A stretch of 64,000 bases of DNA from an uncultured Bordetella sp. (GTDB lineage: Bacteria > Pseudomonadota > Gammaproteobacteria > Burkholderiales > Casimicrobiaceae), in contig CAYGYQ010000001.1 of NCBI GenBank assembly GCA_964354035.1, positions 557-64,556 of the forward strand, in the 5' to 3' direction. The notes below the pieces were generated by a model that saw only the letters and a program-made list of their open reading frames with translations, did no database searches and was not told where the DNA came from. Positions 1 to 64,000 of the stretch are shown in pieces. The translations under genes and the position numbers were made by a program. The stretch's first letter is position 1; every line of letters begins with the position of its first letter.

Positions 1-384
1 ACCTATAACCGCCAGTACTTCGATCCGATCGGCAAGCAGTCGCAGCTCAAGCAATTCGACCTCTCGTGGCAGCTCCCCGTCAATCCGAACTGGACGCTGC
101 TCGGACGATGGAACTACTCGCTGATCGACAGCAAGACGCTGGAGGCGGTAGCGGGCGTCGAGTACAATGCCGACTGCTGGGCATTGCGGCTCGTCGGTCA
201 GCGCCTGACGACGACTTCGCAGACGACGGCCAATTCAGTCTACCTGCAGATCGAACTGAACGGGCTGGCGCGGTTCGGCACCAATCCGCTCGAGCTCCTG
301 CGCCGCAGCGTCCCCGGCTATCAGCAGACCAACGATCCAACCGTGTCGCCGCGCTTTCGCGATGACGCCTTCCAGGAATATTGA
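1..384 (+). CDS. lptD: LPS-assembly outer-membrane protein LptD, C-terminal end (5' truncated by window edge)
   Basis: Frame +1 is open from base 1 to TGA 382-384. The peptide ...WNYSLIDSKTLEAVAGVEYNADCWALRLVGQR...SVYLQIELNGLARFGTNP looks like the LptD/OstA C-terminal barrel end. It lies immediately upstream of surA, as in lptD-surA operons. Confidence 0.75.
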   Translation, partial: TYNRQYFDPIGKQSQLKQFDLSWQLPVNPNWTLLGRWNYSLIDSKTLEAVAGVEYNADCWALRLVGQRLTTTSQTTANSVYLQIELNGLARFGTNPLELLRRSVPGYQQTNDPTVSPRFRDDAFQEY

Positions 385-392
385 GGTCAGCC

Positions 393-1751
393 ATGCGCAT
401 CTCCCGAACTCCGTCGCCGCTGCTCGCGTGGAGCGCCATGTTGAGCATCGCCGCGTTCGGCATCGGTGCCGCGACTGCGCTTGCCCAGGTGCCGGTTCCC
501 GGCCGCGGCGGTGTATCGCTCGCCGGCGTCGTCCCGCTCGACCGGGTGATCGCAGTCGTCAATGACGAGGCGCTCACGCAATACGACGTCAACGAGCAGA
601 AGCGGGTCGTGCTGGGCCAGATGAAGGCGCAGAGCGTCACGCCGCCCGCGGTCGACGTCCTCGAGAAGCAGGTGCTCGACCGGCTGATCACCGAGCGCGT
701 GCTCCTGCAATATGCGAAGGAAACCGGGATTCGGGTCGACGACACGCAGGTGGAACGCACACTGGCGCGCATCGCCGAGGACAACAAGCTCTCGGCCGAG
801 GATTTCCGCAAGGCGGTGGAACGCGAAGGCATACCCTTCGCCAGGTACCGCTCCGACATCCGGAACGAAATCCTGATCCAGCGCCTGCGGGACCGCGAGG
901 TCGAGGGCCGCGTCAGCGTCAGCGATGCCGAGGTCGACCATCTGCTCGCCACGCTCGAGGCGCAAACGGGCGGCCAGGTCGAGTACCGGCTTGCGCACGT
1001 CCTCGTGCTCGTGCCGGAACAGGCCTCCGCGGAGCAGATCGAAGTGCGGCAGCGCCGCGCGGAAGCCGCGCTGCAGCAGCTGCGAGCAGGCACGGATTTC
1101 GGGCAGGTGGCCGCGAGTTTTTCCGATGCCCCGGATGCCCTGCAGGGCGGCAACCTCGGTTGGCGCTCCCCGGCGCGCCTGCCGACGGTGTTCGCCGAAA
1201 CGGTGGGCAAAATGAAAGCGGGCGAGGTATCCTCTGTGCTCCGTTCAGCGAGCGGCTTTCACATTGTCAAGCTGTTCGAGACGCGTAGCGGCAATGTCTC
1301 GACGGTCATCGAGCAGACGCGCCTGCGGCACATCCTGATCAAGGTCAACGAGACCACGTCGAGCGACGAAGCGAAAGGCAGGATCGATCGGATCAGGGAA
1401 CGCATCGAACTCGGCGCGAAGTTCGAGGATCAGGCCAAGGCGAATTCCGAGGACGCCAGCGCAGCGAAGGGCGGGGACCTGGGCTGGGTCTCGCCCGGCG
1501 ACACGGTGGCCGACTTCGAGCAGGCGATGAATCGCCTGCAGCCCGGCGCGATTTCAGCAGCGGTGCGCACGCCGTTCGGGTGGCACCTGATCCAGGTGCA
1601 GGAGCGGCGCACGCAGGACGTCACGAGCGAGAAGCGGCGCGAGGAGGCCCGGCGGGCGCTGCGGCTGCGCAAGTCCGACGAGGCATTCCAGGAATGGGTG
1701 CGGCAGACGCGCGACCGCGCCTACATCGAGATAAGAGCCGACGAGCGATAG
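393..1751 (+). CDS. surA: Periplasmic chaperone / parvulin PPIase SurA
   Basis: ATG at 393 inside ORF 381-1751. Has a signal peptide (...GAATALAQV) and two parvulin-type motifs (GGNLGWRSP..., GGDLGWVSPGDTVADFEQAM). Follows lptD. Confidence 0.9.
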   Translation: MRISRTPSPLLAWSAMLSIAAFGIGAATALAQVPVPGRGGVSLAGVVPLDRVIAVVNDEALTQYDVNEQKRVVLGQMKAQSVTPPAVDVLEKQVLDRLITERVLLQYAKETGIRVDDTQVERTLARIAEDNKLSAEDFRKAVEREGIPFARYRSDIRNEILIQRLRDREVEGRVSVSDAEVDHLLATLEAQTGGQVEYRLAHVLVLVPEQASAEQIEVRQRRAEAALQQLRAGTDFGQVAASFSDAPDALQGGNLGWRSPARLPTVFAETVGKMKAGEVSSVLRSASGFHIVKLFETRSGNVSTVIEQTRLRHILIKVNETTSSDEAKGRIDRIRERIELGAKFEDQAKANSEDASAAKGGDLGWVSPGDTVADFEQAMNRLQPGAISAAVRTPFGWHLIQVQERRTQDVTSEKRREEARRALRLRKSDEAFQEWVRQTRDRAYIEIRADER

Positions 1752-1776
1752 CCTCCGCGCGAGGCGCCGCGGGGCG

Positions 1777-1900
1777 TTACCTCGAATCCCGGGGCTGCCC
1801 CTGATAGACGTACCCCGTCTGGGGGATGCGACGGATAGGAAGTCCAACCGCACGAGGTGCCTGCTGAGGCTGCGTATCACGGGTAGACGCGGGCGGGCCG
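1777..1900 (-). pseudogene. Decayed partial copy of the DUF3460 gene 3' end
   Basis: Hand translation of the minus strand gives ...TRDTQPQQAPRAVGLPIRRIPQTGYVYQGQPRDSR*. The intact gene at 3672-3878 ends ...KDRKPQLEGEQQQSRALWW...GRVPQAGYVYQGRD*. DNA 1797-1830 matches 3681-3713 at about 24 of 29 aligned positions, and the similarity continues past the stop (aatcccgg). Confidence 0.4.
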
Positions 1901-2055
1901 ACGGGGGGATGGAGTGGTTGTGCGTCGCCGTGGGGGTGTTTTCCCGCGTTGTGCGGGTAACTCGCGCCCGCCGACGTGCACGCCGGCCGCGCATGACGGC
2001 TGCAGGCGCGAGCCCGCCCGTCGCCATGCCAGGACGACGGGCGGTCGACGGTTGA

Positions 2056-2540
2056 CTACCAGGCGACGCGCTGATCGAACTCGTAGTCCGATGCCGGCCG
2101 GGCCTGGGGATCGATCTCGCGCTGCCCTGCGGGCGGCATTTCCCAAAGTGGCGGGCCACGGGCCTGCGCTATGGTGGGTGGCGTGATCGGCTCACCGAGG
2201 TGGGCGAGGATGTCGCAGACGGTCGAAGGGTCGGTGATGAAGGCGATGATCCGCATCTCGGCGCCGCAGAGCGAGCAGCGGAGTGGGAAGACCTCATAGA
2301 TGCGGGCCAACAGCAATGCCCAGGCGTAGCGGGCAGCGCGCCGATGAGCCGGTTCGGCGGCGGGTTCCGGGTTGGGTGCAGGCGGCGAGGTCGTCGCGGC
2401 CAGCGCGAGGGCGGTGACTGCAGCGCGCAAAGGTGAGTTGGGTGCGAGGACGCCGAAGTAGCGGTGGCGGTGGATCCGCGGCGGCGGCACCAGGGCGGCG
2501 AGGCGGTCGATTAGCTCCAGAGGGGTGAGGATCAGCGCGC
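2056..2540 (-). pseudogene. Truncated IS91-family (rolling-circle, Y2) transposase, C-terminal remnant only
   Basis: The C-terminal part of ORF 2056-2904 reads LILTPLELIDRLAALVPPPRIHRHRYFGVLAPNSPLR...YAWALLLARIYEVFPLRCSLCGAEMRIIAFITD...ILAHLGEP...ARGPPLW, typical of IS91/IS801 transposase C-termini. No catalytic N-terminal part is present. Confidence 0.65.
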
Positions 2541-2797
2541 CACGGGCGCCGGGGCCGGGTTTCGGGTGGTCGTAGCTGGACGCAGCGATAGAGCACACTC
2601 TGGCTCGGGCGGCGCGGCCGATACCGCGCCGGTGCGCTGTCCCTGGCCCGGCGCTCGACCTCCATGCCCGCCCCCTGTGCCCCGCGTTGCGGCGTTGGGG
2701 CTCAGGGTGGGCGGCACCGTGTGCCGGCCGCCATTGGCCGCAGGGACTAGGTCGTGCGGCTGAGGTGCGTCGGGGCGATTCGGGTAGAGTTCTATCC

Positions 2798-3331
2798 ATG
2801 CCCCTCTCCCGTCTCGGTAAGCAAATCGCCGAAGTCGCCGCGGCGCTGAACGCGATCAGTGTGGGATTCGCGCTGATCGGTGGTCTGGCGCTCGCATCGC
2901 ACAAAGTGGTCCGCGCGACTCAGGATGTCGATCTGCTGGCGGAGGCGGCAAGGGCCGACGACATCGACGCCCAGCTCACGCAGCTGGGTTATCGCTGCCT
3001 CCATCGCAGCGCGGACGCCGCCAACTATGCGCGCGGCGACGAGCGCGTCGACTTCCTGTACGCGAGCCGCCCCATTGCGCGCCGTCTGCTGGCGAGGGCA
3101 CGGGAGCTCAAGACCGCACTTGGCGACCTTCGCGTCGTCAGCGCGGAAGGGCTGGTCGGCTTCAAGCTCCAGGCGCTCGTCAACGATCCAAGCCGCACGA
3201 GGGATCTCGAGGACATACGCGCGCTCCTGCGCGCCAACCGCGGGACGCTCGACATGGCGGAATTGCGCGGGTATTTTGGGCTCTTTGACCGAGAGGCTCT
3301 GCTCGATGAACTCCTTCGCGAAATCGGTTGA
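2798..3331 (+). CDS. Nucleotidyltransferase-fold protein (minimal NTase, AbiEii/MNT-like)
   Basis: ATG at 2798 within ORF 2687-3331. Carries an NTase-like G-G-x(n)-D-x-D motif (IGGLALASHKVVRATQDVDLL). Sits between two IS91-type remnants. Confidence 0.55.
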   Translation: MPLSRLGKQIAEVAAALNAISVGFALIGGLALASHKVVRATQDVDLLAEAARADDIDAQLTQLGYRCLHRSADAANYARGDERVDFLYASRPIARRLLARARELKTALGDLRVVSAEGLVGFKLQALVNDPSRTRDLEDIRALLRANRGTLDMAELRGYFGLFDREALLDELLREIG

Positions 3332-3491
3332 ATCGCCAATTGCCGCCGAGGGCGGCATCGACTCCCCTCCGCATCTGGAGGAAGACCCCTACCAGGCGCT
3401 CGATGATCTGATGGCTGCCGTCGAGATCCTTTGTCCGGTCTGGCCGCCGCGGGACGCATTCCGAGTGGGCAGCAATCTGTTGCTGTAGACC

Positions 3492-3525
3492 GAACACTTC
3501 GCAGATGCGGGCGAGCAGCGGCGCC
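3492..3525 (-). repeat. Second very short IS91-transposase-like remnant
   Basis: The minus strand encodes ...LAPLLARICEVFGL, resembling ...WALLLARIYEVFPL of the remnant at 2056-2540. DNA 3492-3525 versus 2288-2320 is roughly three-quarters identical by eye. Confidence 0.35.
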
Positions 3526-3671
3526 AGCGACGGAATTCCCGCTCTAAGTACGGCGGCATCGAATCTTCGTCGCCCTCGCGGCATTGGGCGAGCCAGGTCT
3601 CGAGGTACTGCTGCGCGACCGGTCGTGCATCGAGATAAAGATCGACGAGCGGTAGAGCGGTACTGCAGGTC

Positions 3672-3878
3672 CTAATCCCGGCCCTGGTAGACGTATCCCG
3701 CCTGCGGGACGCGGCCTTCGTCCATCTGCGTCGTTGCCGCGAGATCCTTCGGCCGCTTGTCCCACCAGAGCGCCCGGCTCTGCTGCTGTTCGCCCTCGAG
3801 CTGCGGCTTCCTGTCCTTCATCTCCCGAATGAACCGCGTGTGGTCGGACTCGTAGTGGCGGGCGGGAAGCATCGGCAT
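3672..3878 (-). CDS. DUF3460 family small protein
   Basis: 68-aa ORF MPMLPARHYESDHTRFIREMKDRKPQLEGEQQQSRALWWDK... matches my memory of the conserved DUF3460 pattern (Y-ES-D-T-FIR-LK...WWDK). Confidence 0.75.
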   Translation of the reverse strand: MPMLPARHYESDHTRFIREMKDRKPQLEGEQQQSRALWWDKRPKDLAATTQMDEGRVPQAGYVYQGRD

Positions 3879-3925
3879 GTTGGTGGGTCAGGGCGTGAGG
3901 GGGAATGGATGGCAGGCGCATCTTA

Positions 3926-5101
3926 TCATCGCGCGTCCGTCCGGGTCGCTCGCGTGGGGCGTTGCGGCCGCCCGGCCACGAGCTCGAACCGGAACAGGCG
4001 GCACTCGATGGCGCCATTGAAAAGTGGCGTTCGCTTCGAGGGTTTGAGGCCGATGAGCCTGGGCAGGCGCGCATCGCCGGTCAGCAGGCACGCGGTCCAG
4101 CCGGCGAAGTGCTGCTTCAGTGCATCGCCCAGCCTCGGGTAGAACGCTGCGAGGCTGGCTTCGTCGTTCAGCCTGACGCCGTAGGGAGGGTTGGCGACCA
4201 GGAGGCCGGAGGGCCCGGGCGCCGAGCGCGCCAGCACGTCGGCCTCGGCGGTCTCGATCCAGGCGGCGACGCCGGCCGCCGCGGCGTTGCGGCGGCACTG
4301 CGCCACGGCGCGCGGGTCGATGTCGCTCGCGAAGATCAGGGGCGTTGCCGGCGCCGCGCGCATCCGGTCGCGCGCGCGCTGGCGTATGCGTTGCCAGGTC
4401 GGGCCGTCGTACCAGGCGAGCTTCTGAAAGCCGAACGTGCGCTGGAGTCCCGGCGCGAAATCGGCAGCCTGAAGCGCCGCCTCGATCGGAATCGTGCCCG
4501 AGCCGCACATCGGGTCGAGCAACGGCCTGCCGGGAGCCCATCCGCAAAGCGCGAGGACGCCCGCGGCGAGATTCTCGCGCAGCGGCGCAACATCGGCGTC
4601 CCGGCGCCAGCCGCGCTTGAACAGCGCGTCACCCGACGTGTCGAGGTAGAGCGTCGCCTCGCGTTCGGTCAGGTAGGCGTGCACGCGCACGTCCGGCCGC
4701 TCCTTGTCGATCGACGGTCGCCGACCCGAGTCCGCGCGAAACCGGTCGCAGACGGCGTCCTTCACCTTCAGCGTCGCGAACTCGATGCTCGAAAGCGGCG
4801 AGCGTGTGGCCGCCACATCGACGCGCAGCGTGCGCGCGACCGCGAAGTGCCGCCCCCAGGCGACCCCCTTGGCCAGCGCGTAGAGCTCGTCCGTGTCGCG
4901 GTAGCCGCCGTGCGCCACTTGCCAGAGGATCCGGCTCGCGAGACGCGATTCGAGATTGGCATGGTAGGCGAGCTCGATCGGTCCGGCGAACGCGACGCCA
5001 CCCTCCGCCGGAGTGACGAACGCGCCGCCCAGAGCAGTCAGCTCCGCCGCGAGCGCGGCCTCCAGCCCGCGTGGACAGGGAGCGAAGAAGCGCTCGTTCA
5101 C
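3926..5101 (-). CDS. THUMP-domain class I SAM-dependent RNA methyltransferase (RlmL/RlmK-like)
   Basis: 391 aa with a GTG start forming a GTGA overlap with the upstream permease stop. Motifs: LLDPMCGSGTIPIEAA (SAM binding) and LLVANPPYGVR (NPPY). Confidence 0.85.
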   Translation of the reverse strand: MNERFFAPCPRGLEAALAAELTALGGAFVTPAEGGVAFAGPIELAYHANLESRLASRILWQVAHGGYRDTDELYALAKGVAWGRHFAVARTLRVDVAATRSPLSSIEFATLKVKDAVCDRFRADSGRRPSIDKERPDVRVHAYLTEREATLYLDTSGDALFKRGWRRDADVAPLRENLAAGVLALCGWAPGRPLLDPMCGSGTIPIEAALQAADFAPGLQRTFGFQKLAWYDGPTWQRIRQRARDRMRAAPATPLIFASDIDPRAVAQCRRNAAAAGVAAWIETAEADVLARSAPGPSGLLVANPPYGVRLNDEASLAAFYPRLGDALKQHFAGWTACLLTGDARLPRLIGLKPSKRTPLFNGAIECRLFRFELVAGRPQRPTRATRTDAR

Positions 5102-5886
5102 CGCAGCAGCCGCCGGCGAGTCAGCACCAGCGCGACGTAGAAAGCGGTGCCGGCGTATCCGGCGAGCACGGCGAGATGCAGCAGGATGTCCGACGGCACG
5201 CTGTCCATCGCCAGCGGGCGGGCGATATCGATGGCGTGCTTGAGCGGAAGCAGATTCGCGATTGTCTGCAGCGCGACCGGCATCTGCGCGACGGGAAAGA
5301 AGACGCCCGAGAGCAGCAGTCCCGGAGTGAGCACCAGCGTGAAGAAATAGGTGAAGAAGTCATAACCCGGCGCGACCGCGGTCATCACCAGGCCGAGCGC
5401 GCCGAAGGTGAGTCCGACGAGGAATCCCAGCGGGATGATCCACAGCGCGAGCCAGGAATGCCCGTAGCCCAGCCCCACGATCACGGCGAGAATGGCGGCG
5501 GTCGACAGCACCGCCTTCGACGCCGCCCAGATCCACTCGGCGAACACCACGTCGTCGAGGGAAACCGGCGCGTTGATGATCGCGTCCCAGGTTCGCTGCA
5601 CGTGCATCCGCGAGAAGGCCGAATACATCGCCTCGAAGCTCGCCGTGAACATCGCGGCCTGGCACACCATCCCGGTGCCGATGAAGGCGATGTATGTCAT
5701 GCCGCCGACTTCCGGCACGAACACGCCGATCCCGAAGCCAAGCGCCACCATGTACAGCAGCGGATCCGCGATGTTGCCGAGCACGCTCGCGAACGCGAGC
5801 TTGCGCCAGACGAGCTGGTTGCGGCGCCAGACCGCGGTCCAGGAGCGCGAGAGTTCGGGTGGTCGCAGCAGAGTGGAAAGCATCAT
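5098..5886 (-). CDS. ABC-2 type exporter permease (NodJ-like)
   Basis: 262 aa, polytopic and hydrophobic. Directly downstream of the NodI-like ATPase. Confidence 0.8.
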   Translation of the reverse strand: MMLSTLLRPPELSRSWTAVWRRNQLVWRKLAFASVLGNIADPLLYMVALGFGIGVFVPEVGGMTYIAFIGTGMVCQAAMFTASFEAMYSAFSRMHVQRTWDAIINAPVSLDDVVFAEWIWAASKAVLSTAAILAVIVGLGYGHSWLALWIIPLGFLVGLTFGALGLVMTAVAPGYDFFTYFFTLVLTPGLLLSGVFFPVAQMPVALQTIANLLPLKHAIDIARPLAMDSVPSDILLHLAVLAGYAGTAFYVALVLTRRRLLR

Positions 5887-5961
5887 GTCGCCAGGTATTC
5901 GTTGGCCGGATTACAGGGGTCCGCTCGCGCGGCCATGCGTTGCCCGATGCAAGGCGGATCT

Positions 5962-6930
5962 TCAGTCGCGCAGCTCGCGGCCGGTGAGCTTGATGAACAG
6001 GTCCTCGAGGTTCGCCGGTCGGTGCAAATAGCGCACCCCGTGCGCATCCCCCAGCGCCAACAGCAGCGGGCGCGCATCGTGCGCATAGCAGAAGGCGGTC
6101 TCGCCGGTCATCTCGAGGCGCGCCGCAAGGCCGCGACCCTGCGCCTCGGCCCACGCCCTCGCGTCGTCGCCGTAGACCTCGATCACTTCGGGCTCGACAT
6201 GGGCGGCGATCAGCGCGCGCGGCGTATCGGCGGCGATCAGCGTGCCGTGGTCGAGCACCGCGAGCCGCGTGGCAAGGCGCTCGGCCTCGTCCATGAAATG
6301 CGTCGTCAGCAGGATCGTCTTGCCTTGCGACAACAACTGCCGGAGGCCGTCCCAGATCAGGTGCCGCGCCTGTGGATCGAGCCCGGTCGTCGGCTCGTCG
6401 AGGATGAGGAGCTCGGGGTCGTTGATGAGCGCGCGCGCCAGGGTAAGGCGGCGCTTCATCCCGCCCGACAGCGTGCGCAGGTTCGTCGCGCCACGTTTGT
6501 CGAGCCCCGCGAATTCGAGCAGCGCGGGTATGCGCGCCGCGAGCGTCGCCGGATCGATTCCGAAGTAGCGGCCATAGACCTGCAGGTTCTCGGTGACGGT
6601 GAAATCGGGGTCCAGGTTGTCCTGCTGGGGCACGACGCCCACGCGCAGCCGCGCTTTGCGCGCCGCCTGCGGCACGCGCTCGCCAACCATTTCGATGGTG
6701 CCACCGTCGGGATGGATGAGCCCGAGGCAGCAGCGCAGCGTCGTGGTCTTGCCGGCGCCATTGGGACCGAGCAGTCCGAAGCATTCGCCGCGGCGGATCG
6801 CGAAGGACAGGCCGCGCACGACTTCATTCGCGCCATAGAATTTCCTGAGCTCGGTGACGCGCAGGACGACATCCGCAGCCGGCACCGAGCGCGGACGGGT
6901 CTCGGGCAGCCGTTGCGCCGTATCAGGCAC
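5962..6930 (-). CDS. ABC transporter ATP-binding protein (NodI-like)
   Basis: Walker A GPNGAGKTT, signature LSGGMKRR, Walker B LLILDEPT. Start set at GTG 6930, overlapping the stop of the upstream hydrolase. The longer ORF reaching 7509 is a shadow over that gene. Confidence 0.85.
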   Translation of the reverse strand: MPDTAQRLPETRPRSVPAADVVLRVTELRKFYGANEVVRGLSFAIRRGECFGLLGPNGAGKTTTLRCCLGLIHPDGGTIEMVGERVPQAARKARLRVGVVPQQDNLDPDFTVTENLQVYGRYFGIDPATLAARIPALLEFAGLDKRGATNLRTLSGGMKRRLTLARALINDPELLILDEPTTGLDPQARHLIWDGLRQLLSQGKTILLTTHFMDEAERLATRLAVLDHGTLIAADTPRALIAAHVEPEVIEVYGDDARAWAEAQGRGLAARLEMTGETAFCYAHDARPLLLALGDAHGVRYLHRPANLEDLFIKLTGRELRD

Positions 6931-7567
6931 CGGGAACCACCGGATGCCCGTGCCACATCCCGGCGATCGTGCGTTGCAGCCGCGGCAGCCGGCCGTGGAA
7001 GAAATGGCCGCAACCCGGGAACACGACGACCGGCAGCTCCTGCGGCCGCGCCCAGGCGAACACTTCCGCCAACGGCACAACGTCGTCCTCTTCGCCGTGG
7101 ATGACGATCGTGTCGGCGGGCAGGGGCGCGGGGGCGAAGCGCCGCACCGCGGGTCCCACCAGCACCAGCCGCTCGGCGGCCACTGACCGGGCGAGTTCGG
7201 TCTGCACGTAGGTTCCGAACGAGAAACCGGCGAGCACGACGGGCAGGGTGTCCGTCCGCGGGTCGAAGCGAGCCCGCGCGTGCGCGAGCGCCGCGAGCGC
7301 GTCGGCGGTCTCGCCGGCGCCATCGTCAAAGGTGCCCTGGGAGCGTCCGACGCCGCGGAAATTGAAGCGTACGGCAATGTAGCCGAGCGCGAAGAACGTC
7401 CTCGCCAGCGTCTGCGCCACCTTGTTGTCGAGCGTGCCCCCCTGCAGCGGATGCGGATGCGCGACCAGGGCGATGCCGCGCGGCGTGAGCGCGGGAACGT
7501 AGAGCGCAATTTCCAGCGCCCCGGCAGGGCCGTCGATCGTGCCGCGCTCGGTCGTCTTCGGCGTCAA
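6923..7567 (-). CDS. Alpha/beta hydrolase
   Basis: 214 aa with G-x-S-x-G nucleophile elbow (AGFSFGT) and a late GCGHFFHG motif. Confidence 0.7.
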   Translation of the reverse strand: MTPKTTERGTIDGPAGALEIALYVPALTPRGIALVAHPHPLQGGTLDNKVAQTLARTFFALGYIAVRFNFRGVGRSQGTFDDGAGETADALAALAHARARFDPRTDTLPVVLAGFSFGTYVQTELARSVAAERLVLVGPAVRRFAPAPLPADTIVIHGEEDDVVPLAEVFAWARPQELPVVVFPGCGHFFHGRLPRLQRTIAGMWHGHPVVPGA

Positions 7568-7872
7568 ATGCGCAGCCTCTCGACGATCTCGCCCTTGAGG
7601 ACGTGCCGGTCGATGATCTCGTCGATGTCGGCACTATCCACATAGGTGTACCAGACCGCATCGGGGTAGATGACGAGCACCGGGCCCTCGTCGCAGCGAT
7701 CGAGGCAACCGGCCTGGTTGATCCGCACCTTGCCCTTGCCGTTCAGACCGAGCGCCTTGATGCGCGCCTTGGCGTAGGCCCGCAGGTCCGCGGCGCCGTG
7801 ATTGGCGCAGCACGCCTCGGGGGCCGCGCGCTGGTTGCAGCAGAAGAAGACGTGGCGTTGGTAGTGACTCAT
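7564..7872 (-). CDS. Thioredoxin-like [2Fe-2S] ferredoxin
   Basis: 102 aa with Cys clusters FFCCNQR...CCANHG...AGCLDRCDEGP. Confidence 0.8.
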   Translation of the reverse strand: MSHYQRHVFFCCNQRAAPEACCANHGAADLRAYAKARIKALGLNGKGKVRINQAGCLDRCDEGPVLVIYPDAVWYTYVDSADIDEIIDRHVLKGEIVERLRI

Positions 7873-7987
7873 GGCGGAGTGGAACGTAGGGCGGCGCGGC
7901 CCGGCCGCGCGGCGGCCGCGTCGAGGGCGCGCGAAAGATTATAGCGGACGACCGCTTCGCCCCCGGGGCGCGCCGACTTGGCTCCGA

Positions 7988-7993
7988 TATAAT
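7988..7993 (+). promoter_or_regulatory. Candidate -10 box (TATAAT) upstream of msbA
   Basis: Perfect TATAAT 42 nt upstream of the msbA start. Embedded in CTCCGATATAATC, which recurs upstream of waaL. No convincing -35 box. Confidence 0.25.
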
Positions 7994-8034
7994 CGTCCGG
8001 TCCCTTCCCGGGGACGGCACGGCCGCGCTCTCCC

Positions 8035-9756
8035 TTGAATCACTTTCGCCGGATTCTCCGCTACATCCGTCCCTACCGGAGGGTGTTCGCGCTCGCGATC
8101 GTCGGCATGGTGATCGTCGCGTCGACCGACGTGATGATGCTGCGCATCGTCCAGCCGCTGCTCAACAACATCGGCGCGGTCAGTCCCGAGTCGACGTGGT
8201 GGCTGCCGTTCGCGCTGGTCGGCGTATTTCTCCTCCGCGGCGTCGGCTCCTACGTGAGCGACTACGGGCTCGCGTGGATCGGTTCGCGGGTCGTGTTCGA
8301 CCTGCGTTGCGAGGCCTCCGAGCACCTGCTGCGTATGCCCACGCCCTACTACGACGCGACCTCGGCCGGCTTCCTGCTCTCCAAGATCACGTTCGACGCC
8401 CAGCAGATCGCAGCCACGGCGTCCGACGCGCTCACGGTGGTCATCCGCAACACGCTGACGATCGCGTTCATGCTGGCCTACCTGCTGTACATCAACTGGC
8501 AGCTCACGCTGATCGCCTTCGCCGCATTTCCGCTGATCGGTTACGCGCTGAAGAAGATCAGCCGACGCCTGAAGCGGGTGAGCGTGCTCGTCCAGGAACG
8601 CACCGGCGCGCTCACGCACGCGCTGGAAGAGGCGATCGGCGCGCACCGCATCGTCAAGGTGTTCGGCGGCGAGCACTACGAGGCCGGGCGGCTGCGCCAC
8701 GCGGCGGACCGCCTGCGGCTCGCGATGGCGAAGCAGGCCGCCGCCTCCGCGCTCGGAACGCCGATCAACCAGATCATCATCTCCGTCGCGGTCGGCGTGA
8801 TCCTGTGGGTTGCAATTCGCAAGAGCGCCGGCGGCGAGTATGGCGCGGGCGACTTCATCGCCTACATGGCCGCGTTGCTGCACCTCCTCAACCAGCTGAA
8901 GACGCTGTCCAACGTGAACGCCGTGATCCAGCGCGGGATCACCGCGGCCGAGAGCGTCTTCGCGCTGATCGACGAGCAGCCGGAACCCGATACCGGCACC
9001 ATCACCCTCGGGCATGCGAGTGGCGGGATCCGCTTCGACCACGTTACCAAGCGGTATGCGGACAGCGGCCGGCCGGCACTGGTCGACGTCAGCCTGGAAA
9101 TCGTCCCCGGCGAGTCCGTTGCGCTGGTCGGACCCTCTGGCGGCGGCAAGACGACACTCGTCAACCTGATCCCGCGCTTCTACCTGCCGAGCGAAGGGCG
9201 GGTGCTGCTCGACGGCCAGGATCTGGCGACGATCAGGCTCGCCGATCTGCGGCGCCAGATCGCGCTGGTAAGCCAGGAGATCGTGCTGTTCAACGACACG
9301 ATCACGGCCAACATTGCCTACGGGACGATGACCGGCGCGTCGATGGAGGCGATCGAGCGCGCGGCCGTGGCGGCGAACGCGCTCGAGTTCATCCGGGCCC
9401 AGCCCGACGGCTTCAATACCGTCGTCGGCGAGCGCGGCATCCGGCTTTCGGGCGGCCAGCGTCAGCGCATCGCGATCGCGCGCGCGATTCTCAAGGACGC
9501 GCCGATCCTGATCCTCGACGAGGCGACTTCCGCCCTCGACACCGAGTCCGAACGGCTGATCCAGTCGGCGCTCGAGCAGCTGATGCGCGGGCGCACGACG
9601 ATCGTCATCGCGCACCGCCTGTCGACGATCGAGCATTGCGATCGCATCGTCGTGCTCGACGATGGCCGGATCGCCGAGCAGGGCACGCACGCGGATCTGC
9701 TCGCGCGCAAAGGCATCTACGCGCGGCTGCACTCGCGGCAGTTCCGCGAGGAGTGA
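8035..9756 (+). CDS. msbA: Lipid A export ATP-binding/permease protein MsbA
   Basis: 573 aa. N-terminal 6-TM ABC exporter domain, then Walker A GPSGGGKTT, signature LSGGQRQR and Walker B ILILDEATSALD. The TTG start at 8035 is uncertain. Confidence 0.85.
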   Translation: MNHFRRILRYIRPYRRVFALAIVGMVIVASTDVMMLRIVQPLLNNIGAVSPESTWWLPFALVGVFLLRGVGSYVSDYGLAWIGSRVVFDLRCEASEHLLRMPTPYYDATSAGFLLSKITFDAQQIAATASDALTVVIRNTLTIAFMLAYLLYINWQLTLIAFAAFPLIGYALKKISRRLKRVSVLVQERTGALTHALEEAIGAHRIVKVFGGEHYEAGRLRHAADRLRLAMAKQAAASALGTPINQIIISVAVGVILWVAIRKSAGGEYGAGDFIAYMAALLHLLNQLKTLSNVNAVIQRGITAAESVFALIDEQPEPDTGTITLGHASGGIRFDHVTKRYADSGRPALVDVSLEIVPGESVALVGPSGGGKTTLVNLIPRFYLPSEGRVLLDGQDLATIRLADLRRQIALVSQEIVLFNDTITANIAYGTMTGASMEAIERAAVAANALEFIRAQPDGFNTVVGERGIRLSGGQRQRIAIARAILKDAPILILDEATSALDTESERLIQSALEQLMRGRTTIVIAHRLSTIEHCDRIVVLDDGRIAEQGTHADLLARKGIYARLHSRQFREE

Positions 9757-9797
9757 GCGAGGGAGGCGGCAGCAGCAAGGGTGTGAACTCGGGTCAG

Positions 9798-9840
9798 CCG
9801 GCGCGTTGCTGCGCCGGGACGGCCGCGCGCAGCCCGTCCC
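9798..9840. terminator. Two GC-rich hairpins in the convergent msbA / acyltransferase gap
   Basis: CCGGCGC-gttgct-GCGCCGG (9798-9817) and GGGACGG-n11-CCGTCCC (9816-9840). No U-tract, so the terminator call is tentative. Confidence 0.3.
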
Positions 9841-9842
9841 CT

Positions 9843-11081
9843 TCAGCCGCGGCGCTTCGCCGCCCGCGGCGCGACGGCCTTCCACCGCCGATGCACCCAG
9901 TACCATTGCTCGGGCCGGGCGAGGATCAGGCCCTCGAGCGCGGCGTTGTACGCGCGCGTTGTGCGGCGGATCGCATCGTTGGTGTCTTCGGCTTCGATCG
10001 GCGCGATCGGCGCGCCGAACCGCAGCACGTGCCGGCCGTCGTCCTCCCGCCAGCTCGTGGCCGGAAGGACGGGCGCACCGGTAGCCAGAGCGATGATCGC
10101 CAGGCTCTTGAACGTCCAGGCCGGATGCCCGAAGAAATCAATCTCGATGCCATCGGGCGGATTCGCGTGCTGGTCGAACGGGAACACGATCACGTCGCCG
10201 GCGGCCAGCAGGTCGAGGATCCGGTCGAGCGAGCCTCGCTTGCCGATGACGCCGAAGCCCGCCTGGTTGAAGCGCCGCGTGACGAGCGCATCGAGCCAAG
10301 CCGGCTTGATCGCGCGGCGGACGAAATGGAACCGGCCGCGGAAGTCCGGATAGTGGGCGAGACCGGCGATCGTCGACACTTCCCAGTTGCCGAAATGACC
10401 CGTGAGCACGAGCACGCCCTTGCCCTGTTGCAGCGCGGCGCCGAACGCGTCGACGTTCTCTATGCGCACCAGCGCCGCCTTTTGCGCCGCCGACAGCCAC
10501 CGGAAGCGCAGGAATTCGCCGAGGAGCTGCCACAGGTGGCCGTAGTGGGCCTGCGCCAGCGTCGCGATCTGCGTTCCGGACAGAGTCTCGCCATAGACGC
10601 GCCGGAGATTGGCGAGGATGACCGAGCGGCGCAGCGGCAGGAAGCGAAAGAGGAACCGGCCGGCCGCCGGCACGGCCACGCTCGCGCGCTCGGCTTGCGC
10701 CACGGCCGAAGCGCTCAGGCGATCGTGTGTCAGCGACACCGCGATCGACGCGATGCGATGCCGCCCCAGGAGTTCCGTGGCGCGCGGCCCGCAAACGAGC
10801 CGGGGCGCGCCGTAGTTGTCGCGCGTGACCGAGAAGTCGGCCGGTTCGATCTGCCCCAGCGCCGCCGCGCGCGGGAACAGCTTGACGCACGCTTCCTTCG
10901 CGGCGAAGCGGGCGGCAAGGCTCGCCGCGCGGCCCGGTCCGTCGCCCGCGTCGGCGAGCTCGGTGTCGGAAAAGAGCTTGCGCAGATCGTCCGCCGGGGT
11001 CTCGGCAAGGAGGCGCTCGATCCTGGCGATCTCGACGGTGTCGATGCCGCAGCGGCCGGCCGGCGCAGGGGCGTCCGCCAT
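9843..11081 (-). CDS. Fusion protein: AcpS-type 4'-phosphopantetheinyl transferase (N) + LpxL/HtrB-family lipid A-type acyltransferase (C)
   Basis: The N-terminal ~125 aa reads GIDTVEIARIERL...LAARFAAKEACVKL...AVSLTHD (AcpS pattern). The C-terminal ~285 aa carries LTGHFGNWEV (the H-x4-E acyltransferase motif of the LpxL family). Confidence 0.8.
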   Translation of the reverse strand: MADAPAPAGRCGIDTVEIARIERLLAETPADDLRKLFSDTELADAGDGPGRAASLAARFAAKEACVKLFPRAAALGQIEPADFSVTRDNYGAPRLVCGPRATELLGRHRIASIAVSLTHDRLSASAVAQAERASVAVPAAGRFLFRFLPLRRSVILANLRRVYGETLSGTQIATLAQAHYGHLWQLLGEFLRFRWLSAAQKAALVRIENVDAFGAALQQGKGVLVLTGHFGNWEVSTIAGLAHYPDFRGRFHFVRRAIKPAWLDALVTRRFNQAGFGVIGKRGSLDRILDLLAAGDVIVFPFDQHANPPDGIEIDFFGHPAWTFKSLAIIALATGAPVLPATSWREDDGRHVLRFGAPIAPIEAEDTNDAIRRTTRAYNAALEGLILARPEQWYWVHRRWKAVAPRAAKRRG

Positions 11082-11103
11082 CGCGATGGGCGCCCGGCAG
11101 CCG

Positions 11104-12381
11104 TTACGCCGCGCGGACCACGAGGGCGGCGTTGGTCCCCGCGAAGCCGCGACAGAGGATCAGTGCAACCTTGCTGCGCGGCTTCTGCGCGCCGGCCGAC
11201 ACGCAGACTCCGGCGCAGGCCGGATCGAGCCGCGCGAAGTTCGCCACGCCGGGCACCGTGCCGCGCGCGAGTGCCTCGAGCGCGAGTGCCGTTTCCAGAA
11301 TCCCGGCCGCCGCGATCGTGTGCCCGAGCGCCCACTTGAACGCGGTCATCGGCGGAGGTGCGGCGCCGAAGACGCGGCGCATTGCCGCGGCTTCCGAAAT
11401 GTCCGACTGCGGCGTGCCGTTGCCGTGCGCGACGACCATCCCGACGTCCGCGGGCGCGAGTTGCGCGCCGTAGAGCGCCTGGCTCGCCGCGCGCGCGAGG
11501 CCGTCGCCGTCGTCACGGATCGAGGTGAGACCCTGCGCTTCGCACGCGTAACCGCCGCCGAGGATTTCGCCCAGCACGGGCGCATTGCGCTCGGCTGCCG
11601 ACGCCTCGGTCTCCAGCAGCAGCGCGCCGGCGCCTTCGCCGAACAGGCTGCCGTCGTGCCGCGCGTCGAACGGCCGCAACGTCTCGCTGGCGAGCAACCC
11701 CAGCCGGTGGTAGTAGAGGATCATCTGCGGCTCGATCGGCGTTTCGTGTCCGACCGCGACGGCGCGGTCCGCCTCGCCGGTGCGCAGCGCCTCGAACGCC
11801 TCGATGACCGCCAGCGTGCCGCCGACGCTGTGGTTGGTGATGCACGCATTCGGCCCCTTGAGGCCGTGCCTGATGCCGATGTGGCCGAGCACGTTGTTGG
11901 GCAGGGTGCGCAGCAGCCACATCGGATTGACCGTGTTGGCAAGCTCGCGGCCGAACGCCGGCAGCTCGCCGCCGGCCGCGGCGAACAGCGGGAAGTAGTC
12001 GTACTGGTTCTCGTAGTTGCCGCCGCCCGAGCCGACGTAGACGCCGGTGCGGTCGCTGTACACGGCGGCGGCGCCGGCCGCCATCGCGCCGCGGTGAGCG
12101 ACGATGCCGGAGCCGTCGATCGCGCGCCCTGCAGCGTAGAGACCGACGAGGTCGGTGCGCCGGATCAGCTTGTGCAGCTTGCGGTCGTCGACGAGCGCGC
12201 GCGGATTGAATTCGGCGATCTCGGCCGCGCTGCGGCAGGGCCAGCCGGTCGTGTCCCATTGCGTGACCGGCGCGATTGCCGAGCGCCCCGCCAGGACCGC
12301 GTCGATAATCCGCTCCGGCGTCATCCCGGCGCCGCACACGGCGCCGGATCCGGTCACGACCACTCTGGGCAGTTTCGCCAT
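11104..12381 (-). CDS. Beta-ketoacyl synthase-like protein lacking the active-site Cys (chain-length-factor-like partner)
   Basis: 425 aa with a KS fold; the His motifs are kept (VAHGNGTPQSD, ALGHTIAAAG). In a hand alignment, NHSVGG aligns with TACASG of the neighbouring KS, putting Ser where the catalytic Cys sits. Confidence 0.8.
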   Translation of the reverse strand: MAKLPRVVVTGSGAVCGAGMTPERIIDAVLAGRSAIAPVTQWDTTGWPCRSAAEIAEFNPRALVDDRKLHKLIRRTDLVGLYAAGRAIDGSGIVAHRGAMAAGAAAVYSDRTGVYVGSGGGNYENQYDYFPLFAAAGGELPAFGRELANTVNPMWLLRTLPNNVLGHIGIRHGLKGPNACITNHSVGGTLAVIEAFEALRTGEADRAVAVGHETPIEPQMILYYHRLGLLASETLRPFDARHDGSLFGEGAGALLLETEASAAERNAPVLGEILGGGYACEAQGLTSIRDDGDGLARAASQALYGAQLAPADVGMVVAHGNGTPQSDISEAAAMRRVFGAAPPPMTAFKWALGHTIAAAGILETALALEALARGTVPGVANFARLDPACAGVCVSAGAQKPRSKVALILCRGFAGTNAALVVRAA

Positions 12382-12399
12382 TCGCTGGTACCCGGAGTT

Positions 12400-13713
12400 T
12401 CAGGCGCCGGCGACGCCGTCGACTGCTTCGGGATGGCGGACGACCACGCAGCTGTTCGAGCCGCCGAAGCCGAAGGAGTTGGACATCGCCACGCGAATGC
12501 GCTGCCGCCGCGGCGCGCCGGTGACGAAGTTGAGGTCGCAGTCGGGATCGCGCTCCACCAGGTTCGCGTTGATCGGCATTTCGCCGCGGTGGACGGCGAG
12601 CGCGCAGACCGCGACCTCGACCGCCCCGGCCGCCGCGATCAGGTGCCCCATCGTGCTCTTGGTCGAGCTCACGTTGACGCGCATGACGTCGGCGCCGAAG
12701 ACGGCGCGCGTCGCCGCGGTCTCGCTGCGATCGTTCATTCCCGTCGACGTCCCGTGCGCGTTCAGGTAGCCGACGTCCGCCGGCGCCGCGCCGGCGTCCT
12801 TGAGCGCTGCGCGCATCGCCTGGATCGGCCCGTCGCCGTCCGGCGGCGAATCGGTGATCCGGTAACTCGACAGCGAATTGCCGTCACCGGCGAGCTCGGC
12901 GTAGATCCGCGCGCCGCGGCGGCGCGCGGCTTCCCATTCCTCGAGCACCAGAAAGCCGGCGCCCTCGCCCAGCAGAAATCCGTTGCGGGTCGCGTCGAAC
13001 GGGCGGCTTGCGCGCTGCGGCGTCGCATTGTCCGCCGACAGCGCGGAGAGCAGGCAGAATCCGGAAATCCCGATCGGGCTGATCATCGAGTCGAAGCCGC
13101 CGGCGAGAACGCTGTCGACGGCGCCGCGGCGGATCAGCTTCAGTGCGGTGCCGAGCGCCTGTCCGCCCGACGCACAGGCCGTGTGCACCGAGGTCGCGTA
13201 ACCGCGGATGTCGTAGCGCCGGGTGAGCAGCGAAATGCCGGCGGTCGCCTGGCTGCGGCAGAACACCATCGGGTCATTCGCCGCCGGGTCGGTCAGCAGC
13301 CGGTCCGCATGGAGCTCGCCGTCGGCCGCACTGTGCCCGAACGTCGTGGCGAGATCGCCGAAGTCGGAGGTCATCATTCCCGCGCCGACCGCGCAGCCCC
13401 AGCGCGTCGCGGTGGCGGCCGTTGGCCGCACGCCCGCGTCGCGAAAGGCCTGCTCCGCCGCGGCGAGCGCGAAACGGTGCGAGCGGTTCGTGTACTTCCG
13501 CTGCTTGCGCTCGACGCAATCGTCATCGCGGAAATTCTTCACTTCGGCGGCGATGTGAACCGGGAATCCGCTGGCGTCGAACAGGCTGATCTCCGCGCCG
13601 CCGCTGCGGCCGGCGAGGAGCGCGTCCCACGTCGTTGCCACGTCGTTGCCGACCGGCGTGACGAGTCCGATGCCGGTGATGGCGACGCGGCGCCTGGGTC
13701 CGGCGGTGGTCAT
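12400..13713 (-). CDS. Beta-ketoacyl-ACP synthase II-type (FabF-like)
   Basis: 437 aa with catalytic triad motifs HTACASGG, NAHGTSTGMND and MGHLIAAAG. Confidence 0.9.
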   Translation of the reverse strand: MTTAGPRRRVAITGIGLVTPVGNDVATTWDALLAGRSGGAEISLFDASGFPVHIAAEVKNFRDDDCVERKQRKYTNRSHRFALAAAEQAFRDAGVRPTAATATRWGCAVGAGMMTSDFGDLATTFGHSAADGELHADRLLTDPAANDPMVFCRSQATAGISLLTRRYDIRGYATSVHTACASGGQALGTALKLIRRGAVDSVLAGGFDSMISPIGISGFCLLSALSADNATPQRASRPFDATRNGFLLGEGAGFLVLEEWEAARRRGARIYAELAGDGNSLSSYRITDSPPDGDGPIQAMRAALKDAGAAPADVGYLNAHGTSTGMNDRSETAATRAVFGADVMRVNVSSTKSTMGHLIAAAGAVEVAVCALAVHRGEMPINANLVERDPDCDLNFVTGAPRRQRIRVAMSNSFGFGGSNSCVVVRHPEAVDGVAGA

Positions 13714-13740
13714 GCGCTCGGGTCCATTGGCGTTTGTTTT

Positions 13741-13818
13741 CGTAGGCGCGGGCTTGCCCGCGCTCGCTCGGCCTCGACGCCCGCGCCAATGCCGAGCGCG
13801 GCCGAGGCCGCGCCTACG
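13741..13818. repeat. 78-nt GC-rich composite palindrome inside the operon spacer
   Basis: Outer arms CGTAGGCGCGG (13741-13751) and CCGCGCCTACG (13808-13818) are complementary. Two perfect inner hairpins: GCGCGGGC-tt-GCCCGCGC (13746-13763) and GCGCGGCC-ga-GGCCGCGC (13796-13813). Confidence 0.6.
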
Positions 13819-13879
13819 ACCCTGCCCGGGACCGCGCCGGATTGGCCTTCCACAACGCGGAGAATTGACACAGGAAGTC

Positions 13880-14725
13880 TCATGGCCGTGCTGCCTTTGC
13901 GAGGACCTCGAGGCGCGCGGTGGCGGCCGTCTTGCCGTCCATCCGCGCGGCGAGGCGCAAGGTCGCGCCTTCGGGGCCGGAGGGGACCAGTTCCGCGTCG
14001 ATGTCGACCGCCGCGCCCGGTGGCATGAACGAGCGCATCTTCACGTGCGTCATCCGCGAGGGGGCGGGCTTGGTGCCGGTGCGCCAGTGCGTCGCCTCGG
14101 CAGCCACGCCCATCGCCAGACCGATCTGTGAGTCGAGCAAGAGCGTCGCCGGGAAGACCGGCCGGCGCGGGAAATGGTCGCCGAAGAAGGGTGCCGACTC
14201 CGGGACGAACAGCGTCGCGCTGGCGCAGACGCCAGGGACGCCGGCCGTGCGCACGACGCGTGGCGCCTCGACGCCGCGGAAACGGCCCGCCGGCGCGCCC
14301 TTGCCGCAGATGAGCTCGAAGCGCGCCGCGAGCTCGGCGGGCGAATCGAACTCCTCGACCGGCAGCATCGGACCGAGGCAGTCGACAAGCTCGATCACGT
14401 GCGTACCGTCGACGCTGGCGCGCCCGGCATAGGCGACCGCGTGCTCGTCGCAGCTTTCGATGTCGACGGCGAGATCGAGCGTGCTCCCGGGGGCGACCCC
14501 CGATCGGAAGCGCGTCTCGTTGGCGAGCGCCGCAACGGGCCGGCCGCGAAAGCCCACCTGCGCCATCGCGACCCACGCCGCGAGCTGTCCCACGGCCTCG
14601 GCGACGAGGCAAGGGGGGAACGCCGCGAGGTCCGCCGGCACCGCGTAGCGCCCGCGCGCGCGCCGTCCCGCGTCGTACTCGACGATGCGGTCGACGAACG
14701 AGAAGGCTGCGAAGTGATCATCCAT
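13880..14725 (-). CDS. Double-hotdog 3-hydroxyacyl-ACP dehydratase (FabA/FabZ-like di-domain)
   Basis: 281 aa, about twice FabZ length. The C-terminal half carries the FabZ-like FFGDHFPRRPVFPATLLLD motif. The N-terminal half looks hotdog-like but has no obvious His motif. Confidence 0.75.
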   Translation of the reverse strand: MDDHFAAFSFVDRIVEYDAGRRARGRYAVPADLAAFPPCLVAEAVGQLAAWVAMAQVGFRGRPVAALANETRFRSGVAPGSTLDLAVDIESCDEHAVAYAGRASVDGTHVIELVDCLGPMLPVEEFDSPAELAARFELICGKGAPAGRFRGVEAPRVVRTAGVPGVCASATLFVPESAPFFGDHFPRRPVFPATLLLDSQIGLAMGVAAEATHWRTGTKPAPSRMTHVKMRSFMPPGAAVDIDAELVPSGPEGATLRLAARMDGKTAATARLEVLAKAARP

Positions 14726-14761
14726 GCGCAGTCGTGAGGGCCTGTCGGGACGGCCGGGGTT

Positions 14762-15190
14762 TCAGCCGGCCACCTTCGTCTCGCGCTGGGCCGCCACGAC
14801 GAGCTTGCAGAAGGTTTCGGTCGTGAACAGTCGCGGGATGTCCTTGACCTTGGTCGGGGTCTTGAAGCGTTCGGGCGGAACTTCGGACAGGTACGAACGA
14901 AGCTGCGCGAGGCCGACGTCGGTGACGAGGCCGTTCTGCTCGAATTGCGCCTCGGTCAGCGTGCCGCGGGCGTTCTCGACGATCTTGCCGCGCGGAATCT
15001 TCACCTTGAACGCGCGCTCGAGGCGAAAGACCATGTCGAGGAAGTCGATGGACTCCGCGTCGAGGTCGTCGATGAGCGACGCATCCGGCTTGACGTCCTC
15101 GAGGTCGCAGCCCAGCGCGTCGGCAATGGTCGCCGCGACTGTCGGCAGTACCGCGAGGATGTCTTCTTGGGATATTTGCGCTTGCGTCAT
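14762..15190 (-). CDS. Acyl carrier protein with long C-terminal extension
   Basis: ATG at 15190 preceded by GGGAG. Phosphopantetheine-attachment context LIDDLDAESIDFLDMV. The 142 aa is about 60 aa longer than a canonical ACP. Confidence 0.8.
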   Translation of the reverse strand: MTQAQISQEDILAVLPTVAATIADALGCDLEDVKPDASLIDDLDAESIDFLDMVFRLERAFKVKIPRGKIVENARGTLTEAQFEQNGLVTDVGLAQLRSYLSEVPPERFKTPTKVKDIPRLFTTETFCKLVVAAQRETKVAG

Positions 15191-15204
15191 GGTCGTGACT
15201 CCCT

Positions 15205-15975
15205 TCATTCCATTTTGAATCCGCCGTCGACGGCGAACACCTGGCCCGTGACGTAGTCCGCGTACGCCGAAACGAGAAACCACACCGCGTAGGCGACTTC
15301 CTCCGGCCGGCCGTAGCGCTTGAGCAGGATGCGCGCCTTCACTTCGTCGCCGGCCATCTCGCGCACGTCCTTCGACATGTCGGTGTCGATCACGCCGGGC
15401 GCGACACAGTTCACGTTGATCTTGCGCGGCGCGAGCTCGACCGCGAGCGCGCGTGTGAACGCATTGATCGCGCCCTTGCTCGCGGCGTAATTGGTCTGGC
15501 CCCGGCCGCCCTTTTCGCCCGCCACCGAGCTGATGTTGACGATCCGGCCGGCGCGCTGGGACACCATGTAGGGCACCACCGCGCGGGTCACGTTGAACAC
15601 GCCGGTGACGTTGGTGTCGAGCACGACCGCGACGTCGTCGTCGTCGAACGCAGCGAGCGGGTTGTCGCGGATGGTGCCCGCGTTGTTGACGAGAATGTCG
15701 ATCCGGCCGCAGCGCTCGGCGATGCCTTCGACGGCCGCTGCGCAGGCCTTCGAGTCGCGGATGTCGACCTGCAGGGCGGCGATCGTGTGCCCGGCGGCGC
15801 GGCCCTCCGCCACGACGGCATCGGCGGCCGCCGCATTGCCGCGATAGAAGAAGGTCACGTCCGCACCCTCCGCCGCCAGCAACAGGGAGATGGCGCGGCC
15901 GATGCCGCGGCTGCCTCCGGTGACGATGGCGGACTTGCCGGATATTCCGGGGTCGGGGCGCATGCGCGGCATCAT
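15205..15975 (-). CDS. 3-oxoacyl-ACP reductase (FabG-like SDR)
   Basis: TGGSRGIG cofactor motif and classical Y-x3-K (YAASK). The ATG at 15975 forms an ATGA overlap with the upstream stop; ATGs at 15972 and 15963 are alternatives. Confidence 0.85.
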   Translation of the reverse strand: MMPRMRPDPGISGKSAIVTGGSRGIGRAISLLLAAEGADVTFFYRGNAAAADAVVAEGRAAGHTIAALQVDIRDSKACAAAVEGIAERCGRIDILVNNAGTIRDNPLAAFDDDDVAVVLDTNVTGVFNVTRAVVPYMVSQRAGRIVNISSVAGEKGGRGQTNYAASKGAINAFTRALAVELAPRKINVNCVAPGVIDTDMSKDVREMAGDEVKARILLKRYGRPEEVAYAVWFLVSAYADYVTGQVFAVDGGFKME

Positions 15976-16727
15976 CCCGAAATGGCGAAGCCGCCGTCGA
16001 TCACCAGTGTATGACCGTTGATCATCGCAGCTTCGGGAAGGCAGAGCAGATAGACGGCTCCGGCGACGTCCTCGGGCGTGAGCACCGGCCCCGCGGGCGA
16101 GCGTGCCGCGAAGTTCGCGAGCAGTTCGTCCCGGTTCGGGAAGTAGGCGAGCGCGTCGGTGTCGACGACGCCGGCGCTTACCGTGTTGACCCGGATGCCG
16201 CGCGGCCCGAGCTCCTGCGCCAGCGCCCGCGCCAGCGACTCCAGCGCGGCCTTCGACGCGCCGATGAAGCCGTAGCCGGGCATGGCCCGCTGCGCGCCCA
16301 GGCTCGACATGGCGACGATGCGCGCGCCGGACGGCATCAGCGGCAGGCCGCGCTGGGCGAGCAGATTGAGCGCGAGCGCGTTGGTCTCCATGCACCAGCG
16401 CCAGTGCTTGAGCGTCATCTCGACCGTCGGCTTCAGGACGCCCGACGCGGCGTTGCTGACCAGGATGTCGAGCCGGTCGAAATGCCGGCCGAACTCGGCA
16501 AAGATCTCGTCGACCGAATCCGGGATGCCGACGCTGCCCTGGATGGCGACCGCGCGGCGCCCGAGGGCGCGAATCTCGACGCAGAGGGTATCAGCCTCGT
16601 CGGCGCTGTTGTAGTAGTTGACCGCGACGTCGCAACCCTCGCGGGCAAGCTTCAGCGCGACGGCGCGGCCGATGCCGCGCGCGGCGCCGGTGACGAGAGC
16701 GACTTTTCCGGCCAACACACCCGGCAT
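15972..16727 (-). CDS. Enoyl-ACP reductase-like SDR (FabL/FabI-type)
   Basis: TGAARGIG motif and Y-x6-K spacing (YGFIGASK), typical of enoyl reductases rather than ketoreductases. ATG at 16727 has an AGGAA RBS; GTG 16769 is an alternative start. Confidence 0.75.
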   Translation of the reverse strand: MPGVLAGKVALVTGAARGIGRAVALKLAREGCDVAVNYYNSADEADTLCVEIRALGRRAVAIQGSVGIPDSVDEIFAEFGRHFDRLDILVSNAASGVLKPTVEMTLKHWRWCMETNALALNLLAQRGLPLMPSGARIVAMSSLGAQRAMPGYGFIGASKAALESLARALAQELGPRGIRVNTVSAGVVDTDALAYFPNRDELLANFAARSPAGPVLTPEDVAGAVYLLCLPEAAMINGHTLVIDGGFAISG

Positions 16728-16793
16728 GGTGGGATTCCTGCTGCGTTCTGCGATCATGGAACCCGGCACTTGCGCCGGGGGCAGGCGAAAGTA

Positions 16794-17876
16794 TTATTTT
16801 AACCTGTCCGCTACGGCGCGCCTGGCGCGGATGAGGCGCTGCGCCTCGATCGTCCAGTGCTTCTTGACGCTGTACCAGACGTCGGCTGCCCACAACACCC
16901 CGTCGCCGGCCTCCGCCGGTGGCGTCGCGACGCCGGCGTCGGCGGCCCGGTAGGCATCGATCCAGGCGCGCGTTGCGGGGTCCGCGGCGAGCCGTTCCGT
17001 GTCGGGCACGAAGACGTGGTTGTACCACGCCGGCAGCATCACGCCGCGCACGAGCGTGTTGCCGTCGCGGCGGAAACTGATCGCGTCCTCGTCGCCAGGA
17101 TAGGTCCAGGCGAAGAAATCGAGCCCGATGGCGAAGCCGGTGAACTCGTCCACTGCGTCCGGGATCGTGCGCATCTTCCCCACCATGCTCCACTGGTTGG
17201 GCAAGAGCAGCGCCGCGCCGCCGGCGCCCACGACGGAAACGTAGGAAACGCTCAGGCCAACGACCGGCCGTTCGGCACCCGTCAGCGGATCGACGATGGA
17301 CGTGCGAATCTCCGCGGCGTCCGCCAATGGATTCCAGACACGGATCGGGTCGTCGAACCGCCCTGCCAGCTCGTAGAGCACCTTGATGGCCTGGATCCCG
17401 CCCTGGCTGTGGCCAATCATCATCGGCCGCATGCCGTCGCGCTCGTAATGCCAGGCGATGAACCCGGCGATCTGCGCACTGTGCTCGTAGGGACTGTGCG
17501 ACCAGCGCCCGTCCCCCGGGTGTCGGATGCGGCTCTCGGGGTAGCCCATGCCGGTGAGGAGCCGGCCGGCGGACTCCATCATCAGGTAGACAGGGTAGAT
17601 GCCGCCATGGAGCAGGATGATGCGCGGCGCCGGGCCCTTGGCGAGCGTGTCGCGCACATCGTCGGCGGTGACCTGTTCCGGATCGAGGGCAAGAATCCGG
17701 TCTTCGAGCGCACGGTCGATGGCCAGCGATCGGAGAACGGCGTGCGCCGCGGGTCGGGTCAGGACACCGGCGTCGGGGGCCGCGACCGGCCGCGTCGCGC
17801 AGCCGCCGCCGGCCAGCGCGACGATGGTGACGGCCGCCACCAGCGCGATGCGGCGAAGAAGGGGGCGGGAGATCAT
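16794..17876 (-). CDS. Secreted (possibly lipoprotein) serine hydrolase, GHSQGG type, paralog A
   Basis: ATG at 17876 forms an ATGA overlap with the upstream stop. Signal peptide ...VALAGGGCA, nucleophile elbow MIGHSQGG, C-terminal WYSVKKHWTIEAQRL shared with paralog B. Confidence 0.65.
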   Translation of the reverse strand: MISRPLLRRIALVAAVTIVALAGGGCATRPVAAPDAGVLTRPAAHAVLRSLAIDRALEDRILALDPEQVTADDVRDTLAKGPAPRIILLHGGIYPVYLMMESAGRLLTGMGYPESRIRHPGDGRWSHSPYEHSAQIAGFIAWHYERDGMRPMMIGHSQGGIQAIKVLYELAGRFDDPIRVWNPLADAAEIRTSIVDPLTGAERPVVGLSVSYVSVVGAGGAALLLPNQWSMVGKMRTIPDAVDEFTGFAIGLDFFAWTYPGDEDAISFRRDGNTLVRGVMLPAWYNHVFVPDTERLAADPATRAWIDAYRAADAGVATPPAEAGDGVLWAADVWYSVKKHWTIEAQRLIRARRAVADRLK

Positions 17877-19171
17877 GAGTCGAGATGCGTCCAGCAGCCG
17901 ACCATGCCGTCGGCGATCTGGTCGATGTTCGCTGCGGTGAACACGGCGCGCTGATACGAAATGCCCGCGTGCAGAACGCCGGCGGCGATGGTCACCGTGA
18001 CGACCACCGGCGCCAGCGGGCCGGTGGAGACTGCGCGCAGGTATTCGGGGGTCGGCATTCGTCCGCCGGCATTTTCCCAGAGCGCGTCGACGTTGGCCAG
18101 CGTGACCGCCCCCCACGTCGGGTAATGCTTCGCGTAGAAGCCCGCGCGCTGCTCGCGCGACAGGAAGCGCCACAGCGCGCCGCTTACGGCGATTCCCAGC
18201 AGACTCTGCAGGTAGAGCTTCGCGCTTCTGATGCGCGCGGTCTCGGCGTGAATGTCGCGCGCGAGCTGCTCCAGTGCAATGCCGGGTGGCAGCGGATGGG
18301 AAACGCGGAATGAGCTCAGAAACTGGCCGAAGGTGACGTTGGGATCGTAGCCCAAATCGCGTCGAAGATTGACGATCGACGCGACGGCGAGTTCATGCCG
18401 GCGCTCCTCCGGCGCACGTTCGCCCACGAAGGGTTCCAGCGCCCGCAGCAAGGTCGCGAGCAACAGGTCGTTGACGGTGACGCCCCAGGCGCGCGCCGCG
18501 CCGACGAGCGCCACGAGCTCCGGCGGGTCGAGGCGGCGATACGCGAACCCGCTGGCGGGACTCCCGCCTTGCAGGCCGCGCGGCCGCACGGTACGCCCGC
18601 AGCTCGCTGCGATCGTCCGCAGGAAGCGCATGCCCATGAGTGCCGGGGCGGCTTGCTGGACAAACAGCCGTCCAAAGGTCGCCGGGTAGCGGTCCAGGCG
18701 ACGGACAGGCGGCGCTTCGGGCTTGTCGCCGAGGTAGCGGGAGAAGATGCCCTCGAGCAGGACCACGATCGAGTCGCCGCCGGCGATCACGTGGTCGTAG
18801 GCAAGGCCGAGGTGGAACCACGGCCCGCTGTCGATGCAGAAGAACCGGAATGGATTCAGCCTGCCATCGCGCACGAAAGGGAGGTTGAGCTCACGTTCGA
18901 TCGTCATCGCCAGCACTTCGCTCGGCTGGCTGCCGCCCGCGTGGACGACAAGCGCCACCTCCGCCGGTCCCCCCGTGTACTCGAAGCGGCGGCGCGTGAC
19001 GTCGAGCATGAAGCCGGTGAGCCCGAGCGCGTCGAGCTGGCGCCCGATGAGCGTCTTCAGTCGCCCGGCGTCGAGCGGACGGTCGATGCGGCCCACGTGA
19101 ATCGCGGTATACGGATGCAGATCCCGCCAGCGCAGCATCGCCGCCTGGAACAGGTTCAGGCGCCCCTTCAC
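17873..19171 (-). CDS. Condensation / WS-DGAT / PapA5-like acyltransferase-fold protein
   Basis: 432 aa with a GTG start in a GTGA overlap. Variant of the HHxxxDG motif (AYDHVIAGGDS). No signal peptide. Family assignment rests on motif and size only. Confidence 0.5.
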   Translation of the reverse strand: MKGRLNLFQAAMLRWRDLHPYTAIHVGRIDRPLDAGRLKTLIGRQLDALGLTGFMLDVTRRRFEYTGGPAEVALVVHAGGSQPSEVLAMTIERELNLPFVRDGRLNPFRFFCIDSGPWFHLGLAYDHVIAGGDSIVVLLEGIFSRYLGDKPEAPPVRRLDRYPATFGRLFVQQAAPALMGMRFLRTIAASCGRTVRPRGLQGGSPASGFAYRRLDPPELVALVGAARAWGVTVNDLLLATLLRALEPFVGERAPEERRHELAVASIVNLRRDLGYDPNVTFGQFLSSFRVSHPLPPGIALEQLARDIHAETARIRSAKLYLQSLLGIAVSGALWRFLSREQRAGFYAKHYPTWGAVTLANVDALWENAGGRMPTPEYLRAVSTGPLAPVVVTVTIAAGVLHAGISYQRAVFTAANIDQIADGMVGCWTHLDS

Positions 19172-20196
19172 TCAGCGCCCCGGCGTTGTGCACCGACGAG
19201 CCGCCTCGCTTCGATCGTCCAGTGCCGCTTCACGCTGTGCCAGATGTCGGCGGCGTGCACGAGGTTGGTGGTGTCCACGCCGGCGCTGTCCGGGAGCGCA
19301 GCGTTGCCATCGGGCACGTACGCCTCGATCCACGCCCGCGTGGCCGGGTCGTTCGCGAGATGAAGGGTTTCCGGCAGCCCGATGTGCGTGTACGCCGCCG
19401 GGAGGATCACGTTGCGCACGGTCGCGGATCCCTTGGCAAGGTAGGGATCGGAGCGCGGGAACAGCCCGGCGATGAGATCCCACTCGATGGCGAAACCGGT
19501 GAATTCCTCGGTGGTGTCCGGGATTTCGCGGAGCTTCGCCAGCATCTCCCATTGGCCAAGCAGGACGCGCGCAAGCTTCCCGGTGGCGAGCGCAGCGACG
19601 TAGGGGAGCCGGAAGCCGACGACGGGCCGCGTGTGACCGCTCAGGGGATCGACGATCACCGAGCGCGGCAGCGGCGCGTCCGTCACCGGATTCCAGACCG
19701 GGATAGAGTCTCCGAATGCGCCGGCAAGCTCGTGCAGCACGCGGATGGCCATCATTCCGCCCTGGCTGTGCCCGATCATCAGCGGACGCACGCCTTCGGA
19801 CTCGTAATACCAGGCCAGCGTGCCCGCAATCTGCCGGCTGTCCGTGAAGCTGCTCGACGAATAGCTGCCGTCGCGCGGATGCCTGACCCGGTCGGGCGGA
19901 TATCCCATGGCGACCAGGAATTCCGCCAAGGGCGCCATGGTGATCAGGGCGAAGCTGCCCTGGAACAGGACGATTCTCGGCGCCGGTACCCGCGCCAGGA
20001 CCTCGGCGACCTCACGCCCGCTGACGCGGTCCGGATCCAGCGCGAACAGACGCTCCACGACGGCCGGATCGTGGCCGGCGGTACCCGTTGGCGCTGCAGT
20101 CACGTCCGTCCACGCGCCGGCGGGCAGTGCCGCGGCCGCGATGAACGCGAGTGCGGAGAGCCATGGTGGAACCGAAACCGCAGGGAGCATGCGCAT
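19168..20196 (-). CDS. Secreted serine hydrolase, GHSQGG type, paralog B
   Basis: ATG at 20196. Signal peptide MRMLPAVSVPPWLSALAFIAAAALPAGA. MIGHSQGGMMAIRVLHELAG and C-terminal WHSVKRHWTIEARRL parallel paralog A. Confidence 0.65.
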   Translation of the reverse strand: MRMLPAVSVPPWLSALAFIAAAALPAGAWTDVTAAPTGTAGHDPAVVERLFALDPDRVSGREVAEVLARVPAPRIVLFQGSFALITMAPLAEFLVAMGYPPDRVRHPRDGSYSSSSFTDSRQIAGTLAWYYESEGVRPLMIGHSQGGMMAIRVLHELAGAFGDSIPVWNPVTDAPLPRSVIVDPLSGHTRPVVGFRLPYVAALATGKLARVLLGQWEMLAKLREIPDTTEEFTGFAIEWDLIAGLFPRSDPYLAKGSATVRNVILPAAYTHIGLPETLHLANDPATRAWIEAYVPDGNAALPDSAGVDTTNLVHAADIWHSVKRHWTIEARRLVGAQRRGAE

Positions 20197-20219
20197 GCCG
20201 AAGCGCGACCGCGGCGCAG

Positions 20220-20840
20220 TCAGCGCGCCGGGCGGCGGGGGAGGAAACGGCCCGTCCTCCGCAGGTATCGCGCATAGGCATCGCCGTGCACCGCGGAAAG
20301 ATGGCGTTCCTCGTTGCGCGCCTTGAGGTTCATGAGAACGATGTGCACGGCCGCGATCAGCATCATCGGCAAGGTGGGCACGATCGCCACCGTGCAGAGC
20401 ATCAGCAGGATGGAAAACGCGTAGATGGGGTGCCGGACGCGCGCGAACAGCCCGTCGGTGATGAGGTCTGTCTTGCGTTCGAGGCCGACATCCATCCGCC
20501 AGTCGCTGCCCATCCGCAGCCAGCAGCGAACCGTGCCGGCGAGCGCGGTCACGGCGACAAGCGCGGCGACCCAGCGCAACGCGGCGAACGCGGGCTCGCG
20601 CAACGCGAAGTCGGGTAGTGCCGGAACGGCCCCCGACCGCGTGAGCGTCGCCCAGGGTACGCAGATCCAGGCGGCGACCAGCGGCACCCAGACGAGCCAC
20701 ATGAGGCGTTCCTGCCGCTGTTCGGGCACGAGCCCGACGACCTTGCGCGTATGCCGGCGCACGCGGGCGATCATCACCCCGACCCCGACCCAGTACGACG
20801 AAACCGTGGCGACCAGCACGGCGAGAGGAAGATCTTGCAT
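20220..20840 (-). CDS. ICMT/PEMT-family membrane methyltransferase
   Basis: 206 aa from ATG 20840, multi-TM. C-terminal signature DGLFARVRHPIYAFSILL...ARNEERHLSAVHGDAYARYLRRTGRFLP, typical of isoprenylcysteine carboxyl / phospholipid methyltransferase-like proteins. Confidence 0.7.
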   Translation of the reverse strand: MQDLPLAVLVATVSSYWVGVGVMIARVRRHTRKVVGLVPEQRQERLMWLVWVPLVAAWICVPWATLTRSGAVPALPDFALREPAFAALRWVAALVAVTALAGTVRCWLRMGSDWRMDVGLERKTDLITDGLFARVRHPIYAFSILLMLCTVAIVPTLPMMLIAAVHIVLMNLKARNEERHLSAVHGDAYARYLRRTGRFLPRRPAR

Positions 20841-21010
20841 CGGTGGAGGATTCCAGCGTCGCTTCGGGACGTCACCACGACGCGGGCGGCCGCAAACGGA
20901 AAACGTGCCCTTCGCCACGGCGCCGTGCCCTCTCATTATGCCAGTGTCGGGTCGCGCGCAGGGCGGCAGGATATCCTCCGGCCACCGGCGTTCGCCGCCG
21001 GGGCCTCCGA

Positions 21011-21016
21011 TATAAT
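21011..21016 (+). promoter_or_regulatory. Candidate -10 box (TATAAT) upstream of waaL-like gene
   Basis: Perfect TATAAT in the divergent 20841-21071 region. Same 13-mer context CTCCGATATAATC as upstream of msbA. Confidence 0.25.
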
Positions 21017-21071
21017 CACGGTTTGGAACCGCCCTTCCGTGACGCCTCGGCTATTCGCCACCCTCTCCCTG

Positions 21072-22370
21072 ATGCTCGACCGCCGTCTCGTGGAACGTGC
21101 CGCCGGCGTTGGCTCATCGACGGCGACCCCGCGGCCGCGCACGGCGCAGGAGCGTGCCGAGAACGCCGTGAAATGGGGGGCGGTCCTGCTGGGATTTTCC
21201 ATTCCGGTGTCGGTCCTGCTCGACAACGTCCTGCTTGGGCTCATCGTGCTCTTCTGGATTGCCGGCGGCCGGTACCGGGACAAGCTCGCCGCCATTCGCG
21301 GCAATCCGGTCGCCCTGCTGGCGCTCGCGCTGTACTTCCTGCACCTCCTGGGATCCCTTTATTCGATCGGCACGGCCAGGGACGTGCTCGAGGCGCTGGC
21401 GAAGGCATCGCGGTTGCTGCTGATCCCGGCGCTGATATTCCTCCTGCGCGAACCGGTCTGGCGCGAGCGCGGCATCGCCGCTTTTCTCGCATCCATGCTC
21501 GTGACGCTCGTGCTTTCCTATCTGCTCTGGCTGGGCGTGCTTTCCGGCAAGGGATGGCTCAAGGGAGTGCCACTGGATCCCGTCGCGTTCAAGGCCCACA
21601 TCACGCACAACGTGTTCATGGCGTTCGCGGCCTTTCTGCTCGCGCAGGCAGCGCTCGATGCAGCGACGCGCCCGGGCAGGTTAGTTCTCGCCGCGCTTTG
21701 TGCTGCCGTGGTGGCCAACGTGCTGCTGATGGTACCGGGGCGCACGGGCATCGTCGTGCTGCTCGTGCTCTTCGTCTATTTTCTCTGCCGCAGGTTCCGG
21801 CTCAAGGGCCTCGCGTTTGCCGGCATCGCGCTCGGCGCGCTCGCGGCGGTAGTGCTCGCGTCGCCGGAAAGCATGCTGCACAAGCGAGTCATGCTCGCCG
21901 ACGAGGAGTACCAGCAATGGCGCGCCGGCGTTCCCCCTGCTCCGACTTCCTCGGTCGGGCTGCGCCTCGAGTTGCTGCGGAACACCTTGGAGATCATCGG
22001 CAGCGATCCCGTTTTCGGCGTGGGCACGGGCGGGTTCGCTCAGGCCTATGCGCGCCGCGTGGCGGATCCCGGGGCCGGCGGGATGCACAATCCGCATAAC
22101 GAGATCCTGCTGATGATCGCGCAATTCGGGGTCGCCGGATTGGTGCTCCTGGCCGGGCTGTTCGCGACGCAATGGCGGCAGGCGGCGCATCTGCCCGGCC
22201 GCTTCGAGCCAGCGGCCGCGCGGGCGCTCGTGCTGACGTTCGCCGTGGCGAGTGCGCTGTCGTCGACGCTGATGGATCACGGCGAGGGGTTCCTCTTTGC
22301 CTACATGAGCGGACTTCTCTTCGCCGGTTATCCCGCGGGCGGAGTGCAATCGCGGGCAGGCGCCGCATGA
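21072..22370 (+). CDS. O-antigen ligase family protein (WaaL/Wzy_C-like)
   Basis: Polytopic membrane protein with ...GMHNPHNEILLMIAQFGVAGLVLL..., characteristic of the O-antigen ligase domain. ATG at 21072; GTG near 21040 is possible. Confidence 0.75.
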   Translation: MLDRRLVERAAGVGSSTATPRPRTAQERAENAVKWGAVLLGFSIPVSVLLDNVLLGLIVLFWIAGGRYRDKLAAIRGNPVALLALALYFLHLLGSLYSIGTARDVLEALAKASRLLLIPALIFLLREPVWRERGIAAFLASMLVTLVLSYLLWLGVLSGKGWLKGVPLDPVAFKAHITHNVFMAFAAFLLAQAALDAATRPGRLVLAALCAAVVANVLLMVPGRTGIVVLLVLFVYFLCRRFRLKGLAFAGIALGALAAVVLASPESMLHKRVMLADEEYQQWRAGVPPAPTSSVGLRLELLRNTLEIIGSDPVFGVGTGGFAQAYARRVADPGAGGMHNPHNEILLMIAQFGVAGLVLLAGLFATQWRQAAHLPGRFEPAAARALVLTFAVASALSSTLMDHGEGFLFAYMSGLLFAGYPAGGVQSRAGAA

Positions 22371-23497
22371 GACATCCTGTGTCAACCCGCGGCGGGCGCG
22401 CGCCGCCGTTGGCGGTACCTGCGAGCGTGCTGGTGGTCGTCACCCGGCGCAGGGGCGACGTTCTGCTCGCTTCGCCCCTGGTCCGGTCGCTCAAGGCGGC
22501 GTGGCCGCAGGCCGGGATCGATGTGCTGGTCTTCGCCGGCACGCAGGGCGTGCTGGAGGCAAATCCGGACGTGCGGCGCGTCATCACCGTCGCCGAGCGG
22601 CCGGGACTGTTGGCGCACCTCGCGCTTGCCGCCAGGTTGGCGCGGCAATACGACATCGCCTTGTCGTGTCTCGCGGGCGACCGGCCGACGGCGTACGCGG
22701 TCGTGGCCGGGCGTTGGCGGGTGGGCATGGTCGGTTCGGGGAACGGCGCAAAGTGGAAGCGGCGGGTTCTGTCGAAGGCGATCCCCTTCGACGATCTCGA
22801 CACGCACACCGCCGCGATGAATCTTGCCTTCGCCGAAGTCCTGGGCATTGCGCGGCACCACGAGATCAGCATCGGCTGGACGACGCAGGACGCCGCGCGT
22901 GCGTCGGCGCTGCTGGGTGAGCGCACCCGCGACTCCCCATACGTTGTGCTGCATGTCCACCCGAAGTTCAACTACAAGATGTGGCACGTCGAAGGCTGGG
23001 TCGGCCTTGCGCATTGGCTGGGCGAACGCGGCTTTGACACGATCCTCACGGGTGGCGCCGAACCGGGCGAAAGGGAATTCGTGGCGTCCGCCGCGGCGCG
23101 CATGCCCCAGGGCGCGGTCAATCTGGCGGGGCAACTCACCATTGCGCAGACAGCGTGTGTCATCGCCGGGGCGCGCCTTTTCGTCGGACCCGACACGGTG
23201 ACGACGCACATGGCCGCGGCGCAGGGCGTGCCCACGGTGGCGTTGTACGGCCCGTCCAATCCCGTCAAATGGGGGCCCTGGCCGCAACAATTCGCTGGCG
23301 CACCGTCGCCCTGGCGGCGTGTCGGCACGCAGGAAATGGGCAACGTCCAGCTGGTTCAGGGTCCCGGCGCTTGCGTTCCCTGCATGGCGGAAGGCTGCGA
23401 CCGGCACGTCGCGAGCTTTTCGGATTGCCTGCAACAGTTGCCGTTGCCTGCGGTCATCGCGGCGGTGGAGCGCGCGCTCGCCGCGCCCGTCGCATAG
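22367..23497 (+). CDS. Glycosyltransferase family 9 (LPS heptosyltransferase-like)
   Basis: ATG at 22367 in an ATGA overlap with the waaL-like stop. GT9 pattern VLVVVTRRRGDVLLASPLVRSLK...LFVGPDTVTTHMAAAQGVPTVALYGPSNP. Confidence 0.85.
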   Translation: MRHPVSTRGGRAPPLAVPASVLVVVTRRRGDVLLASPLVRSLKAAWPQAGIDVLVFAGTQGVLEANPDVRRVITVAERPGLLAHLALAARLARQYDIALSCLAGDRPTAYAVVAGRWRVGMVGSGNGAKWKRRVLSKAIPFDDLDTHTAAMNLAFAEVLGIARHHEISIGWTTQDAARASALLGERTRDSPYVVLHVHPKFNYKMWHVEGWVGLAHWLGERGFDTILTGGAEPGEREFVASAAARMPQGAVNLAGQLTIAQTACVIAGARLFVGPDTVTTHMAAAQGVPTVALYGPSNPVKWGPWPQQFAGAPSPWRRVGTQEMGNVQLVQGPGACVPCMAEGCDRHVASFSDCLQQLPLPAVIAAVERALAAPVA

Positions 23498-23537
23498 CGC
23501 CTGCGCACCGCGCGTTCCCAGGCATCGATCATTGACC

Positions 23538-24620
23538 TCAGCGCGGTTCGCCCCATCGTGGCCGCCCCGCCAGCGCGAACAGGAACGCGCAGGCGACCGC
23601 GGGCCAGACCAGGAGCACGGTATGCGTGAGACCGTTGAAATTCAGCAGGTGGCCGTAGGGTCCGTTGAAGAGTCCGACCGGCGCACGCGCAAACACGAGG
23701 TCCGGCAACAGCACGGTCGCGAGCAGCGATGAGAGCAGCGCGACCGCCGCGAGCGTGACCTGCGCTGGCCGCGGCAGCCAGATCGCCATTGACAGCAGGA
23801 GCGAGCCGGCCGCGACGCCCAGCGATACCGGGGGCGAGAGCCAGTTCTCCCAGGCCGCGGGCCGGAGCAGCACGGCGGCCGCAATTCCCTTGATCAGCGC
23901 CGCCGCGCCGATGAGCAGCAACGCGGCCCCCGCGACGTAGCGCCGCTCGCGCAGCAGCAGCGCCAGGAACAGGCCGACGCCCAGCAACTGGAAGGCGGTG
24001 TGCGCGGCTTCGACCACGGTCGCCGCGAGGTCTGGTGCGAGGCCCGGGCGCGCCGGCCCCGACGCCGAGTCGAACATCGTGGCGAACAGCGGAATGCCCG
24101 GATTCACCTGCACGACGAGCCAGATCACGAGCAGCGCGATCCCGAGATCGCCCACGGTGCCCGGCAGGAACCACCGGTCGCGCATCGATGCGATCGTCGC
24201 CTTCGCCCGCGGCGAGCGCACCAGGACCAGTGCGAGCGCTCCCCCGAGAGCTGCCCCCGTCGCATTGGCCAGCAGGTCGGCGACGCTGGCATCCCGCGTC
24301 GGTAGAAACATCTGCAGCGTCTCCATCGCGAACGACAACAGGGCGCCGGCGAATATCGCAACGGACAGGGTACCGGCCGGCGAGCGGTGGCGCTGCGCGG
24401 ATGCGACAAAGAAACCGAACGGCAGGTACGCGACGAGGTTGCCGACGATGTCGTAGCGCACCCACCGCGGTGGCCAGGGGGCGAGCAGAAAGAACGCCGA
24501 CCCCGATGCCCGCTCGAGCCATGGCTCGAACGGCTGCAGGCTCGCGTAGAAGATGGCGAGGCCGTAGAGCCCGGCGAGGAAGACCGGGAGCAGCGAGCGC
24601 GCTGGTGCGGCCGGCACCAT
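23538..24620 (-). CDS. VanZ-family membrane protein
   Basis: N-terminal VanZ-like region (YDIVGNLVAYLPFGFF...ETLQMFLPTRDASVADLLANATGAALG) followed by additional TM helices. Confidence 0.65.
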   Translation of the reverse strand: MVPAAPARSLLPVFLAGLYGLAIFYASLQPFEPWLERASGSAFFLLAPWPPRWVRYDIVGNLVAYLPFGFFVASAQRHRSPAGTLSVAIFAGALLSFAMETLQMFLPTRDASVADLLANATGAALGGALALVLVRSPRAKATIASMRDRWFLPGTVGDLGIALLVIWLVVQVNPGIPLFATMFDSASGPARPGLAPDLAATVVEAAHTAFQLLGVGLFLALLLRERRYVAGAALLLIGAAALIKGIAAAVLLRPAAWENWLSPPVSLGVAAGSLLLSMAIWLPRPAQVTLAAVALLSSLLATVLLPDLVFARAPVGLFNGPYGHLLNFNGLTHTVLLVWPAVACAFLFALAGRPRWGEPR

Positions 24621-24672
24621 GGCGGGACGGCGCGTCAGGGAGGGCCGCGCGATGTCCGCGCGGATTCGCCGC

Positions 24673-25740
24673 TCAGCGGCCGGCCTTGATCTCGGTCCAC
24701 TGCTTGTTGCGCAGACGGCGCTGCGCGCCGGTGAGGTCCTGCAGCTGCTCGAGCTTCGCCTGGACCGCCTTGTCCGGGAAGATCGCCGGGTTCTTCAGGA
24801 GCTCGGGCTTGATGTACTTGACGGCATCGGTGTTCGGATTTCCGGAGCCGATCAGGTTCGTGAGCTCGGCCGAATTCTTTCCGTCGAGCATGAAATTCAT
24901 GAACTTGAGCGCGAGGTCGGCCCGCGGCGCGTTCTTGTCGATCACCATGTTGTCGACGGCGAGCACCGCGCCCTCCTTTGGCATGCCCTGCAGGATCTTG
25001 AACTTGCGGCCCGCGGCCTGCGCGTCGAGGTTGGCCTGGAAGATGTCGTTCGAGTAGCCGTGCACCACCCAGATGTTGCCGACGGTCAGCTCCTTGATGT
25101 ACGACGACGCGTTGAACGCGGCCCAGTAGGGCTTGGCCTTCTTGATCACCGCGGCTGCCTCGTCCCAGTGCTTCGGATCGACGTCGTTGGCCGAGTAACC
25201 GAGGTACTTGAGCGCGGCCGCAAAAAGCTCGTTGGCGCTGTCGAGGACGGTGACGCGGCCCTTGATCTTCTCGAGGTGCTTCGGATCGAAGATGAGGGCC
25301 CAGGTGTCCGTGGGCAGGCCGAGCTCCCGGATCTTCTCGTCGTTGTAGCCGAGGATCGTCGTGGACATCGCGTACGGGATCGAGTACTTGTTGTCGCGAT
25401 CGAACGGCGTGTTGAGCAAGGCGGGGTCGATGTTCTTCAGATTGGCGAGCTGGCCCTTGTCGACGGGCTTCAACCGGCCGCTCTTGATCAGTGCCTGGAC
25501 CGCGTTCGACGTGGGCACGTACATGTCGTAGCCCTTGGCCCCCGCGGCGAGTTTCGCCAGCAATTCCTCGTTGTCGGAATAGTAGGTCTGGACGACCTTG
25601 CACTTGCAGTCCTCCTCGAAGCGCTTGACCGTCTCCGGCGCGAGGTAGTTGTTCCAGTTGTAAAGGTGGAATTCGTCCTTCGCGGCCCCGGCCGGCAAGG
25701 CGAACAACAGCGCAGCGAGCAGCGGTACGAGCCGTTTCAT
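24673..25740 (-). CDS. potD: Spermidine/putrescine ABC transporter periplasmic binding protein
   Basis: Signal peptide and the PotD/PotF-like pattern LYNWNNYLAPETVKRFEE.... Last gene of an ATPase-permease-permease-SBP operon. Confidence 0.85.
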   Translation of the reverse strand: MKRLVPLLAALLFALPAGAAKDEFHLYNWNNYLAPETVKRFEEDCKCKVVQTYYSDNEELLAKLAAGAKGYDMYVPTSNAVQALIKSGRLKPVDKGQLANLKNIDPALLNTPFDRDNKYSIPYAMSTTILGYNDEKIRELGLPTDTWALIFDPKHLEKIKGRVTVLDSANELFAAALKYLGYSANDVDPKHWDEAAAVIKKAKPYWAAFNASSYIKELTVGNIWVVHGYSNDIFQANLDAQAAGRKFKILQGMPKEGAVLAVDNMVIDKNAPRADLALKFMNFMLDGKNSAELTNLIGSGNPNTDAVKYIKPELLKNPAIFPDKAVQAKLEQLQDLTGAQRRLRNKQWTEIKAGR

Positions 25741-26522
25741 GGTTTCTCCTCTTGGTTGCCCAGCAGGCTAGGTGCGAGCCGCGAAGCGATGATGATAAGC
25801 GCGAGCGTGAGCAGCATCAACAGGGTCGACACGGCGTTGACCTCCGGCGTGACCGCGATCTTGATCATCGAGTAGATCTGCAGCGGGAGGGTCACGGTGC
25901 CGGCGCCGGCCGTGAAGAAGGTGATCACGAAGTCGTCGATCGACAGCGTGAACGCCATCAGCGCGCCGGCGATGACGCCGGGCATGATCAGCGGCAGCGT
26001 CACGTACCGGAACGCCTCGAGCGGCGTCGCGCCGCAGTCCCGGGCGGCCTCGGTCAGGCTCTCGTCCATCCCGGCCAGCCGGGAGCGCACGACGATGGCG
26101 ACAAAGCCGACGCAGAACGCGATGTGCGCCAGCGCCACCGAGACGAGTCCCAGCGTGAAGTTGAGCAGCACGAAGAAGATCAGCAGCGCCACCCCCATCA
26201 GGATCTCGGGGATCGCGATCGGTGTCAGCACCAGCACCGGCAGCAGCCGCAGCCGGTAGCGGTACATCGCCACGCCGGCCATCGTGCCCAGCACCGTCGA
26301 TACGAGGCTCGCGACCAGTGCGATCAGCAGCGAATTGCCCGCCGCGGCAAGCATCTCCTCGTTGTGGGCGAGCTTGCGGTACCAATCGAGAGTGAACCCG
26401 ACCCATTCGGCGTTGAGGCGCGAGTTGTTGAACGAGTAGACGACGACGATGACGAGCGGGATGTACAGGAAGGCGTACCCCACCGCCGCGGCGACCCAGA
26501 GGGCGAGCGGTCGCCTACGCAC
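25737..26522 (-). CDS. potC: Spermidine/putrescine ABC transporter permease
   Basis: 261 aa, 6-TM binding-protein-dependent permease with EAA-like loop (TEAARDCGATPLEAFRYVTLP). Confidence 0.85.
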   Translation of the reverse strand: MRRRPLALWVAAAVGYAFLYIPLVIVVVYSFNNSRLNAEWVGFTLDWYRKLAHNEEMLAAAGNSLLIALVASLVSTVLGTMAGVAMYRYRLRLLPVLVLTPIAIPEILMGVALLIFFVLLNFTLGLVSVALAHIAFCVGFVAIVVRSRLAGMDESLTEAARDCGATPLEAFRYVTLPLIMPGVIAGALMAFTLSIDDFVITFFTAGAGTVTLPLQIYSMIKIAVTPEVNAVSTLLMLLTLALIIIASRLAPSLLGNQEEKP

Positions 26523-27444
26523 GGGCGTCCCTCGCGCTCGAAGGGGTGCCGAGATTGCCGCGACCCACCCATGCCGCCAGTCCCGCCAGCAGCAGCGCCG
26601 CGACGGTCAGCACGATCGACAGCACGCTGCCGAAGGGCCAGTCGCGCGCTTCCAGGAATTGCTGCTTGATGACGTTGCCGATCAGGCTGTCTTCCGGACC
26701 GCCCAGAATGTCGGGAATCGCGAACATGCCGAGCGCCGGGATGAATACCAGTGCTGCGCCGGCATACACGCCCGGCAGCGACAGCGGAAACGTGATCCGC
26801 CAGAACCGCTGCCACGCGGAAGCCCCGAGATCCTGCGCGGCGTCGAGCAGCGCCTGGTCGTGCTTCTCCAGGTTCGCGTACAGCGGCAGCACCATGAACG
26901 GCAGGTGCACGTAGACGAGACAGGCCAGCACGGCGAAGGAACTGAACAGCAGTGAAACGGGTTCCATGCCGAGCGCGGCGAGGATGCCGTTGACGCTGCG
27001 CGCCAGTGCCGCCTGCGGCCCGAGGATGATCATCCAGGCGTAGATCCGGATCAGGAAGTTGCTCCAGAACGGCAGGATCACGAGGAGCAGCAGCAGATTG
27101 CGGTACCGCTTCGCGCTGCGGGCGATCAGCGCCGCCAGCGGGTAGGCGAGCGCGAGACACGCGAGCGTCGTCAGCAAGGCATACCAGACGGACTTGAGGA
27201 AGACCTGGGCGTAGACCGGCTCGGTGAGGAACCGGGCATAGCTGTCGACATTGAGGTCGAGCGCGCCCGCCTCGTCGACGAGCGGCGCCAGGCCCCCGAA
27301 TTCGCCGGGCGTACGGAACGACGCGAGCGCCATGATGAGCGTCGGGACCGCGAAGAAGACCAGCAGGTAGAGCAGCGGCGGCCCGCTGACCAGCCACTTG
27401 CCCAGCCGTCCGGAGGCGCGTGCGGCCATCGGCCTATTCCTCAA
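26515..27444 (-). CDS. potB: Spermidine/putrescine ABC transporter permease
   Basis: 309 aa permease with EAA-like loop (LDAAQDLGASAWQRFWRITFP). Confidence 0.85.
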   Translation of the reverse strand: MRNRPMAARASGRLGKWLVSGPPLLYLLVFFAVPTLIMALASFRTPGEFGGLAPLVDEAGALDLNVDSYARFLTEPVYAQVFLKSVWYALLTTLACLALAYPLAALIARSAKRYRNLLLLLVILPFWSNFLIRIYAWMIILGPQAALARSVNGILAALGMEPVSLLFSSFAVLACLVYVHLPFMVLPLYANLEKHDQALLDAAQDLGASAWQRFWRITFPLSLPGVYAGAALVFIPALGMFAIPDILGGPEDSLIGNVIKQQFLEARDWPFGSVLSIVLTVAALLLAGLAAWVGRGNLGTPSSARDARA

Positions 27445-28519
27445 TGAAATGCCCGGCGGCGACCGGCCAGCTCACTTCGACCGGGTCGCCCACTTCGAAG
27501 AACTTGGCGCGGCCGCTCGCCGAATTGGCGAGCAGCGCCTCGATCTTCTGCCCGCCCGGCGTGTCGACGATGTACACGGTCACGTCACCCATGTAGAGGA
27601 GGTCGGAGACCGTGCCGCGGAAATGATTGTCGGGCGTTCCGGCGGGAGCGCTCGCTTCGATGCGCGCCTTCTCGGGGCGCAGCGCGATGGTTCCCGGCCG
27701 ACCTGCAGCCAGCGTCGAGCGTGCGGCCACGCGCACCGGTCCCAGCCCGGCGACGTCGACGGTGACGATGCCCTCGCCGTTGGCCGTGATCGGCCCGGAC
27801 AGCAGGTTGCAGTGGCCGATGAAGTCGGCGACGAACCGTGTCCGCGGGAAGCTGTAGATTCGCGACGGCTCGTCCAGCTGCTCGACCCGGCCCGAGTTCA
27901 TCACCGCGATCCGGTGCGACAGGGCGAGCGCCTCGGTCTGGTCGTGCGTCACGTAGACAAAGGTGATGCCGACCTCCTTCTGCAGGTTGATGAGCTCGAT
28001 CTGCATGTCCTCGCGCAGCTTCGCGTCGAGTGCCGCCAGCGGCTCGTCGAGCAGCAGCACCGTCGGGTGCGTCACCAGGGCGCGGGCGATCGCGACGCGC
28101 TGCTTCTGCCCGCCGGAGAGCTCGTGCGGATAGCGTTTGCCGAAGCCCTTCAGGCGCACGTCCTCCAGTGCCTCGGCCACCTTGGCCGCGATCTGTCCCG
28201 GCGGTGTCTTCGCCATCTTCAGCGGAAATGCGACGTTGCCCTCGACGGTCATGTGCGGAAACAGCGCATAGCTCTGGAATACCGTGCGCACGGGGCGCTC
28301 TTCAGGGGGGCGCCCGGCGAGATCGACGCCGTCGAGCAGGATGCGGCCGGCGTCGGGCAGATCGAAGCCTGCGATCATGCGCAGCAGCGTCGTCTTGCCG
28401 CAGCCGGACGGACCCAGCAGCGTGAAGAATTCCCCTGCCTCGATGGCGAGACTGACGCCGTCGACCGCCGTGAAATCCCCAAAGCGCCGTGACACGTCCT
28501 GTATTTCGAGGAGCGTCAT
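27434..28519 (-). CDS. potA: Spermidine/putrescine import ATP-binding protein
   Basis: Walker A GPSGCGKTT, LSGGQKQR, LLLDEPLAALD, plus a C-terminal TOBE-like regulatory domain. Confidence 0.9.
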   Translation of the reverse strand: MTLLEIQDVSRRFGDFTAVDGVSLAIEAGEFFTLLGPSGCGKTTLLRMIAGFDLPDAGRILLDGVDLAGRPPEERPVRTVFQSYALFPHMTVEGNVAFPLKMAKTPPGQIAAKVAEALEDVRLKGFGKRYPHELSGGQKQRVAIARALVTHPTVLLLDEPLAALDAKLREDMQIELINLQKEVGITFVYVTHDQTEALALSHRIAVMNSGRVEQLDEPSRIYSFPRTRFVADFIGHCNLLSGPITANGEGIVTVDVAGLGPVRVAARSTLAAGRPGTIALRPEKARIEASAPAGTPDNHFRGTVSDLLYMGDVTVYIVDTPGGQKIEALLANSASGRAKFFEVGDPVEVSWPVAAGHFIEE

Positions 28520-28523
28520 CGTT

Positions 28524-30059
28524 CTACCCGGACCGGATTTGCCAGAGCAGCAGGCCCGCCACTGCCGCCAGCAGCATCGCTACGACGGCCAGCAGCACGT
28601 TGCGCATGCGCTGCGCCGCGGCGAGCCCCTTGATCGCTTCGTCCCCTGCCGCCACGGGCGCCATGAGGCGCTGGTGGATGAGCCGCGGCAGCTCGGGCAG
28701 TGCCGCGGCAATGTACGGCGCCTCGGCCAGCAGCCGCCGCTTCAGCGCCGGCAGGCCGATCCGGTCGTTCATCCAGCGTTCGAGATAGGGCAGCGCCGTC
28801 ACCCAGAGGTCGAGGTTGGGATCGAGCTGGCGACCCAGGCCTTCCACGTTGAGCAGCGTCTTCTGCAACAGCACGAGCTGCGGCTGGATCTCGACGTTGA
28901 AGCGGCGCGAGGCGCGGAAGAGCTGCAGCAGGACGCGGCCTAGTGAAATCTCGGATAGCGGGCGGTCGAAAGCGGGCTCCAGCACGACGCGGATCTCGGC
29001 TTCGAGCTCGTCGACCCGGGTGTCCGGCGGCACCCAGCCCGATTCGAGGTGCGCGGTTGCGACGCGGTGGTAGTCGCGGCGGAAGAAGGCGAGGAAATTC
29101 TGTGCGAGGTAGCCCTGGTCGCGCTCGGACAGCGTGCCCATGATCCCGAAGTCGACGGCGATGTACTTGCCGTGGTGCGGGGCTTCCGTGGCGACGAAGA
29201 TGTTGCCGGGATGCATGTCGGCGTGGAAGTAGGCGTCGCGGAAGACCTGCGTGAAGAAGAGCTCGACGCCGGCGCGGGCGAGCCGCGGAATGTCGATGCC
29301 CGCTTCGCGCAACCGGTCGACCTGCGCGATCGGGATGCCGGTCATCCGCTCCATCACCATGACGTCGGTGCCGCAGTAGTCCCAGTGCACCGCTGGCACG
29401 AGCAACAGCGGCGAATGCTGGAAGTTCCGGCGCAGCTGCGAGCAGTTCGCCGCCTCGCGCGACAGATCGAGCTCGTCGGAGAGCGTCCGCTCGAACTCGG
29501 CGACGACCGCGCGCGGGCGCAGCCGCTTGCCGTCCGACCACAGCTTCTCGAGCAGCATCGCGCCGGCCTGCAGCAGCGACAGGTCCTTCTCGATCACCTG
29601 CGCGATGTTCGGCCGCAACACCTTGACCGCGACCGGCGTGCCGTCGGGCAGCTCGGCGAAATGCACCTGGGCGACGGATGCGCTTGCGATCGGCGTCCGG
29701 TCGAACGACCGGAAAACCGCGTCGACCGGCTTGCCGTACAGCCGGGTGAGGGTTTTGAGCACCTGCTCCGTGGCAAACGGCGGCACGCGGTCCTGCAGTT
29801 TCGCGAGCTCGTCGGCGATGTCCGCCGGCAGCAGATCGCGCCGCGTGGAGAGCATCTGACCGAACTTGACGAAGATCGGACCCAGATCCTCCAGCGCGAG
29901 CCGCAGCCGCTGCCCGCGCGGGGCGGAGGTGTCGCGCCAGAACGTCAGCGCGCGCGCTGCCGGGCGAACCGCGCGGAACCGCTCGTGGCCGGTCAGGAAC
30001 TCGTCGAGCCCGTACTTGAGGGCTATGACGACGATTATCGCAAGGCGCGTAATACGCAT
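28524..30059 (-). CDS. ubiB: Ubiquinone biosynthesis protein kinase-like UbiB
   Basis: 511 aa ABC1/UbiB family ([20 protein letters not shown]..., [10 protein letters not shown]) with C-terminal TM segments. Follows ubiJ. Confidence 0.9.
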
Positions 30060-30163
30060 CCCGCCGATTGTAAGGGATACGCCCGCGGCAGCCGGGGCTT
30101 TGGTCCGGGGTCAACGGCCATGCGGGCACAAACGTTGCTAGGATCCGGCTGGAGACCCCCGAT

Positions 30164-30814
30164 ATGAAGGAACGCCGGCAGTCGCAGGGAGAAGAGATCG
30201 CCAACAGCGTGAGCCACGGGGTGGGCTTCGTCATGGCCGTCGCGTCGGCCCCGGTTCTCATCTCGGTCACGGCCCAGACGGGCACCTCCGCCAACATCGT
30301 CGGCGCCAGCGTATTCGCGGCGACGATGGTCCTGCTCTACTGCGCATCGACGCTCTACCACGCCGTGTCGCACGACGCGGCCAAGGCGCTGTTCAGGAAG
30401 CTCGACCACGGCGCGATCTTCCTGCTGATCGCCGGCACCTACACCCCGTTCACGCTCGGTCCCTTGAACGGGCCCATGGGCTGGACGCTGTTCGGGCTCG
30501 TCTGGGGCCTGGCCGTCGTCGGCGTGACGCTGAAGGCCTTCGATCGGATCGAGCACCCGGTCGCGTCGCTTTCCCTCTACCTGGTGATGGGATGGCTGTG
30601 CGTGATCGCGATCGAGCCGCTGCAGCAGCGCGTGCCCCTGCCGGGCCTGCTGCTGCTGGGCGCCGGAGGGCTGGCTTACATGGCGGGCGTGGCGTTCTTC
30701 ACCGTCGACTCACGGCTGCGCTACGGGCACTTCATCTGGCATCTGTTCGTGCTCGCCGGCACCGCCTGCCACTTCTTCGCCGTGCTGGGTTACGCCGCGC
30801 CGGCGGCGCCTTAG
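30164..30814 (+). CDS. Hemolysin III / PAQR family channel protein
   Basis: 7-TM, 216 aa, with EEIANSVSHGVG, STLYHAV and LDHGAIFLLIAGTYTPF motifs. Confidence 0.85.
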   Translation: MKERRQSQGEEIANSVSHGVGFVMAVASAPVLISVTAQTGTSANIVGASVFAATMVLLYCASTLYHAVSHDAAKALFRKLDHGAIFLLIAGTYTPFTLGPLNGPMGWTLFGLVWGLAVVGVTLKAFDRIEHPVASLSLYLVMGWLCVIAIEPLQQRVPLPGLLLLGAGGLAYMAGVAFFTVDSRLRYGHFIWHLFVLAGTACHFFAVLGYAAPAAP

Positions 30815-30843
30815 GGCCCCGGCGTCTGGCGGTGACGGCCGGC

Positions 30844-31443
30844 TCAGGCGGAGGCGAGGCGCGCGGCCAGCGCGTCGACGCGCCGCGAAAGGGCATCGAC
30901 CCGGGTGGCCGTTGCCAGGATCTCGTCGCCGACCGAACGCGCCTCCGCGGCTTTCGCGGCGAAGCGGGTTTCGTCGCGCACATAGCTGGCGATGCTGGCG
31001 CCGACACGCGCGCCGGCGTACGCGGGAAGTGCGAGCAGGCGCCGTCCAGCTTCGGCGATGCGCAGGCCGACAATCGGACCCAGGGCCCCGGCGAGCGCCC
31101 GTTCGACGAACCACGGCAGCGTTTCGGCGAGCCCTTTCAGCGTGGTGGCGAGGGCGGGATCGCCGTCGACGGCAACGAATTCGTCCCAGCGAGTCGGTTC
31201 GGCCAGCAGCGACGGCGCGGCCAGCGGCGAAATGGTCAGCGTGAGGTCCGGGGGACCATCCCGGTGCGGTGCGGCACTGATCGCCCCGGCCTCGTCGATG
31301 CTCATCGACGTCACCAGGGGCCCGACCGCGACGGCAAAAACGCGTCCGGCGTGCGCGGCGAGGCAGGTTTGCGCCCACGCCTCGCGTCCGAGGACGCGGT
31401 TGGCGAGCGCGGCGGGCAGTGCCGCCGGGTCGAAGCGCAACAA
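30844..31443 (-). CDS. ubiJ: SCP2-like ubiquinone biosynthesis accessory factor UbiJ
   Basis: 199 aa. Called mainly from its position between the Tim44-like gene and ubiB, plus an N-terminal SCP2-like region and a C-terminal coiled segment. Confidence 0.65.
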   Translation of the reverse strand: MLRFDPAALPAALANRVLGREAWAQTCLAAHAGRVFAVAVGPLVTSMSIDEAGAISAAPHRDGPPDLTLTISPLAAPSLLAEPTRWDEFVAVDGDPALATTLKGLAETLPWFVERALAGALGPIVGLRIAEAGRRLLALPAYAGARVGASIASYVRDETRFAAKAAEARSVGDEILATATRVDALSRRVDALAARLASA

Positions 31444-31457
31444 CTTGGCCTCAGCGC

Positions 31458-31601
31458 CCGCCCGGCCGCCCGAAGGGCGCTGTGCGCCCCCCCAGGGGGC
31501 AGCGAACGCAGTGAGCGTGGGGGCTGTTCATCTGCCGCCCGGCCGCCCGAAGGGCGCTGTGCGCCCCCCCAGGGGGCAGCGAACGCCGTGAGCGTGGGGG
31601 C
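31458..31601. repeat. Tandem direct repeat, 2 x 67 nt (period 77 nt), REP-like
   Basis: 31458-31524 and 31535-31601 are identical at 66 of 67 positions (A31510 versus C31587). Each copy contains hairpins CGCCC-gaa-GGGCG and GCCCCC-cca-GGGGGC. Lies in the ubiJ / Tim44-like intergenic gap. Confidence 0.9.
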
Positions 31602-31604
31602 CGA

Positions 31605-32543
31605 TCATCCGGGTTGCTGAATCCCGGCGAGCAGCCAGCCGGTCTTGCCGACGACCGGCTTCGACAGGTTCCAGACCTCGTCGAAGGGCACTGGCGTGGT
31701 GCCGGTGCCCTCGCGCATGGTCCCGGTGAACCGGACGCTCGCCCAGTGCCGATCGCCTTCCGTCACCACTTCGAGCACTTCGGCGGCGAGGGTCACGACT
31801 TCGGTGGCCGAACGTGCGTTCCCGCTGTCCTGGTCACGCATCACTTCGAGCTGCATTTCGGGCGTCAGCAGGTCGCCGAGCGCTTCACGGTCACCGGTGT
31901 CGTAGGCGGCCTGCAAGCGGACGAATTGCAGCTTTGCGTGCCTGGCGAAACCCTCGGCGTCGAACCCCGGAGGGAACGTCTGTACGATCGCTGGCGTTGC
32001 CGTGGCGGGACCCAGCACCGGCTCGATCCGCGCCGCGCCGCCCGATGATTCCGGCGTTGCGGATTTCTCGAAAGTGGTCGGCGCCGCGTCGGGGCCGCGC
32101 GCCCCCGCGTAGGCCAGCGGCGGCGTCTGCCCCCGCCGCGCGAGCAGCATGCGCACCAGGACCACGCCGCCGATCACCAGCAGCGCTATCAGAAGGAAGC
32201 TACCAAGCCCCTCGGGAAGCCCGAAATGCGACAGCAGCGCGGCCAGCCCCAGGCCGGCGGCGAGGCCGGCGATCGGGCCCAGCCAGCGGGAGGCGCCGGA
32301 GGCGGCCGGTGCCGCTGCGGTGATTGGCTTGGCGGGAAGCGTCGCACCGGGCGTGGCCGGCATGACCGGCTGCGAGGCCGCTGCCGGTGGCGTTGCGGCC
32401 GGCGGCACCGATGCGCGGGGGGCCACGCTGGGGCGCTGCGCGCCGAAGCTCTTGCCGCCGCTGAATCGTGCAGCGCTCGCGTCGTCGATCACCAGCGTCA
32501 CCGCGGCGAGCAGGGCTATGGCAATGATTCCAGTACGTTTCAT
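31605..32543 (-). CDS. Tim44-like domain protein (membrane-anchored)
   Basis: Signal/anchor sequence, an Ala/Pro-rich linker, a TM segment, then a C-terminal Tim44-like domain (FDAEGFARHAKLQFVRLQAAYDTGD...WLLAGIQQ). Confidence 0.75.
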   Translation of the reverse strand: MKRTGIIAIALLAAVTLVIDDASAARFSGGKSFGAQRPSVAPRASVPPAATPPAAASQPVMPATPGATLPAKPITAAAPAASGASRWLGPIAGLAAGLGLAALLSHFGLPEGLGSFLLIALLVIGGVVLVRMLLARRGQTPPLAYAGARGPDAAPTTFEKSATPESSGGAARIEPVLGPATATPAIVQTFPPGFDAEGFARHAKLQFVRLQAAYDTGDREALGDLLTPEMQLEVMRDQDSGNARSATEVVTLAAEVLEVVTEGDRHWASVRFTGTMREGTGTTPVPFDEVWNLSKPVVGKTGWLLAGIQQPG

Positions 32544-32581
32544 TCCGTTCTCCAGTTCCCCGTGGGCCGGGCAAATCGTGT

Positions 32582-33316
32582 TCAGAAGCGATAGCCGAGG
32601 TGGACGGCGACCACGCCGGCCATCAGATTGTAGACTTCGACCCGGTCGAATCGCGCTTGTTCCATCATCGCCTTGAGTGTGGCCTGGTCCGGGTGCATCC
32701 GGATCGACTCGGCAAGGTAGCGGTAGCTCGCGTCATCCCCGGCCACGAGGCGGCCCACCCGGGGCAGCACGTTGAAACTATACCAGTCATACGCCGGGGC
32801 GAGCGGCGCCCAGACCCGGGAGAACTCCAGCACGACCGCCACGCCGCCCGGCTTCAGCACCCGGCGCATCTCGGCGAGCGCGCATTCCTTGCGGGTCACG
32901 TTGCGCAGCCCGAACGCGATGCTCACGCAGTCGAAGTGCGCTTCCGGGAACGGCAGCTTTTCCGCGTCGCACTGTACCACGGGCAGCAGGTGGCCCACAT
33001 CGAGCAGCCGATCGCGGCCGGCGCTGAGCATCGCGCCGTTGATGTCGGTCAGCACAACCTCGCCTTCCGGGCCGACCCGACGCGCGAACTGGAGCGCCAG
33101 ATCGCCGGTGCCGCCGGCCAGGTCGAGCACGCGCATCCCGGCGCGAACATGCGTGGCGTTGACGGCGAACCGCTTCCACAGCCGATGCAGGCCGGCCGAC
33201 ATGAGATCGTTCATCAGGTCGTACTTGCCCGCGACCGATTCGAACACGCCACGCACGCGCAGCGCCTTGTCCTCGACCGGGACCTGCTCGAAACCGAAAT
33301 GGGTGCGCTCGCTCAT
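32582..33316 (-). CDS. ubiE: Demethylmenaquinone/ubiquinone C-methyltransferase UbiE
   Basis: ATG at 33316. [36 protein letters not shown]...[10 protein letters not shown] is the classic UbiE/MenG signature. Confidence 0.9.
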
Positions 33317-33365
33317 CGGCGAGCCTGCCGGGGCAGGCACGGGACCTTTCTCCACCGGGGCCGCC

Positions 33366-34526
33366 CTACATGCGCCCGGGCGTGGCGTCGGGCACGATGT
33401 CGAGATTGCCGATTCCCGAGAAGACGTTGCGCCCTTTCGCGTCCTTGCCCTGCAGCTTGATTTGAAGCCGCAGATCGTTGAGCGAATCGGCATTGCGCAA
33501 TGCATCCTCGTAGCTGATGAGGTCGGCCTCGTACAGGCCGAACAGCGATTGGTCAAACGTCTGCATGCCGAGCTCGGTCGACTTCTTCATGATTTCCTTG
33601 ATCCCCGACACGTCGCCCTTGAAGATCAGGTCGGAAATGAGCGGAGAGTTCAGCATCACCTCGACCGCCGGCACGCGGCCCTTGCCGTCGCGCCGCGGGA
33701 TCAGCCGCTGCGCGATGAACGCGCGGATGTTGAGCGACAGGTCCATCAGCAGCTGCGCGCGGCGCTCCTCGGGAAAGAAATTGATGATCCGGTCGAGCGC
33801 CTGGTTGGTGCTGTTCGCGTGCAGCGTGGCCAGGCACAGGTGGCCCGTTTCCGCGAACGAGATCGCGTAGTCCATCGTCTCGCGCTCGCGCACTTCGCCA
33901 ATCAGGATGACGTCCGGCGCCTGGCGCAGCGTGTTCTTCAGCGCGATCCCCCAGTCGTCCGTGTCCACGCCGACCTCGCGTTGCGTGAGGATGCAGTTCC
34001 GGTGCTCGTGGACGAACTCGATCGGGTCCTCGATCGTGATGATGTGGCCATGGCTGTTCTCGTTGCGGTAGCCGAGCAGAGAGGCCATTGACGTCGATTT
34101 GCCGCAGCCGGTGGCGCCGACGAACATCATGATGCCGCGCTTCGACATGATGATGTCCTTCAGCACCGGCGGCAGCCCGAGTTCCTCGAAGGCCGGGATG
34201 TCGGTCGTGATCGTCCGCAATACCATGCCGATGCGGCCCTGCTGGACAAAGGCGTTGACCCGGAAGCGCCCTACGCCCGGTGGCGCAATGGCGAAATTGC
34301 ACTCTTTCGTCGACTCGAACTCGGCGGCCTGCTTGTCGTTCATGACGCTGCGCACGAGCTCCATCGTGTGCTGTGGTGTCAGCCCGGTTTTCGACACCGG
34401 CTGCACGCGGCCGTCGACCTTGATCGCGGGAGGAAAGCCCGCGGTGATGAAGAGGTCGGACCCATTCTGCTTGACCACGAGATTGAGCAGCTCGTGAATG
34501 AAATTCGTGGCGCGTTCGCGTTCCAT
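33366..34526 (-). CDS. pilU: Type IV pilus retraction ATPase PilU
   Basis: ATG at 34526. PilT-family ATPase with Walker [10 protein letters not shown] and [10 protein letters not shown]. Downstream of pilT, and has the longer C-terminus typical of PilU. Confidence 0.85.
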
Positions 34527-34581
34527 CGTGCGCTCTCCTTGTCGCGCGGGCCGCGCGGGGCAGTACGGCAAACGCGCCCGC

Positions 34582-35625
34582 TCAACCCATGAACAGATCC
34601 TTGTTGACGGCGCGGGTCTTGGCCTCGGCGACATTCACCATGTTCCGCCGCACCATTTCGACCAGGCACTGGTCGAGCGTTTGCATGCCGATGTTCTGGC
34701 CGGTCTGGATCGCCGAGTACATCTGCGCGACCTTGCCTTCGCGGATGAGGTTGCGGATCGCGGGGGTGCCGATCATGATCTCGTGCGCCGCGACGCGGCC
34801 CTCGCCGTCCTTGGTCTTGAGCAGCGACTGCGAGATCACGGAGACCAGCGATTCCGAAAGCATCGCGCGGACCATTTCCTTTTCCGCGGCGGGAAACACG
34901 TCGATGATCCGGTCGATCGTCTTGGCGGCTGAACTGGTGTGCAAGGTCGCGAAAACGAGGTGGCCGGTCTCGGCGGCGGTGAGGGCGAGGCGGATCGTCT
35001 CGAGGTCGCGCATTTCGCCGACCAGGATGTAGTCGGGGTCCTCCCGCAGCGCGCTGCGCAGAGCGTTGGGGAACGACAGCGTGTGCGGGCCGAGCTCGCG
35101 CTGGTTGATCAGGCACTTCTTGGACTCGTGCATGAACTCGATCGGGTCTTCGATCGTCAGAATGTGCCCGTACATGTTCGCGTTGACCTGGTCCACCATC
35201 GCGGCCAGCGTGGTCGACTTGCCGGAGCCGGTCGGGCCGGTGACCAGGATCAGCCCGCGGGGCCGGTTCGTCATCTCGGCGAAGACTTTCGGCGCATGGA
35301 GATCCTCGAGCGACAGCACCTTGGACGGGATGGTCCGGAACGCAGCCGCCGCGCCGCGCGACTGCACGAACGCATTGACGCGGAAACGGGCGAGGTTGGG
35401 CACCGCGAAGCTGAAGTCGCATTCGAGGTTTTCCTCGTAGCCCTTCCGCTGGGCGTCGCTCATGATGTCGTACACCATGGAGTGGACGTCCTCGTGCTCC
35501 ATCGGGGGCAGGTTGATCCGGCGGACGTCGCCGTGCACCCGGATCATCGGCGGCAGCCCAGCCGAAAGATGGAGGTCGGATGCCTTGTTCTTGACGGCGA
35601 AGGCCAGAAGTTCGGTGATGTCCAT
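34582..35625 (-). CDS. pilT: Type IV pilus twitching-motility ATPase PilT
   Basis: 347 aa: MDITELLAFAVKNKASDLHLSAG..., [39 protein letters not shown]. Confidence 0.92.
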   Translation of the reverse strand: MDITELLAFAVKNKASDLHLSAGLPPMIRVHGDVRRINLPPMEHEDVHSMVYDIMSDAQRKGYEENLECDFSFAVPNLARFRVNAFVQSRGAAAAFRTIPSKVLSLEDLHAPKVFAEMTNRPRGLILVTGPTGSGKSTTLAAMVDQVNANMYGHILTIEDPIEFMHESKKCLINQRELGPHTLSFPNALRSALREDPDYILVGEMRDLETIRLALTAAETGHLVFATLHTSSAAKTIDRIIDVFPAAEKEMVRAMLSESLVSVISQSLLKTKDGEGRVAAHEIMIGTPAIRNLIREGKVAQMYSAIQTGQNIGMQTLDQCLVEMVRRNMVNVAEAKTRAVNKDLFMG

Positions 35626-35732
35626 CTATAATCCCTGATGCGGTCCGCGGACCCTGGCTGGCAGGACTGGAGCAATGGGGGCATGCAATCCCCGTGCCAA
35701 AAACGGCGTTCGCATGCCGGCGTCATTCGATT

Positions 35733-36416
35733 ATGTTCCACTACGAGAAGGCGTGGCAAGACGTCATGGCGCGGATCGGCTGCGCGGCGCGCGCGCGCGG
35801 CCGCGATCCGGCGGAGGTGCGGCTGGTCGCCGTCAGCAAGACCTTCCCGGCCGAGGCGATACGCGCAGTCCACGCGCTCGGACAGCGTGATTTCGGCGAA
35901 AACTACGTGCAGGAGGCCGCGGCCAAGATGGCGAGCCTGTCTGACCTTGCCGACATCCAGTGGCATCTGATCGGACCACTGCAGAGCAACAAGGCCGCCA
36001 TTGCCGCGTCGCGCTTTGCGTGGGTGCAAACCGTCGATCGGGCGAAGATCGCGGCGCGGCTCGCGGCCGCGCGCCCGGTCGACATGACGCCGCTTTCCGT
36101 CTGCATACAGGTCAATGCCAGCGGCGAGGCGTCGAAGAGCGGAGTGACGCCAGGGGAGGTGGTCGGCCTCGCGCGGGTCGTCGCCGGGCTGCCTCGGTTG
36201 AGGTTGCGCGGCATCATGGGCATTCCGGAGCCCTCCCCCGACGCCGGACGGCGTCGGGCACAATTCCAGGTCCTGCGCGATAGTTTCGAGGAATGCCGCG
36301 CGCAGGGACTGCCGGTGGACACGCTGTCGATGGGGATGTCGGCCGACCTCGAAGAGGCCATCGCCGAGGGTGCGACGCTGGTGCGGGTGGGAACCTCGAT
36401 TTTCGGTGCACGATGA
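35733..36416 (+). CDS. yggS: YggS-family pyridoxal-phosphate homeostasis protein
   Basis: VRLVAVSKTFPAE...FGENYVQE...WHLIGPLQSNK...SMGMSADLEEAI. ATG at 35733; GTG 35694 is an alternative start. Confidence 0.85.
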   Translation: MFHYEKAWQDVMARIGCAARARGRDPAEVRLVAVSKTFPAEAIRAVHALGQRDFGENYVQEAAAKMASLSDLADIQWHLIGPLQSNKAAIAASRFAWVQTVDRAKIAARLAAARPVDMTPLSVCIQVNASGEASKSGVTPGEVVGLARVVAGLPRLRLRGIMGIPEPSPDAGRRRAQFQVLRDSFEECRAQGLPVDTLSMGMSADLEEAIAEGATLVRVGTSIFGAR

Positions 36417-36483
36417 GGCGAATCCGTCCGGCAAGGAAACACCCGGGGCCTTGAACGACGGGTGCCAGGGGGAACCAACAGAC

Positions 36484-37314
36484 ATGGCCATTGCGTTCAT
36501 CGGCGGCGGCAACATGGCGAGCGCGCTCATCGGCGGGATGCTCGCGCGGGGAGGCGTCGTCGACGATTTTCGGGTGGTGGAGCCGCTGGCGGAGGCGCGG
36601 GCGCGGATCGCCGCACGCTTTCCCGGCCTCGCCCTCTTCAGTGACAGCACGCGCGAAGCCGTGGCCGGCACGGCGCTCATCGTTCTCGCGGTGAAGCCGC
36701 AGCAGATGCGGCAGGCCGCGAGCGCCCTCGCGCCGCTTCTCGCCGGCGCAGACGCGCCGGTCGTGCTTTCGATCGCGGCTGGAATCCGCCTCGCCGACCT
36801 CGCGCGCTGGCTGCACGGGCATCCGCGGCTTGTCCGGGCGATGCCGAATACTCCGGCGCTCGTGGGCAAGGGCATCGCCGGCGCCTTTGCCGCGGCCTCC
36901 GTGGACGCCGCGGGGCGCGCACTCGTTGCTTCCGTGCTCGCCGCGGCCGGCGAACAGGTCTGGGTCGAGAACGAAGCAATGCTCGATGCCGTCACCGGCG
37001 TCTCGGGCAGCGGACCGGCGTACGTCTTCTACTTTCTCGAGGCGCTCGAGGCGGCCGCGCGTGATCTGGGCTTTGCTTCGGCTGACGCGCGCAAGCTCGC
37101 CTATGCGACGTTTTCCGGGGCCATCGCCCTGGCCGAAGCGAGCCCGGTGGAGCCCGCGGTGCTCTTGGCGCAGGTGACGTCGAAAGGCGGCACTACCGAG
37201 CGCGCGCTGGCTTCGCTGGAAGCCGACGCGGTGAAGGCGAAGATCGTGGCCGCGGTGAAGGCCGCCGCGCTGCGCGCCGGCGAGCTCGGCGACGCCTTCG
37301 GCCAGGACGTCTGA
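36484..37314 (+). CDS. proC: Pyrroline-5-carboxylate reductase
   Basis: ATG at 36484. IAFIGGGNMASALIGG Rossmann start and a C-terminal VTSKGGTTERAL motif. Confidence 0.9.
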   Translation: MAIAFIGGGNMASALIGGMLARGGVVDDFRVVEPLAEARARIAARFPGLALFSDSTREAVAGTALIVLAVKPQQMRQAASALAPLLAGADAPVVLSIAAGIRLADLARWLHGHPRLVRAMPNTPALVGKGIAGAFAAASVDAAGRALVASVLAAAGEQVWVENEAMLDAVTGVSGSGPAYVFYFLEALEAAARDLGFASADARKLAYATFSGAIALAEASPVEPAVLLAQVTSKGGTTERALASLEADAVKAKIVAAVKAAALRAGELGDAFGQDV

Positions 37315-37316
37315 CG

Positions 37317-37892
37317 ATGTTCGGCCAGGCCCTCCGTTTTCTGGTCGATACCGCGTTCGGGATCGTCACCTACGCCTTGCTGCTGCGCTTCACGATGCAA
37401 TGGCTGCGCGCGCCGTTCCGCAATCCGCTTGGGCAGGCGGTGGTCGCCCTCACGGATTGGGCCGTCAAGCCGGTCCGCCGCATAGTCCCGGGCTACCAGG
37501 GGCTCGACGGTTCCACGCTGCTGCTCGCGTGGGTTGCCGAGTTCGCGTGGCTGGTCACGCTGGAGCTCCTCGCCGGTCGCGGTGCATTCGGTGGCGCGAC
37601 GGCGATCACGCTCGCCCTCCTGGCGGGCGTCGAGCTCGTCAAGGCGACGCTCTGGCTGCTGATCATCGTTGTCTTGGCGCAGGCCATCCTGTCCTGGACC
37701 GCGCCCGACGGTCCTTTCGCCGGCGTGCTCAACGCGCTGACCTTCCGGTTCCTGGCGCCGATCCGACGCCGGATTCCGCCGCTCGGCGGCACGCTCGATC
37801 TGTCGCCGCTGATCCTGATCGTCGCCGTCCAGCTGCTGCTGATGCTCCCCGTGCGCTGGCTCGAGGGCGTTGTCGTGACGCTGTTTCGTTGA
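37317..37892 (+). CDS. yggT: YggT family membrane protein
   Basis: 191 aa, duplicated YGGT-type TM repeats. Conserved position after proC. Confidence 0.8.
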   Translation: MFGQALRFLVDTAFGIVTYALLLRFTMQWLRAPFRNPLGQAVVALTDWAVKPVRRIVPGYQGLDGSTLLLAWVAEFAWLVTLELLAGRGAFGGATAITLALLAGVELVKATLWLLIIVVLAQAILSWTAPDGPFAGVLNALTFRFLAPIRRRIPPLGGTLDLSPLILIVAVQLLLMLPVRWLEGVVVTLFR

Positions 37893-37940
37893 TGGTGCCT
37901 CGCTCGCGCATGAGGTTCCGGAGCCTCGCCTTCACTCCAA

Positions 37941-38291
37941 GTGCCTGCGCCTAGCGTGCCCGACCGCACCCCGCCTGCCTGGCGCCGCGAGGACGGCAAC
38001 GATGTCGTGCTGATGCTGCACGTGCAGCCAGGCGCGAAGCGCACGGAAGTCGCAGGCATCCACGGCGACGGCGCCGCCGCGCGGCTGAAGATCCGGCTTG
38101 GCGCGCCACCGGTGGCGGGCAAGGCCAACGCGGAGTTGCTGCGCTTCCTGGCTATGGCGTTCGGGGTTCCGCAACGTGCGGTGCTCCTGCTGCGCGGGGA
38201 AGCGTCGCGGCAGAAGGCGGTGCGGGTCACGCGACCGGTGCTGCGGCCGGATCGCGACTGGATTTTGGCGCACAGAGCATCAAGCGAATGA
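37941..38291 (+). CDS. DUF167 (YggU) family protein
   Basis: LHVQPGAKRTEVAG...LKIRLGAPPVAGKANAELLRFLA...GEASRQK is the DUF167 pattern. The exact GTG start is uncertain. Confidence 0.75.
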   Translation: MPAPSVPDRTPPAWRREDGNDVVLMLHVQPGAKRTEVAGIHGDGAAARLKIRLGAPPVAGKANAELLRFLAMAFGVPQRAVLLLRGEASRQKAVRVTRPVLRPDRDWILAHRASSE

Positions 38292-39262
38292 ACGAAGCCC
38301 CGATCCCGGCACCCGACAACGCCCGCCTGAGCATTGCCTGCGCGCTGGGGGGCTCGCTGGCGTTTTCGATCAACGACATCACGGTCAAGTCCTTCAGCGG
38401 GACCTTGCCGCTGCATGAGGTCGTGCTGTTTCGCTCTCTCATCGCATTGATCGTTACCGTAGCCGTGTTTGCCCCGGACAAGAGCCTATCCGGGGTATTT
38501 CGAACGCGACGTCTGTCTGCCCATATGTTTCGGGGGTTGTGCGTGGTGGTCTCGAATCTGGCCTACTTCGCCGCCCTGGCCGCACTGCCGCTGGCCGAAA
38601 CATCGGCCATCTTCTTTATTGCGCCTTTGCTGATCACCGCGCTCTCGGCGATCCTGCTGCGCGAACACGTCGGCCCCTGGCGCTGGGCAGCACTCGGGAT
38701 CGGCATGATCGGCGTCTTGTTGATCGTCAAGCCCGGAACGGCTGCTTTTCAGTGGGCCGTGCTGCTCCCCGCCGTGGCGGCGCTCGCCTATGCGGGCATG
38801 CATACGATGACGCGCAAGATGGGTCTGGGCGAATCGGCCGCAACCATGGCCGTCTATATCCAGCTCAACTTCATCGTGGTCTGTCTGGCGATGGGATTGG
38901 CTTTCGGCGGTGGACAGTGGGCCGGCATGGGTCATCCGTCGCTCGAGTTCATCTTTCGCGCCTGGTCCTGGCCTGGACTCCGGGACCTCGTGCTGTTCCT
39001 GCTCGCCGGCGCCTGCAGCGCGGCCGGCGGGTACCTGATGTCGCAGGCCTATCGCAGCAGCGCGGCGGGTCTGGTCGCGCCGTTCGAATACTCCGCGCTG
39101 GTCCTGGCTGTGTTCTGGGGGTTCGCCCTCTGGGGAGAAGTCCCTGGCTATTGGTCGACCGCCGGTATCCTGTTGATCCTCGCGTCGGGCGTATTCGTGG
39201 CCGTGCGCGAAGCCTGGAAAACCGCCCCGGCAGGTGCGGGCCCGTCCTTTCGCCGTCGCTAG
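38288..39262 (+). CDS. DMT-superfamily (EamA-like) transporter
   Basis: 324 aa, about 10 TM helices in two EamA-like halves. ATGA overlap with the preceding gene. Confidence 0.8.
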   Translation: MNEAPIPAPDNARLSIACALGGSLAFSINDITVKSFSGTLPLHEVVLFRSLIALIVTVAVFAPDKSLSGVFRTRRLSAHMFRGLCVVVSNLAYFAALAALPLAETSAIFFIAPLLITALSAILLREHVGPWRWAALGIGMIGVLLIVKPGTAAFQWAVLLPAVAALAYAGMHTMTRKMGLGESAATMAVYIQLNFIVVCLAMGLAFGGGQWAGMGHPSLEFIFRAWSWPGLRDLVLFLLAGACSAAGGYLMSQAYRSSAAGLVAPFEYSALVLAVFWGFALWGEVPGYWSTAGILLILASGVFVAVREAWKTAPAGAGPSFRRR

Positions 39263-39263
39263 C

Positions 39264-40082
39264 TCATCGCTCGCCGTCGCCTTTCCGCTTTTGCGCTTCG
39301 GCAGCATGCTTGCGGGCCGCGAGCGCATTCGCGAGGCGCACGAAATCGGCGACGGCCAGCGTCTCGCCGCGTACGGCCGGGTCGACGCTTGCAGCTTCGA
39401 GGGTCGGGGCATCGCACAGCGCGAAGAGCGCATTGCGCAGCGTCTTTCGCCGCTGGCCGAACGCCGCGGCCACGACCCGTCCGAACAGCGCGACGTCGTC
39501 GATCCGGGGTTTCGCCGCGCCGAGCGGCACGAGGCGCGCGACTGCCGAATCGACATTGGGCACCGGGCGGAACGCGCCCGGAGGCACCGTGAAAAGCCGC
39601 GTCACCCGGAACATCGCCTGCAGCATCACGGACAGCCGGCCGTAATCCGGGGTGGCGGGCAGCGCGGTCATGCGCGCGACCACCTCCCGCTGCAGCATCA
39701 CGTGGATGTCACGGAGTTGGGACTCGAACTGCGCCAGGTGGAACAGCAGTGGCGAGCTGATGTTGTAGGGCAGGTTGCCGACGACGCGCAGCGCCGGACC
39801 CAGTGGCGCAAAATCGAATTCGAGCGCGTCAGCGACGTACAGGGTCAATTGCCCGGGTGGAAACTCGGCGGCAAGCCGTTGCGCGAGGTCGCGGTCGATC
39901 TCGATTGCGACGAGATGCCCGGCACGCCCGATGAGCGGCCGCGTCAGCGCGGCGAGTCCGGGTCCGATCTCGACCAGCGGGTCGCCGGGCTGCGGTGCGA
40001 TGGCATCGACGATCCGCGCGACGTAATGCGGATCGACCAGGAAGTTCTGCCCGAAGCGCCGCCGTGGCGGGTGCTTCTCCAT
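39264..40082 (-). CDS. rsmA: 16S rRNA (adenine1518/1519-N6)-dimethyltransferase RsmA/KsgA
   Basis: PRRRFGQNFLVDPHYVARIV...EIGPGLAALT, the classic KsgA N-terminus. Downstream of pdxA. Confidence 0.92.
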   Translation of the reverse strand: MEKHPPRRRFGQNFLVDPHYVARIVDAIAPQPGDPLVEIGPGLAALTRPLIGRAGHLVAIEIDRDLAQRLAAEFPPGQLTLYVADALEFDFAPLGPALRVVGNLPYNISSPLLFHLAQFESQLRDIHVMLQREVVARMTALPATPDYGRLSVMLQAMFRVTRLFTVPPGAFRPVPNVDSAVARLVPLGAAKPRIDDVALFGRVVAAAFGQRRKTLRNALFALCDAPTLEAASVDPAVRGETLAVADFVRLANALAARKHAAEAQKRKGDGER

Positions 40083-40088
40083 CTTGAT

Positions 40089-41108
40089 TTATTTTCCGTG
40101 CCCGGCCAGCTCGATCGCGAGCTCCACGGCGGCGAACAGGCTGCCGGGATCCACCTTACCCGCCTTGGCCGCGTCGACGGCAAGGTCGAGCGCCGTGCCG
40201 TGATCGACCGACGTGCGAATGAACGGCAGCCCGAGCGTGACGTTGACGCCCTGGCCGAAGCTCGCGGCCTTGAGGACCGGCAATCCCTGATCGTGGTACA
40301 TGGCGACGATCGCGTCGTAGCGACCTGCGAAATCGGGCACGAACACCGTGTCGGCCGGCACCGGGCCAGTCACGTCGTGCCCCGCAGCGCGCGCGGCGGC
40401 GATGGCCGGAGCGATGACGTCGATCTCCTCCCGCCCCAGGTGCCCGCCCTCGCCGGCGTGGGGGTTGAGGCCACAGACCGCGACCCGCGGGGCCGCCAGC
40501 GCGAACTTCGCCCGCAGCTCCGCGGCAACGATGCCGAGCGTCGCTGCGACCGCTTCCCGGGTAATGGCCGCCGGGACATCCTTGAGCGCGAGGTGCGTGG
40601 TGACGAGCGCTACGCGCAGCGGCGAATCGCGCGCACCCCCGACGAGCATCATGACGACGCGTGGCGTGTGGGTGCGCTGCGCAAAGAATTCGGTATGCCC
40701 GGAGAACGGGATGCCGGCGTCCAGCAGCACGCTCTTCTGCGCCGGGGCCGTCACCAGTGCGGCAAACGCGCCGGTGGCGCAGGCGTCCGCCGCGTGCTGG
40801 AGCATCGCCAGAACGCTGTAGGCGTTGGACGGGTCGGGATGTCCCGGCGTCACCGGCGCCGCGATGGGCTGGTGCCAGACTTCGATGGCGCCGCCGGCAG
40901 GCGCGAACGAGGCGCCGTCATAATCGGCGTACCGTGGCGCAAGGCCGATCCGGCGTGCGCGCGCCATCAGTAAGTCGCGGTCACCGATGACGACGAGACG
41001 GGCGGGAAACGGGCGTTCGCGATGGCGCGCCGCGAGCAGCGCGACGAGCTCGGGACCGATGCCCGCGGGCTCGCCGGCGGTGATCGCGATGGTGGAGTTC
41101 CCCGCCAT
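40089..41108 (-). CDS. pdxA: 4-hydroxythreonine-4-phosphate dehydrogenase PdxA
   Basis: ATG at 41108 gives 339 aa: IAITAGEPAGIGPEL...FSGHTEFF...GLNPHAGEGG...MYHDQGL...IRTSVDHGTA. The longer ORF reaching 41975 is a shadow over the GH31 gene. Confidence 0.92.
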   Translation of the reverse strand: MAGNSTIAITAGEPAGIGPELVALLAARHRERPFPARLVVIGDRDLLMARARRIGLAPRYADYDGASFAPAGGAIEVWHQPIAAPVTPGHPDPSNAYSVLAMLQHAADACATGAFAALVTAPAQKSVLLDAGIPFSGHTEFFAQRTHTPRVVMMLVGGARDSPLRVALVTTHLALKDVPAAITREAVAATLGIVAAELRAKFALAAPRVAVCGLNPHAGEGGHLGREEIDVIAPAIAAARAAGHDVTGPVPADTVFVPDFAGRYDAIVAMYHDQGLPVLKAASFGQGVNVTLGLPFIRTSVDHGTALDLAVDAAKAGKVDPGSLFAAVELAIELAGHGK

Positions 41109-43336
41109 TACCCCAGCTTGGCGACGACGATCCCGGCGGCGTCGCCGAAGAGCTCGACCTTCACCTCGGGCGTCGCTCCGATGGCAAACGTGCCGGCGGT
41201 GGCTTCGATGATGTTGGCTTGCAGAAAACCGTGGAACGCCCGCGTTGGCCGGCCGAACACCCAGAGCTGCTCCAGCGGCTTCGCGGCGTCGATCTCGCCG
41301 GTATGCTGGACCGCGAAGCCCATCGGCAACGCGTAGCCTTCGCGCCCGAACACCGGGAACTGGTCCAGGCCGGCCTTGTAGCGCAGCACGCGCTGGCCGG
41401 GAAAGCGCTGGCGCGAAATGAGGTCGTACCACGCGCCGGGCGGCAGCGCGACCTCCACCTCGCCGCCGGGCTGGATCACCGGCGCGACGAGCAGCGTGTC
41501 GCCGCACATGAACTGCGTCTCGTAGCCGCGGGTGAGCGCGTTGCCGGGAAAGGCGAGCGCCATCGCGCGCATCACCGGCATTCCGGTCGCGACCGCCTCG
41601 GCGATCACGCGCTGCAGGTACGGAAGCAGGCGGTAGCGAAACCCGAGCCATTGGCGCGCAATGGCTTCCGTGTCGGCGCCGAACGCCCAGGGCTCGCGCT
41701 CGTCGATGCCGTGCACGCGGATGTGGGAGCTGAACACCATCGCCTGCAGCCAGCGCAGATAGAGTTCCGCCGTCGGTGGCTGCGCGCCGTAGAAGCCGCC
41801 GATGTCCGAACTGTGATACGGCACGCCGCTCATGCCCCAGGAAAGCCCGCCGCGGATCGAGGCGGCGAGACCCTCCCAGTCGCTCTGCGGATCGCCGCCC
41901 CACTGGATCGGATAGCGCTGGCTGCCGGTCCAGCCGGCGCGGCCCCAGACCATCGGCGCCTGATCGGGCCGGCATCGTGCCGTTGCCTCAAAGACGCACT
42001 GGTTGTACAGCAGCGGGTAGACGTTGTGCAGACGCCGGCCGGAATCGCCGTTGAACGCAACGGCGTCGTCGGGAATCTGCTCGCCGAAGTCGGTCTTGAT
42101 CACGTCGACGCCGTCGGCGAACAGCTTGGCGTGCGCGTCGCGCCACCACACGTAGGCGCCGGGGTGCGTGAAGTCGACGATGCCGCTTTCGGGCAGGGGC
42201 GTGGGCACCTTGCCGAAGGGGCTGGCGCCGGGCGTGCTGTCCCAGGCGAAGACGTACGGATCGTGGTCAGCGTTGGTCAGCAGATAGCTGCGCGACGCGA
42301 GGTCGATGAATAATGGCGAGTGAACGGACACATAGGGGTATTCCCAGACGCAGATCCTGAGGTTGTGCGCCTTGATCGCATTGAGCGCGGCGCGCGGATC
42401 CGGAAAACGGTCGGGATCCCATTCGAAATCGAAGCGCGTCTCGGCCTGCCAGGCGGCGCGACCGTCGAGCGTCAGCACATCGCAGGGAAGCCTGTGCGCG
42501 CGGAGTTTCGCGGCCACGGCTGCGGCTTCCTCGGGCGTCTTGTAGTAGGAGCGCGAAATCCACAGGCCCAGGCTCCACAGCGGGACCGACGCCGGGCGGC
42601 CCGTGAGCTGCGTGTAGAGATCGAGGATGATCGCGGGCGTGTCGGCCGCGAAGACGAAGAGGTCCAGCGCCTCGTCGTCGACCTGCAGCACGTACGAGCG
42701 GTGCGACCAGTCCGGGTGCCCGACGCCGTGCGTCACGCCCGCCGGCGTATTGACGAACACGCCCCACGCGCCCTTGCCGGTGCCGGGGCTCCACGCGAAC
42801 GGCGTGTTCTTGTACGACGCGCCGGTGTTCACGCCCTGCGCGTCGACGACCCGTGAGTGGATCAGCTGCCCGCGCTTGTCAAGCGGCCCGAATTTTTCGC
42901 CGAGGCCATACACGGGCTCGCCCGACGTGAGCGCCAGGGCCGCAGTCCACTGCCCGCCCTGGCGGGCGCGGCCGAACGCCGGCAGCCGCGTCGAGCCGCG
43001 AAAATGCTCGTCGGTGATCGACCCGGCAATCGCTGTGCCGCGATGGAGAAGCCGGAAGCGCAAGGGCGCGGCCGCGAGTTCGAGTGTGGTGTCGCCCGCG
43101 GTGAATTTCCAGGCGCCGTCCTCACCCGGCTCGACGGTGCAGGCCTTGGCGCGCCCGACGACGAGGCCATAGTCGGGCTTCGTGCCCGGTCCCGCGCGCA
43201 GCCGGAACACGCCAGGCCCGTAGCAGGTCACTTCGAAGATGTCGCCCGTCGACGTCGCCAGCGACACGCCCGACGCCGAGGTGCCGAGGCTCTGCAGCGC
43301 GTCGAGGCGATGGATCGACGTGGCGTCGAGGGTCAT
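41108..43336 (-). CDS. Glycoside hydrolase family 31 (alpha-xylosidase/alpha-glucosidase, YicI-like)
   Basis: 742 aa with a GH31 catalytic region including DVIKTDFGE (nucleophile context) and WGGDPQSDW. Its stop TAA 41108-41110 shares one base with the pdxA start codon. Confidence 0.85.
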   Translation of the reverse strand: MTLDATSIHRLDALQSLGTSASGVSLATSTGDIFEVTCYGPGVFRLRAGPGTKPDYGLVVGRAKACTVEPGEDGAWKFTAGDTTLELAAAPLRFRLLHRGTAIAGSITDEHFRGSTRLPAFGRARQGGQWTAALALTSGEPVYGLGEKFGPLDKRGQLIHSRVVDAQGVNTGASYKNTPFAWSPGTGKGAWGVFVNTPAGVTHGVGHPDWSHRSYVLQVDDEALDLFVFAADTPAIILDLYTQLTGRPASVPLWSLGLWISRSYYKTPEEAAAVAAKLRAHRLPCDVLTLDGRAAWQAETRFDFEWDPDRFPDPRAALNAIKAHNLRICVWEYPYVSVHSPLFIDLASRSYLLTNADHDPYVFAWDSTPGASPFGKVPTPLPESGIVDFTHPGAYVWWRDAHAKLFADGVDVIKTDFGEQIPDDAVAFNGDSGRRLHNVYPLLYNQCVFEATARCRPDQAPMVWGRAGWTGSQRYPIQWGGDPQSDWEGLAASIRGGLSWGMSGVPYHSSDIGGFYGAQPPTAELYLRWLQAMVFSSHIRVHGIDEREPWAFGADTEAIARQWLGFRYRLLPYLQRVIAEAVATGMPVMRAMALAFPGNALTRGYETQFMCGDTLLVAPVIQPGGEVEVALPPGAWYDLISRQRFPGQRVLRYKAGLDQFPVFGREGYALPMGFAVQHTGEIDAAKPLEQLWVFGRPTRAFHGFLQANIIEATAGTFAIGATPEVKVELFGDAAGIVVAKLG

Positions 43337-43367
43337 GGGTGGCGTCGCCTGCGAGGGAGCGTGAAGT

Positions 43368-44264
43368 TCAGCCAGCGAAGAGGGGCTCGGCCAGTCCGGG
43401 CACGTCCACCGCCATGGCGAAGAGGCCGCCGGACAGCGGCAATCGCGCGAGCTCGTCGGCCTCCCGCATCTGCCGTGCGCTGGTGACGTAAAGAGTCTTC
43501 AGGTCGGGACCGCCGAATGCGCACATGGTCGGGCACATCGCGGGCACCGCGTATTCGGCCAGCACGCGACCGTCGGGCGCAATCCGTTTCACCTTGCCGC
43601 CGCGATAAAGTGCGGTCCAGTAGCAGCCGTCGCGATCGACGGCCGCGCCGTCGGGGCGATCGCCTGCCTCCGTGAAGCGCACCAGCACGCGCGGACGGGA
43701 CGGCGTTCCGGCGGCGGTGTCGTAGGCGTAGCCGTTGACCGTCTGCGTGCTGGTGTCCGTGTGGTACATCGTGCGGCCGTCGGGACTGAAGGCGAGGCCG
43801 TTGCTGATCGTCATTCCGGAGAGTAGCGGTGTCAGCGCGAAGTCGGGATCGAGGCGATAGAGGGCCCCGGTTGCTGCGTCGCGGGACTCGTTCATGCTGC
43901 CGGCGAGCAGGCGGCCCTGCGGGTCGCAGCGACCGTCGTTGAAGCGATGGTGCGCCGGATCGTAGGGCGCGGCGGCGACCTTCCGGTCGAGCGTTCCGTC
44001 CCGCCGGGCGAGCCAGAACCCGCTGCGCAGTGCGACGACGAAGCCGCCGGCGCGGCGCAGCGCGAAACACCCGATCGATTCCGGCATCGCCATGGCCGTG
44101 TTGCGACCGGTTGCCGGATCGAAGCGGTTGAGCGACGGGGCGTTGATGTCGACCCAGTACAGGACCTGCTCGGCCACCGACCAGACGGGGCATTCGCCGA
44201 GGCTCGCGCGAAGGTCGAGGACGCAGCGGAAGGGGGAGGCGACAGCGGACGTGGAGGGGCTCAT
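43368..44264 (-). CDS. SMP-30/gluconolactonase/LRE family protein
   Basis: ATG at 44264. Motifs LGECPVWS...LYWVDI...FNDGRCDPQGR...SNGLAFSPDG...DGAAVDRDGCYW, a six-bladed propeller lactonase pattern. Confidence 0.8.
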   Translation of the reverse strand: MSPSTSAVASPFRCVLDLRASLGECPVWSVAEQVLYWVDINAPSLNRFDPATGRNTAMAMPESIGCFALRRAGGFVVALRSGFWLARRDGTLDRKVAAAPYDPAHHRFNDGRCDPQGRLLAGSMNESRDAATGALYRLDPDFALTPLLSGMTISNGLAFSPDGRTMYHTDTSTQTVNGYAYDTAAGTPSRPRVLVRFTEAGDRPDGAAVDRDGCYWTALYRGGKVKRIAPDGRVLAEYAVPAMCPTMCAFGGPDLKTLYVTSARQMREADELARLPLSGGLFAMAVDVPGLAEPLFAG

Positions 44265-44482
44265 GAAGGTTTTCGCAAACGGACCCGGGGCCCGGCGCGC
44301 GCGCTGGCGGTGATTGACAGGCAGGTCCGCCGGTCTTCTTCCGCGAAGCGATCGCGCCCGCCGCAACGGCATGCACGCGGCGGCCACCGGGAAGCATCAT
44401 ACCGGGTCCCGCAGCGGCGAGGAATTCGCGTGCGGCGCTATCGCTGCCGAGCGGGAATGGGCGCGCGCTGCGCCGGGATACA

Positions 44483-45241
44483 ATGAACATCGCAGGGGGC
44501 CTCGGCGCCACCTGTCGGGTTTGCATGCGTTCCCCCCGCTCATTCGTTGCCTCCCGGGACTTTCGCGAGGGTTTCGCGGAAATGCTGCCCGCGTGCCTCG
44601 GGCTGATCCCGTTCGGCCTGGTCTGCGGCGTCGGCGCGGCCGCGGCCGGCATCGGCTTTGTCGGCGCGCTCGGCATGAGCGCGATCATCTTTTCCGGGGC
44701 CGCGCAAATCCTCGTCGTGCAGCTCTACACGGACGGCGCGCCGGTCGCGGTCGTCGTGCTTACCTGCTTCGTCGCCGGGCTGCGCTTCCTGATGTACAGC
44801 GCCGCGATGGCCCCTTACTTGAGGCCGCTGCCGGCGCGCTGGCAGAACGGGCTCGCGTTCCTGTTGACGGATCAGGCCTTCGCGGCGTCGGTGCGCCGCT
44901 TTTCCGCCACGCACGACCCGCGCGGGGGCGCTCTCCATTTTCTGGGCGGCGGCAGCGCGCTCTGGCTCATGTGGCAGATCACCAATGCCATCGGTTTTCT
45001 TGCGGGACACGTGATCCCGGCTTCGTGGTCGCTCGACTTCGCGGTGCCGCTCTGCTTCATCGGGCTCGTCGCGCCGGTGCTGCGCGAGGTGCCGGTGATC
45101 GTGGCCGCGGTCACTGCGGGCACCTTCGTGCTCGCGCTCGCGGCGCTGCCGATGAAACTCAATCTGATCGTCGCCGGCGTGATCGGCATTCTTGCCGGCA
45201 CGCTCACCGATCTGGCGAGGGAGCGATGGAAGGCGCGCTGA
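44483..45241 (+). CDS. azlC: AzlC-family branched-chain amino acid exporter subunit
   Basis: Polytopic. Motifs GLIPFGLVCGV...SAIIFSGAAQ...RFLMYSAAMAPYL...LTDQAFA. An internal ATG at 44525 is an alternative start. Confidence 0.8.
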   Translation: MNIAGGLGATCRVCMRSPRSFVASRDFREGFAEMLPACLGLIPFGLVCGVGAAAAGIGFVGALGMSAIIFSGAAQILVVQLYTDGAPVAVVVLTCFVAGLRFLMYSAAMAPYLRPLPARWQNGLAFLLTDQAFAASVRRFSATHDPRGGALHFLGGGSALWLMWQITNAIGFLAGHVIPASWSLDFAVPLCFIGLVAPVLREVPVIVAAVTAGTFVLALAALPMKLNLIVAGVIGILAGTLTDLARERWKAR

Positions 45242-45564
45242 ACGTCTGGTTCGTCATCCTTGCGGTCGGTGCGCTCAATTACCTGTCGCGCCTGTCGTTC
45301 ATCGCGGCCTTCGGGCGCCGCTCGATGCCGGCGTGGCTTGCCCGGTCGCTCAAGTTCGTGCCCGCGGCGATGCTCACGGCCCTGGTGCTGCCCATGATCG
45401 TCGCCGTCCCGACCGCCGACGCGACCACGTGGGTGAATCCGCGAGTGCTGGCGGCGATCGCCGCCGCTACCGCTGCCTATTACACCCACAGCACGGTGAA
45501 GACGCTCGCGGTGGGGATGCTGGCGCTCTGGTCGCTGCAATGGCTGGCCGGTGCGTTTGGCTGA
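45226..45564 (+). CDS. azlD: AzlD-family small membrane protein
   Basis: 112 aa, hydrophobic (VWFVILAVGALNYLSRLSFI...). Overlaps the azlC end by 16 nt. The frame lies within track ORF 44314-45564. Confidence 0.75.
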   Translation: MEGALNVWFVILAVGALNYLSRLSFIAAFGRRSMPAWLARSLKFVPAAMLTALVLPMIVAVPTADATTWVNPRVLAAIAAATAAYYTHSTVKTLAVGMLALWSLQWLAGAFG

Positions 45565-45634
45565 CATCGGTGCCGACCCGGGGGCCAGGCTTTCGCCGCA
45601 GCGATTTTCGGCTAACATCGATCTTTTGCCACGG

Positions 45635-46486
<852 letters not shown>

Positions 46487-46488
46487 AC

Positions 46489-47091
46489 ATGGCGTTCGTC
46501 GTGCCCGTGACGCTCGAGGGGCGCCACGTGCGACTGTCGCCGATGACGCCGGAGGGCGCGGACACGCTGGCCGAGGCGCTCGGCATCGCCGCCGCCGACG
46601 GCAGCCTGTGGGAATCGAAAGTGACGGTGATTCCGCGGCCCGAAGAGGCGCGCAGCTACGTCGATCAGGCGCTCTCGGAGCTCGACCGCGGCGTCTCGAT
46701 GCCGTTCGTCACCATCGATCGGGCGAGCGGCAGGGTCGTCGGCAGCACGCGCTACATGAACATCGAGGCGCCGCATCGCCGGCTCGAGATCGGGACGACC
46801 TGGATCGGCAAGTCGTTTCAGCGCACCGCGATCAACACCGAGGCGAAGTACCTGATGCTGAAGCACGCCTTCGAGACGCTGCACTGCATCGCGGTGGACC
46901 TGCGCACGCACGAGAAGAACGTGCAGTCGCGCGCGGCGATCGAGCGGCTCGGGGCGAAGCTCGACGGCATTTTGCGCCATCACCGGATCCTGCCGGACGG
47001 CAGCCTGCGCAATACGGCAACCTATTCCATCATCGATGCCGAGTGGCCCGCGGTGAAGGCGCGGCTGGAAGCGCGGATGGGCACATGCTGA
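46489..47091 (+). CDS. GNAT-family N-acetyltransferase (RimJ/RimL-like)
   Basis: 200 aa. LEGRHVRLSPMTPE...GSTRYMNI...LEIGTTWIGKSFQRTAINTEAKYLML..., an acetyltransferase fold pattern. Starts 2 nt after the MoxR stop. Confidence 0.8.
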   Translation: MAFVVPVTLEGRHVRLSPMTPEGADTLAEALGIAAADGSLWESKVTVIPRPEEARSYVDQALSELDRGVSMPFVTIDRASGRVVGSTRYMNIEAPHRRLEIGTTWIGKSFQRTAINTEAKYLMLKHAFETLHCIAVDLRTHEKNVQSRAAIERLGAKLDGILRHHRILPDGSLRNTATYSIIDAEWPAVKARLEARMGTC

Positions 47092-48260
47092 TCGGCTTCT
47101 TCCTCCATCTCAAATCCGCGCGCCTGCCGGTGTCCACGCGCGAGTTCCTGACGCTGCTCGAGGCGCTCGAATCGCGCGTGGTGTCGCTGTCGATCGACGA
47201 CTTCTACCATCTGGCGCGCGCTTCGCTGATCAAGGACGAGGCGCTGTTCGATCGCTACGACGTCGCGTTCGCCACGTACTTCAAGGGCGTCGACGCGCTC
47301 TTCGACATCCGCGCGGAAATCCCCGAGGAGTGGCTCCGGAAGGAGTTCGAGCGGCTGCTCTCGGCCGAAGACAAGGCAAAGATCGAGACGCTGGGCGGCT
47401 GGGACAAGCTGATGGAGACGCTGAAGCAGCGGCTCGCCGAGCAGAAGGCGCGCCACGCGGGCGGCAACAAGTGGATCGGCACTGGCGGGACCAGCCCGTT
47501 CGGCGCCTACGGCTACCACCCCGAGGGCATCCGGATCGGCCAGGAGGGCGGCGGCAACCGCAGCGCGGTCAAGGTCTGGGACGAGCGCAGCTTCCGCAAC
47601 CTCGACGGCGACGTCGAGCTCAACACGCGCAACATCAAGGTCGCGCTGCGGCGCCTGCGGCGCTTCGCGCGCGAGGGCGTGCCGGAGGAGCTCGACATGG
47701 AGGGCACGATCGAGGGCACGGCGAAGAACGCCGGGTACCTCGACCTGCACCTCGTGCCCGAGCGCCGCAACCGCGTGAAGGTACTGCTGTTCCTCGACGT
47801 GGGCGGTTCGATGGACCCGCACGTGCGCGTCTGCGAGGAGCTCTTCTCGGCAACGAAGACGGAGTTCCGGCACCTCGAATACTTCTATTTCCACAACTGC
47901 GTCTACGATCACGTCTGGCGCGACAACGCGCGGCGCAGTCACGAGCGCATGGCGACCTGGGATCTTCTGCACAAGTACGGGCCGGACTGGAAGGTGATCT
48001 TCGTCGGCGACGCCGCGATGAGCCCCTACGAGCTCGTGCAGGCGGGCGGATCGGTCGAGTACATGAACGAGGAGCCGGGGGCGCTCTGGCTGAAGCGCAT
48101 CGCCGATCACTTCCGCCGCGTCATCTGGTGGAACCCCGAGCCGCCGCGCGCGTGGGAGTACACGCGCTCGACGCAGATCGTGCTGCAGGCGGTCGGACCG
48201 CGGATGTTCCCGCTGACCCTCGACGGCATCGCGCGCGGGATCGACGCGCTGCGGCACTGA
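47085..48260 (+). CDS. VWA-domain CoxE-like protein (MoxR partner)
   Basis: 391 aa. The N-terminal CoxE-like region is followed by a VWA MIDAS context, VLLFLDVGGSMDP. Overlaps the GNAT stop by 7 nt. Confidence 0.8.
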   Translation: MLIGFFLHLKSARLPVSTREFLTLLEALESRVVSLSIDDFYHLARASLIKDEALFDRYDVAFATYFKGVDALFDIRAEIPEEWLRKEFERLLSAEDKAKIETLGGWDKLMETLKQRLAEQKARHAGGNKWIGTGGTSPFGAYGYHPEGIRIGQEGGGNRSAVKVWDERSFRNLDGDVELNTRNIKVALRRLRRFAREGVPEELDMEGTIEGTAKNAGYLDLHLVPERRNRVKVLLFLDVGGSMDPHVRVCEELFSATKTEFRHLEYFYFHNCVYDHVWRDNARRSHERMATWDLLHKYGPDWKVIFVGDAAMSPYELVQAGGSVEYMNEEPGALWLKRIADHFRRVIWWNPEPPRAWEYTRSTQIVLQAVGPRMFPLTLDGIARGIDALRH

Positions 48261-48263
48261 GCG

Positions 48264-49136
48264 GTGATTGACAACTGGCAGTGCGCCGCGGTCGCGCTGC
48301 TAGGGGGCGCGGCGGGTGTTGCGCGCTGGACCGACCTCGGCGGCAGCTCGCTCAGCGGGACGTGGCGGCTGGAAATCGGCCGCGAGCGCTACTTCGTCAA
48401 GACCCACGCCGCCTCGCGACGGGCGATGCTGGAGGCGGAAGCCGAAGGGTTGCGCGAGCTCGCTTACCCCTGTGCGATGCGCGTGCCGGCCCCTGTGGCG
48501 TGCGACAGCACGGGCGGCTGCGCCTTCCTCGTGCTCGAATGGTTGGACTTCGGTGCCGGCGGCCGCGATGCGGCGCTCGGTACGGCGCTGGCGCAGCTCC
48601 ACCGGAGGACGGCGGAAGCGTACGGCTGGCATCGCGACAACACGATCGGAACGACGCCACAGGACAACGCACGGACCAGGGACTGGGCGGCTTTCTTCCG
48701 CGACCGGCGGATCGCGCCGCAACTCGCGCTCGCGGCGCGCAAGGGCCACCGCGGCCGGCTGCAGAGTGGTGGGGAGCAACTGCTGGCGGAGATCCCGCTG
48801 TTGCTTGCCGGCCATGCGCCCGTGGCGTCGCTGCTGCACGGCGATCTCTGGTCCGGCAATGCTGCGCGACTCGCGTCCGGCGAGCCGGTGATCTTCGACC
48901 CCGCGGTCTACTTCGGCGATCGGGAAACCGATCTCGCGATGACGGAGCTCTTCGGCGGCTTCCCGGCTGCCTTTCATGCAGCCTATCGCACCGCATGGCC
49001 GCTCGACGCGGGCTATCCGGTGCGGCGCGCGCTCTACAACCTCTACCACGTGCTCAACCATCTCAATCTGTTCGGCGGAGGCTACGGCGCACAGGCGGAG
49101 GCGATGATCGGGCAACTCCTCGCGGAGGCGCGCTGA
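48264..49136 (+). CDS. Fructosamine/ketosamine-3-kinase family protein
   Basis: YFVKTH...EAEGLREL...LLHGDLWSGN...IFDPAVYFGDRETDLAMTELFGGF is the family signature. GTG start at 48264. Confidence 0.85.
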   Translation: MIDNWQCAAVALLGGAAGVARWTDLGGSSLSGTWRLEIGRERYFVKTHAASRRAMLEAEAEGLRELAYPCAMRVPAPVACDSTGGCAFLVLEWLDFGAGGRDAALGTALAQLHRRTAEAYGWHRDNTIGTTPQDNARTRDWAAFFRDRRIAPQLALAARKGHRGRLQSGGEQLLAEIPLLLAGHAPVASLLHGDLWSGNAARLASGEPVIFDPAVYFGDRETDLAMTELFGGFPAAFHAAYRTAWPLDAGYPVRRALYNLYHVLNHLNLFGGGYGAQAEAMIGQLLAEAR

Positions 49137-49302
49137 CCTCCGTGATCGCGGCTGCGAGCCGGCCCGCACTATCCCATGGCCAACGCTGCGCGCTAGAATC
49201 CGTGTGCGCGCGCCGCATCCGCTGTGCCTGCCGCCGGAGGTGAATTCATCGGTCGGCTTGGGTGGAGGCGAATTTTCGGCACTGAGTGGGAATGGAGGCG
49301 AG

Positions 49303-49833
49303 ATGTACGGCAATCTCCTGGTACGGATACGCGGACTGGTTGTAATCGGTGCCCTGCTCATATCCGCATGCGCAGGTTTCAGCGGCAGCAATCTCCAGCC
49401 CGGGGTGTCGACCATGGCCGAGGTCATTGCCTCGATGGGCGAGCCGGCGATGGTCTGGAAGAATCCGGATGGAAGTGCGCAGCTCGCTTACCCGCGCGGC
49501 CCGGCGGGAACCCAGACTTTCATGGCGTTTGTCGGGCCCGATGGAAAGCTGCAGCGCATCGAAAGCGTATTGAACATGACTCATTTCGCGCGCATCCAGC
49601 CGGGAATGAGCAAGGACGACGTGCTGCGCGTGCTTGGCCCGTCAGGTGCGCCATGGACGCAGTTTTTCTCGAGGACCAATACACTCGCCTGGTCATGGTT
49701 GTTCTGCGACGGTTTTGGTCTTCAGACATTCTTCGACGTGATGTTCGACGGGACGACCGGCATGGTGCGTACTACCGGGCAGAGCCCGAGATATATGGGA
49801 CGGGATGGCCTTCAGCCATCGTGCGGGCAATGA
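49303..49833 (+). CDS. Lipoprotein with BamE/SmpA_OmlA-like domain
   Basis: ATG at 49303 preceded by GGAGG. Canonical lipobox LISAC. An ...MSKDDVLRVLGPS... segment resembles BamE-like domains. Confidence 0.6.
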   Translation: MYGNLLVRIRGLVVIGALLISACAGFSGSNLQPGVSTMAEVIASMGEPAMVWKNPDGSAQLAYPRGPAGTQTFMAFVGPDGKLQRIESVLNMTHFARIQPGMSKDDVLRVLGPSGAPWTQFFSRTNTLAWSWLFCDGFGLQTFFDVMFDGTTGMVRTTGQSPRYMGRDGLQPSCGQ

Positions 49834-49910
49834 CGGTAACGTTGAATGCCGCCCCGTAGGAATACATGGCACATTCTTGATAACCGCGGCCGCGCGAAGG
49901 AAGGCCGGCC

Positions 49911-50102
49911 ATGGATCAACTGCCCGCGACCTGGACTGCGCTCTGCGTCCTCGGGTTCGTGCTCGGCGCCCGGCATGGATTCGACGCCGACCACCTGGCG
50001 ACGATCGACGGCCTGACGCGGTACAACGCGCGCACCAATCCCGCGCTGGCCCGGTTCTGCGGCGCGCTCTTCTCGCTCGGGCACGGCCTCGAGCGTGTGC
50101 GC
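49911..50102 (+). pseudogene. NiCoT (HoxN/NixA-type) nickel/cobalt permease, N-terminal fragment
   Basis: ATG at 49911 with a GAAGGAAGG RBS. Signature GARHGFDADHLATIDGLTRYN (H-x4-D-H) and FSLGHG. The reading frame then leaves the family pattern at about 50090-50102. Confidence 0.7.
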
Positions 50103-50149
50103 CGTCGCTGCTGCACGGCGATCTCTGGTTCAAGAAGGAAAAGTCGATA

Positions 50150-50899
50150 GTGCCTGAGATATTTGTCATCAACCTTGTTTCGTCCACTGCCCGCAGGGCG
50201 AACATAACCAGCCAATTGGCAGACCTCGGACTGGCGTTCACCCTATTTCCCGCGGTTGATGGCCGAAAGGAAGAACATCGCCTGTTTGGCAAATATGACA
50301 ATAAGATCAACCAGCACTACCGTGGCAAAGCATTGAGCAAGGGGCAATTGGGTTGTTATGCCAGTCATTATCTGTTGTGGCAAGAGTGCGTCGAGCTCGA
50401 TCAACCTGTCGTAGTGCTGGAAGACGACGCGCTGATCTATCCTGAACCCTTTTCCGAATTTGTGAACAACATAGATGCATTGCGCCAGCAGTTCGATTGT
50501 GTCCGCCTATTCGACAACAAGAGAAAGGCATTTTCGTCCTGCCGGGTATCGGGTCTCGATACCGTTGAAATTCACAAGTTCAATAAAGGCCATTTGAGTA
50601 CCACCGGCTATTTCCTGACCCCCAATGGGGCCAGGAAACTGCTTCGGCATTCGGAGCAATGGTATATGCCCGTTGACCTTTACATGGACCGCTACTGGGT
50701 AAACGGGGTGGAATGCTATGGCACCGTTCCAGCATGCGTGACCAATGATCCCAAGTTTGATTCCGATATCCGCGATGGCGAGAGTGAACCTGAACCGCGA
50801 ACCTTTGTTGCCCGCTGTCGTCGGGAATGGTTCAATTTCAATGAACTGACAAAACGAACCCTTCATAATTTCTCCGCCACCAAGCAATCCAAGAATTGA
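50150..50899 (+). CDS. Glycosyltransferase family 25 (LPS/LOS biosynthesis, Lic2B/LgtB-like)
   Basis: GTG at 50150 with AAGGAA 9 nt upstream. IFVINLVSSTARR...GQLGCYASHYLLWQ...VVLEDDA...TTGYFLTPNGARKLL is the GT25 pattern. Hand-counted 60-nt stretches give 26-34 G+C, against 43 of 60 in the flank. Confidence 0.8.
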   Translation: MPEIFVINLVSSTARRANITSQLADLGLAFTLFPAVDGRKEEHRLFGKYDNKINQHYRGKALSKGQLGCYASHYLLWQECVELDQPVVVLEDDALIYPEPFSEFVNNIDALRQQFDCVRLFDNKRKAFSSCRVSGLDTVEIHKFNKGHLSTTGYFLTPNGARKLLRHSEQWYMPVDLYMDRYWVNGVECYGTVPACVTNDPKFDSDIRDGESEPEPRTFVARCRREWFNFNELTKRTLHNFSATKQSKN

Positions 50900-51234
50900 A
50901 GTCATCTTGGTGGGCCGCGCTTTGCATCCTCGCGTTCGTGCTCGGCATGCTGGTCGTCGACGGCATCAACGGTGTCTGGATCAGCCGGCTCATTCGTCGG
51001 GCCGACCGCACGGCCGTCATCGCCTCGCGCGTGATGGCGCTGACGGTCGCCGGCATCAGCCTGGCGGTCGGTTGCTTTACCGTCGCCAAGCAGCTGTGCC
51101 TTCCTGCCGTCGATGCGTGGGCGGAAGGGCGCGAAATGCTCGTCGGCGGGGCCGTGGTGCTGGGCGTGTTGACAGCTTTTAGCGTCGGCATGACGGCGGC
51201 GCGCCGCAGCGTCGTCGTCCCCACCGGGCGGTGA
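50896..51234 (+). pseudogene. NiCoT permease, C-terminal fragment
   Basis: High-GC sequence resumes right at the GT25 stop. The peptide ...AFVLGMLVVDGINGVWISRL... resembles the NiCoT GM-x-DT-x-DG helix and is followed by two TM helices. No independent start context is evident. Confidence 0.55.
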
Positions 51235-51333
51235 GTTCGACTGTCGCGCGGCAACGCCCGTCGCTGGACGCTGACCGAGTCATGCTCAGGCCGAGCCCGG
51301 CTCCCGGATCGCGGTGACCGGCTGTGCCCGTCG

Positions 51334-52659
51334 CTACTTGAGATACTCGGGCGAAATGAGTTTCGGCAGGAACAGGATGAGGTCGGGCCAGAGGATCGTC
51401 AGGGACAGCACGCCCAGCATCGGCATCAGCATGATCATGACGTCTTTCAGCACGTACACCATCCGCACCTTGGCGATCGCGCAGGAAATCATCAGGCACA
51501 GTCCGTAGGGCGGGGTGACCAACCCGAAGGCCAGCGAGATGATCCCGACCATCGCGAAGTGGACCGGATCCATGTTGACCGAGCGGGCCAGCGGCTCGAG
51601 GATCGTGCCGACGATGATGATCGCGGGAATCGCGTCGAGGAAGCAGCCGACGATGAGGAAGCAGAACGCGATGAAGAAGCCGGTCTGGGTGATGCCCATA
51701 TTCCACGATCCGACCCCCTCCAGCAGCGCCTTCGGAATCTGGTAATACGCGAGCAGCCAGCCGAACGCGCTGGCCGTGCCCACGCAGAACAGCGCGACCG
51801 CCGCCAGCTTGCCGGTGTCCAGCAGCGCACCGTGCAGCTGCTTGCCGCCCATCTCCCGATAGATGAAGATCGACAGCGTTGCCGCGTAGAGCACGGCGAT
51901 GCACGCCGACTCGGTGGCGGTGAACCAGCCGAAGATCTTGCCGCCGATGATGATGACCGGCGTCATCAGCGCCGGAATCGCGACCAGCACCGCGGTGAGC
52001 ACTTCCTTCAGGTTCGAGCGCGGATACTTCGGATAATTGCGCAGCTTCGCGTAAACGTGGACGGTGGCCATCTGCACGGCGCCCAGCAGCAGTCCGGGAA
52101 TGATTCCGGCGAGGAACAGTGCGCCGATCGAGACGGTGAGCGTGCCACCCCAGACGATCATCAGGATCGACGGCGGGATGATCACCGCGAGCACCGCCGA
52201 CACCGCGGTGATCGCGACGGAGAACGACAGGTCGTAGCCTTCCTTGACCTGCGCCTCGATGAAGATCTTGCCCTGGCTCGCCGCGTCGGCGGTCGAGGAT
52301 CCCGAAATGCCGGCGAAGAAGATCGACAGTACGACGTTGACCTGCGCGAGGCCGCCCGGCAGGTGGCCGACCAGGTCGCGCGACAGGCGGACAAGTCGAT
52401 CGGTGATGCCGCCGACGTTCATCAGGTTCGCCGTCAGCAGGAAGAACGGCACCGCCAGCAGGATGAACGAGTTGTACGACTTGAACGTCTGATTGAACAG
52501 CACCAGCGGCGACAGCCGCGGCTCGACGACCAGGATCGGCAGGCAGGCCAGTCCCAGCGCGAACGCGATCGGCACGCGCAACGCCATCAGCGTGAAGAAC
52601 ACGCCGAACAGGATGAGCGAGGCCTCCGTCGGCGACAGCAGTGCTCCGCCGCTGATCAT
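51334..52659 (-). CDS. dctM: TRAP transporter large permease (DctM family)
   Basis: ATG at 52659 in an ATGA overlap with the dctQ stop. 441 aa, polytopic, with the typical DctM N-terminus (...ILLAVPFFLLTANLMNVGGITDRL...). Confidence 0.9.
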   Translation of the reverse strand: MISGGALLSPTEASLILFGVFFTLMALRVPIAFALGLACLPILVVEPRLSPLVLFNQTFKSYNSFILLAVPFFLLTANLMNVGGITDRLVRLSRDLVGHLPGGLAQVNVVLSIFFAGISGSSTADAASQGKIFIEAQVKEGYDLSFSVAITAVSAVLAVIIPPSILMIVWGGTLTVSIGALFLAGIIPGLLLGAVQMATVHVYAKLRNYPKYPRSNLKEVLTAVLVAIPALMTPVIIIGGKIFGWFTATESACIAVLYAATLSIFIYREMGGKQLHGALLDTGKLAAVALFCVGTASAFGWLLAYYQIPKALLEGVGSWNMGITQTGFFIAFCFLIVGCFLDAIPAIIIVGTILEPLARSVNMDPVHFAMVGIISLAFGLVTPPYGLCLMISCAIAKVRMVYVLKDVMIMLMPMLGVLSLTILWPDLILFLPKLISPEYLK

Positions 52660-53144
52660 GCGCGGCCCCTTGGCCGGTTGAGCAGGGTTTGCAGGTCGGC
52701 GCGGAATTTCTCGCCCAGGAACAGCACCCACGTGAAGCCGGCCAGCGGCCAGGCTGCGAAGATGAACGGCATGGGCAGCTCGGCGAGCTCGGAATTCTGG
52801 CTCCAGCCGAACTGCACGAACTTGATGCCGTACCAGAGGAACACCAGCGCCATCGCCAGCACGAACAGGTGCGAGATCAGCCGCAGCAGCGCATTGGCGC
52901 GCGGCTTCAGCTCAGGCCACAGATCGACGTCGAAGTGCGCGCTGTCGCGAATGCCGACCATCGAGCCGATCATGATCATCCAGATGAAGAAGAAGCGCGC
53001 CATCTCCTCGGTCCAGATGTAGGACGGGATCAGCGCGGTGAACCGGGAGAAGATCTGCAGGCTGACCGGGATGATCAGGATGGCCACCGTGGCGACCAGC
53101 AGCCAGTTGAGGAGGCGGTAGTAGCCGGCGATGAATTTGGTCAT
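52656..53144 (-). CDS. dctQ: TRAP transporter small permease (DctQ family)
   Basis: ATG at 53144, 162 aa, 4 TM. WTEEMARFFFIWMIMIGS motif. Confidence 0.8.
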   Translation of the reverse strand: MTKFIAGYYRLLNWLLVATVAILIIPVSLQIFSRFTALIPSYIWTEEMARFFFIWMIMIGSMVGIRDSAHFDVDLWPELKPRANALLRLISHLFVLAMALVFLWYGIKFVQFGWSQNSELAELPMPFIFAAWPLAGFTWVLFLGEKFRADLQTLLNRPRGRA

Positions 53145-53229
53145 TCGGGATCCCGGTACGTGCACACACGCGGCGGACAAAAAAAGACCGGCGCAAGACG
53201 GCATTCTTGCGCCGGCCGCACTTCCGAAA

Positions 53230-54222
53230 CTACATCGCGTTGATCTTGCTGTAGATCTCCGTCGCGCCGATTTCCTTCGCGTATTCGGCCATCACCGGGT
53301 CCGCCAGCTTCTTCATCGCGGCGCGGTCGGTGAACGGGATGCGCTTCAGCCTGCCCGCCTTTTCCATCGCTTCGAGCTTGGCCGAGTCGGCGCCCGATTC
53401 GATCTGGCGGCCGAAGACGCCCGCTTCCTTGCCCGCCTTCAGGATCGCCGCCTGCAAGTCGGCCGGCAGCTTCTTGAAAGTCTTGCCGGAGAAACAGATC
53501 GGACGGATCGTGATCGCGTGCTCGGTGAGGTTGAGGTTCGGGCCGACTTCGTAGAACTTCATCGCCTCGACCCCCGCCGCCTCGTTCTCGCCGGCCTGGA
53601 TGACGCCGTTCTGGATCGCGTTGTAGACCTCGTCGTACGCGATCACCGTCGGCGACATGCCGACCGCGGAAAACGTCCTGCTCCAGATGGGCGCGCCCTG
53701 CACGCGAACCTTGAGACCCTTCATCTCGGCCAGGTTGCGCACCGGCTTGTTGGCGAAGATGTTGCGCGTCCCGCCGCCGGCGAAGCCGATCAGCATCACG
53801 TCGCCCTTGGCGGCCACTTCGTCGGCGATGGGTTTCAGCGTATCGGCGTCGAGCACCTTGTTCCAGTGGGCGAGGTCGCGGAACAGGAACGGCGCGTCGA
53901 TGAACGGGGCGGCCTTCGAGAAGGTCGACATGTGGGCGGGCGACACGATCGCGTAGTCCACCGAGATGCCCTGGTTCATGTACGCGAAGTAGTCCTTTTC
54001 GAGGCCCAGCTCGCTGTTCTTGTGCAGGACGAAATTGATCGGCTTGCCATAGTACTTGAGGGTCAGCTCCTGGAACTTCGCGAGCGCCCGGGTGAATGCA
54101 TGGTCGTCGTTGAACTGCGACGCGCCGTGCAGCGTGATCGGCGCCTGGGCAGCGGCTCCGAACGAGACCGCCAGTCCGGCGATAGCCGCACAGCGCATCA
54201 CTGCGCGAACAATGTTTCGCAT
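53230..54222 (-). CDS. dctP: TRAP transporter substrate-binding protein (DctP family)
   Basis: ATG at 54222 with an AGGAGG RBS. Signal peptide ...SFGAAAQA. DctP-like body. Confidence 0.85.
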   Translation of the reverse strand: MRNIVRAVMRCAAIAGLAVSFGAAAQAPITLHGASQFNDDHAFTRALAKFQELTLKYYGKPINFVLHKNSELGLEKDYFAYMNQGISVDYAIVSPAHMSTFSKAAPFIDAPFLFRDLAHWNKVLDADTLKPIADEVAAKGDVMLIGFAGGGTRNIFANKPVRNLAEMKGLKVRVQGAPIWSRTFSAVGMSPTVIAYDEVYNAIQNGVIQAGENEAAGVEAMKFYEVGPNLNLTEHAITIRPICFSGKTFKKLPADLQAAILKAGKEAGVFGRQIESGADSAKLEAMEKAGRLKRIPFTDRAAMKKLADPVMAEYAKEIGATEIYSKINAM

Positions 54223-54442
54223 CTGTTCCTCCTGTGGATTCAAGCCCACCCGGCGCCGGCAGCCGTACGTTGCCGGGACAGCCTCGTGGTCAAGTGGTCA
54301 GGCCAATTCAACAGCGTTGGCCCTGCGCTGTCAACGCGAATCGGTTGCTGCTTTGCAACAATGCCGAGGCTGCAGCAACGATTGTACTGAATGCCCGAAA
54401 AAGAGGGGAACGGGCGGGCCTGCTCACTCGGATTCGGAACGG

Positions 54443-54916
54443 TCACTGCTTGGCTGCCGGCGGGGTTGCGCTGGCGGCGAGGGGCCTCACCACCGCCTTG
54501 ACGTCGACCGTCTGTTTTTTCCCCGCCCTGTCCTCGAACGTGAGCTGCAGCGGCACCGTGTCGCCATCTTGCAACGGCTTGACGAGATCCATCAGCATCA
54601 CGTGGTAGCCGCCGGGCTTCAGGTCGACGGCCTTGCCGGCGGGCAGCGCTAGCTTGTCGATGGCCTTCATCTTCATCATGCCGCCCTCCATCTTCATTTC
54701 GTGGATCTCGACGATGTTCGCGACCGGCGACGCCGCGGCGACGAGGGCCGTGTCCGCGGGGGACTTCAGCTGCATGAACGCGCCAGTGGCTTTTTGACCG
54801 GTGACGGTGCCGCGCACCCACGGGTCGGCGACCAACACTTGAGCCGAGGCGGCCGCTGCTGCCGCGAGGCTGGCGGCGGCGAGGACGGCGATGGTTGCAA
54901 TGTGGAGCGATTGCAT
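54443..54916 (-). CDS. Periplasmic copper chaperone PCu(A)C (DUF461)
   Basis: ATG at 54916, with a signal peptide. ...WVRGTV..., the Met-rich IHEMKMEGGMMKM, and LKPGGYHVMLMDL motifs. Confidence 0.75.
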   Translation of the reverse strand: MQSLHIATIAVLAAASLAAAAAASAQVLVADPWVRGTVTGQKATGAFMQLKSPADTALVAAASPVANIVEIHEMKMEGGMMKMKAIDKLALPAGKAVDLKPGGYHVMLMDLVKPLQDGDTVPLQLTFEDRAGKKQTVDVKAVVRPLAASATPPAAKQ

Positions 54917-55165
54917 GGACGGGTTCTTCCTGGAGGCTGGTTGGGGAGCGCGGGGGAAGCGGTGCGGCGCAATCATGAATCGCGCCCGGGTGGCGCGAAC
55001 CATTTTACGCTCCCGGTGCGGCTTCCAGCCACGGACCCCGTCGCCGTTGCGAAGCGGCGTCGGGGGCACTTCCGGCGATGGGCCGGGAGTTAGAACGAAC
55101 ATGAGCTTTTGGTTGTAAGCAACCGTTTTGGATAACAAATTTGTTGCAAGTTTCTCGCCAAATGT

Positions 55166-55179
55166 TGATGCAGGTCAAG
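55166..55179. promoter_or_regulatory. FNR/Anr-type box candidate upstream of nrdD
   Basis: TTGAT-gcag-GTCAA matches 9 of 10 positions of TTGAT-N4-ATCAA, about 145 nt upstream of the nrdD ATG. Confidence 0.4.
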
Positions 55180-55316
55180 CAATGCGGAATCGGTTGATGT
55201 GGGCGATTGCTCACCCCCATCCCTTGGGCTACCGTCACTTAAACCTACAACATATTGCGCTCGACGGCTTCCCGACGAGGGTAAGCGCGGCGCGCAGCAG
55301 AAGCGGGAGAAAAGCC

Positions 55317-64000: not shown

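Follow-up and report, generated by a model that had tools for sequence, protein, structure and literature searches.

In a 64,000-nucleotide stretch of DNA (the window) from an uncultured Bordetella sp. of the Casimicrobiaceae, one minus-strand gene joins an AcpS-type phosphopantetheinyl transferase (PPTase) to an acyltransferase of the LpxL/PatA fold in a single 412-residue protein. The fusion is confirmed as a real, conserved gene whose two domains are intact and under selection, and it closes a conserved seven-gene operon made up of two SDRs, an ACP, a double-hotdog dehydratase, a ketosynthase (KS), a CLF-like KS and the fusion itself. We lean, if only slightly, toward the reading that the protein, soluble or peripheral to the membrane, is bifunctional and catalyzes both the opening and the closing step of a private fatty-acid pathway, with lipid A as the likeliest acceptor. 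The genes and domains that bear on this reading lie in the window as follows.

8035..9756, plus strand: MsbA-like ABC exporter (TMD+NBD), convergent with the fusion gene
9843..11081, minus strand: whole fusion gene, 412 aa (P0002), ATG at 11081 and TGA at 9843-9845
9867..10655, minus strand: anchorless LpxL/PatA-fold acyltransferase domain, residues 143-405, with the H229-x4-E234 dyad (GHFGNWE) and D303-Q304
10656..10685, minus strand: inter-domain linker, residues 133-142 (about 10 residues), mean identity 0.38
10686..11054, minus strand: AcpS-type (group I) PPTase domain, residues ~10-132, with D14 (GID), R20, K62-E63-A64, K67 and H119
11104..12381, minus strand: KS-like partner (CLF-like), in which Ser replaces the catalytic Cys (NHSVGGT) and both His are kept, as aligned to FabF 8z5c
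12400..13713, minus strand: FabF-type ketosynthase (TIGR03150, 434 bits)
13880..14725, minus strand: double-hotdog dehydratase with two FabZ/FabA-like halves (ApeI-like in relatives)
14762..15190, minus strand: dedicated 142-aa ACP with a DAES attachment site (PP-binding E 1.7e-9)
15205..15963, minus strand: FabG-type ketoreductase (SDR); the listed ORF start is too early, the protein having 252 aa in relatives
15972..16769, minus strand: second SDR (adh_short_C2, enoyl-ACP-reductase-like), first gene of the seven-gene core
16794..20936, minus strand: optional accessory cassette of GHSQGG hydrolases A and B, a condensation/PapA_C-like protein and an ICMT/PEMT-like methyltransferase

The preliminary description had read the fusion as a single 412-aa ORF, and positions 9843-11081 of the minus strand indeed hold one open frame, with a GC3 (0.88) like that of the real genes of the window. 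The motifs it quoted (GIDTVEIARI, RFAAKEACVK, SLTHD and HFGNWE) are all found in the protein, and profile searches support both of the domains it named (Pfam, with which NCBIfam concurs). The chance that a sequencing or assembly error joined two adjacent genes is vanishingly small. It is true that the source genome is a fragmented metagenome-assembled genome of 359 contigs and that separate, overlapping acpS and acyltransferase genes exist in one distant relative, but hundreds of assemblies made independently of one another show the same single frame, among them long contigs and members of two phyla, and the linker of the orthologues preserves both its frame and its length. Both Pfam domains occur together in more than 120 database clusters (74-91% identity, 403-441 aa), and a stretch spanning the junction is present in 135 of 201 Casimicrobiaceae genomes. 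This recurrence of the frame effectively refutes an artefact and rules out a stop or frameshift splitting the ORF. Two candidate divergent fusions, P0187 and P0213, were rejected as frameshifted metagenome calls. Downstream of the fusion, a 655-aa minus-strand ORF (7939-9906) is spurious, being the antisense of the msbA-like gene (GC3 0.66 vs 0.91).

An AF2 model of the monomer (pLDDT 89, pTM 0.86) predicts two halves that match the AcpS fold and the PatA/LpxM folds. The N-terminal half matches ACPS (PF01648) at residues 11-99 (E 4e-10, 40.1 bits vs a cut-off of 25) and passes TIGR00556 (54.6 vs 45.35), with a score of 50.6-53.5 bits, below the cut-off of 59.8, on the housekeeping holo-ACP synthase equivalog TIGR00516. 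Scores on the latter model range from 37 to 60 bits across fused domains, as against 87-123 for the stand-alone AcpS of sister genera. Vibrio cholerae AcpS (3qmn) aligns along the full length of the fused domain, with D14, E63 and K67 matched, and the modeled fold reaches TMt 0.78-0.84 to 3qmn, 5vcb and 5xuh (pLDDT above 90 at residues 11-132). The domain thus shares with stand-alone AcpS (3qmn, E. coli 5vcb and B. subtilis 1f7l) its fold, its full length, the Mg-binding Asp and Glu and the Lys, and differs from them in being fused to a 270-aa acyltransferase. The residues D14, R20, K62-E63-A64, K67 and H119 are invariant across 13 orthologues, and the motifs are retained in the Verrucomicrobiota copies too; as far as such conservation can tell, catalytic competence of the AcpS domain is supported. 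Its identity to any stand-alone AcpS is only 31-34%, sister genera included, and a recent capture of the family's housekeeping acpS was rejected because the fused domain is no nearer to the AcpS of sister genera (at most 34%, with no match in some) than to distant ones. The dN/dS values of 0.25 for the AcpS domain and 0.30 for the acyltransferase domain, against 0.75 for the linker, point to similar purifying selection on both domains.

The fused AcpS domain also finds sequence and fold matches in the C-terminal PPT domain of the fungal type I FAS alpha-subunit (2was, 4v58, 8prv). In fungal FAS, an AcpS-type PPTase lies covalently within the machinery whose ACP it primes, a case of self-priming. 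The difference is that the fungal PPTase is fused to an ACP-containing synthase megaenzyme, whereas its partner in the present protein is the acyltransferase that off-loads a dissociated type II system.

The C-terminal half matches Lip_A_acyltrans (PF03279) at residues 138-401 (E 2e-37, 129.5 bits vs a cut-off of 22.3), the profile being matched only from its position 39 onward. H229 and E234 are invariant among 48 sequences, D303 and Q304 are invariant as well, and catalytic competence of this domain, too, is supported by what its residues suggest. LpxL and LpxM carry an N-terminal membrane anchor, and the peripheral mycobacterial PIM acyltransferase PatA uses an acyl-CoA donor and a glycolipid acceptor. 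The fused acyltransferase shares the PF03279 fold and the H-x4-D/E dyad with both groups, resembles PatA in having no transmembrane helix, and would presumably share an acyl-ACP donor with LpxL and LpxXL. A search of the domain for a transmembrane segment found none (maximum KD19 1.44 vs 2.13 at the N-terminus of the genome's own LpxL), and a helix is likewise absent from the unfused orthologues of loci L145-L150; the idea that AcpS had replaced a membrane anchor was rejected on the latter ground. Its top NCBIfam matches are all lipid A late acyltransferases, but it reaches none of the NCBIfam lipid A equivalog cut-offs (PRK08419 138.9 vs 248, PRK06553 93 vs 273), and its 71.2 bits on the PatA family NF005919 fall below the cut-off of 209. 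In the AF2 model its best fold match is PatA (TMt 0.85), against 0.68 for LpxM. The assignment to an LpxL-type lipid A lauroyl/myristoyl transferase made in the preliminary description therefore holds at the level of the superfamily and fails at that of the specific family, given the missing N-terminal helix, the scores below the equivalog cut-offs and the best fold match to PatA. A protein from a 'Rhizobium sp.' metagenome-assembled genome (L100) was rejected as a genuine LpxXL, since its gene adjoins lpxK outside the VLCFA cluster and it scores below the cut-off. The nearest stand-alone acyltransferases (P0138, P0141, P0143, P0132 and P0135) are encoded on contigs that are too short or in unrelated contexts.

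The dedicated, non-housekeeping ACP that had been placed at 14762-15190 proved real: it scores 38 bits on TIGR00517 against a cut-off of 70.45, and the canonical AcpP of the source genome, on contig C241, scores 121 bits on the same model. The 142-aa protein is extended at its C-terminus by about 60 residues, which are conserved. Its best PDB sequence match is the R. palustris specialized ACP RPA2022 (2kw2/3lmo; E 1.6e-8), and its highest TM-score is also to 3lmo (TMq 0.53 vs at most 0.39 for ordinary ACPs, with a Foldseek E of only 0.02). This ACP is the presumed substrate of both fusion domains. A literature search on AcpS-LpxL fusions, Casimicrobiaceae lipids and RPA2022 found nothing relevant.

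Among known systems, the rhizobial acpXL-lpxXL cluster for very-long-chain lipid A comes closest; it yields lipid A with an (omega-1)-hydroxy acyl chain of C26-C30. We take NF005079 to be the model of the rhizobial ACP, and PRK06501 and PRK06519 to be those of the XL synthases FabF1XL/FabF2XL. On the first, the 142-aa ACP scores 43 against a cut-off of 83; on the other two, the KS pair scores 300.8 vs 629 and 72.6 vs 320, below the 434 of generic FabF, so that by their scores the KS genes do not appear to be orthologues of the rhizobial XL synthases. The rhizobial/Brucella cluster has the order acpXL-fabZXL-fabF2XL-fabF1XL-(adhA2XL)-lpxXL (PMC5613085, PMC11901934), and the two systems have in common the succession of a dedicated ACP, a dehydratase, two KS genes and an LpxL-family acyltransferase. 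The carrier described here, nearest in sequence and fold to the AcpXL-type ACP of R. palustris, may be of that type as well, and the two systems presumably share the logic of a private carrier feeding a private late acyltransferase. The rhizobial cluster contains no PPTase, and none is mentioned in the A. fabrum paper. In addition, the operon described here brings its own ketoreductase and second SDR, its dehydratase is a fused double-hotdog, one of its KS proteins has Ser for Cys, its ACP is about 40 aa longer (142 aa vs ~92-100) and its acyltransferase has no transmembrane anchor.

Of 12 Casimicrobiaceae genera sampled, 5 have the fusion, which is also present in two other Burkholderiales families and in Verrucomicrobiota, all of the carriers found being metagenome-assembled genomes. 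It is thus unusual, as had been claimed, but not rare, being abundant in soil metagenomes and present in two phyla. The whole order SDR, SDR, ACP, dehydratase, KS, CLF, fusion is syntenic in 13 longer loci, KS-CLF-fusion is kept in 25 of 26 further loci, the CLF-like gene directly precedes the fusion in the loci examined, and the Verrucomicrobiota carriers have a long ACP about 3.8 kb upstream of the fusion. An unfused operon of low-GC Gammaproteobacteria (L145-L150) has the order SDR, FabG, long ACP, double-hotdog dehydratase, KS, CLF, acyltransferase in common with it, at 28-61% identity. There it ends in the acyltransferase alone (L146-L150) or, in L145, in a separate 123-aa acpS gene that overlaps a 288-aa acyltransferase gene. 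These three operon ends link the PPTase and acyltransferase activities in the manner of a Rosetta stone. The accessory cassette lists, in order, exported GHSQGG hydrolase A, the condensation/PapA_C-like protein, exported GHSQGG hydrolase B and the methyltransferase; by tblastn, two or three of the first three lie by the operon in all eight loci examined from genera g1, g22, g23, g27 and g28, and none of them does in L015, L016, L031 and L032. Three g1-type loci were examined (L026, L015 and the window), and they are the only ones in which the MsbA-like gene adjoins the fusion. The operon is a portable fatty-acid cassette of soil Betaproteobacteria and Verrucomicrobiota.

What the fused AcpS domain does in the cell could be read in two other ways. 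It might be a pseudo-enzyme without transferase activity that only docks the ACP or trimerizes the acyltransferase. We consider this very improbable: some rare metagenomic relatives are degenerate (P0135 has no GxD and KRA in place of KEA, and P0131 has lost the His), but no catalytic or ACP-binding residue varies among the Betaproteobacteria and Verrucomicrobiota copies, dN/dS is 0.25, and L145 has a separate, normal-looking acpS at the same position of the operon. It might, on the other hand, be the only AcpS-type enzyme of the cell and prime the essential AcpP and not the operon ACP alone, in which case the housekeeping function would have come to reside in the fusion. According to the preliminary description, the same polypeptide primes and unloads the dedicated ACP; L145 and the Verrucomicrobiota do tie the PPTase to the operon, but dedicated priming is what we infer from this, and AcpP may be used too. 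Across the family, stand-alone acpS and the fusion are mutually exclusive: genera g19, g24, g20, g21 and g26 have a canonical acpS (87-123 bits) without the fusion, and genera g1, g22, g23, g27 and g28 have the fusion and no canonical acpS, their other PPTases being of the Sfp type. In the source genome, a second ACPS match (contig C228) was dropped as a housekeeping AcpS once Pfam showed an Sfp-type enzyme next to an AMP-binding gene, and the Sfp-type gene that the clade usually carries beside lpxL is absent at that locus. In genome G1274, moreover, the separate acpS of the operon is the sole acpS-type gene and, with 81 bits, lies above the acpS cut-off. With stand-alone acpS missing from the source genome and from the relatives that bear the fusion, AcpP too could be a substrate of the fused domain. 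This housekeeping role nevertheless seems unlikely to us, although clearly less so than an inactive domain. No acpS-type gene was found in the operon-less g1 and g22 genomes or in the g25 genomes (8 of 8), all of which have an Sfp-type PPTase and must nonetheless prime AcpP; 4 of 5 fusion-bearing Verrucomicrobiota genomes retain a canonical acpS (114-122 bits) alongside the fusion; and the fused domain is highly diverged from every AcpS, as its TIGR00516 scores and identities given above indicate.

The acceptor is a further point of doubt. The same fusion logic could serve a glycolipid, a lysophospholipid or an amino-lipid, with the hydrolases, condensation-like enzyme and methyltransferase of the accessory cassette then modifying the product, and we regard this as a possible, if less probable, outcome. 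It would be consistent with the closer structural match to PatA than to LpxM, with the missing anchor in fused and unfused orthologues alike and with the failure to reach any lipid A equivalog cut-off, features that make lipid A only the likeliest acceptor. Genes for an MsbA-like exporter, a WaaL-like protein and a heptosyltransferase (GT9) flank the operon in the source genus, which favors lipid A, but this LPS adjacency is confined to that one genus, while the accessory-cassette genes co-occur in loci from five genera. Conversely, the top sequence-family matches are all lipid A late acyltransferases (139 bits vs 71 for the PatA family), the ACP resembles the lipid A-specific AcpXL type, and the gene order copies that of the VLCFA lipid A cluster. 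The number of lpxL genes adds little: sister genera without the fusion have two in tandem, and among the five fusion-bearing genomes checked four have one plus the fusion and the fifth has two, but operon-less g1 and g22 genomes also have a single lpxL, which weakens the argument that the fusion is the second late acyltransferase. A lipid A precursor remains the likeliest acceptor.

Based on these observations, we propose a mechanism for the bifunctional enzyme of a private pathway. The AcpS-type domain would use CoA and Mg2+ to transfer the phosphopantetheine arm onto the 142-aa, AcpXL-like ACP of the operon. Judging from their domain content, the KS/CLF-like pair, the ketoreductase, the double-hotdog dehydratase and the second SDR would then build on this ACP a chain of defined, and probably long, length. 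Lastly, the acyltransferase domain, through its H229/E234 dyad, would move the acyl chain from the ACP to a hydroxyl group of a membrane lipid. If the acceptor is a lipid A precursor, the system would correspond to the rhizobial acpXL-lpxXL one, with a PPTase of its own in addition. With its own primer, the cassette would be independent of the PPTase repertoire of its host. This is in keeping with the finding of the cassette in two phyla, and also in hosts where Sfp-type enzymes have taken the place of AcpS.

AcpS is a homotrimer with active sites at the subunit interfaces. A bolder extension of the proposed mechanism, which we hold to be rather improbable, has a trimeric AcpS core holding three acyltransferase domains, the AcpS domain also serving as the docking site that passes one and the same ACP molecule on from priming to unloading, in a self-contained, host-independent plug-in. 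If true, the cassette would add a new long acyl chain to an outer-membrane lipid of any recipient Gram-negative host. This would account both for the spread of the cassette between Betaproteobacteria and Verrucomicrobiota and for lineages having kept it after losing AcpS.

The PPTase on which a dedicated ACP depends is normally encoded at another site in the genome. In the present case primer and off-loading enzyme form one protein, and one operon supplies everything but malonyl transfer. The separate, fused and absent states of acpS at the end of the same operon argue with unusual clarity that the specificity of the PPTase is important to specialized ACPs, and lipid acylation might be engineered with a compact enzyme that both primes and unloads a single orthogonal ACP. 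For the organisms themselves, the fusion gene is a genomic marker for a putative membrane-lipid modification, probably long-chain, in Betaproteobacteria and Verrucomicrobiota that are abundant in soil but uncultured. Should lipid A be the acceptor, outer-membrane stiffening of the VLCFA type would reach past Alphaproteobacteria and Legionella.

The gene at 9843-11081 on the minus strand encodes, in a single 412-aa ORF, an AcpS-type phosphopantetheinyl transferase (PPTase) domain (Pfam ACPS, residues 11-99) followed by an LpxL/PatA-fold acyltransferase domain (Lip_A_acyltrans, residues 138-401). Both matches exceed their Pfam gathering scores and an NCBIfam search recovers the same two halves; the preliminary description, which had read one ORF here and quoted motifs from each half, was correct on the frame, and all of its motifs are found. 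The GC3 of the gene (0.88) is that of the window's other real genes (window GC, 68%). The window's genome is a fragmented MAG (359 contigs, 89.8% complete), and a stop or frameshift splitting the gene had been raised as a concern; the continuous frame nevertheless recurs in more than 120 database clusters holding both domains (74-91% identity, 403-441 aa), and a junction-spanning query (residues 1-200) is matched in 135 of 201 genomes of the same GTDB family, a tally that includes one genome flagged as unpublished (G212), of which our conclusions are independent. The unbroken frame is therefore no assembly error. Database labels call the protein only 'LpxL/LpxP family acyltransferase' or 'PPTase superfamily protein'.

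The fusion is the final gene of a co-directional minus-strand set, listed here with its neighbours.

Features of the window around the fusion gene
2056-2904, minus: weak Y2_Tnp (IS91-type) transposase fragment, upstream of an rlmL-like gene
5098-5886, minus: NodJ-like ABC-2 permease, beyond msbA
about 5962-6885, minus: NodI-like ABC ATPase, beyond msbA
6923-7567, minus: small alpha/beta hydrolase, beyond msbA
8035-9756, plus: MsbA-like ABC exporter, convergent with the fusion gene
9843-11081, minus: operon gene 7, fusion (ORF call, Pfam and NCBIfam domains)
operon gene 6, minus: KS-like protein (CLF) with Ser at the nucleophile position
operon gene 5, minus: FabF-type KS
operon gene 4, minus: 281-aa double-hotdog dehydratase
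operon gene 3, minus: 142-aa ACP
operon gene 2, minus: FabG-type SDR
operon gene 1, minus: SDR of adh_short_C2 type (domain searches)
16794-20936, minus: accessory block of four genes, upstream of the core

By tblastn, the seven-gene core is present, its order unchanged, in 12 longer loci representing five genera of the family, two other Burkholderiales families and one metagenome contig; a 13th, shorter locus (L011) holds KS, CLF and fusion. The accessory block comprises two paralogous exported or lipoprotein GHSQGG serine hydrolases (A and B), a condensation/PapA_C-like protein with an atypical DHVIAGGD motif and an ICMT/PEMT-like methyltransferase. Of the genes for hydrolase A, the condensation-like protein and hydrolase B, two or all three occur in each of the eight loci examined in genera g1 (the window's type), g22, g23, g27 and g28, and tblastn found none of them in L015, L016, L031 or L032. 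The msbA-like gene adjoins the fusion in the three examined g1-type loci (L026, L015 and the window), and waaL-like and heptosyltransferase genes are adjacent, beyond the cassette, in L015 and the window. Synteny of the NodI/NodJ/hydrolase arrangement (5098-7567) is confined to g1. The Y2_Tnp fragment suggests a mobile-element scar, and a 655-aa minus-strand ORF abutting the fusion (7939-9906) was rejected as an antisense shadow of the high-GC msbA-like gene.

The alignment of the AcpS half to V. cholerae AcpS is full-length, and the acyltransferase half is alignable with PatA and A. baumannii LpxM. In an AF2 model computed from 48 homologues (mean pLDDT 89, pTM 0.86), Foldseek matches the N-terminal part to V. 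cholerae and E. coli AcpS (TMt 0.78-0.84) and the C-terminal part to PatA (0.81-0.85) and LpxM (0.68); no solved chain among these matches spans both halves. Across 13 orthologues from three families, no substitution occurs at D14, R20, K62, E63, K67 or H119 in the AcpS half, or at H229, E234, D303 or Q304 in the acyltransferase half. The AcpS and acyltransferase domains have pairwise dN/dS values of 0.25 and 0.30, and the ten-residue linker has 0.75, figures that are rough owing to synonymous divergence close to saturation. A search along the fusion protein found no hydrophobic segment of transmembrane strength, unlike the genome's ordinary LpxL (contig C69), which has the usual N-terminal helix. 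This helix is also absent from unfused acyltransferases at the same operon position (loci L145-L150), which rules out anchor loss as a result of fusion and makes anchorlessness a trait of the acyltransferase subfamily.

The preliminary description had taken the cluster's ACP to be distinct from the housekeeping carrier, and this holds: the operon ACP reaches 38 bits with the AcpP model, below its cut-off of 70.45, and a canonical AcpP (121 bits) lies on contig C241 of the same genome. Among PDB sequences the operon ACP is matched best by the R. palustris 'specialised acyl carrier protein' 2kw2/3lmo (E 1.6e-8), the AcpXL-type carrier for the very-long-chain fatty acids of lipid A. The top TM-score of its AF2 model (pLDDT 80) is likewise with 3lmo (TMq 0.53, against at most 0.39 for ordinary ACPs), with weak Foldseek E-values. 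The operon ACP also has a strongly conserved C-terminal extension of about 60 residues.

A long-ACP search of 400 genomes of the class located the operon in 11 further genomes of eight other families. Among the seven loci retrieved, the high-GC L144 ends in the fusion; L145 (positions 8534-9747 of the locus, which lies on G1274:C62 of a low-GC gammaproteobacterium) ends in separate genes for a 123-aa AcpS and a 288-aa acyltransferase; and the five low-GC loci L146-L150 end in a stand-alone acyltransferase of about 290 aa with no acpS. The operon thus has three end states, of which the fusion is one. In L145 the acpS start overlaps the CLF stop and the acpS end overlaps the acyltransferase start by 25 nt, and the fusion would most simply have arisen by loss of the stop between such overlapping genes.

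Within the family, the fusion occurs in g1 (37/46), g22 (45/47), g23 (47/47), g27 (3/3) and g28 (2/2) and was not found in g19 (0/34), g25 (0/12) or five smaller genera. Among 400 sampled genomes of the order it is found in this and two other families (f45, f23); in a 400-genome sample of the phylum no junction-spanning match exists beyond the window's own genome, the other two matches being stand-alone AcpS. A pattern scan of 185,579 species genomes places it in Casimicrobiaceae, other Betaproteobacteria MAGs and eight Verrucomicrobiota MAGs (44-58% identity); every carrier found is a MAG. KS and CLF lie directly upstream in all of these loci but L065, whose flank holds the CLF end only, and a long ACP lies about 3.8 kb upstream in four of five Verrucomicrobiota carriers searched. 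The ESM Atlas independently holds four clusters of this architecture; of the three shown, two consist mainly of Pseudomonadota and the other is from Verrucomicrobiota. The Verrucomicrobiota fusions are monophyletic in a maximum-likelihood tree (support 95/97), with a Betaproteobacteria clade (93/91) as their sister group, which would fit a single old transfer between the phyla, in either direction. Three metagenome proteins (P0135, P0132 and P0131, from L012, L025 and L011) are rare distant fusions with partly or fully degenerate AcpS motifs and an intact acyltransferase dyad; in the tree P0131 clusters with two acyltransferases that stand alone, a grouping that points to the AcpS domain having been lost secondarily. 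Other LpxL-domain fusions in the ESM Atlas involve GT9 heptosyltransferase II (Verrucomicrobiota) and a Mito_fiss_Elm1 domain (Omnitrophota).

The assignment of the second half to the lipid A lauroyl/myristoyl-transferase family stands as far as the Lip_A_acyltrans match and the top NCBIfam matches, all lipid A late acyltransferases; no curated NCBIfam cut-off is reached, PatA is the best fold match and the protein lacks a membrane anchor. We rate lipid A as acceptor at about even, with another membrane lipid as the lesser candidate at about a third. In favour of lipid A, the operon order mirrors acpXL-fabZXL-fabF2XL-fabF1XL-lpxXL of the VLCFA lipid A cluster (PMC5613085, PMC11901934), which shares a dedicated ACP and an LpxL-family acyltransferase, and the ACP resembles the AcpXL type. 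In the window the operon lies among genes for LPS export and the LPS core, but this adjacency is limited to one genus. Sister genera carry two tandem lpxL genes, as against one plus the fusion in four of five fusion-bearing genomes checked (the fifth, G051, has two); a single lpxL, however, also occurs in operon-free g1 and g22 genomes, and the accessory genes suggest that the chemistry may be more elaborate.

PPTases integrated in the machinery they prime are already known, as in the PPT domain of the fungal FAS alpha-subunit, recovered among the fusion's database matches, and so are dedicated ACP-plus-LpxL systems such as the VLCFA cluster. We found no literature describing a type II system whose off-loading acyltransferase is joined to an AcpS. 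The fusion is a real feature; its functions are predicted from sequence.

An acpS equivalog-model search of family genomes at least 90% complete detects stand-alone acpS (87-123 bits) in the fusion-free genera g19, g24, g20, g21 and g26, and the fused domain only (37-60 bits) in fusion-bearing genera, the sole exception being one genome that is 9% contaminated; where g1 and g22 genomes lack the operon, this model gives no acpS-type match. The Sfp-type PPTase shows the opposite distribution to stand-alone acpS (g1 23/24, g22 66/73, g23 28/31, g27 2/2, g28 2/2, g25 8/8; g19 0/20); both tallies include G096, flagged as unpublished, without bearing on our conclusions. The other PF01648 match in the window's genome was rejected as an AcpS, being a 237-aa Sfp-type enzyme adjoining an AMP-binding gene. 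Genera lacking AcpS have one canonical lpxL and, next to it on the other strand, an Sfp-type PPTase gene that is conserved in the clade (G007:C10, L052 2106-3952; G045:C17, L053 2707-4367; also G056, G051, G049, G147, G111 and G198), a second PPTase-LpxL association within the same genomes.

With acpS absent and the Sfp-type enzyme present, the clade appears to have swapped AcpS for the latter in general duty, as P. aeruginosa does, and the fused AcpS is gained and lost together with the operon. We consider this domain probably dedicated to the operon's ACP rather than serving both uses. Canonical acpS (114-122 bits) is retained in four of five Verrucomicrobiota carriers, and identity between the fused domain and any stand-alone AcpS is only 31-34%, sister genera being no closer. 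Against a purely dedicated role, the contiguous lpxL locus of the window's genome lacks the Sfp-type gene usual there (C69, L051 4194-5795: lpxL-rimP, no PPTase between), and in the distant, 99% complete G1274 the operon's acpS passes the equivalog cut-off and is the only acpS-type gene found. The strongest comparative evidence that the PPTase is a functional part of the operon's pathway comes from the operon's three end states.
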